Source of the DNA: an uncultured beta proteobacterium
GTDB lineage: Bacteria > Pseudomonadota > Gammaproteobacteria > Burkholderiales > SG8-41
Assembly (NCBI GenBank): GCA_903885665.1
Contig: CAISJL010000004.1
Coordinates: forward strand, 40-64,039
Reading direction: 5' to 3'
DNA: 64,000 nucleotides
The notes beneath the pieces were generated by a model that searched no databases, was not told the origin of the DNA, and saw nothing but the letters and a program-made list of their open reading frames with translations. Within the stretch, counting starts at the first letter, position 1. Each line of letters starts with the position of its first letter. Of the stretch, positions 1-64,000 are shown in pieces. The position numbers and the translations under genes were made by a program.

Positions 1-1058
1 TGCGGCAACATCAAGACTTTGCCGAAAGGATTGTGATTAAACCAGAGTATGACAGTGCCACTGTTTTCTCTGAAGGGTTTGCTGTGGTGCGCGTTAAGAC
101 AGAGCGCGGAGCGAAATGGGGCTATATCAATAAGCATGGAAAAATGCTGATCGATGCTGTTTTCCAAGGGGCTAATCCTTTTTCTAACGGGTTAGCCGCT
201 GTGCAAGTGGGACGTGGCTCAGAGGCGAAATGGGGTTATATCGATTATTCTGGCCGATTCAAAATACCTTTCAAATTTCTTTCGGCATCTCCCTTTTTGG
301 ATGATGTTGCTAGAGTGCAAGTCGATTTGCCGCAGGGTGCGATGTGGGGCTTTATTAATACGCGTGGCGCCTGGGTGATAGAGCCAAAGTTTCGAGATGC
401 AGGTCAGTTTTCGCAAGGTTTGGCAGCAGTTAGCGTGGCTACTGAAGTAAATGTATACGGGTATATTGATACCCAAGGGAAGTTGCTGATACCTTATCGA
501 TTCGAGCGAGCGGAGCCATTTAGCGAGGGTTTAGCAGCAATACAATTTAATGATGATGCCAAGGGTAAGTGGGGCTTTATTGATCAGTCTGGTCGAATTG
601 CTGTTCACCCGCAATTTGATTTTGCACAAAGTTTTAGTGAGGGACTTGCTGCTGTACGTATTGGTGATTTTGCGTTTAGTAAGTGGGGGTATATTGATCG
701 TTTAGGCGAGATGAAAATCAAACCGCAATTTGACTTGGCAGATAGTTTTTCTGAAGGCCTTGCTGCTGTGCGAGTTGGCGAACCTGATCTCGGTCGTGTT
801 GGATTTATTGACAGGAAAGGTGGATATGTTATTCCTCCACAGTTTGGTGCTGCCGATCGGTTTGTCAGTGATCGAGCGGCAGCCGGGCAAGGCAGTGCAA
901 CTGATGGACGTTGGGGATTTATAGACCGTAAGGGCGCTTGGGTTGTTGAGCCCAAGTTTGGACCCGGCGCGTATGTGATGGGTATGTTTCGTGAGGATCT
1001 TGCGCCTGTGCGAATTGGGAGCCAGTTGTCGGGACGTTGGGGCTTTATTAGTCGTTAA
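1..1058 (+). CDS. WG-repeat (KWG-type beta-propeller repeat) protein, 5' end outside the window
   Basis: About 9 tandem units of the pattern KWGYID..G...I.P.FD.A..FSEGLAAV. The frame stays open upstream of the GTG at 33 to the window edge, and the upstream residues (ERIVIKPEYD) still fit the repeat. Confidence 0.75.
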   Translation, partial: RQHQDFAERIVIKPEYDSATVFSEGFAVVRVKTERGAKWGYINKHGKMLIDAVFQGANPFSNGLAAVQVGRGSEAKWGYIDYSGRFKIPFKFLSASPFLDDVARVQVDLPQGAMWGFINTRGAWVIEPKFRDAGQFSQGLAAVSVATEVNVYGYIDTQGKLLIPYRFERAEPFSEGLAAIQFNDDAKGKWGFIDQSGRIAVHPQFDFAQSFSEGLAAVRIGDFAFSKWGYIDRLGEMKIKPQFDLADSFSEGLAAVRVGEPDLGRVGFIDRKGGYVIPPQFGAADRFVSDRAAAGQGSATDGRWGFIDRKGAWVVEPKFGPGAYVMGMFREDLAPVRIGSQLSGRWGFISR

Positions 1059-1162
1059 TGCCGCCTTAATTGATGTGATGAGGGTTGACGGCGCTAGTAG
1101 TTTTGCATATTGTTGGCCGCAAGCGCTGAACGACTGTCTATGACTTGCTTCGGCATCTCTAA

Positions 1163-1693
1163 TTGCAACAATCTGGGACTCAATCATTGTCAGACACCCT
1201 AGTTATCATCTCTATATATCTGATATTTTTGCTTGGTACTTTGGTCTTTAAGAGTCGGATTATCTCTGGACCTTGGTTGTTTCTATTCCGTAGTTTTTTG
1301 CCGAATTGGCGTTTTTATCATCGCGTTGGCCCATTGCCGCAAATATATGTGCGTTATTGCGCATCACAGATTTGGAATGAATGGCAACTGATTCAACCGC
1401 GCGCAGTTCGCCGTTATGTTGATTTATTTCATAACCCTGATAATAATTTGGCGCTTGCCATGCAAAATTTGGTCGAGCATTTAGCTGCAGATTTGCGCCA
1501 GATTGATAATCCTGAGCACATTAGGACTTTGGTGACTTATCGTTTAGTGTTGCGATTCGCTCGCTTGGCTGCACAAAAGCGGTGTCCGGACTCGACAATA
1601 CAGCAATATCAATTTCAGCTTCGTATGGCACCACCATTCGGAGTAGCTACTCTAGATGCTGTGGTGCTTGAGTCTGCCCCCGTGGATTACTAA
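1163..1693 (+). CDS. hypothetical protein with one N-terminal TM helix
   Basis: 176-aa ORF with a non-ATG start (TTG). It has a hydrophobic N-terminus (LVIISIYLIFLLGTLVF). It ends at TAA 1691-1693, one codon before the next ATG and in the same frame. Confidence 0.45.
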   Translation: MQQSGTQSLSDTLVIISIYLIFLLGTLVFKSRIISGPWLFLFRSFLPNWRFYHRVGPLPQIYVRYCASQIWNEWQLIQPRAVRRYVDLFHNPDNNLALAMQNLVEHLAADLRQIDNPEHIRTLVTYRLVLRFARLAAQKRCPDSTIQQYQFQLRMAPPFGVATLDAVVLESAPVDY

Positions 1694-1696
1694 GCA

Positions 1697-2515
1697 ATGC
1701 TAACGCTCCCCCAGACCCAGTATGCTTTGCAAATATTGCTTGGCATCAGTTTATTGATTCAGACGCTGGAGTTCTGGCGTCTTTCCGAGCCACGATTTGC
1801 CACTGGAGTGTGGAGCTGGCAGATTCAAAAAGATGATTTAGGTCATGCTAGTCCATGGTTGCGGCATTACTTTACGATGATATATGGCGATCGTTTGTGG
1901 CGATTGCATTTGGTATTACGTTTAGGCCTAATTTTGAGTGCGCTGCTATTGGGCTTTAACTTATTGAATGTTGGTTTGTTATTTATGGGCACGCTTTATC
2001 TGTTAATCCGCTGGCGAGGTGCTTTTAATGGCGGTAGTGATTTTATGACCATTGTGGTTTTAACAGGTCTAGTAGTGGTTCAGTTAGCGCAGATCTGGGT
2101 TGATCCCGCTGTCGCTTGGACCGCCGGCTTGTGGTATATCACCATTCACACTATTTCTTCGTATTTTTTATCGGGTGCTGTGAAGTTGTTCTACGATGGT
2201 TGGCGCGATGGTCGAGCAATTATTGCATTTTTAGATGGTGCAATTTACGGACCTTTGGCGGCAGATTCAGTAATGCGTAAACCAGTGGTCGCTGTGATGT
2301 GTTCGTGGGCATTTATTTTATGGGAATGTAGTTTTCCGATGGTGCTGTTGGGTGCTGATTGGGCAGTGGTTTGGTGTGCAATTGCCGTCTTATTTCATTT
2401 TTTGGTATTTTGGTTTTTTGGCTTAAATCGTTTTTTTTGGGCCTGGTGTGTGACTTTCCCAGCAGTCATCTATTGTGCAGGTCAGCTATCACTGGTCTAT
2501 TCTGGGGCGACCTAG
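1697..2515 (+). CDS. polytopic membrane protein, HTTM (vitamin-K-dependent gamma-carboxylase-like) domain candidate
   Basis: 272 aa with multiple TM helices. The segment LLIRWRGAFNGGSDFMTIVVL and the overall layout resemble bacterial HTTM-domain proteins, recalled from memory. It is adjacent to a DCC-family gene. Confidence 0.5.
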   Translation: MLTLPQTQYALQILLGISLLIQTLEFWRLSEPRFATGVWSWQIQKDDLGHASPWLRHYFTMIYGDRLWRLHLVLRLGLILSALLLGFNLLNVGLLFMGTLYLLIRWRGAFNGGSDFMTIVVLTGLVVVQLAQIWVDPAVAWTAGLWYITIHTISSYFLSGAVKLFYDGWRDGRAIIAFLDGAIYGPLAADSVMRKPVVAVMCSWAFILWECSFPMVLLGADWAVVWCAIAVLFHFLVFWFFGLNRFFWAWCVTFPAVIYCAGQLSLVYSGAT

Positions 2516-2854
2516 CAAGCGTAGCAAAATGGTGCGCCCCCAAGTCAGCGGTCTGTACAGTAGACGCGCGATTAAGGGATGTTTAAATACTGTTGCAAAT
2601 AGTCGATTAAACCAGTTGTCTTGGCTGGAGCAGGTGGCAATTAGATGCATTGCTTGCGCGCCGACGTAAATATGTCCGTTATATTGTACCAGCAGTGTTT
2701 GATCCAGTTTGTAACCAGCAGCAATGAATTGTATGATCCTGGAGTCTGTGCTCCGGGCGTCGAGCAACTCGACTACACCGACGGCGCGTTGTAGATGCAC
2801 ACGTTTGGAGAATTGATTACATAAAGGGCAGAGTCCATCGTAGATGATCAGCAT
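2489..2854 (-). CDS. DCC-family (DUF393) thiol-disulfide oxidoreductase
   Basis: The N-terminus MLIIYDGLCPLCN carries the D-x-x-C-x-x-C hallmark. Size is 121 aa. It overlaps the convergent HTTM-like gene by 27 bp. Confidence 0.7.
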   Translation of the reverse strand: MLIIYDGLCPLCNQFSKRVHLQRAVGVVELLDARSTDSRIIQFIAAGYKLDQTLLVQYNGHIYVGAQAMHLIATCSSQDNWFNRLFATVFKHPLIARLLYRPLTWGRTILLRLLGRPRIDQ

Positions 2855-3049
2855 ATGTGCAATTGTCTATGGAATTGGAAATGGAATCAATCGCTTAAGT
2901 TGGTTAGTATGTGGACGCCCAATTGAATAGTGGTGTTATTGAACGGAATGTGAGTCAGAATACATTTCAAATGACAGTGCGACGTTGTGCGTCGGGATGA
3001 TAACCATATAATGTGTATAGAAAATGAATGATCAATAAGGGACATAGGG

Positions 3050-4435
3050 ATGAGCGTAGAGCGAACACTAGCTGATCAATTTGCTGATTTTGTCATTAAT
3101 CAACGATTTGAGGAAATCCCAGAGGTAGTTTTAATGCGGGCAAAGCTTTTGATGCTGGATGCGGTAGGTATTGCCTATGCCTCATCTCAACAGGAGTTTG
3201 CGCAGCGCACACTCAATGCTTTAGCCACTTTTGGTGATGGTGATGGGCGCGTTATTGGGATGCCTGCAAAACTAGCGTTGCGTGATGCAGTATTACTTAA
3301 TGGTTTATTAATTCATGGTCTTGATTATGATGACACCTATTTGCCAGGTTCGGTTCATCTGAGCTCGAGTTGTGCTTCTACTGCGCTGGGTATGGCAGCT
3401 TCAGTGGGTGCCAGCGGTAGGGCATTGTTGGTCGCCTACGTACTAGGCTTAGAGATTGGCGCGCGTCTGGGTGCTGCAGGTAGCGGTGCTTTTTTACGCG
3501 CTGGTTTCCATGCAACGAGTATGGCGGGTACTTTTGCAAGCACATTGATTGCATCGCGTTTGATGGATATGACACGTGCACAAGCAGTGATGGCACAAGG
3601 TGTGGCATTGAGTACAGTCTCGGGCACTATGCAGCCAATGCAAGATGGCTCTTGGACAAAGCGTATGCATCCTGGTTGGTCGGGCGTTTGCGGAATTACT
3701 GCAGCCACGCTCGCAAAGCAAGGTTTTGTGGGGCCGACCGAGCCTTATGAGGGGCGCTTTGGATTGTTTACTTGCTTCTTAGGTGAACATACAGCGCTCG
3801 CGGATTTATCAATGGCGACGAACCGCTTGGCTGAACATTGGGAGTTTCAACGCACGTCGATCAAACTCTACCCTGTCTGTCATCAATCTCATGCTTTTAT
3901 GAATGCGGCAATTAAAATTAGACTTGCCCATGCTATTGACGCCGCTCAGGTGGCTAGTATTCACGTGCTGGTTGCTGCCCCTGCAGTGCCTTTGATTTGT
4001 GAGCCGCTAGCCGAAAAGCGTAGGCCAGATAGTAGTTATGCCGCACAATTTAGTTTGCCCTATAACATTGCTTGTTGCTTGATGCGCGGAAGCTTTGGCA
4101 TGGCGGAGCTTGCGGAGTCCTCTTACGGCAATCCACAAATGCGTGATTTGGCAAGCAAAATGACTTATGCGATAGATCCGAATTCAGGGTTCCCCAAGAC
4201 CCGTAGTGGTGAGGTTTTGGTGACCATGAATAATGGTGAGGTTTATCAATGCAGAGAAGAGATTAATCCAGATGAGCCGGCTGATGCCGAGTCGATTATC
4301 ACTAAGTTTATGGATAACGCTGCAATGGCGATTGCTCCGGCCCGTGCAAAGACTGTGCGTGATTTGATCTTGGGCTTAGAAGAAGTTGCCGACGCACGCG
4401 CAGTCATGCGGCTGTTAAGTGGGGGCTTTGATTAA
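3050..4435 (+). CDS. MmgE/PrpD family protein (2-methylcitrate dehydratase-like)
   Basis: 461 aa with motifs LDAVGIAYAS and HGLDYDDT typical of the family. AGGGA lies upstream of the ATG. Confidence 0.85.
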   Translation: MSVERTLADQFADFVINQRFEEIPEVVLMRAKLLMLDAVGIAYASSQQEFAQRTLNALATFGDGDGRVIGMPAKLALRDAVLLNGLLIHGLDYDDTYLPGSVHLSSSCASTALGMAASVGASGRALLVAYVLGLEIGARLGAAGSGAFLRAGFHATSMAGTFASTLIASRLMDMTRAQAVMAQGVALSTVSGTMQPMQDGSWTKRMHPGWSGVCGITAATLAKQGFVGPTEPYEGRFGLFTCFLGEHTALADLSMATNRLAEHWEFQRTSIKLYPVCHQSHAFMNAAIKIRLAHAIDAAQVASIHVLVAAPAVPLICEPLAEKRRPDSSYAAQFSLPYNIACCLMRGSFGMAELAESSYGNPQMRDLASKMTYAIDPNSGFPKTRSGEVLVTMNNGEVYQCREEINPDEPADAESIITKFMDNAAMAIAPARAKTVRDLILGLEEVADARAVMRLLSGGFD

Positions 4436-4478
4436 CTTACCCTTGTAGTTAACTTACCCCTGTAGTTAGCTTACACCC
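4432..4478. repeat. 17-bp tandem repeat (about 2.7 copies) filling the convergent gap between two stop codons
   Basis: ttaacttacccttgtag / ttaacttacccctgtag / ttagcttacaccc. The last copy is the 3' end of the minus-strand oxidoreductase gene, including its stop codon. Confidence 0.8.
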
Positions 4479-5467
4479 ACTTTTAAAAGTATTTTACCAG
4501 TATGCTGGCCAGACTCCATGAGCGCATGGGCTTTGGCTGCTTCTGCTAAGGGCAATATGGTATGAGTCACAATTTTGATTTGACCATTAGCGATTTTAGG
4601 CCAGACTTGAGCTTCTAATTCACGTGCGATCCGCGTCTTGAAAGCGTCGGGGCGGGTACGCAGGGTGGACCCGGTATAGATGAGTCGTTTCAGCATGACT
4701 GGCATGAGATTGACTTCTACCTTGGAGCCGGAGGCAAACGCGAGCTGAATGATTCGCGCATCGTGATTAGCTGCTTTAAAGTTTTTTTCAACATTAGCGC
4801 CACCAACAATATCTAGAATCACGTTCGCGCCGCCTTCTTTGCGAACTACTTCCACAAAATCTTCGTTGCGGTAGTCGATGACACGATCCGCCCCGAGCTG
4901 GGTGCATATTGCGCAACGCTCTGCGGGGCTATCAGTAGCAATCACTTTTGCGCCAAATGCTTTGCCCAGCTGAATACAGGTAGTGCCTATGCCACCAGCA
5001 CCGCCATGCACTAAAAAAGTTTCGCCTGCAGTGAGCCCTGCGCCGATAAAAACATTGCTCCATACCGTGAAGAATGTTTCAGGTAGCCCCGCAGCATCGG
5101 TGAGGCTAATCCCCTGTGGCACGGTTAAGCAGTGGTTAGCATCAACGGCTACATACTCAGCATAGCCACCACCGTTAGTTAATGCCACCACATGTCCACC
5201 GATCTGCCAGCGCTCAACTTGTTCACCCATAGCCACAATTTCACCAGAGACCTCAAGCCCTGGCAAATCGGATGCCCCAGCAGGTGCTGGATATAGACCT
5301 TTACGTTGCATCAGATCTGGTCCGTTGATACCTGTTGCGGTGACTTTGATCAGCACCTCATGCGCTTTATAGGTCGGCAGGGGGCGGATGGTGGCTTGTA
5401 GTGCTTCGGGGCCGCCAGGACTGCTAATGGCGATGGCATGCATGGTGTTGGGTAAGGATGAGCTCAT
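4466..5467 (-). CDS. NAD(P)H:quinone oxidoreductase (zinc-independent MDR family)
   Basis: 333 aa with nucleotide-binding motif VHGGAGGIGTTCIQL and N-terminal GINGPD. Confidence 0.85.
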   Translation of the reverse strand: MSSSLPNTMHAIAISSPGGPEALQATIRPLPTYKAHEVLIKVTATGINGPDLMQRKGLYPAPAGASDLPGLEVSGEIVAMGEQVERWQIGGHVVALTNGGGYAEYVAVDANHCLTVPQGISLTDAAGLPETFFTVWSNVFIGAGLTAGETFLVHGGAGGIGTTCIQLGKAFGAKVIATDSPAERCAICTQLGADRVIDYRNEDFVEVVRKEGGANVILDIVGGANVEKNFKAANHDARIIQLAFASGSKVEVNLMPVMLKRLIYTGSTLRTRPDAFKTRIARELEAQVWPKIANGQIKIVTHTILPLAEAAKAHALMESGQHTGKILLKVGVS

Positions 5468-5485
5468 AGTCTTCTTTAAGAGAGT

Positions 5486-6112
5486 TTAGGTTGTAGGGGT
5501 GGACGCAATCTGTTGGCGCACAATCGTTGAGCGATCCCACAAATTAGGCGTTTGTGAGTTGGAGTATCCCGACACAAAGGATTTAATCGTGCTGGTGAGT
5601 GGGTCGAATACTTCGCGGGAGACTGCACCAATATTAGCACCGTATATATGCACGCTAATGGAGACTCGATCGGTGAAGGCGTTAGCCACTTCATGAATAT
5701 CGCCAACGTTCGGTGAGACGCAGTCAATCTGACCAGGGCAGAGAGAGTCTGTACTTGTCACAATCATCGCTTCCCCAGGCGTGCCCAGACTATAGCGGCG
5801 GCAGGTCTCAGCGCCACGTAACATGCCAATAAGCCCCCATGTCTGATGGTTATGGACTGGAGTTTTTTGACCCGGCCCCCATACAAAGCTCACCATGGAG
5901 AAGCGCTCTAACGGATCGCAATGGATTAAATATTGTTGGTAATACTGGGGGTGAGGTTGGGCACAGATCTCCGGTAGCCAGTCGTCTTGGGCGACCAAAG
6001 TTTTGAGTAACTCACCGCCTTGCTCCAGCATGGTTGCCTCAGCATCGCCATGGTGCGCGACGAGTTGCGTGAACTCGACAATAAATTGACGTAAGCGATT
6101 GATGTTATGCAT
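5486..6112 (-). CDS. cysteine-dioxygenase-type cupin (thiol dioxygenase, 3-mercaptopropionate-dioxygenase-like)
   Basis: 208 aa with SFVWGPGQKTPVHNHQTWGLIGMLRG and VSISVHIYGANIG, i.e. a 3-His cupin metal site in the bacterial CDO-homologue pattern. Confidence 0.75.
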   Translation of the reverse strand: MHNINRLRQFIVEFTQLVAHHGDAEATMLEQGGELLKTLVAQDDWLPEICAQPHPQYYQQYLIHCDPLERFSMVSFVWGPGQKTPVHNHQTWGLIGMLRGAETCRRYSLGTPGEAMIVTSTDSLCPGQIDCVSPNVGDIHEVANAFTDRVSISVHIYGANIGAVSREVFDPLTSTIKSFVSGYSNSQTPNLWDRSTIVRQQIASTPTT

Positions 6113-7250
6113 GATGAGATTGTAGCTCCTCTAGAATTTCTTGGGTATGAGCGCCTAGCGCGGGTGGTGGGCTACGCACACCTAAGCGTTGCCCAGATAT
6201 TTGTTGCGGTGAGATTACCGTTCTGGTCGCTACTCCATTGGGTAGAATCATCGGCTGGACCCACTGCATATGTTCAACTTGCGGATCAGCAATCACTTGC
6301 GAATAGCTATATAAGGGGGCGCAGGGCACCCCTTGGGTATTCAAGCGCGTCAGTAAATCTTGCGCATCGTATTTTATAAACTCAGCCTCGAGTAATTCGC
6401 GTAAGTCCTCTTGGTGTGAACTACGCGCAGTGGGCGAGGCAAAACGGGGGTCGGCAATTAAATCAGGGCGGTGAATGACCTGACAAGTTGCTTCCCAGAG
6501 TTTGTTGTTTCCTGCAGCTAGTGCAAAATAGCCGTCTTTACAGATAAAGGCAGCATAAGGTGCATTCATGGGATGGGCGGAACCTAGTCGCACCGGATCA
6601 CGATTCATGGCAAAAAGTTCGCTGGTTTGAAGGTTGGCAATGCCTAGCATACTGCCTAGCATAGCAACGTCGATGTAGTCACCTTCGCCGGTAGTGCGCG
6701 CTTTGTGGAGGGCGGCGCTGACACTAAAGGCGGCATACAGACCAGTTGAGAAATCGGCTATGGGGATGCCGCATTTGGCAGGGCGACCATCGCGGTCTCC
6801 AGTGACACTCATGACACCACTCATGGCCTGTACGGTCATATCAAATCCGCCTTCACTGGCTCGTGGACCGCTTTGACCAAAGGCAGAGACTGAGCAGTAA
6901 ATTAATGAAGGTTTTATTTTTTTTAAACTCGGGTAGTCCAAGCTAAACTTGGCCATCACCCCTGGACGAAAGTTCTCTAAGACAATATCAGCGGTGCATG
7001 CAAGTTCTTGAGCCTTTAGGCGAGCGTTCGCATCCTTGAGGTCGAGCACTATTGAGCGTTTATTGCGATTCACCGACGCAAAATACTGGCTGTAGCCGTC
7101 AAGAATTGGGGGCCACTGGCGCATCAGATCTCCTTCTGGCGATTCTACTTTGATGACTTCAGCGCCCATATCTGCTAATAAACAGCCAGCAAAAGGACCT
7201 GCCAATACTTGGCAGAACTCAACGACGCGGATACCAGATAAGGGCAACAT
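6105..7250 (-). CDS. family III CoA-transferase (CaiB/BaiF)
   Basis: 381 aa with N-terminus LSGIRVVEFCQVLAGPFAGCLLADMGAEVIKVE. Its stop overlaps the downstream dioxygenase start by 8 nt. Confidence 0.88.
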   Translation of the reverse strand: MLPLSGIRVVEFCQVLAGPFAGCLLADMGAEVIKVESPEGDLMRQWPPILDGYSQYFASVNRNKRSIVLDLKDANARLKAQELACTADIVLENFRPGVMAKFSLDYPSLKKIKPSLIYCSVSAFGQSGPRASEGGFDMTVQAMSGVMSVTGDRDGRPAKCGIPIADFSTGLYAAFSVSAALHKARTTGEGDYIDVAMLGSMLGIANLQTSELFAMNRDPVRLGSAHPMNAPYAAFICKDGYFALAAGNNKLWEATCQVIHRPDLIADPRFASPTARSSHQEDLRELLEAEFIKYDAQDLLTRLNTQGVPCAPLYSYSQVIADPQVEHMQWVQPMILPNGVATRTVISPQQISGQRLGVRSPPPALGAHTQEILEELQSHHA

Positions 7251-7706
7251 AAGTGCGATGCTTTCGTAATTAAGCTAGGGCTTGGTAGCAGAGGAACGCG
7301 GCCGAGGCGTTATTTGAGGCCTTGGATATCGTAGCATGGCTAGGGGGGCGAATCCCCATACCTGCTCATCGCAAGGTTTATTTCTACGCTTGGGTTGTTA
7401 AACAGTGAGCAATTAAAAACTATATATGTATCAGTAGGTTATAAATAAACTTTAGAAGTTGCGCTGTAAATTGACGGTGTCAGCTGTTGGCGGCTGTCAC
7501 GACTTAGGCTATAAGCTAAGCTCTATGATGCCGGTTTGCTGCAAATAGCAGCGCTTGGGCTTAGATGAGCTGGTGGCCTCGCCATCATGGTGAGTGCCCG
7601 AAGCGGGTCATTAAGTAAGATGACCTCTGGCAACATCGGCAGCGTCCCCAAGTAATCGGTAGAATTTTTTTAATTTAAGTAAGTGATAACTTTTAGATTG
7701 GAGTCG

Positions 7707-8693
7707 ATGATGAAAATTACCGTACTAGATGATTACCAGGATGTGGTGAAGTCCTTAGATTGTTTTAGCAAACTCAAAGGCCATGAGGTTGAGATTTGGA
7801 ACGACCATACTAAAGATGTAGATTTGTTAGCGGAGCGCTTAAAAGATACCGAAGCTTTGGTCATGATTCGAGAGCGCACTCCGATTCGGGCACCACTGAT
7901 TGCACGCCTGCCCAAGCTCAAAATGCTCAGCCACCGTAGCGTGTATCCTCATGTGGATGTTGATGCACTCACCCAACACGGTATTATTTTATGTAGTGAT
8001 ATGCATCCAGACCAACCCTCCTATGCGACAGCTGAGTTAACTTGGGCCTTGGTATTGGCGGCAATGCGTAAGATTCCTCAGGAGGTTGCAGCGCTCAAAG
8101 CGGGGCGTTGGCAGTCTACGGTGGGTTATGGTTTGCGCGGTAAGACTTTAGGAATCTATGGCTACGGTCGGATCGGCCGATTAGTGGCTGCTTATGGCAA
8201 GGCTTTTGGGATGCAAGTGGTCATTTTGGCGCGTGAAGAAGCAATGGCCCGGGCGCGTGCTGACGGGTATGAGACAGCGACTAGTAAAGCCGCTTTCTTT
8301 GAGCAATGCGATGTGATTTCGCTACATTTGCGCTACATTGAGCCCACCCGCGGCATTGTGTCTGCTGCAGATTTGGCGCGTATGAAGCCTACCGCTCTCT
8401 TAGTCAATACCAGTCGTGCTGGTTTGGTGGCGGAGGGTGCGCTAGCTGCTGCATTACAGCTAGGACGGCCCGGGATGGCGGCGGTTGATGTCTATGAGGC
8501 AGAGCCAGTGCTCAATGCAGATCACGCCTTACTACATTTGGATAATGCAGTGTGTACGCCACACCTGGGTTATGTCGAGTATGCTGGCTATGAGAAAATT
8601 TTTGGTGCAATTTTTGATCAAATTATTGCTTATGCCAATGGAAAGCCAGTGAATATTATGAACCCGGAAGCCCTGCAACGGACAATGCACTAA
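7707..8693 (+). CDS. D-isomer-specific 2-hydroxyacid dehydrogenase family protein
   Basis: Contains GKTLGIYGYGRIGRLVA (GxGxxG) and a C-terminal catalytic region. I prefer ATG 7707/7710 (GGAG just upstream) over the GTG at 7683 used by the ORF track. Confidence 0.85.
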   Translation: MMKITVLDDYQDVVKSLDCFSKLKGHEVEIWNDHTKDVDLLAERLKDTEALVMIRERTPIRAPLIARLPKLKMLSHRSVYPHVDVDALTQHGIILCSDMHPDQPSYATAELTWALVLAAMRKIPQEVAALKAGRWQSTVGYGLRGKTLGIYGYGRIGRLVAAYGKAFGMQVVILAREEAMARARADGYETATSKAAFFEQCDVISLHLRYIEPTRGIVSAADLARMKPTALLVNTSRAGLVAEGALAAALQLGRPGMAAVDVYEAEPVLNADHALLHLDNAVCTPHLGYVEYAGYEKIFGAIFDQIIAYANGKPVNIMNPEALQRTMH

Positions 8694-8746
8694 GGTGAAC
8701 TAGGGTATTAAAAGATGATTAACATTGAATGGATAGTGATTGGGGT

Positions 8747-9757
8747 ATGCGTATGATTCAACGTAATAGTTTATCGATGTTGGTGAAATTAATCGTATGT
8801 TCTATCAGTATGTCGGCTGTAATAAGCGCGGGTGCAGCGCAGCCGGCTACTGACGGCGCGTATCCGAATAGACCTGTGCGCTGGATTGTACCGTTCGCGC
8901 CTGGCGCATCCAACGACCTGACGGCGCGCTTGTTTGCTAGCAAGATGTCTGATGCGCTCGGTCAGCAGTTCGTGATTGATAATCGCGGGGGCGCTGGAGG
9001 GTCGATTGGTGCGCAATTGGCAGCCGAAGCTGCGCCTGACGGATATACTTTGCTGCATGCCAATCCAGGCCCTAGTGTTAATAATGTTATCATGCGTCGC
9101 AAATCTCCATATCAAGTGACTGACTTTGCGCCAGTCATGGCTATTGGTTACACCCCATTATGGCTTTTTGCAGCACCTAAGTTTCCTGCGAACAGTGCAC
9201 GTGAGCTATTGGCTTATGCAAAGAGTAATCCCGGTAAGTTAACTTGGGGCTCTTCAGGCAACGGTAGTAGCTTACACATTGGCTTAGCATTATTTGCTGC
9301 GGCAACGGGGTTGGATATTGTGCATGTTCCGTATAAAGGCACTGCGCCAGCGCTCACCGATGTTATGAGCGGTCGCGTCGATGTCATGCATACCACCATA
9401 GTGAGTGCAGAGTCACAAATTAAATCGGGACGTATCAAAGTACTCGCCGTTGCAGCGCCGCAACGCCAAGCGATTATGCCTAATGTACCAACTCTTGCCG
9501 AAGAGGGAATCAAGAATGCAGAGGCAACAGTTTGGTTTGGTGTGCAAGTGGCGGCCAAGACGCCGCGATCGATTGTGAATCTATTAAATATGCACTTGAA
9601 TCGTATTCAACAAACGCCTGAAGTACAGGCTCGTCTTGATCAGTTGGGTTTGGTAAAAATGGGGGGATCGCCCGAGGAGTTTGGACAATTTATTAAAGCG
9701 GAAACAGACAAATTAAAAATGCTGATTAAAACCAAGCGCATCGAGATGATGGATTAA
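8747..9757 (+). CDS. tctC: Bug-family tripartite tricarboxylate transporter substrate-binding protein
   Basis: Signal peptide followed by YPNRPVRWIVPFAPGASNDLTARL and VPYKGTAPALTDVMSGRVD. The start is uncertain (8729 or 8747). Confidence 0.85.
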   Translation: MRMIQRNSLSMLVKLIVCSISMSAVISAGAAQPATDGAYPNRPVRWIVPFAPGASNDLTARLFASKMSDALGQQFVIDNRGGAGGSIGAQLAAEAAPDGYTLLHANPGPSVNNVIMRRKSPYQVTDFAPVMAIGYTPLWLFAAPKFPANSARELLAYAKSNPGKLTWGSSGNGSSLHIGLALFAAATGLDIVHVPYKGTAPALTDVMSGRVDVMHTTIVSAESQIKSGRIKVLAVAAPQRQAIMPNVPTLAEEGIKNAEATVWFGVQVAAKTPRSIVNLLNMHLNRIQQTPEVQARLDQLGLVKMGGSPEEFGQFIKAETDKLKMLIKTKRIEMMD

Positions 9758-10226
9758 TAATAATACTTGATGCAATGCGGCGAGTATTTTTATAACAGTA
9801 TCTTGGTTTGTTAATCGTTGTTTGAACGTAAGTAAGTTGTAAGCATGGTCCCTATGATGCGCTTGTTCCTTCTGGTTATTCGCTCACATGGGATGGTTGA
9901 TTTAGATGTAGCGTGTATCACTGGGGTCTGCTGAGTGTTGATGCGGAGTGTTGATTTTGTTAATAAAAAGAGTTTTTGTTGTGCAGTGCAACATTGGAAG
10001 TGTAAAAATTTCTTTGTGACTCGCTGTGCTTCGTGTAAAGTGCAGCACCGAAACCGGAATGATATAGTTCTAGTTTTATTTTTGAAGTTAGGCTTGTAGT
10101 TGAATTTATTGTTATCGTTGCTTGTTGCGTATAATTATTTTATTGTTTTAAATTAGTTTAAGTAATGGGCAATGATTGGCTTTTACTAGCCGGTTATTAT
10201 TTTAAAAAAATTTAGGAGGCTATCAG

Positions 10227-10694
10227 TTGAGAATCAAAAATTTTGAAGACTTTTGGTCGGGAATGATGTTTCTGGCCATTGGAGTCTTGGCTATTTGGGA
10301 GTCCGCGAACTATCCGTTCGGCACTGCAAGTCGTATGGGTCCTGGCTATTTTCCCACCTGCTTAGGTGGCATAATGGCAGTGTTAGGTTCCATAGTCGCA
10401 CTCAAAGCGATAGAGTCGTCTAGCGTTGCTGAGCATGCTAAACCAGCGGAGGGTTCGCCGTTTGCTTGGAAAGCCTTGACCATGTTAAGCCTTGGCTTTT
10501 TGTTATTTGGCTGGGGTGTGGATCGCATCGGCTTTATACCTTCGTTATTCGCGCTTACAGTGATTACTGCCGCAGCTGGCTCCACGTTTAATATCAAAGA
10601 AGTATTGATTATGAGCGTGTTACTGATTGCCGGTTCTGTAGGTATATTCATTTACGGCGTTGAGTTGCCTATTCCTTTATTCTGGTGGAGATAG
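10227..10694 (+). CDS. tctB: tripartite tricarboxylate transporter small membrane subunit TctB
   Basis: 155 aa with 4 TM helices. TTG start lies 7 nt after a strong AGGAGG. It sits immediately upstream of tctA. Confidence 0.8.
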   Translation: MRIKNFEDFWSGMMFLAIGVLAIWESANYPFGTASRMGPGYFPTCLGGIMAVLGSIVALKAIESSSVAEHAKPAEGSPFAWKALTMLSLGFLLFGWGVDRIGFIPSLFALTVITAAAGSTFNIKEVLIMSVLLIAGSVGIFIYGVELPIPLFWWR

Positions 10695-10695
10695 C

Positions 10696-12225
10696 ATGGA
10701 TTTTACACTTATTCTTCAAAATCTAGGCCTAGGGTTTTCTACCGCATTATCACTGGTTAACCTCGCCTACTGCTTTTTGGGTGTGTTGGTTGGCACTTTG
10801 ATCGGCGTGTTGCCAGGGATTGGCCCGGTAGCTGCAGTTGCGATGTTGTTGCCCCTAACTTTTAACTTGGATCCAGTTGGCGCTATCATTATGTTGTCGG
10901 GTATTTACTACGGCACGCAATATGGTGGTTCTACTACTGCTATTTTGGTTAATTTACCGGGTGAATCATCCTCAGTCATTACTTGTATAGATGGCTACGC
11001 CATGGCGCGTGCAGGTCGTGCGGGTCCTGCCTTGGCGATTGCTGCGATTGGTTCGTTCTTCGCGGGCACAGTCGGCACCATTTTGGTGGCTTTGCTTGGA
11101 CCACCCTTGGCGGAAATTGCGCTTAAGTTTGGTGCGCCTGAGTATTTCTCCTTGATGGTGATGGCCTTGATTGCAGCTTCAGTTTTATCTAGCGGCTCGA
11201 TGATGAAGACGATCTGTATGATTGTTTTGGGCTTGTTGGTAGGTATCGTGGGTACGGACGTTAACTCTGGTATGTCACGCTTTACTTTCGGCATGTCTGG
11301 GCTGGCTGACGGTATCCATTTTGCAGTGATTGCCATGGGATTGTTCGGTTTTGCGGAGATTGCGTCTAACCTATCGGATAAAGCTGATACTGCAGAACGT
11401 ACCGTTTTAAACCAAAAAATTACCGGTTTAATGCCAACGTATGAAGATATGAAAGCGGCTTCTGGAGCGATCTTTCGCGGCACCGCAATCGGCGCATTCT
11501 TCGGAACCTTACCTGGCGGTGGCCCAACCATCAGCGCCTTCTCAGCTTATGCGCTCGAGAAAAAGCTTGCTAAAGATCCTTCGCGCTTTGGTAAAGGTGC
11601 GATTGAGGGTGTAGCAGCACCTGAGTCGGCAAATAATGCAGCTGTGCAGTGCGCATTTATTACGACCTTGACCTTGGGTATCCCTCATGGCGCTACTATG
11701 GCTTTGATTTTAGGTGCGCTGACGATTCAAGGTATTGCTCCAGGCCCTCAGGTCATGACTCAGCGTCCAGATTTATTCTGGGGCTTGATAGCTAGTATGT
11801 GGATTGGTAATGCGATGTTGGTGGTCTTGAACCTTCCATTGGTTGGCCTTTGGGTTAAGTTGTTGAAGGTACCTTATCGGTTCATGTTCCCATCAATCAT
11901 GGTTTTCATGGCCATTGGGGTGTATAGCGTTAATAATTTAGATTTAGATGTTTATTTCACGATTTTATTTGGTGTACTTGGTTATTTATTCCTTAAATTA
12001 AATTGCCAACCTGCACCATTAATTTTAGCATTCGTGTTAGGCCCCTTGATGGAAGAGAACTTGCGTCGTGCATTACTGATCTCGAGGGGTGATCCAACAG
12101 TATTCTTTACACGCCCAATTAGCGCTGGATTCTTGATTGCTGCAATTCTGTTGTTGATTATAATGATTATTCCTTCATTTAAAAAGAAACGTGAAGAAGC
12201 TGTAGCTAGTTCAGAAGTCTTGTAA
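10696..12225 (+). CDS. tctA: tripartite tricarboxylate transporter permease TctA
   Basis: About 509 aa, polytopic, with GVLPGIGP and GTLPGGGP motifs. I prefer the ATG at 10696 (GGTGGAGA upstream) over the track start at 10660. Confidence 0.88.
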   Translation: MDFTLILQNLGLGFSTALSLVNLAYCFLGVLVGTLIGVLPGIGPVAAVAMLLPLTFNLDPVGAIIMLSGIYYGTQYGGSTTAILVNLPGESSSVITCIDGYAMARAGRAGPALAIAAIGSFFAGTVGTILVALLGPPLAEIALKFGAPEYFSLMVMALIAASVLSSGSMMKTICMIVLGLLVGIVGTDVNSGMSRFTFGMSGLADGIHFAVIAMGLFGFAEIASNLSDKADTAERTVLNQKITGLMPTYEDMKAASGAIFRGTAIGAFFGTLPGGGPTISAFSAYALEKKLAKDPSRFGKGAIEGVAAPESANNAAVQCAFITTLTLGIPHGATMALILGALTIQGIAPGPQVMTQRPDLFWGLIASMWIGNAMLVVLNLPLVGLWVKLLKVPYRFMFPSIMVFMAIGVYSVNNLDLDVYFTILFGVLGYLFLKLNCQPAPLILAFVLGPLMEENLRRALLISRGDPTVFFTRPISAGFLIAAILLLIIMIIPSFKKKREEAVASSEVL

Positions 12226-12370
12226 TACTTAGGTCCTTACAGCACCAATGTTTATTTGATCTTTAATATGAGCTGCATTGGTGCTGGTCAAATTAGAAGT
12301 AAATTTTATTTTAGTTTGAAGGGGGAGAATAAAACGTCAGCTACACTGGCGAGCAATGTAGAAATTTAGA

Positions 12371-12398
12371 AACGTGGCGAAAGCCGCGTTTTTTTTTA
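12371..12398 (+). terminator. rho-independent terminator
   Basis: acgtggc-gaaa-gccgcgt stem-loop followed by T9. Confidence 0.8.
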
Positions 12399-12440
12399 CT
12401 TGAGAAGCATTCACAGTAATTATTAAAAGGACTGCAGATC

Positions 12441-13412
12441 ATGTTCATGAAGATGCGAATGTTGGTGCTGGGTTTATGTGTAGGTTGCTCATCACTTTGG
12501 GCAGCGGGTGTGTCTTATCCAAACAAACCCATACGATTAATTGTGGCTTTCCCACCCGGAGGCTCTACAGATATTATTGCGCGCCTTGTCGCGCAGCGCT
12601 TGGGTGAGCAGTTGGGCCAGCAGGTGATTGTCGATAATCGGGGTGGTGCAGGTGGCACTCTAGGCACTGAAATTGCAGCACGCGCAGCGCCTGATGGTCA
12701 CACCTTAACCATGGGCACGACCAGCACACATGTGATTGCGCCTGCTGCATACACTACTGTTAAATATGACCCTTTGAAAGATTTTGAGCCGATCACTTTG
12801 GTAGCTTCAACGCCTTATTTGCTGGTGGTTCACCCCGGCGTCAAAGCCAGCAGCGTGAAAGAGTTTGTCGCTGTAGCTAAATCGCAGCCTGGTAAATTAA
12901 ATTACGCTTCAGCTGGAACAGGTTCTACAACACATCTTGCGATGGAGATGCTCAATGCAGCGGCTGGAATGAATGTCGTGCATGTACCTTATGGTGGTAA
13001 CGGACCAGCAGGCACTGCGGTATTGGGTGGGCAGGTGCAGGCATTGTTTGGCAGTATGCCGGCAGTGTTGCCGCACGCGCAAGCAGCTCGAGTTAGACCG
13101 CTCGCCGTAGGCACCGATAAGCGTTCTCCCGCATTGCCTAATGTGCCCACAGTGGCAGAGTCTGGTTATCCTGGCTTTGAAGTATCACTGTGGTTGGGGT
13201 TTTTTGCACCTAAGGGTACAGCAAAACCAATTTTGGCACGCCTAGAGAAGGAGTTAACGGCTATCGCAAACTCACCAGAAATGGGCGCATTGTTTGAGAA
13301 AAATGGGGCGAGTCCGTTGACGACCACACCGAATGAGTTAACTCAATTAATGGGTAGAGAGTTGCAAAAATACGGCAAAGTAATCAAGGCTGCAGGTATA
13401 CAGCTGAAATAG
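12441..13412 (+). CDS. Bug-family substrate-binding protein
   Basis: Signal peptide followed by YPNKPIRLIVAFPPGGSTDIIARL and VPYGGNGPAGTAVLGGQV. Confidence 0.85.
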   Translation: MFMKMRMLVLGLCVGCSSLWAAGVSYPNKPIRLIVAFPPGGSTDIIARLVAQRLGEQLGQQVIVDNRGGAGGTLGTEIAARAAPDGHTLTMGTTSTHVIAPAAYTTVKYDPLKDFEPITLVASTPYLLVVHPGVKASSVKEFVAVAKSQPGKLNYASAGTGSTTHLAMEMLNAAAGMNVVHVPYGGNGPAGTAVLGGQVQALFGSMPAVLPHAQAARVRPLAVGTDKRSPALPNVPTVAESGYPGFEVSLWLGFFAPKGTAKPILARLEKELTAIANSPEMGALFEKNGASPLTTTPNELTQLMGRELQKYGKVIKAAGIQLK

Positions 13413-13469
13413 ACTATTGCTTTAGCTTAGCAACTAACTGTATTTATTGTGTTGAAATTAACTAAGTGT

Positions 13470-14645
13470 TTATAGTGTTGTAGCGGGTGGTAATGCAGGC
13501 TCTTGTTCGCGATGAGATAGCCATCCGCTGATACCTAAAATTGCTGCGCTTGTCCAAAACACAGGTGCGATACCTAATATAGCCCCGACTGATCCAGCAG
13601 CCAATGGCACAATAATATGCGTAATATTATTGATAGTGAGGCGTAGCCCTGTGACCTCTCCAGATCGGCCTGGGGGAGAGCGGTTATAGGTTAAGTTAAG
13701 CGTGAGCGGTTGACTAACGCCTAGGGTGAGACCAATCCCAAATGAGAGCGCCATCAAGGCCGGCACATAATGAATATAGGTAAAAGGGATGAGGAGCAAT
13801 GCCGCTATGGCCATGGCCCAAGCAAGCACCATCTCTACGCTAAAGCGTTGCGTCAGTTTAGGTAAGAAGACGCGTACTATAAAACTGGCTGCAGCAAAAG
13901 CGCCCAGAATACTGCCAATGGTTGATGCATTGAGCCCAATCGAGTGACCGTAAATGGGCACATAAAATGTATATAAATCCCAGCCAGTAGTGACTAGGCC
14001 GCTAACAATAATCATGCGGCGTAGTGGAATAACTCGCAATAAGGTGAAGGCGCTTGATTGGGTGGGGCTGCTGCGAGTGCCTGAGTTGCCCATTGTCGAT
14101 GAAACCAATGCGACTATCGGTAACAAAGTGAGAATTGCAAAGGTGGCGTAAGCTGAACCGTAGCCGTAGTGGTCAATCATTAAGCCGGCTAATACTGGGC
14201 CAATAATATGACCGCTAGAGTAACCAAGTGCTAAGTTTGAAAAATTGCGAGTGCGATCATCAACAGAGCCAATGGTGCCAGCTAAGGTTTGGACGGATAC
14301 ATTAAAGAACACAAACCCTGCACCAACCAGTGGTGCAGAGATGAAGAGAGCGGGTAGTCCTGGTATTAGGGCTGGAATGATCAAGCCAATGGTAAAGACA
14401 ATGACGCCGCCAAGCATTGGCCAACGCGAGCCGTAGCGATCGGCGAGTTGCCCTACTAACAGTGCGCAAGCTAATTGAAATACCGAATAAGAGGCAATTA
14501 GTACCCCAATTAACATGGAGCCTGCGCCTAGATGTAGTGCGTAAAGTGATGTGACGACACGCCCACCCATATAACCACCCTGTATAGCTAGGGTGAGCAG
14601 TGTGAGTTTGGTAATGGGTGAGAGCATATTAGAGGCCACATTCAC
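13470..14645 (-). CDS. MFS transporter
   Basis: 391 aa with about 12 TM helices and GQLADRYGSRWPM (MFS loop 2-3 motif). Confidence 0.8.
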   Translation of the reverse strand: MNVASNMLSPITKLTLLTLAIQGGYMGGRVVTSLYALHLGAGSMLIGVLIASYSVFQLACALLVGQLADRYGSRWPMLGGVIVFTIGLIIPALIPGLPALFISAPLVGAGFVFFNVSVQTLAGTIGSVDDRTRNFSNLALGYSSGHIIGPVLAGLMIDHYGYGSAYATFAILTLLPIVALVSSTMGNSGTRSSPTQSSAFTLLRVIPLRRMIIVSGLVTTGWDLYTFYVPIYGHSIGLNASTIGSILGAFAAASFIVRVFLPKLTQRFSVEMVLAWAMAIAALLLIPFTYIHYVPALMALSFGIGLTLGVSQPLTLNLTYNRSPPGRSGEVTGLRLTINNITHIIVPLAAGSVGAILGIAPVFWTSAAILGISGWLSHREQEPALPPATTL

Positions 14646-14690
14646 TTCATCAACCTCATATTAAGGGTTGATGAAGCCATGGAGCGGGTC

Positions 14691-15518
14691 TTATGAAGCG
14701 TAATCGGGGGACTCTTTATCTAGTTTGCGAAGCAGTGCCGACCACAATAATCTGCCGCCTTCGCCGCGACCCCCTTTGTTATAAATCTCTTTACCTTGCT
14801 CTAGAGTGTGATTAACGATTTCTTCAGGGATACGATTGAGCTCAGCGCCACCAGTCATTGCAGTGATTTGAAATTTGCAGGCGCGCTCTAGGCGTTGCAT
14901 GCGGGCGAACATTTCTGCAATGGTCGCGCCAACTGTTAGTGTGCCATGATTGCGCAGTATGAGCATGCCACCATCACCTAAATCTTTCACTAAGCGCTCA
15001 CGCTCATCTAAATTTTGTGCAACGCCTTCAAAGTCGTGATAACGCACTAGGGATAATGCGGTGAGCGCCATTTGAGTGAGTGGTAATAACCCATCTTTTT
15101 GTGAGGCCACAGCAACACCGTATTGAGTGTGGCAGTGCATCACAGCATCTGCATTGAGACTATTCATGTGAATAGCGCTATGAATTGTGAAGCCGGCTTC
15201 GTTAACTTCGTAAGGTGATTCGGAAAGTTTGCGGCCTTCAACATCACACTTGATTAAGTCGGATGCAGTCATCTCCTCAAACAGTACGCCATAGGGGTTG
15301 ATTAAGAATTGATCATGAGTGCCAGGGACGCGACAAGAGATGTGCGTGCCGAGCATATCACTCCAGCCCATCATTGCAGTGAGGCGGTAAGCGGCAGCTA
15401 ATTCGACGCGGGCTTGCCATTCTGCGGGATCCATGCCACGTGGCATGCGCGAGGGGCGTTTGCGGGTAGTAGCGGCACGATGTTTACTGGTTTTGCTGGT
15501 GCTGGTTGTTCTCTTCAT
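14691..15518 (-). CDS. class II aldolase/adducin family protein
   Basis: 275 aa with a basic N-terminal tail and the histidine cluster MHCHTQYGVAVAS typical of the family. Confidence 0.8.
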   Translation of the reverse strand: MKRTTSTSKTSKHRAATTRKRPSRMPRGMDPAEWQARVELAAAYRLTAMMGWSDMLGTHISCRVPGTHDQFLINPYGVLFEEMTASDLIKCDVEGRKLSESPYEVNEAGFTIHSAIHMNSLNADAVMHCHTQYGVAVASQKDGLLPLTQMALTALSLVRYHDFEGVAQNLDERERLVKDLGDGGMLILRNHGTLTVGATIAEMFARMQRLERACKFQITAMTGGAELNRIPEEIVNHTLEQGKEIYNKGGRGEGGRLLWSALLRKLDKESPDYAS

Positions 15519-15861
15519 GATATGGATTCCTGTGTAAATATGGTTGAGAACCGCAGTTAAAGGTTATGATTCAAAATGTCGTGATATGAGTATATATCAA
15601 TGAATAATTTTCGCTTAGCATACTGCAAAATACGCTTTAAGATTGTATAGTTAAAGAGAATAATATTCTCTATTTTTGAAAATTGATTCAATCATATGCT
15701 GTTAAATACGGTTTAGTAATCGTATATAAAAATACGCTTGAATTTTATATCATGTCTAGCAGTTGATTTCTTAAGTTGTATGATTTTTTAAAGTCTGCAT
15801 TATGGCAGGCTGAAGCTGACGCAGTATTTATAATGAACTTAAATGAAGAAAGTTTTTTGAG

Positions 15862-17025
15862 ATGTCTTGGGAAAATGCAGTCAATATTGACGATTTACGG
15901 CGTTTGGCCAAGCAGCGTTTACCGCGCGTAGCATGGGATTACTTAGAGCGAGGTGCAGAAGATGATTTAACTTTGCAGTCGAATCGACGAAGGTTGGATC
16001 GTTTGCAATTCTTGCCACGCACCTTGGTTGATGTTTCCAAACGAACGTTACAGCATCGCTTATTCGGTAAAACCTATGATGCACCATTTGGAATAGGTCC
16101 TACAGGTGTTGCAGGATTGTATTGTTTTGAGGCAGATCTGGAGTTAGCGCGAGCTGCCAGTGCCGCTAATATTCCATTTACATTGTCGACGGCATCGTTT
16201 ATCGCTATGGAGCGGGTGGTTAAAGAGGTCAGCGGTGAGCAATGGTTTCAATTGTATATGTCAAAAGATCGTGATGCCGCTGAGTGTCTGGTGCGTCGTG
16301 CTGAGCAAGCAGGTTTTGGTGCGCTGGTGATCACTACGGATGTTCCGGTTGGTGGTAATCGCGAGTATAACCGGCGTAATGGTTTTGAAATTCCATTTCG
16401 CTTAAACTCAAGAAATATTATTGATGGAATTTGCCACCCTCGGTGGTTATCTGAAGTATTTTTACGTACGTTGTTAAGCACTGGTGTGCCGCGTTTTCAA
16501 AACGTAGACAGTAATGTGGGTGGGCGTATTATTGCGCAAGATCTATCAGCTTTTCGTGCCCGTCGTGATGCGCTTGATTGGAGTGATATCGCATGGTTAC
16601 GAACAATCTGGCCGCGACCATTAATGGTTAAAGGGATATTAACTGCCGAGGATGCATTATTGGCCATTGAGCATGGTGTCGATGCGATTGTGGTCTCGAA
16701 TCATGGTGGTCGTCAGTTAGATGGTGCAATTGCAGCAATTGATGCACTACCTACGATTGCAACTGCGGTTGCGGGTCGAGTGCCGGTATTGTTTGATAGC
16801 GGTATACGCCGCGGTATGGATGTAGTGAAAGCGCTGGCTATGGGAGCGGATTTTGTGTTGTTGGGCCGCGCTACTTTATATGGGGCAACAGTGGGCGGTG
16901 CAGCTGGCGTCAAGCATGCAATTGAAATACTAAAAGCAGAAACTGATCGTGTGATGGCGCTGATTGGTTGTGCTTCAGCTGCTGAACTTGATCAGCGGTT
17001 TATTGTGAAAGAGTCGTCAGTTTAA
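15862..17025 (+). CDS. FMN-dependent alpha-hydroxy acid dehydrogenase/oxidase (LldD-like)
   Basis: 387 aa with SNHGGRQLDG and GADFVLLGRATLYG motifs. Confidence 0.88.
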   Translation: MSWENAVNIDDLRRLAKQRLPRVAWDYLERGAEDDLTLQSNRRRLDRLQFLPRTLVDVSKRTLQHRLFGKTYDAPFGIGPTGVAGLYCFEADLELARAASAANIPFTLSTASFIAMERVVKEVSGEQWFQLYMSKDRDAAECLVRRAEQAGFGALVITTDVPVGGNREYNRRNGFEIPFRLNSRNIIDGICHPRWLSEVFLRTLLSTGVPRFQNVDSNVGGRIIAQDLSAFRARRDALDWSDIAWLRTIWPRPLMVKGILTAEDALLAIEHGVDAIVVSNHGGRQLDGAIAAIDALPTIATAVAGRVPVLFDSGIRRGMDVVKALAMGADFVLLGRATLYGATVGGAAGVKHAIEILKAETDRVMALIGCASAAELDQRFIVKESSV

Positions 17026-17075
17026 GATTGGTTATTAATAATGCTAGTTTTTAAAAATCAAGAGCTGGAGTTTAA

Positions 17076-18257
17076 ATGAAGCAACGTAAATTACCTGCAG
17101 TATTTATGCGCGGCGGCACAAGTAACGCTATAGTTTTTAAAACGCAAGATTTACCCAAAGATCGCGGGCAATGGGATGCTATTTTTATGGCCGCTATTGG
17201 TAGCCCTGATCCTAATGGACGCCAATTAGACGGTATGGGTGGAGGGGTGTCATCATTATCAAAGGTGTGTGTGGTTGGCCCTGCGACGCGTCCTGATGCT
17301 GATATTGATTATACGTTTGCGCAAGTACAGGTCAAAGAGGCGAGGGTGGATTATGGTGCAAACTGCGGCAATATGTCTTCAGCAATGGGGCCATTTGCAG
17401 TAGATGAGGGTATGGTTGATATTGATAGTTCTGAGGCGCTTATCCGCATTCATAACACCAATACTAAAAAAATCATTCACGCACGATTTAGTATGGACCA
17501 AGGCTTGTCTGCTGTTGATGGTGATTTAGCTATTCCAGGTGTTGCAGGAACTGGTTCGCCAGTGAAATTAGAGTTCCGAGATCCAGGCGGCGCGACCACT
17601 GGACGTTTACTCCCGACTGGCAATGTGGTTGATATGTTAGACGTGCCTGGGGTCGGTAAGATAAGAGCCTCATTGGTTGATGCGGCAAATGCTTCTGCAT
17701 GGATATTGGCGACCGATATTGGGCTCAGTGGTGTGGAGTTGCCAGATGCACTTGAGGCTAATGCAGAAGTGATGCAAAAGCTGTCTGCCATACGGATTGC
17801 TGCTTCAGTGGCGATGGGAATTGCTGCTAACGCAACTGAGGCCGCACAGAAAAAATCAGTTCCATTTATTGGTATTGTGGCACCACCGCTTGCAGCTTCA
17901 ATGCTCTCTGGTGAACAGATTGCGCCTGAGACGGTAGATTTAACTGGGCGGGTGATCTCTAATGGGCAACCGCACCGCGCGCTACCGCTCACGGTGTCAT
18001 TGTGTATGGCGGTTGCAGCTCGAATTAAAGGTAGCGTAGTGCATGAAGTATGTCGTCCCAGTCAGGGAATATCAGCACCGATTCGTATTGGTATGCCGTC
18101 GGGGATTTTGACGGTCGATGCAACAGTTGGGTTGGTTGAGGGTGCTTGGCATGCCGAGCAAGGTGCGTTCTACCGCACCCAGCGTCGACTATTTGAAGGG
18201 CAAGTATTGGTGCGTGCAGCACATTTACCGGTAGATGTGTTGAATGTGCTGAAATGA
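17076..18257 (+). CDS. PrpF family isomerase (2-methylaconitate isomerase / 4-oxalomesaconate tautomerase-like)
   Basis: 393 aa with N-terminus KLPAVFMRGGTSNAIVF. Confidence 0.85.
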   Translation: MKQRKLPAVFMRGGTSNAIVFKTQDLPKDRGQWDAIFMAAIGSPDPNGRQLDGMGGGVSSLSKVCVVGPATRPDADIDYTFAQVQVKEARVDYGANCGNMSSAMGPFAVDEGMVDIDSSEALIRIHNTNTKKIIHARFSMDQGLSAVDGDLAIPGVAGTGSPVKLEFRDPGGATTGRLLPTGNVVDMLDVPGVGKIRASLVDAANASAWILATDIGLSGVELPDALEANAEVMQKLSAIRIAASVAMGIAANATEAAQKKSVPFIGIVAPPLAASMLSGEQIAPETVDLTGRVISNGQPHRALPLTVSLCMAVAARIKGSVVHEVCRPSQGISAPIRIGMPSGILTVDATVGLVEGAWHAEQGAFYRTQRRLFEGQVLVRAAHLPVDVLNVLK

Positions 18258-18273
18258 TTACTTTCTACTACGT

Positions 18274-18909
18274 CTAGTTCGACTTCTTTCGCGCCCAGTA
18301 ATCAGGTGATGATTTAGTGTTAGCGAGTGCTTCGGCAGTTTCAAATCCGGGCGCCATCGATGCGACAGTGCCGGCCATGATCTGATGATGGTCAATGTTC
18401 AGTAGTCGCAGCCAACTTTGTTGACCTAGTGTGAGCCCGATAGCGCAACCGAGTTCGACTAACTCAGGTTCGTTAAAATGCTCATGCATCCTTGCCCAAA
18501 ATAAGTCATCGGTGTCAGTTCGCCAGACGATAGCTTCAGCATAGGCGAGAGCTGCTTTTTGGCGTGAATTGTAATGCGTTGATTTTTCAAAGTTCATTAA
18601 GTCGTCAACTTGATTCTCGTTGACGCCGGTTTGTTGCCCTTTAATTGAGCGTTGATTGCCGCAAAATTCACATACTACGGCTCTTGAGACGTAGATGCGG
18701 CAAAGCTCTTTAATTGCGTGATCTAGTATGCCGTTACGGAATACATCATTCCATGAATTCGCAAAAAACCAAAAACATGCTGGAACATGTGCCCTAACTG
18801 CTGAACTCTCCGGTCTAGGTGTACCTTCAATCGCGCAGCGTTCCATCTCCTTGCGCATATCTGGGGGCATGTTATCTATAGGGATATAACTAATGCGTTG
18901 ATTAGACAT
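18274..18909 (-). CDS. carboxymuconolactone decarboxylase (AhpD-like) family protein
   Basis: 211 aa, all-helical character, with the CEFCG motif. Confidence 0.65.
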   Translation of the reverse strand: MSNQRISYIPIDNMPPDMRKEMERCAIEGTPRPESSAVRAHVPACFWFFANSWNDVFRNGILDHAIKELCRIYVSRAVVCEFCGNQRSIKGQQTGVNENQVDDLMNFEKSTHYNSRQKAALAYAEAIVWRTDTDDLFWARMHEHFNEPELVELGCAIGLTLGQQSWLRLLNIDHHQIMAGTVASMAPGFETAEALANTKSSPDYWARKKSN

Positions 18910-19145
18910 AATATTCTTTCTGAAATATATTTATTATTCAAGAGAGTTTTAGGACGCAATGAGAGGTTTGGTGTAAAAGTGTTCTGTAAGCACATTCAAA
19001 AAACACTCGATAGAAAACTAACTAATCGCTCTAATATTATAAAACATTCGGTTTCAAGACGCTAAAATTTTTCTGTAATTTGATTGAATAGAAAGTATCG
19101 AATGGGTAAACATACCTAGTTTAATTTATATGTTCTCGCGATTAT

Positions 19146-19197
19146 TTTCGATCTTGTTTTCGATCTTGTCTTTACGATCTTATCTTTCTAATCTTGT
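19146..19197. repeat. four imperfect 12-14 bp tandem repeats (core cgatcttgt)
   Basis: cgatcttgt at 19149 and 19161, cgatcttat at 19175, taatcttgt at 19189. Three GATC sites. Lies in an AT-rich 580-bp intergenic region. Confidence 0.8.
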
Positions 19198-19490
19198 ATT
19201 TGGGGCTACGATTGCTTAGAGCTGAACTCAGTCTCTGTGAACCTAGTTAAGGTTGTATTTGTATATTTACTGGTCTAAACAAGCTATACCTGAGTTACGT
19301 CTATCAATATCCCATAGGTGACATTAAGTTTTTTGTGTGATTGAGTGTTGTATTAATATAGGATTGCAAATGGCCGCTCTGTCAACCAAATACCAATGCA
19401 GCCGTTATTAGTAAAATATACAGCATTCAATTTGAGTTTGCTGTAGTGAACTGGTTTCTTAATGATGGTCTTCATAAATGAGGTATTACC

Positions 19491-19928
19491 ATGAGTCAAT
19501 TTATTGCAATTATTGTAGCCAGTGTTTTTGCGACTGTGTCGGTAGCTGGATTTGCGCAGGATAAGACGCAAGCGTCCGCCAAGACAGAGGTAACTAAGGC
19601 GGGTGCGCAAAAGAAAGATGCAAATACAGTAGCAGAATCAGCTGCGGCAAAAAAAGAAAAAGATGAGAAAGCTGCTGCTGCTAAACAAGAGCGTGCCGAT
19701 AAAGCTGCAGCTGCAAAGAAGGAGCGTGAAGACAAAGCCGCAGCTGCAAAATCTGAGCGTGATGCTAAGGCCGCCGCCGCGAAACAAGCTAGGGCCGATA
19801 AAGCTGCCGCAGCCAAGAGGGAGCGTGAAGATAAAGCGGCTACCGCTAAAGCAGAAAAAGCTGCTAAGACTGCGTCTTCATTTGCACCAAAAGCAGAAGT
19901 AAAACCTGCAGATATTACCATGAAGTAA
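19491..19928 (+). CDS. secreted Ala/Lys/Glu-rich protein made of 11-residue repeats (LEA group 3-like)
   Basis: Signal peptide MSQFIAIIVASVFATVSVAGFA, then 7 units of KAAAAK(Q/K/S/R)ER(A/E)D. GAGG lies upstream and a terminator downstream. Confidence 0.8.
   Translation: MSQFIAIIVASVFATVSVAGFAQDKTQASAKTEVTKAGAQKKDANTVAESAAAKKEKDEKAAAAKQERADKAAAAKKEREDKAAAAKSERDAKAAAAKQARADKAAAAKREREDKAATAKAEKAAKTASSFAPKAEVKPADITMK
19635..19865 (+). repeat. 33-bp in-frame tandem repeats (7 units) inside the CDS
   Basis: Amino acids 49-125 of the CDS: ESAAAKKEKDE, KAAAAKQERAD, KAAAAKKERED, KAAAAKSERDA, KAAAAKQARAD, KAAAAKRERED, KAATAKAEKAA. Confidence 0.85.
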
Positions 19929-19949
19929 ATTACTAATTACTATATCGAC

Positions 19950-19977
19950 AAAACCGGGCTTAGGCCCGGTTTTTTTA
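19950..19977. terminator. bidirectional rho-independent terminator
   Basis: aaaaccgggc-ttag-gcccggttttttt, with an A-run and a T-run on either side. Sits between convergent genes. Confidence 0.85.
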
Positions 19978-19991
19978 TGCGCCATATCTCA

Positions 19992-21203
19992 TTAGCGCTT
20001 GCTGTTTGAGTTCCAACCGTCGTTTAGGGTGTGTAGAAAAGCAATAACGTCTTCAATTTCAGAGGCATTTAGTGCTGGATTGTCTCCGCGCTTACGGTCA
20101 TAGGGAACCTCTTTGGTGTTCACATTGTTTCGTAATTCAAGAGGTAAATCGTTGAATTGATTAACCGTGCCATCGCGTCGTTTGGGATACCATTTTTCTG
20201 GATGCGTATCTCGCTCTACATAGAAGTGCATTGCCTCCTCTAATGTCTTAAAGTGACCGTTATGGAATAGTGCACGGCGTAGGCTAACATTACGCAAAGA
20301 GGGTACTCGAAATGCGCCACATAAATCTTTACGATGTTTAAGATCAGGTCGGTCGCATAATCCCAAATCAAAATAGTGAGGGTTAGCGTTTTCATTGATA
20401 TCGGGATTGCGTGGCAGACCAAGATTGTCGTAGCTGAAATCTGTAAATAAGGGGTGACTGCCATCTGGATTTTTGGTTGAGGTATGACAGGCAGCACAAT
20501 TACCTTTTTGAGGATCGTTAAATAAATCAAGGCCACGTTGTTCCTGTGCAGATAGAGTCGCCGCTTTACGCAATACTGCATCATATTTACTGGTGAACCC
20601 ATTAAATTTAGCATCTTCAAGTTGGTAGCGCTCTAGCGCTTGGTTGAGTTTAGCAAGAGCTAGATTGCTATCGTTAAGAATATTGGCGCCGTAGAGTGTT
20701 TTGAATTCGTTGACCCAAGCAGCTTGGGCAATTTTTTGAGTAATAGTCGCAGCATTAATATTTGCCATTTCACGTGCACCAAGAAGCGGGCCTGCCGCTT
20801 GGGCGGCGAGCGTGTCGGCGCGTCCATCCCAGAAAAAGCCGCCGCTAGCCTTGCCATCGGCGTCGAAGTGGAAGCGGGTATTCGTTTTTAAGTATCGAAG
20901 TGCTTGTGCTGTGCGTAGGCCACGCGCTTCTAGCTGAGGTCCGCCAGGCTGGACTGCGAGTGCATTAGGTGCGCCGTGCCCTTGTTCGACGGCATGACAG
21001 CTAGCGCAGGACTGTCGGCCAGAGGCAGACAGACTGGGGTCGTTAAATGCACGCTCACCTAATGCTGCCTCGCGGCTGAGTTGTGGAGGCTGATTCTTTT
21101 AGCAAGCAATCAGTAGCGTTAAGCTCAGGGCGGCTAGCAGCAAGTATGATGAGATTTTTATGAGCATCCATTGTTGAGGCAAAAGATTTTTAGGTATATT
21201 CAT
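19992..21203 (-). pseudogene. di-haem cytochrome c peroxidase (CCP/MauG family) lipoprotein, interrupted by an in-frame TAA
   Basis: A continuous frame encodes MNIPKNLLPQQWMLIKISSYLLLAALSLTLLIAC-TAA-KNQPPQ...CASCH...GAREMANI...CAACH.... The TAA is at 21099-21101. The ORF track reports only the 258-aa C-terminal part. Confidence 0.8.
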
Positions 21204-21341
21204 GAAAACTGTCCTTTTCTTTTGTATTATCCCTAGCTTGATTCTATGATGTAATCGGTCTGTGCGTTAAGCTATTGTCATTAATGATCAAAATGTGGAG
21301 GATTGGGTGGTGGGCTATTCGTATATGCGCTTGGGGATGTA

Positions 21342-22247
21342 ATGCGAATTGGTATTGATCTTGGGGGCACAAAAATAGAAGTGTTGGCACTCAGTGGCCA
21401 ACAAACTGAATTATGGCGCAAGCGAGTCGCCACGCCACAGGGTAACTATCGTGCAATATTGACGAGTATCGCTGACTTGGTAGGTGATTGCGAGCGACAG
21501 CTCGGTCGTCGCGGCACGGTAGGTATTGGTATCCCGGGTGCTGAATCTAGAGTCAGTGGTTTGATTAAGAATGCCAATTCAACTTGTTTGATTGGCCGAC
21601 CATTGCGTCGTGACTTAAGGGAGTTGCTTGGGCGCGATGTGCGGATTGCAAACGATGCCAACTGTTTTGCATTATCAGAAGCAACTGATGGTGCGGCGGT
21701 TGGAGCTAAAGTTGTGTTTGGGGTCATTTTAGGCACTGGTGTTGGCGGAGGTGTTGTTGTTGATGGGCAGGCACTCAATGGGGCTAATGTCATTGCTGGT
21801 GAGTGGGGGCACAATCAATTGCCTAACACGCATGCAAGCAATGAGACAGGTGATTTACCCCTCCCCTGTTATTGTGGCCGCACAGCATGTATTGAGTTGT
21901 ATTTGTCTGGCCCTGGCTTGCAACGTGATCATGCAGGTGTTACGGGTGAGCAACTTGCACCAAGCGATATTGATGCGCGTGCTAACGCAGGATGCCTGCA
22001 ATCTGAGTCTACATTGCAACGCTATGAACGGCGTCTAGCACAATCCTTAGCGCAAGTCATTAATATTCTTGATCCGGATGTGATTGTGCTCGGCGGTGGT
22101 CTGTCGAATATTGGTCGTTGGTATACTACTGTACCCCGCTTGTGGGGCGAATGGGTCTTCTCAGATATCATCAGCACGCGCTTAGTTAAAAATCGCCATG
22201 GTGATTCTTCGGGGGTGCGTGGTGCTGCTTGGTTATGGCCTTTATGA
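21342..22247 (+). CDS. ROK family sugar kinase (N-acetylglucosamine/fructo-kinase-like)
   Basis: MRIGIDLGGTKIE, a GVGGG motif, and the zinc motif CYCGRTACIELYLSG. I prefer the ATG at 21342 over the track start at 21303. Confidence 0.85.
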   Translation: MRIGIDLGGTKIEVLALSGQQTELWRKRVATPQGNYRAILTSIADLVGDCERQLGRRGTVGIGIPGAESRVSGLIKNANSTCLIGRPLRRDLRELLGRDVRIANDANCFALSEATDGAAVGAKVVFGVILGTGVGGGVVVDGQALNGANVIAGEWGHNQLPNTHASNETGDLPLPCYCGRTACIELYLSGPGLQRDHAGVTGEQLAPSDIDARANAGCLQSESTLQRYERRLAQSLAQVINILDPDVIVLGGGLSNIGRWYTTVPRLWGEWVFSDIISTRLVKNRHGDSSGVRGAAWLWPL

Positions 22248-22425
22248 TGGATTTATTTGTGGTGGATGATTAAGAGGCACTACTTAAGGGGTGCTTGGTT
22301 CATAGTAGGTGGTGAGGGGGAGGTAAAGGATATGTGGTGAGGGTTGTCTGATACAGGTTATCTACTTAAGGGTGGCAAGAGCCAGTAGGCTACATGTGTA
22401 ACTTTAATTTTATTATAATTTGATT

Positions 22426-23865
22426 ATGCTACTTACATTTGTTATTTCATATTGGGTTATTTCTGTTGCTATTGGCCTGTGGGCTGCGCGACGCGTTAAA
22501 AATGCGACAGATTATGCAGTTGCTGGACGTAGCCTTCCCTTGGTTGTGGTAACAGCCACTGTTTTTGCCACTTGGTTTGGATCTGAAACGGTTCTGGGTA
22601 TTCCTGCGACTTTCCTCAGAGAAGGACTTGGTGGGGTGATTGCAGATCCCTTTGGTTCGTCCATTTGCCTAATCTTAGTAGGAATCTTTTTTGCAAAACC
22701 GCTGTATCGTATGCGCTTGTTGACCATTGGTGATTATTATCGTGATCGATATGGTCGAAGTGTTGAGGCATTGACCACTATCTGTATTGTGATTTCATAT
22801 TTAGGATGGGTTGCCGCACAGATTTCGGCGTTAGGTTTAGTGTTTAATGTGGTATCAAACGGTGCGATGTCGCACTCAATGGGCATGATTGTGGGTGCAG
22901 CGACAGTCCTGATTTATACCTTTTGGGGTGGAATGTGGGCGGTTGCAATTACCGACTTTTTACAAATGATCATTATTGTTTTGGGTATGCTGTACATTGG
23001 CTGGGATGTGAGTCAAATGGCTGGTGGCGTGTCTGTTGTGGTCAATCATGCATGGGATGCGGGCAAGATCACCAACTTCTGGCCTGATTGGAATTTGGCT
23101 GCGGTACTTGGCTTTATCGCTGCAGCAGTGACCATGATGCTGGGGTCTATTCCGCAGCAAGACGTTTTCCAACGTATTGCATCAGCAAAAGACGAGAATA
23201 CTGCAGCGAAGGCCTCTGTCTTAGGCGGTGTTATTTATTTCTTCTTTGCATTTATTCCGATGTTTTTGGCCTATGCCGCTACTATAATCGACCCAAATTT
23301 AGTAGCACGCTTAATCGAGGGGGATAAGCAGGCACAGCATATTCTACCCAGCATGATCTTGACCCATGCCCCATTGTTTGCTCAGGTAATGTTCTTTGGC
23401 GCATTGCTATCCGCGATTAAGAGCTGCGCGAGTGCTACTTTGCTTGCGCCATCGGTCACTTTTACTGAAAATATTTTGAAACCTGCGTATGGTCATTTGG
23501 GCGATCGACAGTTGTTACGACTGATGCGTATTGTTGTGCTGTGCTTTACTGTGCTCGTGACAATATTTGCGCTCAACTCAGATTTGTCTATTTATAAGAT
23601 GGTTGAAAATGCGTATAAAGTATCTTTGGTTTCTGCGTTTGTTCCCTTGGTTTTTGGTTTGTATTGGAAGCACGCTAACCGTTTAGGCGCTTTGGCAGCA
23701 ATTATTTTAGGCTTGTCGACTTGGATTTGGTTGGAGGTGCTTGCCCCAGATGCGACTTGCCCACCGCAGTTGGCTGGCTTATTGGCTGCATTGGTAGGGA
23801 TGGTAGTGGTGTCTTTAGCTTCGTCTGCTATTAGGCCCAATAGTCATCATGCACATTCAAAGTAA
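22426..23865 (+). CDS. sodium:solute symporter family transporter
   Basis: About 479 aa, polytopic, with the N-terminal DYAVAGRSLP motif typical of the SSS family. Confidence 0.82.
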   Translation: MLLTFVISYWVISVAIGLWAARRVKNATDYAVAGRSLPLVVVTATVFATWFGSETVLGIPATFLREGLGGVIADPFGSSICLILVGIFFAKPLYRMRLLTIGDYYRDRYGRSVEALTTICIVISYLGWVAAQISALGLVFNVVSNGAMSHSMGMIVGAATVLIYTFWGGMWAVAITDFLQMIIIVLGMLYIGWDVSQMAGGVSVVVNHAWDAGKITNFWPDWNLAAVLGFIAAAVTMMLGSIPQQDVFQRIASAKDENTAAKASVLGGVIYFFFAFIPMFLAYAATIIDPNLVARLIEGDKQAQHILPSMILTHAPLFAQVMFFGALLSAIKSCASATLLAPSVTFTENILKPAYGHLGDRQLLRLMRIVVLCFTVLVTIFALNSDLSIYKMVENAYKVSLVSAFVPLVFGLYWKHANRLGALAAIILGLSTWIWLEVLAPDATCPPQLAGLLAALVGMVVVSLASSAIRPNSHHAHSK

Positions 23866-23906
23866 TCAGTGCATATATGAGTTCTTTATGCCGCTGAGCC
23901 CTGGCT

Positions 23907-24446
23907 GTGTGTAAATATTTTCCCATAGCGGCACTGATTGATCGAGTCAGTGCCGCTATGGGCAGAGTTGCCGAATACTTGGTAATTTTGGCTTGTACGA
24001 TCAGTGCGGCTAATGCCTTTTCTCGTTATGCATTTAGTATAAGCTCGAACGCGTGGCTAGAGATTCAATGGTATAGCTTTGGTGCCTTAGTGATGTTGGG
24101 TGCTGCAGAAACGCTCAAAAAAAATGCCCATGTGAGAGTGGATGTTTTTTTGAGTAATATGACAACCCGCCAGCAAATCAAAGTGGATATTATCGGTGGT
24201 TTATTATTTTTATTACCTGCGACCTTGATATTGGCGTATTTATCTTGGCCAGTGTTTTGGAATGCATGGCAACTAGGGGAGGTCTCTAATAATGCTGGTG
24301 GGCTTATGCGCTGGCCCATCAAATTGTGTTTGCCATTGGGTTTTTTATTGTTGGCTTTGCAGGGCATTTCTGAGCTGATCAAGCGATTCGCAATGTTGAG
24401 CGGTGATTTAACAGCAGACTTGCATTACGAAAGACCCTTGCAATGA
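23907..24446 (+). CDS. TRAP transporter small permease (DctQ-like)
   Basis: 179 aa with 4 TM helices. Its stop overlaps the large-permease start (ATGA). Confidence 0.7.
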   Translation: MCKYFPIAALIDRVSAAMGRVAEYLVILACTISAANAFSRYAFSISSNAWLEIQWYSFGALVMLGAAETLKKNAHVRVDVFLSNMTTRQQIKVDIIGGLLFLLPATLILAYLSWPVFWNAWQLGEVSNNAGGLMRWPIKLCLPLGFLLLALQGISELIKRFAMLSGDLTADLHYERPLQ

Positions 24447-26065
24447 TTGGGCATGAAGTATTAGCGCCACTGATGTTTGGGGGCCTTGTGCTTTTTATGT
24501 TGGTTGGCTATCCGGTTGCATTTTCTTTAGCGGCGGTGGGTTTGTTCTTTGGACTGATTGCGATTGCAGTCGGTTTGTTTGATTTTAGTTTTATGCAAGC
24601 CTTACCAGAGCGTGTCTTTGGCATTATGGCAAATGAAGTTTTATTAGCCATCCCATTTTTCACCTTGATGGGTGCAATATTAGAACGCTGTGGTCTGGCA
24701 GAGGATTTGCTTGACAGCTTAGGCCAGTTGTTTGGACCTGTTCGTGGCGGCCTTGGTTATGCAGTGATTCTGGTGGGCGCCATTTTGGGCGCAATTACTG
24801 GAACTGTTGCCGCCTCGGTGATTGCGATGGGATTGATTTCTTTACCAATCATGATGCGATATGGCTACGATATGCGTTTCGCTACTGGGGTAATTGCGGC
24901 CTCTGGTACGATTACTCAGCTCATTCCACCTTCCCTAGTTTTAATTGTATTGGCAGATCAATTGGGACGCCCAGTCAGTGAAATGTATGCGGGAGCATGG
25001 GGACCTAGCTTGATTCAGATCCTGCTCTTCTGCGCCTATGTATTATTCATCAGCATTGTACGACCGCAATGGGTGCCGGCCTTACCACTTAGCGCGCGTA
25101 CTTTGTCCGGTTGGCAATTAATAAAAAAATGTCTGCGTGGAATTGTGCCTTCGATTGCGCTGATCTTTTTAGTCTTAGGTACTATTTTATTGGGGCTGGC
25201 AACGCCGACTGAAGGTGGTGCAATGGGGGTGGTTGGCGCTGTTGTGCTTGCCGTTTTACAACGACAAGAGTTTTCTAGCCGTGGTCTGTTAGCCACTTGG
25301 GTAGGGGTGACGGCAACGGTGTTGGTCATGTTACCTGAGCTGATTGCGCAGGGTACGCAATCGATACCCGGCATGGCATCGCTTGGTGTATTTATAGATT
25401 CTTTTCGAGTTGAATTATTGGTGTTGGCCTATGCGTGCCTGTTGTTGGTGCTGGCTGAGGTGCTATGGATTGCTGAGTTGCGAAAAATGATACAGGCGGC
25501 TGCTCGCTCTACGATGTTAATTACTAGCATGGTGATTTATATTTTAATCGGTTCAACCATATTCACCTTGGTCTTTAGAGGGATTGATGGCGATTTGTGG
25601 ATAGAGCACATGCTCTCCGTGCTGCCCGGAGGCCAGGTTGGTTTTTTGGTGTTTGTGAACGCGTTTGTGTTTGTATTAGCGTTCTTTCTAGATTTCTTTG
25701 AGATTGCTTTTATTATTGTGCCCTTACTCGCGCCGGCGGCTATCAAGTTAGGCATTGATCCGGTTTGGTTTGGGGTGTTATTGTGCGTGAACATGCAGAC
25801 CTCATTTATGCATCCACCCTTTGGTTTTGCATTATTTTATCTGCGGGGGATTGCCCCCAAAGAGATTAAAAGCTCGGCTATTTATTGGGGTGCCATCCCG
25901 TGGGTCATGTTGCAATTGCTGATGGTGGGTATTGTCATTGCATGGCCAGAGCTGGTGACTAAACCGCTCGGGCAGTTACACACGCCGGATACTTCTGGCG
26001 TGCAGATTGAGATTCCAGCTGCAGATTGGACTTTGTCTGAGCCGGTGAAGCCTGAATCGCAATAA
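24443..26065 (+). CDS. TRAP transporter large permease (DctM-like), unusually long
   Basis: 540 aa, polytopic, with a DctM-like N-terminal half (FTLMGAILERCGLAEDL). It carries about 100 extra residues mid-protein. Confidence 0.78.
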   Translation: MIGHEVLAPLMFGGLVLFMLVGYPVAFSLAAVGLFFGLIAIAVGLFDFSFMQALPERVFGIMANEVLLAIPFFTLMGAILERCGLAEDLLDSLGQLFGPVRGGLGYAVILVGAILGAITGTVAASVIAMGLISLPIMMRYGYDMRFATGVIAASGTITQLIPPSLVLIVLADQLGRPVSEMYAGAWGPSLIQILLFCAYVLFISIVRPQWVPALPLSARTLSGWQLIKKCLRGIVPSIALIFLVLGTILLGLATPTEGGAMGVVGAVVLAVLQRQEFSSRGLLATWVGVTATVLVMLPELIAQGTQSIPGMASLGVFIDSFRVELLVLAYACLLLVLAEVLWIAELRKMIQAAARSTMLITSMVIYILIGSTIFTLVFRGIDGDLWIEHMLSVLPGGQVGFLVFVNAFVFVLAFFLDFFEIAFIIVPLLAPAAIKLGIDPVWFGVLLCVNMQTSFMHPPFGFALFYLRGIAPKEIKSSAIYWGAIPWVMLQLLMVGIVIAWPELVTKPLGQLHTPDTSGVQIEIPAADWTLSEPVKPESQ

Positions 26066-26095
26066 TTGCCGAGGTTCGCCGGCTTAATGGTCAGC

Positions 26096-26911
26096 TTACG
26101 ATGCGTTGCTGTGCGGGGTTTTGAGTTCTGAGATAAGATGCGGCGCTAAAGTGCTGAGTAATTGACCAAATATTCGTGGGTTACCAGCAACAACGTTGCC
26201 ACTGTCAAGATAACCATCGTTGCCCTCAAGGTCGCCAATTAAGCCGCCAGCTTCAGTCACAAGCAGTGTGCCAGCAGCAATATCCCATTTGCTAAGACCG
26301 ATTTCCCAGAAGCCATCCAGTCGACCTGCAGCTACGTAGGCTAAATCTAAAGCTGCAGAGCCTGGACGTCGCAGGCCCGCGCTACTTTGAATGACATCTC
26401 GCATCATGTTCAAATAAACACCTAGGTGCTTGAATTCACTATACGGGAAGCCGGTGCCGATTAAAGCGGTTTTTAGGCTGGGGCGTTTGCTCACACGTAA
26501 ACGAGATTCGTTTAGAAATGCACCACGACCACGAGTGGCAGTAAACAAGTCGTTACGGGTTGGATCGTAGATGACGGATTGGGTGATGATCCCTTTGTGT
26601 GCTAGGGCTATTGATACCGCGTATTGCGGAAAGCCGTGCAAGAAATTGGTGGTGCCATCGAGAGGATCAATAATCCATTGGTATTCAGAGTGACCTGAAG
26701 CGCCAGATTCCTCTGCTAGAATTGCATGAGTAGGATAAGCTTCGCGCAGCGTGCGGATGATGTCTTGCTCGGCTTCGCGGTCTACTTCTGAGACGAAGTC
26801 GTTTGCAGCTTTCTCTTTGACCACAATGACATCAAGGTTGCGGGAAGCTCGATTGATGATGGCGCCGGCGCGGCGTGCTGCCTTGACCGCTATAGTAAGC
26901 ATGGGATGCAT
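26096..26911 (-). CDS. suhB: inositol monophosphatase family protein
   Basis: Contains [12 protein letters not shown] and WDIAAG motifs. It is divergent from trmJ, as in enterobacteria. Confidence 0.9.
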
Positions 26912-27095
26912 AGGGTTCTTCTGGGTATCTATAAAATTCAGGGGAGCGGTGCGGTGTTTGTTGCAGAATCAGATGCTGTATGTAGTCGGATTATAAAGTA
27001 AAGGGTTTTTCCACAATGTTTTCCACGGTAAATGGACAGATTAGTGTAATAGCGCGTGGCCGTTTGGGTCGGTTGTTCAACAGGGGCTATTTTAC

Positions 27096-27827
27096 GTGAA
27101 CCCTATCGATACGCTCAAAAATATTCGCATTGTGATGTGCGGCACCTCCCACCCGGGTAATATTGGTGCTGCAGCGCGTGCCATGCGCACCATGGGGCTC
27201 ACTGATTTGACTTTAGTGCGGCCACAGCGTTTCCCTGATCCTCAGGCGATGTGGATGTCGGCCGGAGCAACTGATGTGCTGGAATCGGCTAAGATTTGCG
27301 CTAGCTTGCCCGAAGCGCTCTCTGGTGTAGTGTTTGCTGTTGCCTGTTCTGCCCGGCGCCGTGATGTGGCAGTGCCGATGGTTGATGCTCGCTCGGCAGC
27401 GCTTGAGGTTGTTAGCGTTGCGCAGAGTCGACCAGTAGCTGTTGTCTTTGGCAACGAGAGTTCAGGTTTAAGCAATGCTGAATTAGCTTCTTGTGGCTTA
27501 ATTGCCAGCATTCCAGTTGATCCGAGCTTTTCATCACTTAATGTAGCCGCGGCAATACAGGTGATGTGCTATGAATTGCGGATGTCTGTTGGCGCTAGCT
27601 TGCCGGCCCCAGTTGACCAAGCATTGGCGACGATTGAAGAAGTTGAGGCGTTTTACGTCCATTTAGAGCAAACTTTAATCGCTACTGGGTTTTTAAATCC
27701 TGCGCAACCTCGTAAGCTAATGCAACGTTTAAGGCGTTTATTCTCGCGTGCGCATTTACAGGTTGAAGAGGTGAATATTCTGCGCGGCATCGCGCGCAGT
27801 TATGTTGCGCCTAAGCGTCGAGATTAG
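27096..27827 (+). CDS. trmJ: tRNA (cytidine/uridine-2'-O-)-methyltransferase TrmJ (SpoU family)
   Basis: 243 aa with a GTG start, HPGNIGAAARAM and LNVAAA motifs. It sits upstream of cysE-iscR. Confidence 0.85.
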   Translation: MNPIDTLKNIRIVMCGTSHPGNIGAAARAMRTMGLTDLTLVRPQRFPDPQAMWMSAGATDVLESAKICASLPEALSGVVFAVACSARRRDVAVPMVDARSAALEVVSVAQSRPVAVVFGNESSGLSNAELASCGLIASIPVDPSFSSLNVAAAIQVMCYELRMSVGASLPAPVDQALATIEEVEAFYVHLEQTLIATGFLNPAQPRKLMQRLRRLFSRAHLQVEEVNILRGIARSYVAPKRRD

Positions 27828-28001
27828 GTCAATTTCAGATGGGATCTTTTGGATTTATATAACTTATTGAATTTATTGGGTATTTAAATTGATTCCCCGC
27901 GATGTACAATAAACGCACTAGTAGCGACTGAGTAGCTCAGAATATTTGGGTAGTCATTGTTAATCGCGAATAATTTCGGCGGCATAGAAAGATATAGTCA
28001 G

Positions 28002-28757
28002 ATGATCATTTGGCAGCGTATAAAAGAAGAGATTGCCGTGGTATTCGAGCGCGACCCTGCTGCTCGTAATGCTTGGGAAGTGGTGACTTGTTATCCGGGT
28101 TTTCATGCGATGCTGCTCCACCGGCTTGCTCATTTTTTGTGGGGCTGGCGGGCGTTTTGGCTGGCACGTTGGATTGCCTACTGCTCACGTTTATTGACCG
28201 GTATCGAAATTCATCCCGGTGCAAGAATTGGTCGTCGTTTTTTTATTGATCATGGCATGGGTGTAGTTATCGGTGAGACCTCTGAAATTGGTGACGACTG
28301 CACGATCTACCATGGTGTGACTCTAGGCGGTACCACCTGGAATAAAGGAAAACGACACCCCACTTTATTGCAAGGGGTTGTGATCGGTGCGGGGGCCAAG
28401 ATCCTTGGGCCGTTGACGGTAGGTGCTTTCGCCAAAATTGGATCCAATGCGGTCGTCGTTAAAGACGTACCAGACCATGCAACGGCTATCGGTATTCCGG
28501 CGCGCTTATTAGATGATGTACAAGAAAAATCTGGTCGGTTTTCTGCTTATGCGCTAGGACCTGATATTGACGATCCGCAGGCTCAGGCAATTCGCGCCCT
28601 CATTGATTACCAGCAAAGTACGGAGTTGCAGCTCAAATTTTTGAGCGAAGCCCTGCAGCAGCACGGGATCGTGGTGCCTGATAGGAATGCTGAAGGGAAT
28701 ACCGAAGGGGCTGCTGATGGTGCTCCACAGAGGCGGGGCGATAAAAAGGGTGGGTAA
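28002..28757 (+). CDS. cysE: serine O-acetyltransferase
   Basis: Left-handed beta-helix hexapeptide region [39 protein letters not shown] prefer the internal ATG at 28002. Confidence 0.88.
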
Positions 28758-28759
28758 GA

Positions 28760-28784
28760 GTAGTTGACTGAAGAGATCGGATAT
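28760..28784 (+). promoter_or_regulatory. candidate IscR type-1 operator (site A)
   Basis: gtagttgactgaagagatcggatat matches about 18 of 25 positions of ATASYYGACTRWWWYAGTCRRSTAT. It overlaps a TTGACT (-35-like) element that has TAAACT 17 nt downstream. Confidence 0.5.
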
Positions 28785-28788
28785 TTTA

Positions 28789-28813
28789 AACTTGACTAAA
28801 TTGATTGGGTATT
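28789..28813 (-). promoter_or_regulatory. candidate IscR type-1 operator (site B)
   Basis: The reverse complement aatacccaatcaatttagtcaagtt has the ATACCC ... AGTCAAG arms of the type-1 consensus. Confidence 0.5.
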
Positions 28814-28918
28814 GCGCTTTTTAAGACGGTGTAGCCATCAACTAGGTTTAGATATAGGGCTGAGTGTAGATGCCAATATTTATTTTAATTTATTGATTTT
28901 AAACGTTAAAGGAATTTA

Positions 28919-29395
28919 ATGAGACTGACAACCAAAGGTCGTTTCGCAGTAACTGCGATGGTTGATTTGGCCCTACGCCATGGATCAGGTCCGGTTACTT
29001 TAGCTGAAATTAGTGGTAGACAAAAAATTTCTCTGTCTTATTTAGAGCAATTGTTTGGCAAGTTGCGGCGTCAGCACATTGTAGATTCTGTCAGAGGGCC
29101 AGGAGGCGGCTATTGTTTGGGACGGGATATGTCCGAGTTGACAGTGGCAGAAATCATCTTGGCGGTCGATGAGCCTATTGATGCAACGCAGTGCGGTGGC
29201 AAAGAGAATTGCAAGGATGAGGGTAAATGCCTTACCCATGATTTATGGGCTACTTTAAATGCTCGAATATTTGATTACCTAGGATCCGTGACTTTGCGCC
29301 AGTTGGTAGAAAATCAGCGGGCTAAAGAAGCTGGTGTGGCACCGGTTCATGATATGCGTTTGGCTAGCGCTCGGCGCGAAGCCCCATCAGCGTAA
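28919..29395 (+). CDS. iscR: Fe-S cluster assembly transcriptional regulator IscR (Rrf2 family)
   Basis: [18 protein letters not shown] wHTH, and the ligand pattern C-x5-C-x5-C-x2-H ([16 protein letters not shown]). Confidence 0.9.
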
Positions 29396-29404
29396 GTCTA
29401 AATT

Positions 29405-30550
29405 ATGCCGCTCACTTACCTAGACCATAATGCTACGACGCCTATTGATGAGCGGGTGTTGGCAGTCATGTTGCCCTTTTTAAGGGAGCATTATGGTAAC
29501 GCGTCTAGCCGTCATGAACTGGGTACGCGCTCTCGACAAGCGATAGCCCAGGCGCGGGCGCAAGTCGCTGAGTTGGTAGGCGCGCACCCGTCGCAAGTCA
29601 TTTTTACTAGTGGTGGCACTGAGGCTAATAATTTAGTGATTAAAGGGGTGGCGGCAAGTCTCGCTCCTAGCCAGATTGTGATCGGTGCCACGGAACATCT
29701 GTGCGTGATGCATCCTGCTCAGGCTTTAGCGCGTAACGGGTGGCAGTGTCGTCAGTTACCGGTGAGTAGCGCAGGACTGATTTCTGCGCAAGCCCTAACT
29801 GATGCGATGCGCGAACCCACAGCGATGCTCTCTGTGATGCTGGCCAACAATGAGACTGGCGTGATTCAGGATGTGGCCCAATTGGCACATCTGGCGCGTG
29901 AACAAGGGGCGATTGTGCATACCGATGCCGTACAGGCCTTAGGTAAAATTGCGGTAGATTTTGCCGCGCTTGAAGTGCACGCAATGACGCTTTCAGGTCA
30001 TAAGATCAATGGTCCCAAAGGGATAGGGGCTTTGGTGGTGGACAAGCGCCTTGATCTGCAGGCGCAACTCGCTGGCGGTGGACAAGAACGTGGGTTTCGC
30101 GGCGGCACGGAAAACGTTGCAGCGATTGTTGGCTTTGGTGCAGCTTGTGAGCTTGCCAAAGCACGCTTGGCGGCAGCTCATACACATGCCATTACCTTGC
30201 GCCAACATCTAGAAACAGGACTAATTGCGCTAGGCGCATATATTTTTGGCGCTGATGCTACGCGTTTGCCGAATACGGTGTATTTTGCATTGCCTCGGAT
30301 TCATGGTGAGGCGCTGGTCATTGCTTTGGATAATTTGGGATTTGCACTGAGTTCTGGTGCGGCATGTTCTAGCAATCACAGTGGTATATCGACCACCTTG
30401 ATGGCGATGGGAGTTGCTCCTGAATTAGCACACGGAGCAGTGCGTTGTTCGCTGGGTATAACTAACACTGCTATAGAAGTGGATGCGTTGTTGCAAGCTA
30501 TTCGCACTACTGTTGAGCGCATGCAACTTATGAAAGCAGTCGCAGCTTGA
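29405..30550 (+). CDS. class I (NifS/IscS-like) cysteine desulfurase, short form
   Basis: 381 aa with PLP-lysine SGHKINGPKG and active-site loop SSGAACSS. It lacks the C-terminal tail of canonical 404-aa IscS. Confidence 0.88.
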   Translation: MPLTYLDHNATTPIDERVLAVMLPFLREHYGNASSRHELGTRSRQAIAQARAQVAELVGAHPSQVIFTSGGTEANNLVIKGVAASLAPSQIVIGATEHLCVMHPAQALARNGWQCRQLPVSSAGLISAQALTDAMREPTAMLSVMLANNETGVIQDVAQLAHLAREQGAIVHTDAVQALGKIAVDFAALEVHAMTLSGHKINGPKGIGALVVDKRLDLQAQLAGGGQERGFRGGTENVAAIVGFGAACELAKARLAAAHTHAITLRQHLETGLIALGAYIFGADATRLPNTVYFALPRIHGEALVIALDNLGFALSSGAACSSNHSGISTTLMAMGVAPELAHGAVRCSLGITNTAIEVDALLQAIRTTVERMQLMKAVAA

Positions 30551-30568
30551 CTTTGGAGAGAAGATAAA

Positions 30569-30901
30569 ATGTCGATACAGATGACTGAGAGTGCAGCGCG
30601 TCAAATTAGGACGCAGTTGGCTAAACGCGGTAGAGGTTTGGGCTTGCGAGTCGGTGTTAAGAAGGTAGGGTGTTCAGGTTGGGCTTACACCTATGATTAT
30701 GCTGATGACCTGAGTGATGCTGATCAAGTTTTTGAAATGCACTCTGAGAAAATAGTGGTCGATACCGAAAGTCTTTCAGTATTGCAAGGCGCTACATTGG
30801 ATTTTGTGAAAGAAGGTTTGAAGCAAACCTTTAAGTTTAACAATCCCAATGTTGATGCTACCTGTGGATGCGGTGAGAGTTTTAGCGTCAAATCAGAATA
30901 A
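30569..30901 (+). CDS. sufA: A-type Fe-S cluster carrier (SufA/IscA/ErpA family)
   Basis: 110 aa with GCSG and a C-terminal CGCGESF. Confidence 0.88.
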   Translation: MSIQMTESAARQIRTQLAKRGRGLGLRVGVKKVGCSGWAYTYDYADDLSDADQVFEMHSEKIVVDTESLSVLQGATLDFVKEGLKQTFKFNNPNVDATCGCGESFSVKSE

Positions 30902-30965
30902 GGTTTTGACATTCAGTATAGTTTAACGGATGGTCATTGTAGTGTGACCTAATGGATAGATAAGA

Positions 30966-32399
30966 ATGAGTACTGTTTTAGATAATCTAGTCAGCCAACC
31001 CTATCAGCACGGATTTGTCACAGATATTGAATCTGAGACTGCACCAAAGGGCTTGAGTGAAGATACGATTCGCATGATCTCGGCTAAAAAAAATGAGCCC
31101 GAGTGGTTGCTTAAGTTTCGGTTGAATGCGTATCAGCATTGGTTGCAGATGACAGAGCCGCAATGGCCAAATGTAAAATACCCCCAGATTGATTTTCAAG
31201 CGATTAGCTATTATGCGGCGCCTAAACCAAAACTCAAGAAAAGCATGGATGAGGTAGATCCTGAGTTGCTACGCACGTTTGAGAAGCTGGGTGTACCTAT
31301 GCATGAGCGCGCTGCACTAGCTGGTGTTGCAGTAGATGTTATTTTTGATTCGGTATCGGTAACCACAACTTATAGAGAGAAGTTAGCTGAAGTTGGCATT
31401 ATTTTTTGTTCGATATCAGAAGCCGTCCAGCATCATCCGGACTTGGTGCGTCAATACATGGGTTCGGTGGTTCCTGTGACCGACAACTACTACGCAGCCT
31501 TGAACTCCGCAGTGTTTACTGATGGTTCCTTTTGTTTTATTCCTAAGGGTGTGAAATGCCCGATGGAGTTGTCGACATACTTTCGCATCAATACCCAAGA
31601 CTCTGGCCAGTTTGAGCGTACATTAATAATCGCTGAGGATGATGCCACGGTCTCTTATTTGGAAGGCTGCACAGCACCCAAATTCGATACCAATCAACTG
31701 CATGCTGCAGTTGTAGAGTTGGTTGCGCTAGAGCGCGCTGATATTAAATACTCAACTGTACAAAATTGGTATGCGGGTGATGAGAATGGAATTGGCGGGA
31801 TATATAACTTTGTGACTAAGCGCGGCCTGTGTAAAGGTAATCACTCTAAGATATCATGGACACAAGTGGAGACCGGTTCTGCAATTACATGGAAGTATCC
31901 TTCTTGTGTGCTATTGGGTGACCATTCGATAGGTGAGTTCTATTCAGTCGCTTTAACCAATCATCGGCAACAGGCCGATACTGGTACAAAAATGATCCAT
32001 GTCGGGCGGCATACCCGCAGCACAATTATCAGCAAAGGAATTTCTGCCGGCCACTCTCACAACAGTTATCGCGGCTTAGTGAAAGTTGGACCTAAGGCGG
32101 CGGGTGCGCGTAATTTCTCGCAGTGCGACTCTATGCTGATTGGGCAGCAATGTAGTGCGAATACGTTTCCGTATATTCAAGTGCAAAATCCGACGGCTCA
32201 AATTGAGCATGAGGCAACAACTTCAAAAATTGGTGAAGACCAGTTGTTTTATTTTCAAAGTCGAGGTATCAGCACGGAAGAAGCAGTGTCTATGATTATT
32301 AATGGCTTCTGTAAAGAAGTGTTCCAACAATTGCCTATGGAGTTTGCTGTGGAAGCCACAAAACTCTTGGGCTTGAAACTTGAGGGTAGTGTAGGATGA
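30966..32399 (+). CDS. sufB: Fe-S cluster assembly scaffold SufB
   Basis: 477 aa. Typical SufB C-terminal beta-helix region with EGCTAP and HIGRHTRS-type motifs. Confidence 0.93.
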
Positions 32400-33184
32400 T
32401 TAATCCGCAGGCAAGAGTAATTCTCGAAGTGCGTGACTTAACCGCTTCGGTCGCAGGTGTAGATATTCTTAAAGGTATCAACCTTGCCATCCGGGCAGGA
32501 GAGGTACATGCCATCATGGGGCCTAACGGTTCGGGTAAGAGCACCCTCGCTAAAGTGCTCGCTGGCCATCCGGCATATACAGTACAAGGGGGTAGTGCGA
32601 CGTATCTTGGCAGCGATTTATTTGCTAGCAGTTCTGATGAACGTGCCCGTGCAGGTTTGTTTTTGGGTTTTCAGTACCCCGTTGAGATTCCAGGTGTGAC
32701 GAATAGCGCATTTCTGCGACTCGCTTACAATACGGTGCAGTCGGGACGCGGAAAGGATGAGCTTGATCCCTTAGAGTTTGATGATCTTGTGAGGGAGAAG
32801 ATGCGGTTACTGGAAATGGCGCCGGCGTTTTTAAGCCGCAGCGTCAATGATGGGTTCTCGGGTGGCGAGAAAAAACGTAACGAAATATTGCAGATGGCGC
32901 TTTTAGAGCCCACCTTGTCCTTGTTGGATGAGACAGACTCTGGTCTAGATATTGATGCCTTAAGAGTGGTTGCTGGTGGCGTGAATCATTTGTTGTCAGC
33001 AGACAATGCTTGCGTGTTAGTCACGCACTATCAACGCTTACTCAATTACATAACGCCGGACTATGTGCATGTGATGGCAGCAGGGCGAATTATTAAATCC
33101 GGCGGAAAGGATCTAGCGCTGGCATTAGAGGAGCGTGGTTATGACTGGTTATTGGTTGACCAAGCGAATGGGGTATCTGTGTAA
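32396..33184 (+). CDS. sufC: Fe-S cluster assembly ATPase SufC
   Basis: Walker [10 protein letters not shown], signature FSGGEKKR, Walker [11 protein letters not shown]. Overlaps sufB by ATGA. Confidence 0.93.
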
Positions 33185-34485
33185 TGGCGATTGCAAGTTC
33201 TATTGATTGGATTGCCCAGTTAATTGCTAATCATACTGTGCCGGTAGTGCAGTCGAGTCATTTCCAACAGTTGCGTGCCCAAGCCTTGGAGCAGGCGCAT
33301 CGCTTAATGTTACCCACAACTGCGCAAGAAGAGTGGCGCTTTACTGATTTATCGCCTTTGTTAAGGTTGCAGTTTAAACAAGCACATACCCAGCCCGATG
33401 AAAGTGTGCTTGATGTATCGTCTTGGCAGATACCAGAGGCGACGTTAAGAGTAACACTGATCGATGGAGTGTTTTCGCCAGAGCATTCATCAATTAACCA
33501 ATTGCCTGTAGGTTTGACAATACTGCCCCTGGTACAGGCCTTGGATACACATGGTGCTGCGATTGAAGCGCATCTGCGTAAGCACTCAAAAGATGACGAT
33601 TTATTTGTCGCCTTAAATAATGCATTTTTACAGCATGGATTGTTTATTCATGTTGCTGCTGGTGTGAAGCTGACAGCACCCATCCATTTGTTGTGTGTGG
33701 CGCGAACCGATGCTGTGGTGACTCATCCGCGAATCATATTGATTGCAGATCGAGAGAGCGCATGTTGCGTGATTGAAGATTATGTCAGTGCGTCTGCATC
33801 TGACTATTTGACAAACGTAATGGGGGATGTCAGCCTTGCCCAAGGTGCTGAGCTCAGGCATATCAAAGTGCAGCGAGAAAGCATAGATGCATTTCATGTT
33901 GCAAATTATGCTGTCGATGTGGCGCGTGAAGCGCACTATATATCGCAGACTATGTCTTTTGGTGCGCGACTATCCCGTCATAAGCAGGTGGTCACTCAAA
34001 ACGGAGAGGCTGCAAAAATTACAACCGATGGCCTCGCGTGGATAGAGGGTCGGCAGTTAGCTGATACGCATACTGTGATGGATCATTCGAAGGGCTACGG
34101 GCAGTGTAACCAGGCGCATAAAACGATTGTTGGCGGTGCAGCTCATGCTGTATTTAACGGCAAAATTTTTGTTAGAACGGGTGCGCAATTAACGGATTCA
34201 TCGCAGCAGAGTCGAAATTTATTGTTGTCACCGCGCGCGCATGTCGATACTCAACCGCAATTGGAAATATTTGCTGATGATGTGAAGTGTGCCCATGGCG
34301 CCACCGTCGGCCAGTTGGACGAAGAGTCTTTGTTTTATTTAATAAGTCGCGGCCTGCCAGAACTGCAAGCGCGTAATTTGTTGACTTATGCCTTTGCCGC
34401 TGATCTGATCGATCGTATTCCAGTGCCGTCTCTAGTTGCACAATTGTCACAGAGTGTGATGGCGAGAACAGGGGCTGCTTCATGA
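33184..34485 (+). CDS. sufD: Fe-S cluster assembly protein SufD
   Basis: 433 aa. SufB-paralogous C-terminal region (ADDVKCAHGATVGQLDEESLFYL). Confidence 0.9.
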   Translation: MAIASSIDWIAQLIANHTVPVVQSSHFQQLRAQALEQAHRLMLPTTAQEEWRFTDLSPLLRLQFKQAHTQPDESVLDVSSWQIPEATLRVTLIDGVFSPEHSSINQLPVGLTILPLVQALDTHGAAIEAHLRKHSKDDDLFVALNNAFLQHGLFIHVAAGVKLTAPIHLLCVARTDAVVTHPRIILIADRESACCVIEDYVSASASDYLTNVMGDVSLAQGAELRHIKVQRESIDAFHVANYAVDVAREAHYISQTMSFGARLSRHKQVVTQNGEAAKITTDGLAWIEGRQLADTHTVMDHSKGYGQCNQAHKTIVGGAAHAVFNGKIFVRTGAQLTDSSQQSRNLLLSPRAHVDTQPQLEIFADDVKCAHGATVGQLDEESLFYLISRGLPELQARNLLTYAFAADLIDRIPVPSLVAQLSQSVMARTGAAS

Positions 34486-35726
34486 GCAATGCAGTAGCAG
34501 CGCTTAGCGCTCAAGAAGTTCAGGCTATCCGTCAGGATTTTCCAATTCTTGATTTACAAGTTAATCACAAGCCTTTGGTGTTTTTAGATAATGCTGCCTC
34601 TAGTCAAATGCCCAGTGCAGTGATGTCGCGTTGGCAACACTATCATTCAGCACAACATGCCAATATTCATCGGGCTGTGCATTATTTATCAGAGACTGCA
34701 ACTGCTGAATATGAAGCTGCTCGCCAAAAAGTGCAGCAATTTATAGGTGCTGCTGAAGCTCGAGAAATTATTTTTACTAGCGGCACCACTGAGTCTATTA
34801 ATTTAGTGGCCCATAGTTATGGCCGCAGTACATTGCAGGCGGGTGATGAGATTATCTTAACCACGCTGGAGCATCATTCTAATATCGTCCCTTGGCAGAT
34901 GGTGGCTGAAGCCTGTGGTGCAAAAATCCGTGTTGTACCGATTAATGATCAAGGTGAAGTGGATGTCGACGCTTATCGTTGCTTATTTAATGCTAAGACG
35001 CGTATCGTTGGCTTAACCCATGTTTCAAATGCTCTAGGTACAATCAATCCGGTGCGAGAGATGGTTGCGATAGCGCATCAACACGGTGCAGTCGTGTTGG
35101 TGGATGGTGCGCAAGCTGCACCGCATTTAGCGCTAAATGTGCAAGAGTTAGATTGTGATTTCTATGTGTTTTCAGGTCATAAGTTGTGTGGCCCTACCGG
35201 TGTAGGTGTGCTCTATGGTCGGGCTGCATTATTAGAGGCAATGCCACCTTATAAAGGGGGTGGCGATATGATTTTGACCGTAACTTTTGAGCGTACGACT
35301 TACGCGCCTATCCCCGCAAAATTTGAAGCAGGTACACCCGCGATTGGTGCAGTGATCACGCTAGGAGCGGCGCTGGATTATCTGTCTAATATTGGGATGA
35401 ATAGGATTGCAGCTTATGAAGCACAGTTGCTACGCTGTGCCACTAATCGGCTGGCAGCTATGCCAGGCGTGCGTTTGATAGGTACAGCTACTCATAAAGC
35501 AGCAGTATTGTCGTTTACCGTGGATGGAGTGCATCCACATGACCTGGGGTCTTTGCTGAACGATGATGGTGTGGCGATTCGCACTGGGCATCATTGCGCT
35601 CAGCCGGTCATGCAGCGCTATGGTATAGCGGCGACTTGCCGAGCATCTTTTGCGTTTTATAATACGGAAGCTGAAATTGATGTGCTGGCCGAATCTGTGG
35701 CCAGAGTTCAGCTGTTATTTTCTTGA
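34482..35726 (+). CDS. sufS: class II cysteine desulfurase SufS
   Basis: FSGHKLCGPTGVGVLYG (PLP lysine) and RTGHHCAQP (active Cys). Confidence 0.93.
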   Translation: MSNAVAALSAQEVQAIRQDFPILDLQVNHKPLVFLDNAASSQMPSAVMSRWQHYHSAQHANIHRAVHYLSETATAEYEAARQKVQQFIGAAEAREIIFTSGTTESINLVAHSYGRSTLQAGDEIILTTLEHHSNIVPWQMVAEACGAKIRVVPINDQGEVDVDAYRCLFNAKTRIVGLTHVSNALGTINPVREMVAIAHQHGAVVLVDGAQAAPHLALNVQELDCDFYVFSGHKLCGPTGVGVLYGRAALLEAMPPYKGGGDMILTVTFERTTYAPIPAKFEAGTPAIGAVITLGAALDYLSNIGMNRIAAYEAQLLRCATNRLAAMPGVRLIGTATHKAAVLSFTVDGVHPHDLGSLLNDDGVAIRTGHHCAQPVMQRYGIAATCRASFAFYNTEAEIDVLAESVARVQLLFS

Positions 35727-35769
35727 ACGGGTATTGCAGTTTATTAGTTTCTTGAAATGAGATTGGTTT

Positions 35770-36213
35770 ATGGATAGTCGGCAGTTGTATCAGGAAATGA
35801 TTCTCGAACATAATAAAAAACCCCGAAACTGGGGTTTGCTCGAGCAGTCAACGCATCGCTCTGAAGGGGTAAATCCTCTGTGTGGCGATCACATTTTTTT
35901 GTCGCTACGCATGGCAGATGATCGCGTAGAGGCTGTTGGATTTAGTGGTGAGTCTTGTGCAATTTGTAAGGCCTCGGCGTCGATGATGACAAGCTTGATT
36001 AAGGGGCGGCAACGTCATGAAGCTGAACAAATGGTGCAAGAGTTTAGAGATATGACGACTGGTAAATTAGACCCTGCAGCACCGCATCATCTGGGTCGAT
36101 TAACCGTGTTTGCGGGCGTGCGTGATCTGCCGACCCGTGTGAAATGTGCGGTACTTCCTTGGCATACACTGCATGCTGCTTTGGCAGGAGCTGATGTGAC
36201 CTCTACTGAATGA
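35770..36213 (+). CDS. sufU: SUF-system NifU-family sulfur acceptor (SufU-like)
   Basis: 147 aa with NPLCGD and ESCAICKASAS motifs. Confidence 0.82.
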   Translation: MDSRQLYQEMILEHNKKPRNWGLLEQSTHRSEGVNPLCGDHIFLSLRMADDRVEAVGFSGESCAICKASASMMTSLIKGRQRHEAEQMVQEFRDMTTGKLDPAAPHHLGRLTVFAGVRDLPTRVKCAVLPWHTLHAALAGADVTSTE

Positions 36214-36232
36214 TTTTATAGCGATACTTGAT

Positions 36233-36799
36233 ATGCCTAAAATTGCAGATATTGAAACCACCCCTAATCCCAATGCGATGAAGTTTATATTGCGTGAACC
36301 TCTGACCTGGGGCGTCACGCGATCCTACGATAATCCAGAGCAAGCGGTAGGTGATCCATTAGCGTCGGCATTGTTTGATATCGAGTATGTCACTAATGTG
36401 TTTTATGTCGACCATTGGATTACAGTCACACAAAATGGGCGAGCTGACTGGGAGACGCTCAAGCGTGAATTAGCGGTGCCAATACGTGAGGCGGCGTCAG
36501 CGGACGCACATTCAGCCACGCTGGCAGAGCAAGCAGCTGATATGCTTGACCCAGAGCTGTTGAGTGAAGAGGATAGAATTAAACTGGATCAGATTAACGC
36601 GGTACTCGATGAGCAGGTTAGACCATTTTTACAAAATGACGGTGGCGATCTGTATGTGACTGGCTTATCTGGTCAAGTGCTGTCAGTCCATTATCAGGGT
36701 GCATGCGGTAGCTGTCCGAGCTCATTGTCAGGCACTTTGGCAGGCATTGAAAGTTTGGTGCGACAAATTGATCCTGAAATGCAGGTTGTAGCGGTGTAG
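36233..36799 (+). CDS. Nfu/NifU-type Fe-S carrier (Nfu N-terminal domain plus NifU C-terminal CxxC domain)
   Basis: IETTPNPNAMKF at the N-terminus and GACGSCPSS near the C-terminus. Confidence 0.82.
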   Translation: MPKIADIETTPNPNAMKFILREPLTWGVTRSYDNPEQAVGDPLASALFDIEYVTNVFYVDHWITVTQNGRADWETLKRELAVPIREAASADAHSATLAEQAADMLDPELLSEEDRIKLDQINAVLDEQVRPFLQNDGGDLYVTGLSGQVLSVHYQGACGSCPSSLSGTLAGIESLVRQIDPEMQVVAV

Positions 36800-36801
36800 T
36801 C

Positions 36802-37122
36802 ATGGCCGATTGGGTAACGGTAGCACAGGCTGATGAAATTGCCCCTGGTGCAGTCAAAGTGGTTGACCTTGATGGTGCAAATGTTGCCATTTTTAATATC
36901 GATGGCGAGTATCTAGCGCTCGAAGATGTGTGTAGCCATGATGGTGGTGAATTGGCGAGCGGCAAAGTTGACGGTGATCAAATTATATGTGCTCGTCATG
37001 GTGCGCGGTTTTGTTTGCGCACTGGTGAAGCCTTGTGCGCACCGGCCTATGAGCCTACGGCAGTATTCCCTGTGCAAATGCTAGGTAGTGCAATTCAAAT
37101 CAAAGATGAGCGTTGGGATTGA
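36802..37122 (+). CDS. Rieske [2Fe-2S] ferredoxin-like protein
   Basis: 106 aa with CSHDGG ... CARHGARF (Rieske ligands). Starts 2 nt after the nfu stop. Confidence 0.85.
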   Translation: MADWVTVAQADEIAPGAVKVVDLDGANVAIFNIDGEYLALEDVCSHDGGELASGKVDGDQIICARHGARFCLRTGEALCAPAYEPTAVFPVQMLGSAIQIKDERWD

Positions 37123-37625
37123 CAGCAATGCAATATCTAAAAAATTATTTAAAATCAATAACTTAATTGATAAAAGCAAGGCTTTCATAGTATATGGCGT
37201 TGCCCCAGAGTTCATTTAACGGTTAATGCGATTAGAGCGTTTATAGTGCTTGGCCGCATCATTTTTTACTAAACCTAAACCAAATGAGTTTGGTTTCTAT
37301 GTCAGAGGGGTAGTGTGAACAGGCTTCATGATCTAAATAAATGTAGTCATGCTTACGCCTGCATAGTCTGAACAAGTGTTTTTCTAAGAAAACCACTGAT
37401 TCACTTAATGTAGTGAATATAGCCGTTAGTTAATGACCAATTTAAATCACGCACATCATTTACAAGTTGTCGTTCGTGAAATAACTCGATATTTATTATC
37501 ACTAATACGCTTAAAGCACTTAGCAATCCTGCGGAAGGTAAAATATCGCTGAGTTGATTTCTGTTCTAGCCCACCATAATACACAATCTAGTATTTCTGC
37601 TTTTGAACATATAAGTATTGAACTG

Positions 37626-38296
37626 ATGATTAAAGAAGCTGTTTTTATAATTTTATGCTTTGCTTCTCAGGTATTTGCGCAAAGCACTTTGCCAGTGCAG
37701 ATTCACCATATGCATTCATACCTAAGGGATATGTCATTACCGAAACAATTCGGGGAGATTTAAATAAAGACGGGCTTGAAGATTATGTATTCATAACTAA
37801 GGGTACACTCAGTACTGGAATCGTTAAAGATGAAATGCGCGACTTACTAGATCGTAACCGACGCGGCATTGTGGTGGTATTCAATCAAAAAACTAAATAC
37901 GTGCTAGCACTTGAATTTCAAAACTGTTTTTCATCAGAAAACGAAGATGGCGGTCTTTATATGCCACCTTATCTGAATATTTACATCCAAAAGGGTGGTT
38001 TGTTTGTTCACTATGCACACGGGCGATATGGTTACTGGAGGTATATATTTCGCTATATAAACTCTGAATTTGTGCTGATCGGCTACGATAGAGAAGAGGC
38101 TCATGGCCCTGACATATTGAGCGCAATCAGCATCAACTTACTGACAAAAAGAATGAGTATTAAAGAAAATAGTAATCCTAATTACACCCCTATAAAGTTG
38201 AAACAGAAATGGATGAAATTTTCGATCAAAAAGCCGATTAGACTGGTTGACTTTTCGGATTTTGATGAATGTAAATCTACGCTCTTTGAATGCTAA
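37626..38296 (+). pseudogene. low-GC secreted hypothetical protein, with its signal peptide out of frame (apparent 1-nt deletion)
   Basis: ATG 37626 encodes MIKEAVFIILCFASQVFAQ in one frame. The 213-aa body (..SADSPYAFIPKGYVITETIRGDLNKDGLEDYVF..) is in the -1 frame. The frames join if caaag (37680-37684) were caaaag. Confidence 0.55.
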
Positions 38297-38518
38297 ATGC
38301 CATAAGAAGTTGTTTGGTGTATAAGCTTTATGGTTGGCTCTTAGACTCGGACTTAAACTCGTAGTCTTTAGATGAATATCCAATTATTTTATAGCTTAAG
38401 TTGATGTCGTCAAAGATCTTGCATCTTTGATATGATGTGACTGGTCAAGAATAAATCCATTGATGGATACAATTACAAACAAGCAATCAATCCGCTTGTT
38501 TTTGAGAGGGGGTTCGCT

Positions 38519-40195
38519 ATGGTAACCATGTCAAATCCAATGTTCCAACGACTAAGCAGGCGCCAATGGTTGTCGAATACCGCGCAATTCAGTGGTGGCC
38601 TATTGCTGAGTGCAGCGACCCCACTGTATGCCCAAAGCAGCGATCATGCGGTAGTGGAGACTATTTCGGGTAGAGTACGCGGACTGCGTACCAACGGTAT
38701 CTACAGCTTCAAAGGTATTCATTATGGTGCGAACACCGGAGGCGCTAATCGCTGGTTGCCGCCGCAAGCAGTTGCCCCGTGGTCTGGGATTAAAGACGCC
38801 ATCGCGTATGGTCCTCGTGCCCCTCAAAATGAGCGCCCTGCATTAGAGCCGCATTTGGCATGGATTCGTGATGGCCGCCCGCTTAGTGAAGACTGTTTGG
38901 TATTGAATGTATTTACCCCTGCCATTCATGATCAGGGTCGTCGACCAGTTTTGGTCTACATTCATGGGGGTGGTTTTGTTTCGGGCGCGAGCAGTGCGCC
39001 TGGTCTTGATGGACATCACTTTGCGCAGCGTGGTGATGTGGTGATGGTATCGCTAAATCACAGATTGAATGTGTTCGGTCATCTATCCCTTGCCTTAGAT
39101 GCTGGTGAGGCCTACAGAGATGCCGGTAATGTTGGTATGTTAGATATCATTCAAGCCTTGCAATGGGTGCGTCAACACATTAGTCAATTTGGTGGAGACC
39201 CAAATAATGTCACCATCTCTGGTCAATCAGGCGGCGCATCTAAAGTCGCAGTGTTAATGGCGATGCCGCAGGCTCGTGGATTATTTCATAAGGCCATTGT
39301 GCAAAGTGCATCATCACTATTACGTATGGCGACTCCCGATGAAGCACAGCGTAATACTTATTATTTACTCAAACAATTGAATCTAGATGAGTCGCATATC
39401 AAGGTTTTGCGTGAGATGCCCGTTGCTACATTGTTAGCAGCGATGCAAAAGGCAGTTGCTGCAGCAGGGCGAGTGGATAATTATCGGCCGGTTGTTGATG
39501 GTCGTGCACTACCTACTCACCCGTTTGATCCCAGCGCTGCGAGTATATCCCGCGATATTCCGATGATGATTGGATCATGTGAGAATGAAATGACATTCCC
39601 ATATTCGCAGGTCATGGAAAATTTCCAATATAATGAATCGCAAGCCTTAGCTAAGGTGCAAGACTTCGTGGGTGTGGATGAGGCTCAAGCGCGTCAACTC
39701 ATGCAACTATATCGTAGGTCACGGCCCCAAGCGTCTGCCAGTGATTTGTGGGTTGCCATTAGTACTGATCATCAGTATCGGCGCAATGTGATTAAAGCCT
39801 CGGAGCTGAAGTCTGATTTGTCAGCCGCCCCTTCTTGGCATTATTTGTTTACTTGGAAGACTCCGGTATTGAATGGGTTATTAAAGTCTCCTCATACGAT
39901 TTGCATACCGTTTTCGTTCGGTAATGTTGATATTGCGAGTGGTATTACCGGCAGTAGTCCAGAGAGATATGCGCTGCAACATGCAATGATGGATGCTTGG
40001 TATGCGTTTATGCGTACAGGTAATCCGAATCATGCGGGAATTCCGAAATGGCAACCGTATCATGTGCAACAACATCCCACTATGCTTTGGGATAACACTT
40101 GTCGTGTGGTAGATGACCCTGCGCGTGAAGAGAGAATGGCGATGAGTGCCATGCCTGCATACCGTGCAGATGGTAGTCGGGTTAAGTCTAGCTAA
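38519..40195 (+). CDS. type B carboxylesterase/lipase family protein with a Tat-like signal
   Basis: 558 aa with SRRQWLS twin-arginine-like motif, HGGGF oxyanion motif and nucleophile elbow GQSGGAS. Confidence 0.88.
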   Translation: MVTMSNPMFQRLSRRQWLSNTAQFSGGLLLSAATPLYAQSSDHAVVETISGRVRGLRTNGIYSFKGIHYGANTGGANRWLPPQAVAPWSGIKDAIAYGPRAPQNERPALEPHLAWIRDGRPLSEDCLVLNVFTPAIHDQGRRPVLVYIHGGGFVSGASSAPGLDGHHFAQRGDVVMVSLNHRLNVFGHLSLALDAGEAYRDAGNVGMLDIIQALQWVRQHISQFGGDPNNVTISGQSGGASKVAVLMAMPQARGLFHKAIVQSASSLLRMATPDEAQRNTYYLLKQLNLDESHIKVLREMPVATLLAAMQKAVAAAGRVDNYRPVVDGRALPTHPFDPSAASISRDIPMMIGSCENEMTFPYSQVMENFQYNESQALAKVQDFVGVDEAQARQLMQLYRRSRPQASASDLWVAISTDHQYRRNVIKASELKSDLSAAPSWHYLFTWKTPVLNGLLKSPHTICIPFSFGNVDIASGITGSSPERYALQHAMMDAWYAFMRTGNPNHAGIPKWQPYHVQQHPTMLWDNTCRVVDDPAREERMAMSAMPAYRADGSRVKSS

Positions 40196-40313
40196 AGTCT
40201 AGCTAGAGTTTTAACCGAGTCTCACTGCATTTTCACTAGAGGCTCACCAAGTTCGCGTAAAAGCCCTACTAATTCGATTGGGTGTTAGGCGATCATATCT
40301 AGCGTATAGGGCT

Positions 40314-40354
40314 AAACGATTACGGATCATTGATTTGGAGCTCCGTAATCGTTT
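40314..40354. terminator. perfect 13-bp inverted repeat between convergent genes
   Basis: aaacgattacgga - 15 nt loop - tccgtaatcgttt(t). The T-run is short, so terminator function is inferred. Confidence 0.5.
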
Positions 40355-40451
40355 TCAGGCTTTATGAATAGTTTTTTATGAATAATTACTAATCAACTGT
40401 ACGTGCAATACCATTTTTGCGTTTTAAACAACGATCAGCACAGATCTAGTG

Positions 40452-42209
40452 CTATTGTTGCCGCGACTCTTTAATCAGTTCATCAAAGCACTCTGGAATG
40501 GCAATCTCGCGCCCTAAAACTGCCGGGCTATAAGCTTGCATCCATAAGGCGTGACTAGAGTGTCCGCCACCCGCAACAATCAGTCCAATATTGTCAGCGT
40601 TAGAAGTAATTGGCCAGGGGTCGTGCTTGATACTGTCGCGACCTATTGCAGTAGAGGCAATTTTCATAAAAGCAGTGCCACCACTTTTGTTCATCTCGGC
40701 CATGGGAACTTTGGAGTGCAGTAATAGAAACTCACGCACATCTTTTTTAGTCCAACCTAAATCACCAAGCCCTGCAGCGACAACCTTAGAGATTACGACT
40801 AAGCCTGGAGTACCTTTGTCGTAACCCCAAAGGTAATGCACGTCAGGCACTCGCATGTAGCCCGCAATACGGTGAAGACCTTGAACTGCATCCTCCTCTT
40901 TAGTCTCTTCTTTAGCGCCTCGACGAAATACGTTGGTCGCGCCATTGCCAAAGGCTAAGGACAGACAGTTGCTACCTCCTGCAAATCCATGACGTTCATT
41001 CACATACGGAGTCCAACCTGCGGGGAGTCCGTCTTCATCTTCAGCAAATACCACATTGGTGTTACGCATCATGCCAAAGACCGCCATGGTGCCTACTCCG
41101 GGTAAGGCGCCACCTAAATTTTGTTGCATCAGCCGCAGTGCGCGGCCGATGCTAGCGCCTGCGGGATGTTGCGGGTCTGGTCCTAAAATACCAAAACCTG
41201 AATTCAGGCGAATTTTTTTTGCGATAGGGCCGTTCACGACAATCATGGGAAATGGGCTGCCTGAGGTGGCTTGGAGAAGATCACCGGTCGTTAAGGGGTC
41301 AAGAAAGGCATCGACCGCAGCAACTAACACTGGCAGATACTCTGGTCGCCCACCTGCCATCGCGAGTGCAATGGCACAGGATTCAATGGTGACCATGCCG
41401 CCGCGCGGTGGGAAGCGTCCAATGATGTGGTCACGCGGTAGCGTGGCGCCGCGTAGAATCCATTTTGTGCGAGCTTCTGTAGCTGGCCATAATGGTAGCC
41501 CGTCCCCCCAATGGCGTGCGAGTAGTAAGTCATTGACTTTAATGAGTGCAGTTTCATAATCGGCAGCACTGACTTCTAGCTGAGGACTACTGGTGGCAGC
41601 AGATTGGCGCGGTTGCCATTGAGTGAGGCCATCATAGAATTCTTGTTTGCGCTCGGAGAGTGCAGATAGATCCGCATCTGGTAGAAAATTATCTATAGGA
41701 AACACAACCATAGCGGCTTCAGGTGTAAACCCAACACCACCAACTGCATTGTTAACAACTCCAATAAATTCTTTACGAGTCAGTATGACTGTTGGGATTC
41801 CAAGCGCTTCGAGTTGGGCGGCAGCACGGCCGCATCCTGTTGAGCAGGCCCCTCAGGCAGCGTTACCAATAATGACTGCATCGACCCCACTATCTTTGAC
41901 CATTTGGACAGTGGCGGCTTGACCGATAATACTTGTGCCTTGAGGGAATTGATCATCTCCAATCACAGTGGCATCAGGAAAATCAGCCTCAATCAGCTGC
42001 TTTAAAAGGGGTAGCATGCGATAGGCTTGCCATTGACCGTTAGATAGGATGCCGATTTTTTTGCCGGCTAAAGTGTCTAAGCGTGGCGCATGCTGATGCA
42101 TTATTTTTAAAGCGCCAGATGGATCATAAAATTGCAGATTAATCATAAAGTGGGCTTTCTTGAATGGAGTGATGTGATTGAGTATTTCATTGTGCATACG
42201 CTGCGTCAA
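40452..42209 (-). CDS. candidate selenoprotein (U-x-x-C, UGSC-family-like) of about 585 aa, formed by reading through TGA 41853-41855
   Basis: The 118-aa and 419-aa ORFs are in the same frame (1758 nt in total, equal to 586 codons). The only stop between them is the TGA. The 47 intervening codons are open and protein-like (GACSTGCGRAAAQLEALGIPTVILTRKEFIGVVNNAVGGVGFTPEAA). The context is IIGNAA-U-GAC-STGC. There is no Shine-Dalgarno sequence before ATG 41711. The N-terminal start is ambiguous (TTG 42209, ATG 42197, or an internal ATG). Confidence 0.6.
41816..41837 (-). promoter_or_regulatory. SECIS-like hairpin downstream of the in-frame TGA
   Basis: The mRNA reads GG-AU-GCGGC-CGUGCU-GCCGC-CC. 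That is a 5-bp GC stem (7 bp with a 2-nt bulge) and a 6-nt loop containing GU. The loop starts 24 nt after the UGA. Confidence 0.45.
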
Positions 42210-42352
42210 GTCTCGCTACATCAATGATATGATTGGATCATCGTTTGGAATTGTTTATATTGAATCTGGAGCAGAAATTAATATTAATCAAGTGATTGGT
42301 CCATCATGATTTACAGTGGATGCATTCGCAGATCAGTGATACGGGTAATGCG

Positions 42353-42391
42353 ATTTAGTTAATGTAATTTAGTTAATGTAATTTAGTTAAT
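42353..42391. repeat. 14-bp tandem repeat, about 2.8 copies (atttagttaatgta)
   Basis: Two exact copies at 42353-42366 and 42367-42380, and a partial third. Lies in the divergent promoter region. Confidence 0.85.
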
Positions 42392-42500
42392 TTTATTTTC
42401 TTACTGTGACATCGCCAATTGTTTGACAAGCAAGGTTATAGAGATTGTTTGTATTAGACTATTTTTGATAATCAGAATGAGTTTCAGAGGTGAGGTTTAA

Positions 42501-43481
42501 ATGCGCCAACTGCATAGAGATTTAGAGATTATATTCGCGGTAGTGTTAAGCGTTATTGGATCGCAAAGCCATTTGTTGGCGCAAGGCTACCCCACTAAGC
42601 CAATTCGTATAGTTGCAGGCTTTGCAGCTGGTGGACCTACTGAAGTTATTGCGCGGGTTGCGGGGCAAAAGTTGTCAGATAAATGGGGGCAGCCGGTGAT
42701 CGTTGAGACTCGCTCTGGCGCGGGTGGCAATATTGCCGCAGAGTATGTGGCCAGAGCTGCACCTGATGGTTATACCTTATTGTTGCCAGCGTTTGCGCAT
42801 GCAGTGAACCCATCCTTGTATGCAAAACTACCCTTTGATACCAAAAAGGATTTTGCCCCTGTAGCATTGTTAGCGACTTCTGCCAATGTATTAGCGATCC
42901 ATCCCTCTATCCCAGCCCGTAGTTTACGTGAACTCATAGCACTGGCCAAGATGCAACGCACCCCGCTGACCTACGGCTCGGCCGGTGTGGCTACTGCGTC
43001 GCATCTTGCAGGTGAATTGTTTAAATCGATGGCAGGTATTCAGATCACACATATTCCTTATAAAGGTGCTGCACCCGCAAGTGTAGATTTATTAGGTGGT
43101 CATATTTCGTGCGCGTTTCCTGGGGTATCTTTAGTATTACCCCACTACCGTTCTGGGCGTATGCGATTAATTGGCACGACTAGCGCACAACGTTCGGCAA
43201 CCTTGCCCGAAGTGCCAACATTGGCTGAAGGGGGGTTGAAAGGTTTTGAGGTAATTTCTTGGTATGGCCTCCTAGCACCTGCTGCACTGCCTGTCGAATT
43301 GGTCTCACGTTTGCATCATGAGGTAGTGCGTGGCTTGGCTGAGGTGGATGCTATTGAGCGCCTGCAAGCGATTGGTGTGGGCGCCTCAGCGATCACTACT
43401 GCAGAATTTGCAGCATTTCTAAACCGTGAGCAAGAAAAATGGGCTCGGGTTATTCGTAGCGCAGGGCTGCAAGCGCAGTAA
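42501..43481 (+). CDS. Bug-family substrate-binding protein
   Basis: YPTKPIRIVAGFAAGGPTEVIARV and IPYKGAAPASVDLLGGHI. Confidence 0.85.
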   Translation: MRQLHRDLEIIFAVVLSVIGSQSHLLAQGYPTKPIRIVAGFAAGGPTEVIARVAGQKLSDKWGQPVIVETRSGAGGNIAAEYVARAAPDGYTLLLPAFAHAVNPSLYAKLPFDTKKDFAPVALLATSANVLAIHPSIPARSLRELIALAKMQRTPLTYGSAGVATASHLAGELFKSMAGIQITHIPYKGAAPASVDLLGGHISCAFPGVSLVLPHYRSGRMRLIGTTSAQRSATLPEVPTLAEGGLKGFEVISWYGLLAPAALPVELVSRLHHEVVRGLAEVDAIERLQAIGVGASAITTAEFAAFLNREQEKWARVIRSAGLQAQ

Positions 43482-43514
43482 GTGTGGATTGTATGAGAGT
43501 GATTAGGGAATTTG

Positions 43515-44858
43515 ATGAGTGATTTGATTGCGCGCGCAACATCACCGGTAGTGATATCGGTTTCTGAACTTAACCGTTTAGCGCGGCTTGCAGTTGAGCG
43601 CGGCATTGCCTTGATGTGGGTGGCGGGAGAGATCTCAAACTTTAAGCGCTATGATAGTGGTCATTGCTATTTCACGGTTAAAGATGATAGTGCTCAAGTC
43701 GATGCCGTGATGTTTCGCCAAAAGGCACAACACTTAGACTGGGTGCCAGAGAATGGCATGCAAGTTGAAGTTCGAGCCACAGCGACTGTCTATGAGGCGC
43801 GTGGCAAATTCCAAATTAATGTGGATGCCATGCGCCGTGCAGGGCTGGGCGCTTTATATGCGGCGTTTGAGAAGCTTAAAGCCCAATTACAACATGAGGG
43901 TTTATTTGATGCTGCACTTAAGCGCGAATTGCCTGCTTATCCGCGTACCATTGGTGTCGTCACTTCGCCTCAAGCAGCTGCTTTGCGCGATGTGCTCATT
44001 ACTTTACGACGACGTATGCCAAGTATTGCTGTGATTATTTATCCAACCCCAGTGCAAGGTGTGGGTGCGCATGAAAAAATTGCCCAAGCTATCGCGCTGG
44101 CAGGTATGCGTTGCGAATGCGACGTGTTAATTGTGTGCCGTGGTGGTGGCAGTATTGAAGATTTATGGTCGTATAACGAGGAGTGTGTGGCGCGCGCTAT
44201 ACGCGCATGCCCTATTCCCGTCGTCAGCGGTGTTGGGCATGAGACCGATGTCACTATTGCTGATTTTATTGCTGATGCTCGCGCTGCAACGCCAACTGCT
44301 GCTGCGGAAATGGCTAGTCCTGATGGCGTTGAGTTGGCGCGTCAGTGTGCCAGTTTAGCGCAGAGTCTAGTGCGTATTGTTCAGCGCGGCATCGAGGCGC
44401 GTATGCAGCAAGTTGATTACTTAGCGCGGCGCTTGGTGCATCCAGATGCGCGATTGGCGCAACAGGTTTTACATGTGCAGCAGTTGCAACGGCGCTTATT
44501 GCAATCCTGGGGCCGTCAATCTGCAGACGCCGCGTGGCGGATACGTGAGTTGTCGCAACAACTGCGACTGGGTGCGCCTGACATCGAATCCCAACTGCAG
44601 CGACAGCAATCGTTAGCCCAGCGATTGACGCGTGCGCTACATGAGCAGTTACGTATTGCTCAAGATCGTACCAACCGATTGCAGTCCGATTTACTGCATC
44701 TCAATCCACAGAGAGTATTGGAGCGTGGATATAGTATTACGACTCAGCTCGATGGTACGATTGTGCGTGATGCAGAGCAGCTCGCTGACGTAGAGAGCCT
44801 ACGCCTCACCCTTGCCCAAGGCTGGGCGCAGGTGAAGGTGGAATCTACAGGACAGTAA
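43515..44858 (+). CDS. xseA: exodeoxyribonuclease VII large subunit
   Basis: About 447 aa with an OB-fold N-terminus (VSELNRLARLAVE..WVAGEISNFKRYDSGHCYF), GRGGGSIEDLW and a coiled-coil tail. Confidence 0.92.
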   Translation: MSDLIARATSPVVISVSELNRLARLAVERGIALMWVAGEISNFKRYDSGHCYFTVKDDSAQVDAVMFRQKAQHLDWVPENGMQVEVRATATVYEARGKFQINVDAMRRAGLGALYAAFEKLKAQLQHEGLFDAALKRELPAYPRTIGVVTSPQAAALRDVLITLRRRMPSIAVIIYPTPVQGVGAHEKIAQAIALAGMRCECDVLIVCRGGGSIEDLWSYNEECVARAIRACPIPVVSGVGHETDVTIADFIADARAATPTAAAEMASPDGVELARQCASLAQSLVRIVQRGIEARMQQVDYLARRLVHPDARLAQQVLHVQQLQRRLLQSWGRQSADAAWRIRELSQQLRLGAPDIESQLQRQQSLAQRLTRALHEQLRIAQDRTNRLQSDLLHLNPQRVLERGYSITTQLDGTIVRDAEQLADVESLRLTLAQGWAQVKVESTGQ

Positions 44859-44880
44859 ATAGTGATTGCTAGTCAAGTGC

Positions 44881-45714
44881 TTATTGGCCAAAACCAAATA
44901 AGCGGGCAGGATTAGTGCACAGAATTGTTTGGCGGTCATTATTATCGGGAAACCAACGCTTTAAGCAGGCTAAGAGAGGACTGTAATCCATGCGTGCATC
45001 AAAGCGAGTAAACGGCCAATCTGAGGCCCACACGCAGCGCTCTATGGTGAACGCTTCAACTAAGGCTTGAATGTAAGGTTCGACGTCGCTATAGGGGTAT
45101 GGCTGTTGTGAGAAGCGGTAGACCGCAGAGAGTTTAACCACGGCGTTGCTGTTGCGTCCTAGCGCAAGCAAGGCTTGGAATCCTGGTTGTTGTATACCAC
45201 GGCTCAAATCGGGGCGACCGCAATGATCGATGATAACCCGCACACCGGCACGCTCTAAAATCGGTAGTGCGTCAACCAGTTGATCCTTGCCGTATTGAAT
45301 TTGTGCAAACCAATTGGCGGCTTTAATCTTGGCGAGTAAGTTTGGCATCTCGGCGTCCTCCAGTACGCTCACGCCGTGATTAAATAGATTAATCCGCACC
45401 CCTACAATACCACCAGCTGCGAGTCGCTCGACTTCGTGTTCTGTGACGTTGTTTGGCAACAGAGCAATCCCCTTGAAGCGTTGATTGGATTGTGCAATGG
45501 CATCTAGCAGGCAGCTGTTGTCGTAACCATACGGACCTGCGCCAACCAAGAGGCCGTGCGAGAGTTGATGCAGTTCGAGCAAAGTCAGAAATTGATCAGG
45601 TGTACCTTCTTGGCAGGCTAATGGGGTATAAATTTCGTCAGTCTGATATTTAAAACGTGTTGGATTAAAGACGTGTGCATGGCAGTCGGCGCCGAGTAGG
45701 GGAGTCATCAACAA
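44881..45714 (-). CDS. amidohydrolase_2 family hydrolase (2-pyrone-4,6-dicarboxylate lactonase-like)
   Basis: 277 aa with N-terminal DCHAHVF, IDHCGRP and ASDWP motifs. Confidence 0.75.
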   Translation of the reverse strand: MLMTPLLGADCHAHVFNPTRFKYQTDEIYTPLACQEGTPDQFLTLLELHQLSHGLLVGAGPYGYDNSCLLDAIAQSNQRFKGIALLPNNVTEHEVERLAAGGIVGVRINLFNHGVSVLEDAEMPNLLAKIKAANWFAQIQYGKDQLVDALPILERAGVRVIIDHCGRPDLSRGIQQPGFQALLALGRNSNAVVKLSAVYRFSQQPYPYSDVEPYIQALVEAFTIERCVWASDWPFTRFDARMDYSPLLACLKRWFPDNNDRQTILCTNPARLFGFGQ

Positions 45715-45761
45715 TATTCCTTTGAAGTCTAGTTATTTGAATGGTGAATTGAGATACTGAA

Positions 45762-46775
45762 TTATTCGGGCAAGATGCGTGCGTCACGCACAATTTTGGC
45801 ATATTTCTCAAGTTCTTTTTGCAGGAAGCTATCAAAGGCCTGCACAGTTTGAGCTTGCGCTTCAATGCCTTCGAGAATGAGTCGATCTTTGATTTCAGGT
45901 GTGGCTAGCACACGATTGGCCGCATCATGCAGGCGATTGACAGTATCCAGAGGGGTGTTGGCTGGCAATAGCAATCCAAACCAACCGACTAGCGAATATC
46001 CTGGTAGGCCGCTCTCAGCGATTGTTGGAATATCGGCCAGCCCAACAAAGCGTTGAGGGCTGGTCACGCCTAGGGCCCTCAAGCGCCCAGATTTCGCGAG
46101 GGGCAGACCTGTGGACATCGCACTGAAATACAAACTGGTCTGGCCGCCGAGTAAATCGGTAATTGCTTGGCTGCCACCCTTGTAGGGGATGTGTAGCATG
46201 CTTAATCTTGCCATTGATTTAAATAGCTCCGGAGCAATATGTGTGGGGCTGCCGATACCAGCTGAAGCGTAGGTCAACTTGCCGGGGTGGGCGCGAGCTA
46301 AGGTAATGAGGTCTTTAGCGGATCGCACAGGTAGTGAAGGGTGCACAACTAATAATAATGGAGTGATCCCAATGAGTGCTAAGGGGCTTAAGTCTTTACG
46401 TAAGTCATAAGGCATTTTACCTGTGCCGTAGATGCTGACATTGGCAATTTGTGAGGAGTTTGCTAGTAGCATGGTATAGCCATCCGCTGGTGATTTTGCG
46501 ACATGGTCTGAACCAATGTTGGTTGCTGCCCCAGGTTTATTTTCGATGAGTATGGGCTTGCCTAAGTATTCGGCCATTTTGGGAGCCATGACTCGGGCTG
46601 CAGTGTCTACACCTCCGCCAGCCAGATAGGGCACGATAATGCGCATCGGTTTGGTCGGAAAGGGTTGGGTGAACGCTACAGCACAATAGAGGGTGCACAG
46701 AAGCGTGCTACAAGCCGCTAGTATTTGTTGGTGGTTTTTATACAGTGCATAGGTAGCGTGGTGCTGAGTTGGCAT
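45762..46775 (-). CDS. Bug-family substrate-binding protein
   Basis: FPTKPMRIIVPYLAGGGVDTAARV and IPYKGGSQAITDLLGGQT. It is upstream of the amidohydrolase on the same strand. Confidence 0.85.
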   Translation of the reverse strand: MPTQHHATYALYKNHQQILAACSTLLCTLYCAVAFTQPFPTKPMRIIVPYLAGGGVDTAARVMAPKMAEYLGKPILIENKPGAATNIGSDHVAKSPADGYTMLLANSSQIANVSIYGTGKMPYDLRKDLSPLALIGITPLLLVVHPSLPVRSAKDLITLARAHPGKLTYASAGIGSPTHIAPELFKSMARLSMLHIPYKGGSQAITDLLGGQTSLYFSAMSTGLPLAKSGRLRALGVTSPQRFVGLADIPTIAESGLPGYSLVGWFGLLLPANTPLDTVNRLHDAANRVLATPEIKDRLILEGIEAQAQTVQAFDSFLQKELEKYAKIVRDARILPE

Positions 46776-46816
46776 ACTAAAATCCTTGAACGATGGCGTG
46801 CTATTGATAGTAACCG

Positions 46817-47794
46817 TTAGCTGTTGAACGACTTGAGTTGGTGTTGAATATACTGCAGCACTTGAGTCTCTAGATCATTGTCCAAGCAGTCGAATGTGGT
46901 GAGCTCAGGCATGGCGCGCAGCCATGTGAGTTGCCGTTTGGCCAATTGGCGAGTGGCTGCAATACCTTGCTCGCGTAGTTGCGTCTGGTTGATTTGATTA
47001 TTTAGAAAATCCCAGGCTTGTCGATAACCAACGCAGCGCATGGCAGGCAGTTGCGCGTGTAGATTATAGGTTTTTTTTAATGCAGTTAATTCGTCAACCA
47101 ATCCTTGAGCGAGCATGTGGTTAAAGCGCACTGCGATCCGTTGGTGGAGTTCGGCACGCACGCTAGGAGTTAATGCAATAGTGATAGCGCGATAAGGAAA
47201 GTTTTGTAGTCGTGGCGCATCTAGTAATGCGCTCATGGCTTGACCAGTGATGCGATAAATTTCAAGTGCACGTTGCACGCGCTGGGTATCGCCAGGTTGT
47301 AAGCGATTCGCAGTGACGGGGTCGACTGTTTGTAGTTCGTTATAGACCGCTGACCAGCCAGCGCTGGCAGCTTGGTCTTCAATGGCTTGTCGTATTTCTG
47401 GGTCCGCTTGTGGCAGGCTATTAAAGCCTTCGAGCAAGGCTTTAAAGTAGAGCATTGTGCCGCCCACTAATAAAGGGATTCGACCGCGCGCAGTAATCTT
47501 GTGCATTAAGTCCAGCGCGTCATCGCAAAAGCGTGCAGCAGAGTAACTGTGTTCGGGGCTGATGATGTTAATTAGATGGTGCGGTGTATGAGCAAGAATC
47601 TCAAGCTCTGGTTTGGCAGTGCCTACATTCATGTCTAAATAGATCTGGGCAGAATCAACACTGATGATCTCGCACGGCAGTTGTTTAGCGATGGCAATTG
47701 CTACTGCTGTTTTGCCGCTTGCTGTTGGCCCCATCAGAAGTAGTGCTGGTGGTAGCGCAGTGGCTGTGCTGTGGGGATTGTTCAAGTTCTGCAT
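46817..47794 (-). CDS. miaA: tRNA dimethylallyltransferase
   Basis: P-loop GPTASGKT, and DSAQIYLDMNVGTAKP. Confidence 0.93.
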   Translation of the reverse strand: MQNLNNPHSTATALPPALLLMGPTASGKTAVAIAIAKQLPCEIISVDSAQIYLDMNVGTAKPELEILAHTPHHLINIISPEHSYSAARFCDDALDLMHKITARGRIPLLVGGTMLYFKALLEGFNSLPQADPEIRQAIEDQAASAGWSAVYNELQTVDPVTANRLQPGDTQRVQRALEIYRITGQAMSALLDAPRLQNFPYRAITIALTPSVRAELHQRIAVRFNHMLAQGLVDELTALKKTYNLHAQLPAMRCVGYRQAWDFLNNQINQTQLREQGIAATRQLAKRQLTWLRAMPELTTFDCLDNDLETQVLQYIQHQLKSFNS

Positions 47795-47856
47795 GGCGAG
47801 GATTTAGCGGTGTTATCCGTGTCTAGAGAATTGACGGCTAGTGGGGTAGGCGTTAC

Positions 47857-49704
47857 TTATTGACCGCGACGAAATAGGCGATCGAGAGCACTCACGGGCA
47901 TGGGATACCAAGTCGGGCGGCCATGGTTGCATTGCCCAGAGCGTTCGGTGATTTCCATGTCACGCAGGAGCGCGTTCATTTCGGTAACGCTGAGCCGCCG
48001 ATTAGCGCGTACTGCTGCGTGGCAGGACATAGTCCCCAGGAGTTCATTGCGTTGTTCGGTAGCAATGCGACTAGCTCCGTATTCGCGGATATCGTGTAGG
48101 ACGGCCAGGCTTAAGGCTTGGACATCGGCGTCCACTAGTAGCGCGGGGACACCGCGAATAATTAGGGTATTGGGGCCACCTAGCGCTAGATCGAAACCAA
48201 GAGACTCCAAGGTCTCTCGTTCATCTTCTACAGTGGCTACATCTAAGGCACTTGCTGTGCAATGCACCGGCATAAGTAGGGGTTGCATCGGTATATGTTG
48301 CGCATCGATCGCGGTTTTCAGTTGCTCATACATGATGCGCTCATGGGCAGCATGCATGTCTACAATGATCAGGCCTTGGCGATTCTCGGCTAAGATGTAG
48401 ATGCCGGCTAATTGCGCGAGCGCATAACCTAACGGATGCTCCTCATCCGTTAAAGCTTGTTGATTAGTGGCTTGCGAGTTTGCAATAGGCGCTAAGTGTT
48501 GGTCGCTATTTGCGCTTATGGTCAGAGTTGTTTCAGCGCTGATTGGGTTATTGCCGGCTCTGGGAAATAGTCGTTCGTAGGCATTTGTTGCTTGGGCTAC
48601 GCCTAGGCTGAATTGTGTTTGTTGACGATAGGTCGCGGGGGCTGGTGCTTGTGCTTGATCAGTTTGTTCGGTATGCAATGTTGTGCTCAATACCGCTTGT
48701 GGGCTTGGTGTTGTCCCAGCTGTTTTTGCCAACGCTTTATGTAGAGCATGAAACAGATATTGATGAACTGCTCGCGAGTCACGAAAGCGCACTTCTGTTT
48801 TGGCTGGGTGAACATTAACGTCGACCAGTTGGGGGTCGATTTGCAAAAACAACACATAGGCAGGGTGACGATCGTGATGCAGCACATCGGCATAGGCCTG
48901 GCGCACAGCATGGGCCACGACTTTGTCGCGCACACAGCGACCATTTACAAAAAAGTATTGGGTGTCGCGACTGCCTTTGGCTTGTGCCGGTGTGCTGATC
49001 GCACCTTGTAATCCGATGTGTCCGCTAAATTCGTCTACGCTGAGTGCCGCATTGCCAAAGTCCTCACCGACGGCAGCGTTGATGCGTGCATGTAGAGCAT
49101 GGGCGCGCCACTGGAAGCGAGCGCGACCGTTGTGCGTAAGGCTAAATGCAACGTCTGGTCGCGATAAGGCTAAGCGCCGCACGACCTCTTCACAATGAGC
49201 GAACTCGGTTTGTTCAGATTTAAGAAATTTGCGCCGTGCCGGTGTATTGAAGTAGAGCTCGCGGATGTCGATGCGGGTGCCTTGGGCTAAGGTCGCTGGC
49301 GCGATGTCGCCGAGTTGTGCACCTTCTGCGCTGATTTGATAAGCATGTGGGGCATCCGCGCGACGACTGGTTAATTCCAGTCGCGACACTGAGGCAATAC
49401 TGGCCAAGGCTTCACCGCGAAACCCTAAGCTGCTGACATGCTCTAAGTCATCTAGTGTGCTGATTTTGCTAGTAGCATGGCGTGCGAGTGCGAGGGCCAG
49501 TTCATCGTGTGCGATACCCTCGCCATCGTCGCTGACGCACAGTTGCTTAATGCCGCCCGCGGCTAATTCAATGCTGATGGCTTGGGCGCCAGCGTCTAAG
49601 CTGTTCTCGAGCAACTCCTTGAGTGCCGAGGCGGGGCGTTCGATGACTTCGCCAGCTGCGATTTGGTTGATCAGCAGTTCAGGTAATGGGGTAATGGAAG
49701 GCAT
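47857..49704 (-). CDS. mutL: DNA mismatch repair endonuclease MutL
   Basis: GHKL N-terminus NQIAAGEVIERPASALKELLENSLDAG, and C-terminal dimerisation domain with CNHGRPT. Confidence 0.95.
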   Translation of the reverse strand: MPSITPLPELLINQIAAGEVIERPASALKELLENSLDAGAQAISIELAAGGIKQLCVSDDGEGIAHDELALALARHATSKISTLDDLEHVSSLGFRGEALASIASVSRLELTSRRADAPHAYQISAEGAQLGDIAPATLAQGTRIDIRELYFNTPARRKFLKSEQTEFAHCEEVVRRLALSRPDVAFSLTHNGRARFQWRAHALHARINAAVGEDFGNAALSVDEFSGHIGLQGAISTPAQAKGSRDTQYFFVNGRCVRDKVVAHAVRQAYADVLHHDRHPAYVLFLQIDPQLVDVNVHPAKTEVRFRDSRAVHQYLFHALHKALAKTAGTTPSPQAVLSTTLHTEQTDQAQAPAPATYRQQTQFSLGVAQATNAYERLFPRAGNNPISAETTLTISANSDQHLAPIANSQATNQQALTDEEHPLGYALAQLAGIYILAENRQGLIIVDMHAAHERIMYEQLKTAIDAQHIPMQPLLMPVHCTASALDVATVEDERETLESLGFDLALGGPNTLIIRGVPALLVDADVQALSLAVLHDIREYGASRIATEQRNELLGTMSCHAAVRANRRLSVTEMNALLRDMEITERSGQCNHGRPTWYPMPVSALDRLFRRGQ

Positions 49705-50065
49705 GGGTGAGGATTATAGCCAAGCTGCGGCTAATTCGGCGCTTATTGCTGAGGGTGCTAGGGTCTTGGCGTCGAGCCAATAAGTATTCTTTGGGTAGGG
49801 CGTGACCTTAGGGCGTTTGAGTTTATAATTGAAGAGGAAATTCGGAAGCGGGAGTGCGGATGTGGAAGTGCGGGCTTGGCGAGATCGAGTTCAACCCTCA
49901 AGAGCATGATTTAATGAATTAAGTATCTGATTTTATTTATTATTTTTATTTTTTATTTTTTATTCTTTATTTTGTGTTTTGTGTTTGGGTCTGAATCTGT
50001 TGCAGTAGCGATCTACTCCCCGAGCACAGTCGATGAATAAGCACCAGGTTGAGAGGATAGTGACG

Positions 50066-51193
50066 ATGAAGTTTGGTATTCCTGCTGAGACACAGCACAA
50101 CGAGACACGGGTTGCCGCAACGCCTGAGACGGTGACGAAATTGCTCAAAGGTGGCTATCACAGCGTGATGGTAGAGGCCGGAGCCGGCCTTAAGGCAAGT
50201 ATTTTAGATGAACATTTTGTTGCCGCTGGTGCGAGTATTGTGCCCACGGCAGGCCATATTTACCAAGACGCTGAGGTGGTATTAAAAGTGCGCTCACCGC
50301 AAGCGACAGAGCTTGCGCAAATGCATGCCGGCCAGGTGCTTATTGGCTTACTCAATCCACATCATCGCGAAGGGTTGCAAGCCATGGCTACGCAAGGGGT
50401 GTGTGCTTTTGCGCTAGAAGCCTTACCTCGCATATCGCGCGCGCAAAGCATGGATGTGCTCTCCTCGCAGGCGAATTTAGGTGGATACAAAGCGGTGATG
50501 TTGGCGGCTAATGCCTATACCCGGTTGATGCCCATGTTGATGACGGCTGCAGGCACTGTAAAAGCGGCTCGCGTCATTATAATGGGCGTGGGTGTAGCTG
50601 GTTTACAGGCAATTGCAACGGCTAAGCGTCTTGGTGCAGTAGTCGAGGCGACTGACGTGCGTCCCGCCACCAAAGAGCAAGTTGAGTCATTGGGGGCGAA
50701 GTTTATTGACGTGCCTTTTGAAACCGATGAAGAGCGTGAAATTGCCCAAGGTGTTGGTGGCTATGCTCGTCCGATGCCAGCCACCTGGGTGGCGCGTCAG
50801 GCGAGTTTGGTTGCGGAGCGAATTCGCCAAGCAGATATTGTGATCACTACGGCATTGATTCCCGGACGTGCTGCACCCGTGTTGGTGACCGAAGAGATGG
50901 TCAGGTCGATGAAGCCTGGCTCAGTCATTGTGGATATGGCGGCAGAGCAAGGCGGTAATTGCCCTTTAACCGAGCTGGATCAAACCGTGGTAAAGCATGG
51001 GGTGACTTTAATTGGGATTGCTAACTTACCAGCGCTAGTAGCCACCGATGCAAGTGCCTTATATTCACGTAACATATTGAATTTTTTGGGATTATTTCTT
51101 AATCCTCAGACCGGAGTTTGGCATTTAGATCAAACTGATGAAATTATTGCGGGCACTTTGGTGTGCCATAACGGACAGTTACTACGGCCTTAA
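50066..51193 (+). CDS. pntAA: NAD(P) transhydrogenase subunit alpha part 1
   Basis: MKFGIPAETQHNETRVAATPETV and GVGVAGLQAIATAKRLGA. I prefer the ATG at 50066 (GAGAGGA upstream). Confidence 0.92.
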   Translation: MKFGIPAETQHNETRVAATPETVTKLLKGGYHSVMVEAGAGLKASILDEHFVAAGASIVPTAGHIYQDAEVVLKVRSPQATELAQMHAGQVLIGLLNPHHREGLQAMATQGVCAFALEALPRISRAQSMDVLSSQANLGGYKAVMLAANAYTRLMPMLMTAAGTVKAARVIIMGVGVAGLQAIATAKRLGAVVEATDVRPATKEQVESLGAKFIDVPFETDEEREIAQGVGGYARPMPATWVARQASLVAERIRQADIVITTALIPGRAAPVLVTEEMVRSMKPGSVIVDMAAEQGGNCPLTELDQTVVKHGVTLIGIANLPALVATDASALYSRNILNFLGLFLNPQTGVWHLDQTDEIIAGTLVCHNGQLLRP

Positions 51194-51332
51194 ACTTCAG
51201 TCTTAGGTTGTTGGGTGGAATGAAATTTTTTGTATTATTTTTTGTATTATTTTTTAATTTCTTTTGTTAATTAGACAGTTACATGCAGTTGTTGGTAATA
51301 GCCACTGGTGTATGTATTAGGGAGAATGTGTC

Positions 51333-51656
51333 ATGACAGGTGCGGTAGATCCAACCCTTATTAATTTGATCATCTTTGTATTGGCGGTGTTTGTCGGCTA
51401 CCACGTGGTCTGGAACGTCACCCCCGCATTGCATACCCCTTTGATGAGCGTGACTAATGCCATTTCCTCGGTGATTATTGTCGGAGCTATTCTCGCCGCG
51501 GGCGCCCAGACAGCAGATTTTGGCGCGATTTCTGGTGCAGTAGCCGTTGGGCTCGCAGCGATTAATGTCGTTGGTGGTTTTATGGTGACTCAGCGAATGT
51601 TGGAGATGTTCAAGAAAAAAACACCTAAGGCACCTCGGCAAGGGGATCAAGCATGA
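51333..51656 (+). CDS. pntAB: NAD(P) transhydrogenase subunit alpha part 2 (membrane)
   Basis: 107 aa with 3 TM helices. Overlaps the pntB start by ATGA. Confidence 0.88.
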
Positions 51657-53056
51657 GCGCAAATATGGCAGTGTTGGGCTATTTGATTGCTTCGGTATGT
51701 TTTATTTTGGCGCTTAAGGGGCTGTCTCACCCTGAGTCTGCCCGTCAAGGCAATACCTTTGGTATGGTCGGTATGGCGATTGCGATTGTGGTGACTGTGG
51801 CAATTGTTGCGCAAGGTCGGCTCGATTTGATTTTATTAGCGATGGTGATTGGTGCGGCCATCGGCGCTTATGCTGCTCGCCGCGTCGAGATGACGCAAAT
51901 GCCAGAGTTAGTGGCGGCCATGCACTCCTTAGTTGGCTTAGCGGCAGTGCTCATTGCAGTCGCGGTAGTCAACAATCCGTCATCGTTTAATATGTCGAAC
52001 CCCATGCCTATGGGTAACAAGTTAGAGCTTTTTATCGGCACATTTGTAGGTGCTATTACTTTCTCGGGTTCGGTGATTGCCTTCGGTAAGTTAGCCGGTT
52101 TGGGTAAGCAGTTCCGCTTATTCTCTAGTGCGCCTGTGGTGTTCCCTGGTCAGCACATGGTTAACTTGATTTTAGCCATCGTGATGTTGGGTTTTGGCGG
52201 TGCGTTTTTTCTAGCGCCTGCCCAGCCTTGGTTGCCGTTCTTGGTGATGATGACGATTGCATTTGTTTTAGGTGTGTTAATCATTATTCCTATTGGTGGT
52301 GCTGATATGCCAGTGGTAATCTCGATGCTCAATAGTTATTCTGGATGGGCAGCTGCGGGCATTGGCTTCTCGCTCAATAACCAGCTGTTAATTATTGCGG
52401 GTTCTTTGGTGGGATCTTCCGGTGCGATTCTCTCCTACATTATGTGTAAGGCGATGAACCGCTCATTCTTTAGCGTCATTCTTGGTGGTTTTGGTGCGGC
52501 AGAGGGAGCGGCGTCTACGGGCGGTGAGGAGCGCACTGTGCGTTCGGGTTCGGCTGATGATGCGGCATTTTTGATGGCTAATGCGGAGTCTGTGATTATT
52601 GTCCCAGGCTATGGTTTAGCCGTGGCTCGCGCCCAGCATGCCGTTAAAGAATTGGCGCATAAGCTAATCGCCAAGGGTGTGACAGTACGCTATGCCATTC
52701 ATCCGGTAGCCGGGAGGATGCCAGGTCATATGAATGTACTTTTGGCTGAGGCGGAAGTCCCCTACGACCAAGTACTAGAGATGGATGATATTAACAGTGA
52801 CTTCGGCACGACCGATGTGGTGTTGGTATTGGGTGCTAATGACGTGGTGAATCCGCTAGCGCATGAAAAAGGCAGCCCAATTTACGGCATGCCAATTTTA
52901 GATGTGGCCAAATCACGTACTATCTTAGTCAACAAGCGTTCTATGGCGGCCGGTTATGCTGGACTTGATAATCCGCTGTTTTATATGGATAAGACGATGA
53001 TGGTTTTTGGCGATGCCAAGAAGGTTGTTGAAGATATTGTGAAGGGCTTAGATTAA
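51653..53056 (+). CDS. pntB: NAD(P) transhydrogenase subunit beta
   Basis: 467 aa with a membrane domain and a C-terminal NADP(H) domain ([32 protein letters not shown]). Confidence 0.93.
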
Positions 53057-53110
53057 ATATCTTCAAATGCATGCATCCACAAATGGGGCGGGTGCATCAC
53101 TAAGTGATGA

Positions 53111-54841
53111 CTACAGATTGTTTTCTGAAACTGGTTGCCAGTGCTCGATGATGAGTTGTAAGGTGCTGGCACCTTTGTAGTGATTGGTGCTTAAGCGATA
53201 GCTTGCTTCGATCTGCTCAGGTAAGAATTCTGCTTGGCCAAACAGTATGGCTTCGAACAGCACTGCTTCACGCGCTAGACGTAGCTTGAGATGGCGTGTG
53301 CCAACGATGCGTTGATGTATGACTTTGAATTGATCAAAGAAGCGTGGCTCAGGAAAGCCTTGCCCCCAAACATGGGTCGCTATGATGTCTGCTTGTGCTA
53401 AGGTGGCTTCAGTCACGGCTAAGGGGCCGTCAGTCACCCATTGACGGGTTAGGTCAGCAGCACTGAGCAGCTCTTGAGCGACGCTTTCAAAAGCGTGTTG
53501 AAATGTAGCAAATGCGGATTCGGCAATGGTCAGGCCTGCGGCTGCAGCGTGCCCACCGAAGCGTAAAATTAATTGTGGTTGACGTTTTGAGATGAGATCT
53601 AGCGCATCGCGCAGATGGAGTCCGGGAATAGACCGTCCTGAGCCTTTGAGCTCACCGGCCGCCCCAGTAGCAAAAGCGAATGTTGGGCGATGAAACTGTT
53701 CACGCAAGCGAGAGGCGAGAATGCCAATTACGCCTTGATGCCATTGTGGGTGGTAAACACTTAAGGTGTAGCCGCTGGGAATCTCTGCAAGTTCGGCTAG
53801 TGCTGAGGCTTGCATATCGGCTTCAATATCGCGTCGCTGATGATTGAGTTGGTCGAGTTGTGCGGCAATTTCAGCGGCACGGGTGGCGTCGTTGGTGGTT
53901 AAACACTCGATGCCCAAGGACATGTCGGTCAGCCTTCCCGCAGCGTTGAGTCTAGGGCCAACCACAAAGCCTAAGTCGTAGGTTCCCACGCGCTCATGCT
54001 CGCGTCCTGCCGCGGCGAGCAGTGCTTGGATACCCGCTTGGGATCGACCATTACGAATGCGCTGTAACCCTTGCTCGACTAAGCGCCGGTTGTTGTCGTC
54101 GAGCTTGACCACATCGGCGACAGTGCCTAAGGCCACCAGATCAAGCCATTGACTGAGATTGGGTTCGGTTTGGGTGCGATAGGTGCCTCGTTCTCGTAAC
54201 TCGGCGCGCAACGCCAACATGACATAGAATATGACACCGACCCCGGCTAAGTGTTTGCTGGGAAATGTGCAGCCCGGTTGATTGGGGTTCACAATACACC
54301 ACGCGTCTGGCAGGTGGTCGCCAGGTAAGTGGTGGTCGGTGATTAAGACTTTGATGCCTGCGGCATTGGCTGCGGCGACGCCGTCAATACTGGCAATGCC
54401 GTTGTCTACAGTAATCAGAATGTCGGGTTGATGTTGCGTAATTGCGAGGGCCACAATCTCAGGGGTGAGGCCATAGCCATACTCAAAGCGATTCGGCACT
54501 AAGTAATCGACAGTCGCGCCAAATTGGCGCAAGGCTCTCAGACCCACGGCACAGGCAGTTGCGCCATCGGCATCGTAGTCGGCAATGATCAGTAATTTTC
54601 TCTGGGCTGCAATTGCATCGGCTAGATGTGCTGCCATTTGTGTAATGCCAAGCATTAATTGCGGCGCTAGTAACGCACTGAGGTCGGTAGCGAGTTGCGC
54701 GATATCGTGAATCTCTCGTGCAGCATATAGCCTAGCCATTAATGGGCTGATACCTTGTCCGAGCAGGTGTTCTTGTGCTTCAGGGTTAACTGCTCGGATC
54801 GTGACGCTGCTCGCCACAGAGCCATGACATGCTTCGGTCAT
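53111..54841 (-). CDS. recJ: single-stranded-DNA-specific exonuclease RecJ
   Basis: DHH motifs DYDADGATA, VDNGI, ITDHH and GGHAAAAG. Confidence 0.93.
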   Translation of the reverse strand: MTEACHGSVASSVTIRAVNPEAQEHLLGQGISPLMARLYAAREIHDIAQLATDLSALLAPQLMLGITQMAAHLADAIAAQRKLLIIADYDADGATACAVGLRALRQFGATVDYLVPNRFEYGYGLTPEIVALAITQHQPDILITVDNGIASIDGVAAANAAGIKVLITDHHLPGDHLPDAWCIVNPNQPGCTFPSKHLAGVGVIFYVMLALRAELRERGTYRTQTEPNLSQWLDLVALGTVADVVKLDDNNRRLVEQGLQRIRNGRSQAGIQALLAAAGREHERVGTYDLGFVVGPRLNAAGRLTDMSLGIECLTTNDATRAAEIAAQLDQLNHQRRDIEADMQASALAELAEIPSGYTLSVYHPQWHQGVIGILASRLREQFHRPTFAFATGAAGELKGSGRSIPGLHLRDALDLISKRQPQLILRFGGHAAAAGLTIAESAFATFQHAFESVAQELLSAADLTRQWVTDGPLAVTEATLAQADIIATHVWGQGFPEPRFFDQFKVIHQRIVGTRHLKLRLAREAVLFEAILFGQAEFLPEQIEASYRLSTNHYKGASTLQLIIEHWQPVSENNL

Positions 54842-55875
54842 TCGCTACTCGCCAGTGCAGACCAGCTCAAGGGGCTGCGCCAAAATTTATAGTGATCTGT
54901 GGGGCGGCAAGTGATTTGTAGACAGCGATCTGCACCGGTAGCAATCAAGGTGATTTGCTCTAGTTGTTTAGCCTGTAGTGCGGCCTGGAGCGGAGCAAAC
55001 CATAGGTCTTCAAGTGTGGCAAGTGCTTTGCGCCAACCCAATGGACCACCATAGCGTACCGCGATATGTGCGCGCTCTAGGGTGATTAAGTGTTGGTCGC
55101 CTAGGCGAGGTTTACTTGCAAACCATGAGGCGGCATTGGCGGGTGCAGCCAGTGCTTCAGCACCACTATAGATGGCTAAGGCTGTGGCAAGGGGGTCGTC
55201 ACTCCAAAGGTGTTGGAAGTGCTCGCCATGAACCATCGGTTTATGTCCACCACCCCACAGGTAGAGGCTATTGATGGTGGGTATTTGCTGTGCGCTACGG
55301 CGTTGGTTAACCGGGTGATCGTGGAGAGCGATTTGCACTTCAGTGAGCAATCGATGCCAGCGACTGGCTTGCGCACCACTTAATAACACGCGCGGTAGCA
55401 GCCGGCCGGCGATAGCGCCAAGTGGTGGTGCGACGACCTCACTGGCTGCCGTTTGGTGAATATACCAGCGGGTAGAGTGCGCGACTTGGAGTTGTATGTG
55501 ATCTGGTGTGAAATAGGTGTTCAGTGTATCGGCTAGTGCCAATGCATCTGCATGGTCGAGTTCGAGTTGGGGTGCGGCAATGATGCGGCTACCATTGCGC
55601 TCTAGCTGAAGGTGTACTGGGTCTGCACGTATCCACCAATCGTCACCAACGTTCAGTCCATCTAGGCTTGCAGTCAGTGCGGCGACTGGCCAGTCTTGCC
55701 GCTGCTCCACCTCAAAAGCTTGGCATAGCCAGACTTCAGGGGCGATCGGGGCAAATTGCAGGCGATGGCCACGTCCCATGAGTTGCCGCAACGATGGGGC
55801 AGGGTCGGCCTGAGTCGCTTGGAATTCGGTGCCGTAAGGCGGCAGTAGGTCGGGTATAAACAGTGTGAGGTGCAT
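54838..55875 (-). CDS. conserved hypothetical protein translationally coupled to recJ
   Basis: 345-aa ORF with coding-like composition. Its stop overlaps the recJ start by 4 nt. I recognise no motif. Confidence 0.6.
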   Translation of the reverse strand: MHLTLFIPDLLPPYGTEFQATQADPAPSLRQLMGRGHRLQFAPIAPEVWLCQAFEVEQRQDWPVAALTASLDGLNVGDDWWIRADPVHLQLERNGSRIIAAPQLELDHADALALADTLNTYFTPDHIQLQVAHSTRWYIHQTAASEVVAPPLGAIAGRLLPRVLLSGAQASRWHRLLTEVQIALHDHPVNQRRSAQQIPTINSLYLWGGGHKPMVHGEHFQHLWSDDPLATALAIYSGAEALAAPANAASWFASKPRLGDQHLITLERAHIAVRYGGPLGWRKALATLEDLWFAPLQAALQAKQLEQITLIATGADRCLQITCRPTDHYKFWRSPLSWSALASSE

Positions 55876-56135
55876 GGGGCGGGCGAGCAGCGTCCAGTCG
55901 CAAGCTAAATAAAAGGGACGCTATGCCGTACACTTTGGGCTTGGGTTCTAGGTTAATGAGGAAGGATTAAAAATCCAGAATGAATCATTCGGAATTGACA
56001 ATCCAGAGCCTAGGGTTTGGGCTTTTAGTGCGGCGGCTAGCGCGGGCAGGCGCAATTTTAACATGCTAGGCCGTATCTATTGTTTTTAGTGTCTCAGTTT
56101 GTGGCACACTGCGCTTTTCGAGGATACGTCATATT

Positions 56136-57380
56136 GTGAGTGCATTTTCATTTTTTGTTGGATTACGCTATACCCGTTCGCGTTCGCGCTCCCGATTCAT
56201 TTCGGTGATCTCGTTAATTTCCGTAGTCGGCATTGCCCTAGGAATGACTGTGTTGATTACGGTATTGTCGGTATTTAATGGGTTTCAGCGCGAGGTACGC
56301 ACCCGAATGTTGAGTGCGGTGGCTCACGTCCAAATTAGTGCTGTTGGCGAGACCTTGCACGATTGGTCAGCTGTGGCGGCAGTCGCACGTGAGCAAGCGC
56401 ATGTGTTAGCGGCAGCGCCTTATGTGTCGGCCCAGGGCTTACTGACTAATAATGGCAACGTGCGGGGTGCGATCCTCCGTGGAATTGAGCCTGGCGCTGA
56501 GGCGAAAGTGAGCGAAATTGAGCAGCATATGTTATCGGGATCACTCAATGCCTTAGTGGCTGGTGAGTATCGCGCGGTGTTGGGTGCCCCCTTGGCGCGG
56601 ATGTTGGGGGTGGGCATTGGCGACACAGTGGTGTTGGTGGCGCCACAAGGGCAGGTGACGCCAGCTGGGATTATGCCGCGTTTGCGACAGTTTACGGTTG
56701 CTGGTATTTTTGAAGTCGGACATTACGAAATTGATTCAGGCATGGCGGTGGTGCATATCGAAGATGCGCAGCGCTTGTATCGCATGGGCGATGCGGTCAG
56801 TGGCGTGCGTTTACGTTTGGATGATTTGTTCCTGGCGCCAAAACTAGCACAGACCTTGGCTGGTGTGTTGCCCACTGGTTTGACGGTGACCGATTGGTCG
56901 CGTTTTAACGCCACTTACTTCAGGGCAGTCGAGTTAGAGAAGCGCATGATGTCCTTGTTGTTATTTTTTATCATTGCGATTGCTGCATTCAATATGGTGT
57001 CTAGTTTGTATATGATGGTCAATGAGAAACAAGCCGATATTGCCATCTTGCGTACTATGGGAGCTTCTCCTTCAGAAGTGATGCAAATATTTATGGTGCA
57101 AGGTACTTTAATTGGTGTGATTGGTGTGGGTTGCGGGATTGTGTTCGGCATACTGGGTGCGCTCAATGTCGATACCATCATTGGTGTGGTGGAGCACATC
57201 TTTAGAGTTAAGTTTATGCCGCAAGACGTTTATCAAATTGCCGATCTGCCCTCTGAGTTACAGTGGGCCGATGTGGTATTAACTGCGACTGTTGCATTTG
57301 TGCTCTCGGTGTTAGCGACCATCTATCCCAGCTATCGCGCCTCTCAGGTCAACCCAGCGGAGGCCTTGCGCTATGAGTGA
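56136..57380 (+). CDS. lolC: lipoprotein-releasing ABC transporter permease (LolC/LolE family)
   Basis: 414 aa with N-terminus [10 protein letters not shown] and a C-terminal FtsX-type domain. GTG start. Confidence 0.88.
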
Positions 57381-58047
57381 ATCAGTCATTGCGTGTCAGG
57401 GTTTATATAAATCCTATCGCCAAGGTGCAGCCAGTGTATCGGTGTTATCGGGTGTAGATTTGGTGGTGGCTGCTGGTGAGCGGATTGCGGTAGTGGGTGC
57501 TTCGGGCTCTGGTAAAAGCACCTTGTTGCATTTGTTAGGTGGCCTGGATACACCTAGCGCAGGGGAAGTGCGAATTTTAGGTCAGAACATTGCAACCCAA
57601 AGCGAACTCGAGCGTGGCCGTGTGCGCAACCGTACTTTGGGTTTTGTCTATCAGTTTCATCATTTGTTGCCCGAGTTTAGCGCCTTGGAAAATGTCGCAA
57701 TGCCGTTGTTGATTCGAGGCGAGGCGAGAGCGCAGGCGCACACTGCAGCGACTGCAATGCTCAAGGCCGTAGGTTTAGCGCATCGCTTGGATCACACGCC
57801 TGGTGAATTATCCGGTGGTGAGCGCCAGCGTACTGCATTGGCGCGCGCTTTGGTGACCAGACCCGCTTGTGTGTTGGCTGATGAACCAACAGGCAATCTA
57901 GATCGACGCACAGCGGAAGCGGTGTTTGATTTGTTGTTACAGCTCAATCGCGAGTTACAGACAAGTTTTGTGATTGTGACTCATGACTTACGTATTGCTG
58001 AGCGGGCTGATCGAATTGTGACGCTAGACGATGGGGTGTTGCGTTAA
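57373..58047 (+). CDS. lolD: lipoprotein-releasing system ATP-binding protein
   Basis: Walker [10 protein letters not shown], signature LSGGERQR, Walker [11 protein letters not shown]. Overlaps lolC by 8 nt. Confidence 0.92.
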
Positions 58048-58074
58048 CCAGTGTGAGTTGTACGCTGTCAGAGA

Positions 58075-58431
58075 TTAATTAGACTCTGGCGTACTAATAT
58101 TCAATACGCCACTATCGATTAGCTTGTGATAGCTAGCGGGATCTTGCAACGCTTGTTGGAGCAAGAAGTGTGGCGCGCCGCGTTTGATGAGACGCGGTAC
58201 GATAATTCCTGCAGCGATAATGCCTAAGCCAGTCTTTATCCATCCCGTTAACGCGAGAGCCACTCCTAACCCCAAAACCGGCAAGCTCACTAGCGGTAGC
58301 AGCAATTGCGCGCTTAAATATTGTGCAGCAGCGAGGCGATCCAGGTGCACGATGATGTCACCATCGCGGTAAGCGCGCACAAAAGCATCATGCTCTAGGG
58401 TGTTTGGCATGACTCCGGTTGGTGTTTGCAT
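58075..58431 (-). CDS. small hypothetical membrane protein
   Basis: 118 aa with two central TM helices (LLLPLVSLPVLGLGVALALTGWIKTGLGIIAAGIIV). Confidence 0.5.
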   Translation of the reverse strand: MQTPTGVMPNTLEHDAFVRAYRDGDIIVHLDRLAAAQYLSAQLLLPLVSLPVLGLGVALALTGWIKTGLGIIAAGIIVPRLIKRGAPHFLLQQALQDPASYHKLIDSGVLNISTPESN

Positions 58432-58473
58432 AAAAAAATATTAACTATATGAATTTATTAATTTTTTTAATGA

Positions 58474-59094
58474 TTAGTATTCGACGGGCTCGGGGTCTAT
58501 GCTGCGCCATAAATACCAGGTGGCGACCGAGCGCCAAGGTTGCCATAGGGTGCTCAAGGCATTGAGGCGTCGTGACGACAGTTCGCGCCCACGGTTGTAA
58601 TGTAATTGCAATGCGCGTATTAGACCAATGTCGCCTAGAGGGAATACATCGGGGCGGGTTAAGTAGAACATTAAAAACATCTCCGCAGTCCAGCGTCCGA
58701 TGCCTTTGACTTGGGTTAGATCGCTAATTAGGGCTTCATCATCCATGTCGGGCCAGTCGCTTACTGCCAAGCGATTTTCATTAAAGTGCAAACACAAGTC
58801 ATAGAGATAAGTGACTTTTTGACCCGATAAGCCACAGGCCCGTAGCGTGCTAATGGGTAGCGCGCAGACCCGTTTGGGTTGCACTTTCCCCGCAGCAGTG
58901 GCAAAACGTTCCCACACACTTTGCGCGGCTTTGACCGATATTTGCTGACCGACAATGGCTCGTGCAAGGGTTTGAAAGGGATCACCGCGACTGCTTAAAG
59001 TGAGCCCTGGGTAGCGGCTGATTAATGCGCCTAAAATCGGATCGGCGGCGCGTAATTCGCGCAGAGCGCGGCGCCAGTAGGTGGGTGTGGTCAT
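58474..59094 (-). CDS. DNA-3-methyladenine glycosylase II-like (HhH-GPD superfamily)
   Basis: 206 aa with the helix-hairpin-helix VKGIGRWTAEMFLMF followed by PLGDIGL. Confidence 0.82.
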   Translation of the reverse strand: MTTPTYWRRALRELRAADPILGALISRYPGLTLSSRGDPFQTLARAIVGQQISVKAAQSVWERFATAAGKVQPKRVCALPISTLRACGLSGQKVTYLYDLCLHFNENRLAVSDWPDMDDEALISDLTQVKGIGRWTAEMFLMFYLTRPDVFPLGDIGLIRALQLHYNRGRELSSRRLNALSTLWQPWRSVATWYLWRSIDPEPVEY

Positions 59095-59182
59095 TGCGAT
59101 TTTTGGATTAAAATTTATTTAAGTTACTGAAATTATTCATTATATTTTAGGGTCTTGCAGGGTCTTTTGTTGACAGGCGCAT

Positions 59183-59220
59183 GTATTGAAAGGTACTCGT
59201 ATTGAAAGGTACTTGTATTA
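59183..59220. repeat. 16-bp tandem direct repeat, about 2.4 copies (gtattgaaaggtactY)
   Basis: Copies at 59183-59198 and 59199-59214, plus a partial gtatta. agggtctt also occurs twice, at 59149 and 59159. Confidence 0.85.
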
Positions 59221-59363
59221 ACAGCTGCTTATCTTTACCAGTACTTGGGTGAAGGTGTGCGCTAACGCTGAGCGGGTCAGATTAATCCTCTGGTTGAGAG
59301 GTATTGCGTATGCATTGTAGCGTGTTCCGTCAGCCGTAGTCGTGGTGATTCGTTAAGGCTTGT

Positions 59364-61773
59364 ATGTTACTACTCCCGGTTATACCTATTGTTGGCTTTG
59401 CTGCAGGGGTGTTGATTCTGCAGCAGCAAGCGCAGCTGCCCAATCTATCTGGTGCTTATGGACTGGTATTGGCTGCTGTGGTGCTTAGCGCTTGCTGGCG
59501 GCGTTGGCCACATGGAGTGGCTTGGCAGCACATCCGTTATGGGTTGTTATGTCTAATGTGCTTGGCGGCGGGTTTCTTGTGGGCAGCGGCCAATGCGACT
59601 TGGCGGATGGCGGATGCACTACCCGCGATTAGCGAAGGGCGCGACATCACAGTTATTGGCGTGGTGTCGAATTTGCCGCAAGCCTATGGCCGTAGCCTGC
59701 GCTTTGAATTTGATGTCGAGCAAGTATTGACCGCAGGTTATCAGGTGCCTAGTCGTATTGTTTTATCTTGGTGGAGTAGCTCGGCGCTTGAGCCGCAGCA
59801 GGGTTTTGTATCGATCAAGCCCGGTGAACGTTGGCGCTTTACGGTGCGCCTCAAGCGACCGCATGGTTTGGTGAATCCGCATGGTTTTGATTACGAAGTC
59901 ATGCTGCTCGAGCGGGGTATTCGCGCAACGGGTTATGTGCGCCCCAAATCGTCTGCTGAGCGACTCTCTAGCTTGGTACCTGCGCCAACGTATTGGATTG
60001 GATGGGTACGTGGCCAGATGCGCGAGCGCATCGAGCGTGTGCTCGGTGATGCACCCACGACCGGCGTGATTGCAGCGCTGGCAATGGGTGACCAACGCGG
60101 GATACCGCCCGAGCAATGGCAGATCTTCACTCGCACCGGTGTGAATCATTTAATCAGTATCTCAGGGTTGCATGTCACCATGTTCTCTGGCCTCATTTTT
60201 TGGTTGGTGAATTGGGCTTGGCGTCGCAGTCGCCGACTAGTGCTCTTATTGCCGGCAACAAAGGCTGCGGCTGTGGCAGGATTGCTCGCCGCTCTGTGCT
60301 ATGCATTGTTAGCAGGCTTTGCCGTGCCGGCACAGCGTACGGTATGGATGTTAGCGGTAGTGGCAGTGGCGTTGTGGTCGGGGCGCATGGCTTCGTCTGC
60401 GCAAGTGCTCGCCAGTGCCTTGTGGGTGGTTTTGCTGATAGACCCTTGGGCAGTATTGGCTCCCGGTTTTTGGTTATCGTTTGGCGCGGTGGCGATTATT
60501 ATGTGGGTGACAGTGCAGCGTCTACACAACCCCGTGTGGTGGATGGCATGGGGCCAGGTGCAATGGGCGGTAACAATCGCGTTAGTGCCTGCGCTCTTAT
60601 TGATGTTTCAACAAGTTTCAATCATCTCGCCAATAGTCAACGCGGTTGCGATTCCAGTGGTAAGTTGGGCAGTCGTACCTTTGGCATTGGGGGGGATTGA
60701 TAGTGCCTCTAGACGGACTGCTGCAGGCTGCTCAGTGGTTGATGGCTCAGCTCACCGATTTGCTGGGATGGGCGAGCACCTTGCCTGAGGCTGCTTGGCA
60801 ACAACATAGCCCACCCACATGGACTGTTGTTGTGGCGGGCTTTGGTGCGCTGTGGATGTTATTGCCACGAGGGTTTCCTGCCCGTTGGCTGGGTGCGCTG
60901 ACTTTTTTGCCTATGCTGTGCATTTTGCCGCCTGTTCCCGCGCCAGGCCATGCCGCATTGACGGTATTGGATGTGGGTCAGGGCTTATCTATTGTGATCC
61001 AGACGCACAGTCACACACTTGTGTTTGATACGGGCCCCGCTTTTGGGGTGGGAGCAGATAGCGGCACACGAGTGCTGATTCCGTATTTAAGAGCGCAAGG
61101 GATTCGCCGTATCGATACCTTGATCCTCAGTCACGATGATGCTGATCACACCGGTGGCGCCTTGTCGTTGTTGCAAGCCGTACCAGTGTCTTCGGTGTTG
61201 TCGTCTCTGCCAGATTGGGATCCAGCACTGCTGCTCATTGGCCGCGAACATCACTGTGCAGCGGGCCAGTCGTGGCAGTGGGATGGCGTGTTATTTGAAA
61301 TACTCTATCCCGAGAGTGGGCATTGGGATCAACCTCGGCTCAAGGATAATGAGCGTAGTTGTGTATTGAAGGTGAGTGCGGCGGGTGGCAGTGTCTTGAT
61401 CCCTGCGGATATTGAACGCCGTGGTGAGCGCTATTTGTTAGCGCATGCGTCTGGGCAGATATCGGCAGACCTATTAATCGCCCCCCATCAAGGCAGTCGC
61501 ACCTCATCGTCTTGGGATTTTGTGATGGGTGTGGCGCCACAGGCAGTCATCTTTCCGGTGGGTTATCGCAATCGTTTTGGACATCCTCACCCTGAAATAC
61601 AGGCGCGTTACGCTGCCCTAGGTGTGGAGTCCTATCGCACTGATGATAGTGGAGCGATTTTGGTGAGCATCAAAGAGCGAATTACCATCCGCCGTCAGCG
61701 GCTGTTGCAAGCGCGTTATTGGCAAGACTTGCCAGCCGGTGTCGACGATGAGCTGATGGTGCCTGCATATTAA
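59364..61773 (+). pseudogene. comEC: DNA internalization competence protein ComEC/Rec2, frameshifted in a G7 tract
   Basis: The N-terminal 474-aa ORF holds the competence membrane domain. The C-terminal 358-aa ORF holds the metallo-beta-lactamase domain (LSHDDADHTGG) and is in the +1 frame. The switch maps to ggggggg at 60689-60695. With G6 the sequence would read ..VVPLALGGLIVPLDGLLQAAQ... Confidence 0.85.
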
Positions 61774-61800
61774 AATTAACTTAAATATCAATAAGTTAAT

Positions 61801-62688
61801 TTAATTTTTAGGCTTAAAGCCATAGAGCTTGGCGGGATTGCTGACCAAGATTTGATGCCGTAGCAAGCGGTCGGGTGTCCATGCGTTAAAAAGGTCGAGC
61901 AGGTGGCCGTCCTCTGGCATATCGCAATCGAGGCGCGGGTGTGGCCAATCAGTGCCCCAAATAATTTGTTCGGGATTAGCAGCGACTAAGGCTTCGTGAA
62001 TAGGCTTGGCGTCAGGGTAGTCTGGGTAATGCGCTGAGACCCGATAAGCCCCTGAAATTTTGACCCAAATTCGTCCTTCGGCTAACAGCCGGCACAGCGC
62101 TTTCACCCCAGGTTGTTGAGCGCCCAAGGCGCCATCAACGTTGCCCATATGGTCAATCACAATCGGTAGCTTCCAGTCTTTAAAAAACGGCAGCGCGCTA
62201 TCTAAGGCGTTGGCATCCAACATGAATTGGGCATGTAAGCCAACGTCTGCCATTTTGGGGGCCAGCTGGGCAAAGGATTGCATGCCTAGCGGACTAAAAC
62301 CAATACCATGCGGCATGTGATGAAAGCGCAGCGCACGAATGCCGGCATCCACCAGCGCTTGTAATTGCGCCACAGTAGCGTCTGGTTTAACAATGGCTGT
62401 GCCGCGCAGACGCTCGGGAGCCTGGCGTAAGGCATCTAAGACCACGCTATTGTCTGTGGCATAGGGGTGGGCTTGCACAGCCACGCCAAAATCCATACCG
62501 AGCGCGTCTAGCATGTTCAGGACTGCATGTAGTGGTGCATCGGGTGGGGTATACGCGCGTTCGGGCGAATACGGAAACTGACTCGCAGGCCCGAAAATAT
62601 GAAAGTGGGTATTGCAACTACCTGCAGGGGAGGCAATTTTTGGGGCGCAGGTTGGCGTAATAGGGGGCATGCACGGGAGAATATCCAT
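61801..62688 (-). CDS. amidohydrolase_2 family hydrolase (lactonase/decarboxylase-like)
   Basis: 295 aa with N-terminal CNTHFHIF, IDHMGN and GTDWPHP motifs. Confidence 0.75.
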   Translation of the reverse strand: MDILPCMPPITPTCAPKIASPAGSCNTHFHIFGPASQFPYSPERAYTPPDAPLHAVLNMLDALGMDFGVAVQAHPYATDNSVVLDALRQAPERLRGTAIVKPDATVAQLQALVDAGIRALRFHHMPHGIGFSPLGMQSFAQLAPKMADVGLHAQFMLDANALDSALPFFKDWKLPIVIDHMGNVDGALGAQQPGVKALCRLLAEGRIWVKISGAYRVSAHYPDYPDAKPIHEALVAANPEQIIWGTDWPHPRLDCDMPEDGHLLDLFNAWTPDRLLRHQILVSNPAKLYGFKPKN

Positions 62689-63712
62689 AGTGATTAGAAT
62701 CCATTCGATCAGATTAACAATTTGGGAAATTAATTCGAGAAAACTTAAGATAGAAAAATAGATAAATCAAATAGAGACCGAAAACAGCCGGTCCGCCCGA
62801 CTGATGACCCTAAGCAAGCATATCCAGAATGAATTCAGTGCGCGCACTGCGTTGTCTAATTGTTGGCGTAGATGCTCACCGAAAATAGCTTTTGTATGGG
62901 CGTGAATCGGAGCGGGTCGTTGGTAACCGCCAAAACGGATCTGGTTTGTTGTAATTAGCACGAATCTGATGATTTATGTTTTTGAAATGCGAATTATGAT
63001 GGATTAAGTCTGGGCTAAAAGCTAGGACTTCTAATGATTTACGTGCTTATTGGGGACAGCGCAGTATTAGCTAAAAGTATTATTTGTGAGTCATTAAAAA
63101 TATTGATACTAAAGAAATAAAACCCTTATTCATGAGCTATTTAAATGATATTTTTGAGAATTTAAATTTAATCGATTCAAAAAAGGTTCAATTTAATGTA
63201 TTATTTCGTTGGGTGAAATGGTCCGGTATATGAGAGTAGTTACGTGCTCGAGTTGCGATTCTTTTGTCATGCCCATGGTTGTGAGCGGGATCTTGAGCGT
63301 AGGCCAAAGTGGTTCTGCAGTATCTGATTTCTAATGAAAGTGTAGATCATATTAAATCAACGTCAACGAGTAATTAGACGTCTAACCATGCGGATGTTGG
63401 GCGTAATGTGGAGTCGAATTAAAGTTCTTTATCGAAAACAAATGATGAAAAAACACTCAGATTTAAATGGACGACAAGTCATTCAATGGAAGTTTTTGCG
63501 TCGAGAGGGCGTAGGTTAATTATCTTCATTTTTATATGATTAAATTAATGCTAATAATATTAAATTAATACCAAATAAAAATTTAAACGAATTTAATTAA
63601 ACCAGCTTAATCGAACCAATTTTATTTTAAGTAAAAAATTATTAAATAGTTATTTGATGTAAATAAAACGAGTGTTACGATTTTTCAAGGATAATATTAT
63701 TTGGAGATTTTT

Positions 63713-64000
63713 ATGATGATGCAAGTGAGTTCAGTCTTAAGGTGTTTAACCAAAAATTTTTTTTTAGTGCTTTTTTTGTATTAAGTCTTTGGGTTGTGCA
63801 AGGCAGTGCACAAGATGACAAGTCAAAAACGGCTGATGCTCAAAATATACAGACGCAGACGACGGGATGGCGCGTGATGTGTGCGCTGGTTACACCAGAA
63901 TTGGATCGTCAGAATTGTGCGCTTACCCACGAGACCTTTTCTGCCAATCAGCAGTTGAGGTTGTCATCTGTGGAAATTATTAAAGGTGCTAAAGGTCGGG
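63713..64000 (+). CDS. secreted protein, possibly invasion-associated-locus-B (IalB) family; 3' end outside the window and start/frame problematic
   Basis: The open frame encodes ..FFFSAFFVLSLWVVQGSAQDD..GWRVMCALVTPELDRQNCALTHETF... ATG 63713 has a strong GGAG but is out of frame, with a T9 tract (63757-63765) in between. An alternative in-frame GTG at 63742 lacks a Shine-Dalgarno sequence. Confidence 0.45.

Follow-up and report, generated by a model that had tools for sequence, protein, structure and literature searches.

Does the TGA at positions 41853-41855 of the minus strand terminate a gene, or does it encode a selenocysteine (Sec) within one longer protein? The question is raised by two minus-strand ORFs, 41853-42209 and 40452-41711, of the 64-kb stretch of DNA analysed here (hereafter the window), which an initial sequence-only reading had proposed to be the two parts of a single selenoprotein gene. 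Re-reading the sequence placed both ORFs in the same frame, as claimed. The 141 nt between them (41712-41852, 47 sense codons) proved open, with no second stop, and translate as GACSTGCGRAAAQLEALGIPTVILTRKEFIGVVNNAVGGVGFTPEAA. The context of the TGA reads VDAVIIGNAA-U-GAC-STG-C, which corresponds to the announced U-x-x-C pair with a further Cys four residues on. An AGGAGG-like sequence is absent before ATG 41711, in agreement with the reported lack of a Shine-Dalgarno sequence at this downstream start. When all TGA-joined pairs of frame stretches of 50 codons or more were considered, 40452-42209 was the only one in the window to resemble a single interrupted gene. TGA serves as an ordinary stop for 9 of the 44 large ORFs of the window, and the same TGA is found in an independent metagenome contig that represents the same species and matches the window with 99.3% identity across 13.7 kb. 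Taken together, these three observations indicate that the frame pair is more than a chance arrangement. The features on which the analysis relies are the following.

40452-42146, minus strand: full coding sequence of the proposed selenoprotein, 564 aa with Sec98 counted, its frame broken by one internal TGA only; stop codon TAG at 40452-40454
41727-42125, minus strand: N-terminal UGSC-family domain (PF24696), alpha/beta
41853-41855, minus strand: TGA almost certainly read as Sec98, the first residue of U-G-A-C; conserved as TGA, with a Cys column in homologues
41832-41855, minus strand: putative redox motif U98-G-A-C101-S-T-G-C105, with the Cys101 codon at 41844-41846 and the Cys105 codon at 41832-41834
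41818-41833, minus strand: candidate bacterial SECIS hairpin, stem GCGGC/GCCGC (41833-41829 pairing with 41822-41818) and loop CGUGCU (41828-41823)
40455-41579, minus strand: C-terminal core domain of about 375 aa, with no Pfam or NCBIfam family
40436-40454, minus strand: terminator-like hairpin overlapping the stop codon, from a consensus scan only, such matches not being evidence of function
42501-43481, plus strand: divergent gene for a TctC (Bug-family) periplasmic solute-binding protein, whose cluster members are named TctC; context only
38519-40195: neighbouring ORF of 558 aa

The start codon had been placed at TTG 42209, giving 585 aa, and this part of the proposal was revised. Homologues begin with M-x-x-LEF(Y/H)(D/N)PSG, the equivalent of which in the window is ATG 42146 (MINLQFYDPSG...). 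Because the homologues start at this position, ATG 42146 is the probable true start, which yields a protein of 564 aa whose Sec is residue 98; two in-frame alternatives, ATG 42197 and TTG 42209, lie upstream.

To what extent the TGA is shared was determined from the relatives. Among 160 related loci from genomes and metagenomes, the Sec column is occupied by TGA in 156 and by TGC or TGT in 4, and never by TAA or TAG. Homologues of 573-576 aa continue without interruption through the TGA position, where they carry a Cys, and the same Cys was found in 94 contiguous full-length homologues. One of the Cys forms (P0073) comes from a Variovorax sp., which bears out the earlier mention of Cys-containing homologues in Burkholderiales. 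The closest relatives (66-72% identity) have all been called as fragments of 437-460 aa starting just past the TGA column; one related locus (L001) shares this TGA together with its sequence context. The U/C-G-x-C motif is kept in all homologues, as U-G-S-C, U-G-A-C or U-G-T-C in the related loci and as C-G-A/S/G-C in Cys forms. Cys105 is invariant in Sec forms and replaced by Leu in one clade of Cys forms. The locus thus displays what characterizes a bacterial selenoprotein gene, namely an in-frame UGA opposite Cys with conserved coding sequence on both sides. A C-terminal ...DLGCGxDxCxI tail was considered as a feature dividing Cys forms from Sec forms and was ruled out, since 98 of 146 Sec forms carry it; it is missing only from the window's own subclade.

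The N-terminal part belongs to a recognized family. Residues 25-157 of the 581-aa read-through translation matched the Pfam UGSC model PF24696 with 70.3 bits against a cut-off of 25, which substantiates the family assignment of the sequence-only reading, and two homologues (P0002 and P0105) scored 65-68 bits. The U-G-A-C of the window places its Sec at the conserved column at which UGSC members carry Sec or Cys within U/C-G-S/A-C. The NCBIfam equivalog NF041046, which describes the short form of about 147 aa, gave 50.2 bits, below its cut-off of 125; judged by these scores, the window protein is a relative of the short UGSC form and not its equivalog. As the score falls under the cut-off, the Sec codon goes unrecognized by annotation pipelines. 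In an AlphaFold2 model of the Cys homologue P0002 (pLDDT 89.6), the position of Sec98 is predicted to lie in an alpha/beta domain, where a beta-strand ends and a helix begins. Foldseek candidates for this fold, DHQS, FucO and a B12-binding domain, were rejected, as their TM-scores did not exceed 0.27, except for 0.51 in the case of a generic flavodoxin-like match.

The UGSC-containing protein family was reported by Zhang & Gladyshev (PLoS Genet 2008, PMC2398784). It is an established selenoprotein family in which Sec members far outnumber Cys members in environmental data (PMC2398784). In the GOS aquatic metagenomes, UGSC proteins ranked with the most abundant selenoproteins, and in the non-marine samples no family was used more often. 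The same paper already mentions a fusion of UGSC to a conserved 'Unknown_1' domain, which may correspond to the core domain described here. The window gene is accordingly a further member of a family that, together with such a fused form, has been in print since 2008. That no function had been assigned to the family still holds, a 2026 review listing it as uncharacterised. The window protein resembles the family in having Sec or Cys at the same column, in a U-G-x-C placed after a hydrophobic strand, and in the excess of Sec over Cys forms in the set of related loci analysed. It differs in its motif, U-G-A-C instead of U-G-S-C, and in being four times longer than the short form through its fused C-terminal domain.

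A GC-rich hairpin had been noted where bacterial SECIS elements are expected, and its geometry was confirmed: the loop, in which GU is present, starts 24 nt downstream of the UGA. According to the bSECISearch consensus model for bacterial SECIS elements, as summarised in PMC13188914, the loop should comprise 3-9 nt with a G in its first two positions, the stem 4-16 bp, the distance from the UGA 16-37 nt, and the minimum free energy should not exceed -7.5 kcal/mol. Folding gave a loop of 6 nt, a stem of 5 bp, a distance of 24 nt and -8.7 kcal/mol for the core hairpin, in accordance with all four published criteria; GG 41837-41836 could extend the stem by pairing with CC 41817-41816. Like known bacterial SECIS elements, the hairpin lies within the coding sequence and has a GC stem and a loop whose second and third nucleotides are G and U; it departs from them in a stem near the lower limit of the allowed range and in its lack of covariation. 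Its stability did not differ significantly from that of shuffled sequence (z = 0.45), and thermodynamic stability was dropped as support. Compensatory covariation was not found in the related sequences; since the stem is invariant, covariation could not be used and the entropy of synonymous sites was examined instead. The hairpin is unchanged in 79 distinct sequences apart from a single substitution, GCC to GUC, which retains a G-U pair, and its synonymous sites are frozen across 146 distinct Sec-form genes. Out of 134 conserved four-fold-degenerate codon columns (mean 1.2 bits), the stem codon GGC was the only one with zero third-position variation. Three Cys forms lack the hairpin. Part of this invariance reflects protein constraint, as the arms encode the conserved Cys-Gly and Ala-Ala. 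A gathering-threshold Rfam search of the whole window returned zero hits.

The Sec machinery was sought around the gene. The 64-kb window, part of a 66.5-kb MAG contig, and the sequences flanking 164 related loci yielded neither selA, selB, selD nor tRNA-Sec. ARAGORN detected no tRNA of any kind in the window, and the 1.9 Mb of sequence from related loci contained no tRNA-Sec. Ten window ORFs of selA-, selB- or selD-like size were identified by NCBIfam models as MutL, RecJ, PntAB, MiaA and others. An approximate E. coli SelD sequence used as tblastn query gave no match in the window or related loci, which is a weak negative only. These results would fit a single read-through protein made without Sec, in which near-cognate Trp, Cys or Arg is inserted at the UGA, for example after loss of the Sec machinery, as would the hairpin's lack of covariation and of exceptional stability. 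However, the retention of TGA over TGC/TGT in 156 divergent loci points to selected, efficient decoding, and the synonymous freezing of the hairpin is confined to the TGA forms. Loss of Sec decoding should also fix a Cys codon, as in the four loci mentioned above, and the prevalence of Sec over Cys in this established selenoprotein family argues in the same direction. We regard non-Sec read-through as improbable.

The second alternative takes the TGA as a true stop, leaving a UGSC fragment of about 97 aa and a separate C-terminal protein translated from ATG 41711 or an internal start. NCBI, JGI and other pipelines call the locus in this way, an ATG is indeed present at 41711, and stand-alone UGSC and stand-alone core-domain genes are known in other organisms. 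Such a stop would nevertheless split the UGSC domain mid-way, before the conserved x-x-C and the next helix and strand, and every relative conserves the protein sequence encoded by the 47 codons between the TGA and ATG 41711. Where the two-gene arrangement is genuine, the UGSC gene continues for about 50 codons or more past the Sec codon before it reaches a real stop. Added to the exclusive use of TGA among the stop codons at this column in 156 loci, the Cys of the contiguous homologues and the missing Shine-Dalgarno sequence, this makes a true stop very improbable. A nonsense mutation or assembly error producing a pseudogene, for which one base change from TGC/TGT would suffice, is effectively refuted by the same codon in the independent same-species contig and 155 other loci and by intact frames with conserved protein sequence on both sides.

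Comparative sequence evidence thus indicates that the in-frame TGA almost certainly encodes selenocysteine, and we are highly confident that the two ORFs form one Sec-type UGSC protein. Only slightly less firm is the overall explanation that we prefer, a single 564-residue selenoprotein representing a long form of UGSC, fused to a further domain of about 400 aa.

The C-terminal core domain contains the motifs WGDGLPxWPAT, ESCAIALAMAGGRPEY, QATSG, GPDPQHPAGASIGRALRLMQQNLGGA, FAEDE, ERHG and AGGGH. It had no match at E<=10 among Pfam and NCBIfam models and none in a PDB sequence search, and Foldseek returned weak matches only, the best PDB TM-score being at most 0.27. Its family comprises 4067 clusters at 50% identity. 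Many Asp, Thr, Arg and Glu residues of the domain are conserved, whereas its alignment contains no invariant Cys or His. A class I (Fe-S) fumarate hydratase fold, for which the TM-score should exceed about 0.5 and the Cys residues that bind the cluster should be conserved, was rejected on both grounds: the best match (7xky_A, E 9e-4) gave TM-scores of 0.21-0.26 with an rmsd of 15.6, and no invariant Cys is present. Toblerone-fold hydrolases and cis-aconitate decarboxylase, also suggested by Foldseek, were likewise discarded (TM <= 0.27).

Gene arrangements in relatives link the two domains. The canonical UGSC-core fusion is exemplified by P0214, while stand-alone core-domain genes lie directly downstream of a Sec-type UGSC gene in three cases (P0223, L166 and L167). 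A triple fusion of Sec-type UGSC, core and FeThRed_B, a ferredoxin:thioredoxin-reductase catalytic domain, was encountered once (L165). Fusion and adjacency support a redox module feeding a catalytic domain, and a role of UGSC as the redox module serving the core seems to us somewhat better than an even proposition.

The sequence-only reading had also seen a resemblance to GrdB/PrdB-type reductase subunits. This was borne out at a modest level, by weak HMM hits and by a pairwise alignment that places U-x-x-C on the U-x-x-C of a PrdB-like selenoprotein (E 4e-5). The similarity is local, about 40-55 residues around U-x-x-C, with the PrdB, GrdF, GrdH and GrdB HMMs all falling over the same 40. 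The GrdB/PrdB membership models (TIGR01918 and TIGR04483) scored 9-15 bits against cut-offs of 65-800, so that the protein is not a member. With selenoprotein B (GrdB, GrdF, GrdH, PrdB; PF07355) it shares a U-x-x-C ending a hydrophobic beta-strand, then a helix and a ...LE..GIPTV strand. Unlike selenoprotein B, its partner is an unrelated fused domain, and it occurs in MAGs of Burkholderiales and Rokubacteria type, not in anaerobes that ferment amino acids. Genes for a pyruvoyl subunit (grdE/prdA), grdA or thioredoxin were found neither beside the window gene nor in the annotated neighbourhoods of relatives.

In Grd/Prd chemistry, a selenol acts as nucleophile and a resolving Cys forms a selenenylsulfide. 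The scheme that we propose for the window protein is borrowed from selenoprotein B of these systems. First, the UGA at 41853-41855 would be read as Sec by SelB and Sec-tRNA, directed by the hairpin 24 nt downstream, as its conservation suggests. Secondly, the C-terminal domain may bind and activate a small organic acid or an amino-acid-like substrate, to which the selenol of Sec98 would provide a nucleophile or electrons. Thirdly, Cys101 could resolve the intermediate to a selenenylsulfide, and re-reduction would be ensured by a cellular reductant, thioredoxin or similar, or by the built-in ferredoxin:thioredoxin-reductase-type domain in one relative. By this analogy, the protein might cleave a bond reductively as PrdB/GrdB do, although we consider this rather unlikely. 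Equally tentative is a broader reading, in which the UGSC domain and the core of about 350-400 aa would constitute a widespread, undescribed selenoenzyme, fused or two-component, and a new class of substrate reductase in Burkholderiales- and Rokubacteria-type carriers. The core would then be a new catalytic fold, supplied by the Sec/Cys domain with electrons or with a selenol as nucleophile, and the ferredoxin:thioredoxin-reductase-type domain would recharge the UGSC domain in some lineages. If the fused or two-component selenoenzyme exists, it would provide the first function for the abundant UGSC selenoproteins. The UGSC-core fusion or adjacency, the FeThRed relative and the PrdB/GrdB-related Sec region offer a testable frame for the substrate.

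The expectation that standard gene callers would split this gene was borne out by public data: the 419-aa ORF and near-identical copies occur in NCBI, JGI, ENA and Logan, and all named copies are 'hypothetical protein'. Hundreds of orthologues in public MAGs are similarly divided into a fragment of about 100 aa and a 'hypothetical protein' of 419-460 aa. The NCBIfam UGSC model, which was built on the short form, fails on the long one; a long-form model combined with the conserved SECIS hairpin would enable correct calls by pipelines.

Neighbourhood clustering of 162 loci revealed no conserved operon, the surroundings of the gene being variable. The divergent gene at 42501-43481 does encode a TctC/Bug-family protein, as had been read from the sequence, and the same divergent arrangement recurs at L001. 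At 71 of the 162 loci a TctC gene is present at a distance of up to about 7 kb, in genomes that are rich in TctC.

The minus strand of the window from 42209 to 40452 was found to form one frame, whose sole internal stop is the TGA at 41853-41855. The 141 nt from this codon to the ATG at 41711, which opens the 419-aa ORF, are free of other stops and translate as GACSTGCGRAAAQLEALGIPTVILTRKEFIGVVNNAVGGVGFTPEAA, and the TGA lies in the context ...VDAVIIGNAA-U-G-A-C-S-T-G-C... (U, selenocysteine, Sec). Retranslation confirmed the shared frame, the stop-free gap and the TGA context as described in the sequence-only reading. A six-frame scan yielded 11 places at which stretches of at least 50 codons are joined by one TGA, among which only the selenoprotein locus (120 + 466 codons) resembles one interrupted gene. 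The organism uses the standard code, since TGA terminates 9 of the 44 large ORFs in the window, and an assembly error is dismissed because the JGI metagenome contig Ga0214919_10001127 (L150), 99.3% identical to window positions 34500-48143, carries the identical TGA.

The read-through, with U written as C, served as query against 5.8 billion protein clusters. Among the matches listed, 94 long relatives of 572-604 aa (most 573-576 aa; query coverage 96-98%, 53-60% identity) carry the Pfam UGSC domain PF24696, and in the alignment the long relatives read IIGNAA-C-G-A/S-C-ST... across the TGA column. The matches listed also held 26 short, closer relatives of 419-460 aa (66-72% identity, plus one at 99%), devoid of any Pfam domain. 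Every one of these starts at MGIPTV, approximately 17 residues past the TGA column, and must therefore be a shortened gene call at a locus that contains a TGA. The contig of one short relative, L001, harbors a 97-aa 'UGSC (weak)' ORF, a TGA and a 456-aa ORF in a single frame, reading GNAA*GACSTACGRAAAQLELMGIPTV (the asterisk marks the TGA).

We then surveyed this column in 160 loci, half of them taken from species-representative genomes and half from metagenomes; Burkholderiales or Betaproteobacteria MAGs and Rokubacteria make up most of the hosts. TGA was present in 80/80 and 76/80 loci, respectively, the remaining four metagenome loci having TGC or TGT, and TAA or TAG in 0/160. This constancy speaks against a real stop, at which TAA, TAG and TGA should interchange by drift. 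The motif is the canonical U-G-S-C in most loci and U-G-A-C in the window's subclade. The check proposed earlier, whether homologues align across the TGA with Cys or Sec, thus gave Cys in the contiguous long proteins and TGA in 156 of the 160 loci, and the claim of a single gene stands: the window locus very probably encodes one Sec-type UGSC protein. Another contig, L163, which bears the Cys-form homologue P0004, also contains on its minus strand (12035-13665) a 107-aa UGSC ORF and, after it, a 347-aa ORF that lacks a Pfam match; the pair is probably one further paralogue, of Sec type, that gene calling has cut in two.

Homologue N-termini follow the pattern M-x-x-LEF(Y/H)(D/N)PSG, whose equivalent in the window is the ATG at 42146 (MINLQFYDPSG), preceded by AAGAAAG. 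With this start, the product is 564 aa long, instead of the 585 aa first proposed, and contains Sec98, Cys101 and Cys105. Regarding the Sec machinery, no tRNA and no Rfam family was detected in the 64-kb window, which comes from a 66.5-kb MAG contig; selA, selB and selD were absent among ten window ORFs chosen for matching size, and no tRNA-Sec was found in the 164 related loci. A tblastn search of the window and these loci with an approximate E. coli SelD query gave no match, a weak negative.

Downstream of the UGA, the hairpin GCGGC-CGUGCU-GCCGC (window 41833-41818) was compared with the published consensus for bacterial Sec insertion (SECIS) elements, namely a stem of 4-16 bp capped by an apical loop of 3-9 nt, a G at loop position 1 or 2, after which G or U is usual, a UGA-to-loop spacing of 16-37 nt and a minimum free energy of at most -7.5 kcal/mol (PMC13188914). 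It agrees with 4/4 of these: its 5-bp stem carries a 6-nt loop that has G-U at positions 2-3 and begins 24 nt after the UGA, and its minimum free energy is -8.7 kcal/mol. The GC-rich, GU-containing hairpin noted from sequence, with its loop about 24 nt past the UGA, was recovered. Synonymous sites were tested because the 50-nt hairpin region showed no excess stability over its own shuffles (z = 0.45), the stem, whose pairs never vary, offered no compensatory covariation, and the arms also code for conserved Cys-Gly (5') and Ala-Ala (3'). Over 134 four-fold-degenerate codon columns with at least 90% amino acid conservation in 146 distinct Sec-form genes, third-position entropy averaged 1.2 bits and fell to zero at exactly one, the GGC of the 5' arm. 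Alignment A4 (79 distinct sequences) likewise shows no third-position variation in TGC of the 5' arm or in GCC/GTC of the 3' arm, while third positions flanking the arms vary freely. GCC is replaced by GUC in nine sequences, which turns Ala into Val; this is the sole stem change and retains a G-U pair. Rokubacteria-type sequences replace CGU-GCA with CGG-GCG, gaining a C-G pair and leaving a GGGC tetraloop. Three Cys-form genes have Leu for Cys at +7 and GCG for GCC at +11, and the hairpin is absent. With a small sample of Cys-form DNA, these patterns together indicate an RNA-level constraint specific to TGA forms. The Cys105 (TGC, 41832-41834) and Gly106 (GGC, 41829-41831) codons make up the 5' arm of the candidate stem. 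Sec forms all have Cys105, whereas Cys forms of the P0105 type have Leu there; the conservation of Cys105 may therefore be imposed by RNA structure, not protein function.

The Pfam UGSC match covers residues 25-157 of the 581-aa read-through (70 bits). The NCBIfam UGSC_fam model, built on the short form of about 147 aa, reaches 50 bits, below its cut-off of 125, which explains why pipelines fail to rescue the Sec codon. The resemblance to selenoprotein B of glycine (GrdB) and D-proline (PrdB) reductases proposed earlier is real: PrdB and GrdF (sarcosine) HMMs match weakly over residues 96-140, the homologue P0002 adds GrdH (betaine) and GrdB, and a PrdB-like selenoprotein from the GOS supplement gives a pairwise E of 4e-5, pairing VDAALLV-PL-U-PV-C...LESNGIPTVI with VDAVIIGNAA-U-GA-C...LEALGIPTVI. 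However, it is local, confined to the surroundings of U-x-x-C and ...GIPTVI, and the window protein lies outside that family. In an AlphaFold2 model of P0002, a Cys form (pLDDT 89.6, pTM 0.90), the Sec/Cys position sits between strand 89-95 and helix 98-113 of an alpha/beta domain, and PDB matches of this N-terminal domain are generic Rossmann- or flavodoxin-like domains. A C-terminal tail, ...D-L-G-C/S-G-x-D/E-x-C-x-I (columns ~598-612 of alignment A2), occurs in 94/94 Cys forms and 98/146 Sec forms. It is flexible in the P0002 model (pLDDT < 50) and lost in the window's subclade, the window protein ending ...IKESRQQ at 40455; this tail may serve as a movable arm for redox chemistry or metal binding.

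The C-terminal core domain (~400 aa) gave no Pfam or NCBIfam match even at E <= 10 and no PDB match by sequence. A class I fumarate hydratase fold (E 9e-4) was unconvincing, with a TM of 0.21-0.26. A profile of the core, run against 1.84 billion representatives, retrieved 4067 clusters at E <= 1e-3, which makes the core a large, unnamed family. Across the remote members aligned, the invariant residues are Asp, Thr, Arg, Glu, Trp and several Gly/Pro/Ala; no Cys or His is among them. UGSC-core fusions occur in the window's family and in P0214, a homologue whose canonical UGSC domain scores 159 bits. In L165 (GCA_041642995.1, JBGGHL010000031.1; 4452-6485), annotated as ORFs of 92 and 494 aa, one frame of ~677 aa joins a TGA-containing UGSC part (GIAS*GSCTAW), the core and a ferredoxin:thioredoxin reductase (FTR) catalytic domain (PF02943, E 1e-16). 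Its neighbours encode a fumarate-reductase-like flavoprotein, Fer2_3, UbiD, an old-yellow-enzyme homologue, SBP_bac_1 and CoA-transferases. A Sec-type UGSC gene lies immediately upstream of each of the stand-alone core genes P0223, P0258 (L166) and P0244 (L167), with the contexts LLGN*GGCTSW in L166 and GSGD*GACTSW in L167; the contig of the fifth case examined, L168 (281-2490), is too short to judge such a neighbour. L168 itself holds two core paralogues of 362 and 374 aa, arranged in tandem so that the stop codon of one overlaps the start codon of the next; an apparent acyl-CoA dehydrogenase C-terminus lies upstream of them.

Three independent observations, the fusions, the operons and a core without conserved redox residues, tie the UGSC domain to the core. 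In our preferred model, which we consider somewhat probable, UGSC would act as the redox module for a catalytic domain. The core would bind a small substrate, Sec98 would act as nucleophile or reductant, Cys101 would resolve the intermediate into a selenenylsulfide, and an external reductant, in L165 the built-in FTR-type domain, would recycle it. The chemistry of this model is taken over from PrdB and GrdB, for which selenol/resolving-Cys chemistry is established; PrdB-like reductive chemistry in the window protein is conceivable, if rather doubtful.

The window protein is a rediscovery, a mis-annotated further member of a known selenoprotein family. A 'UGSC/Unknown_1' fusion is already mentioned in PMC2398784, and reviews of 2022 and 2026 still list UGSC without function. 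Relative to the readable parts of these papers, the scale of the unannotated core family, the UGSC-core operons and FTR fusion, the conserved candidate SECIS hairpin common to long forms and the alignment to PrdB/GrdB appear to be new.

Related loci are surrounded by genes for TctC, NMT1 and branched-chain-type ABC binding proteins, LysR regulators, CoA-transferases and Amidohydro_2. Together with the flavoprotein, UbiD and old-yellow-enzyme genes at L165, they give no more than a hint that the substrate is an organic acid or amino acid taken up by the cell, because no single operon is conserved around the loci and these genomes are rich in TctC genes. Further features of the window are as follows.

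3050-4435: MmgE/PrpD-like gene (weak match, 35 bits)
42501-43481: TctC gene
44881-45714: Amidohydro_2-type, lactonase-like gene
Overlapping the stop codon of the selenoprotein gene: terminator-like hairpin (consensus match only)

The MmgE/PrpD-like, Amidohydro_2 and TctC families also surround the L001 orthologue, as they do the L162 and L164 Cys forms. The match to L150, which spans 13.7 kb, places the same species in the JGI metagenome Ga0214919. Near-identical copies of window proteins were found on up to 32 contigs across NCBI, JGI, ENA and Logan, so many public assemblies of environmental DNA contain this organism. The selenoprotein and TctC genes diverge from an AT-rich intergenic region, in which a perfect 14-nt tandem repeat, ATTTAGTTAATGTA (42353-42391, 2.8 copies), adjoins the -10 hexamer of a promoter-like match (minus strand, 42418-42390) and may be an operator.
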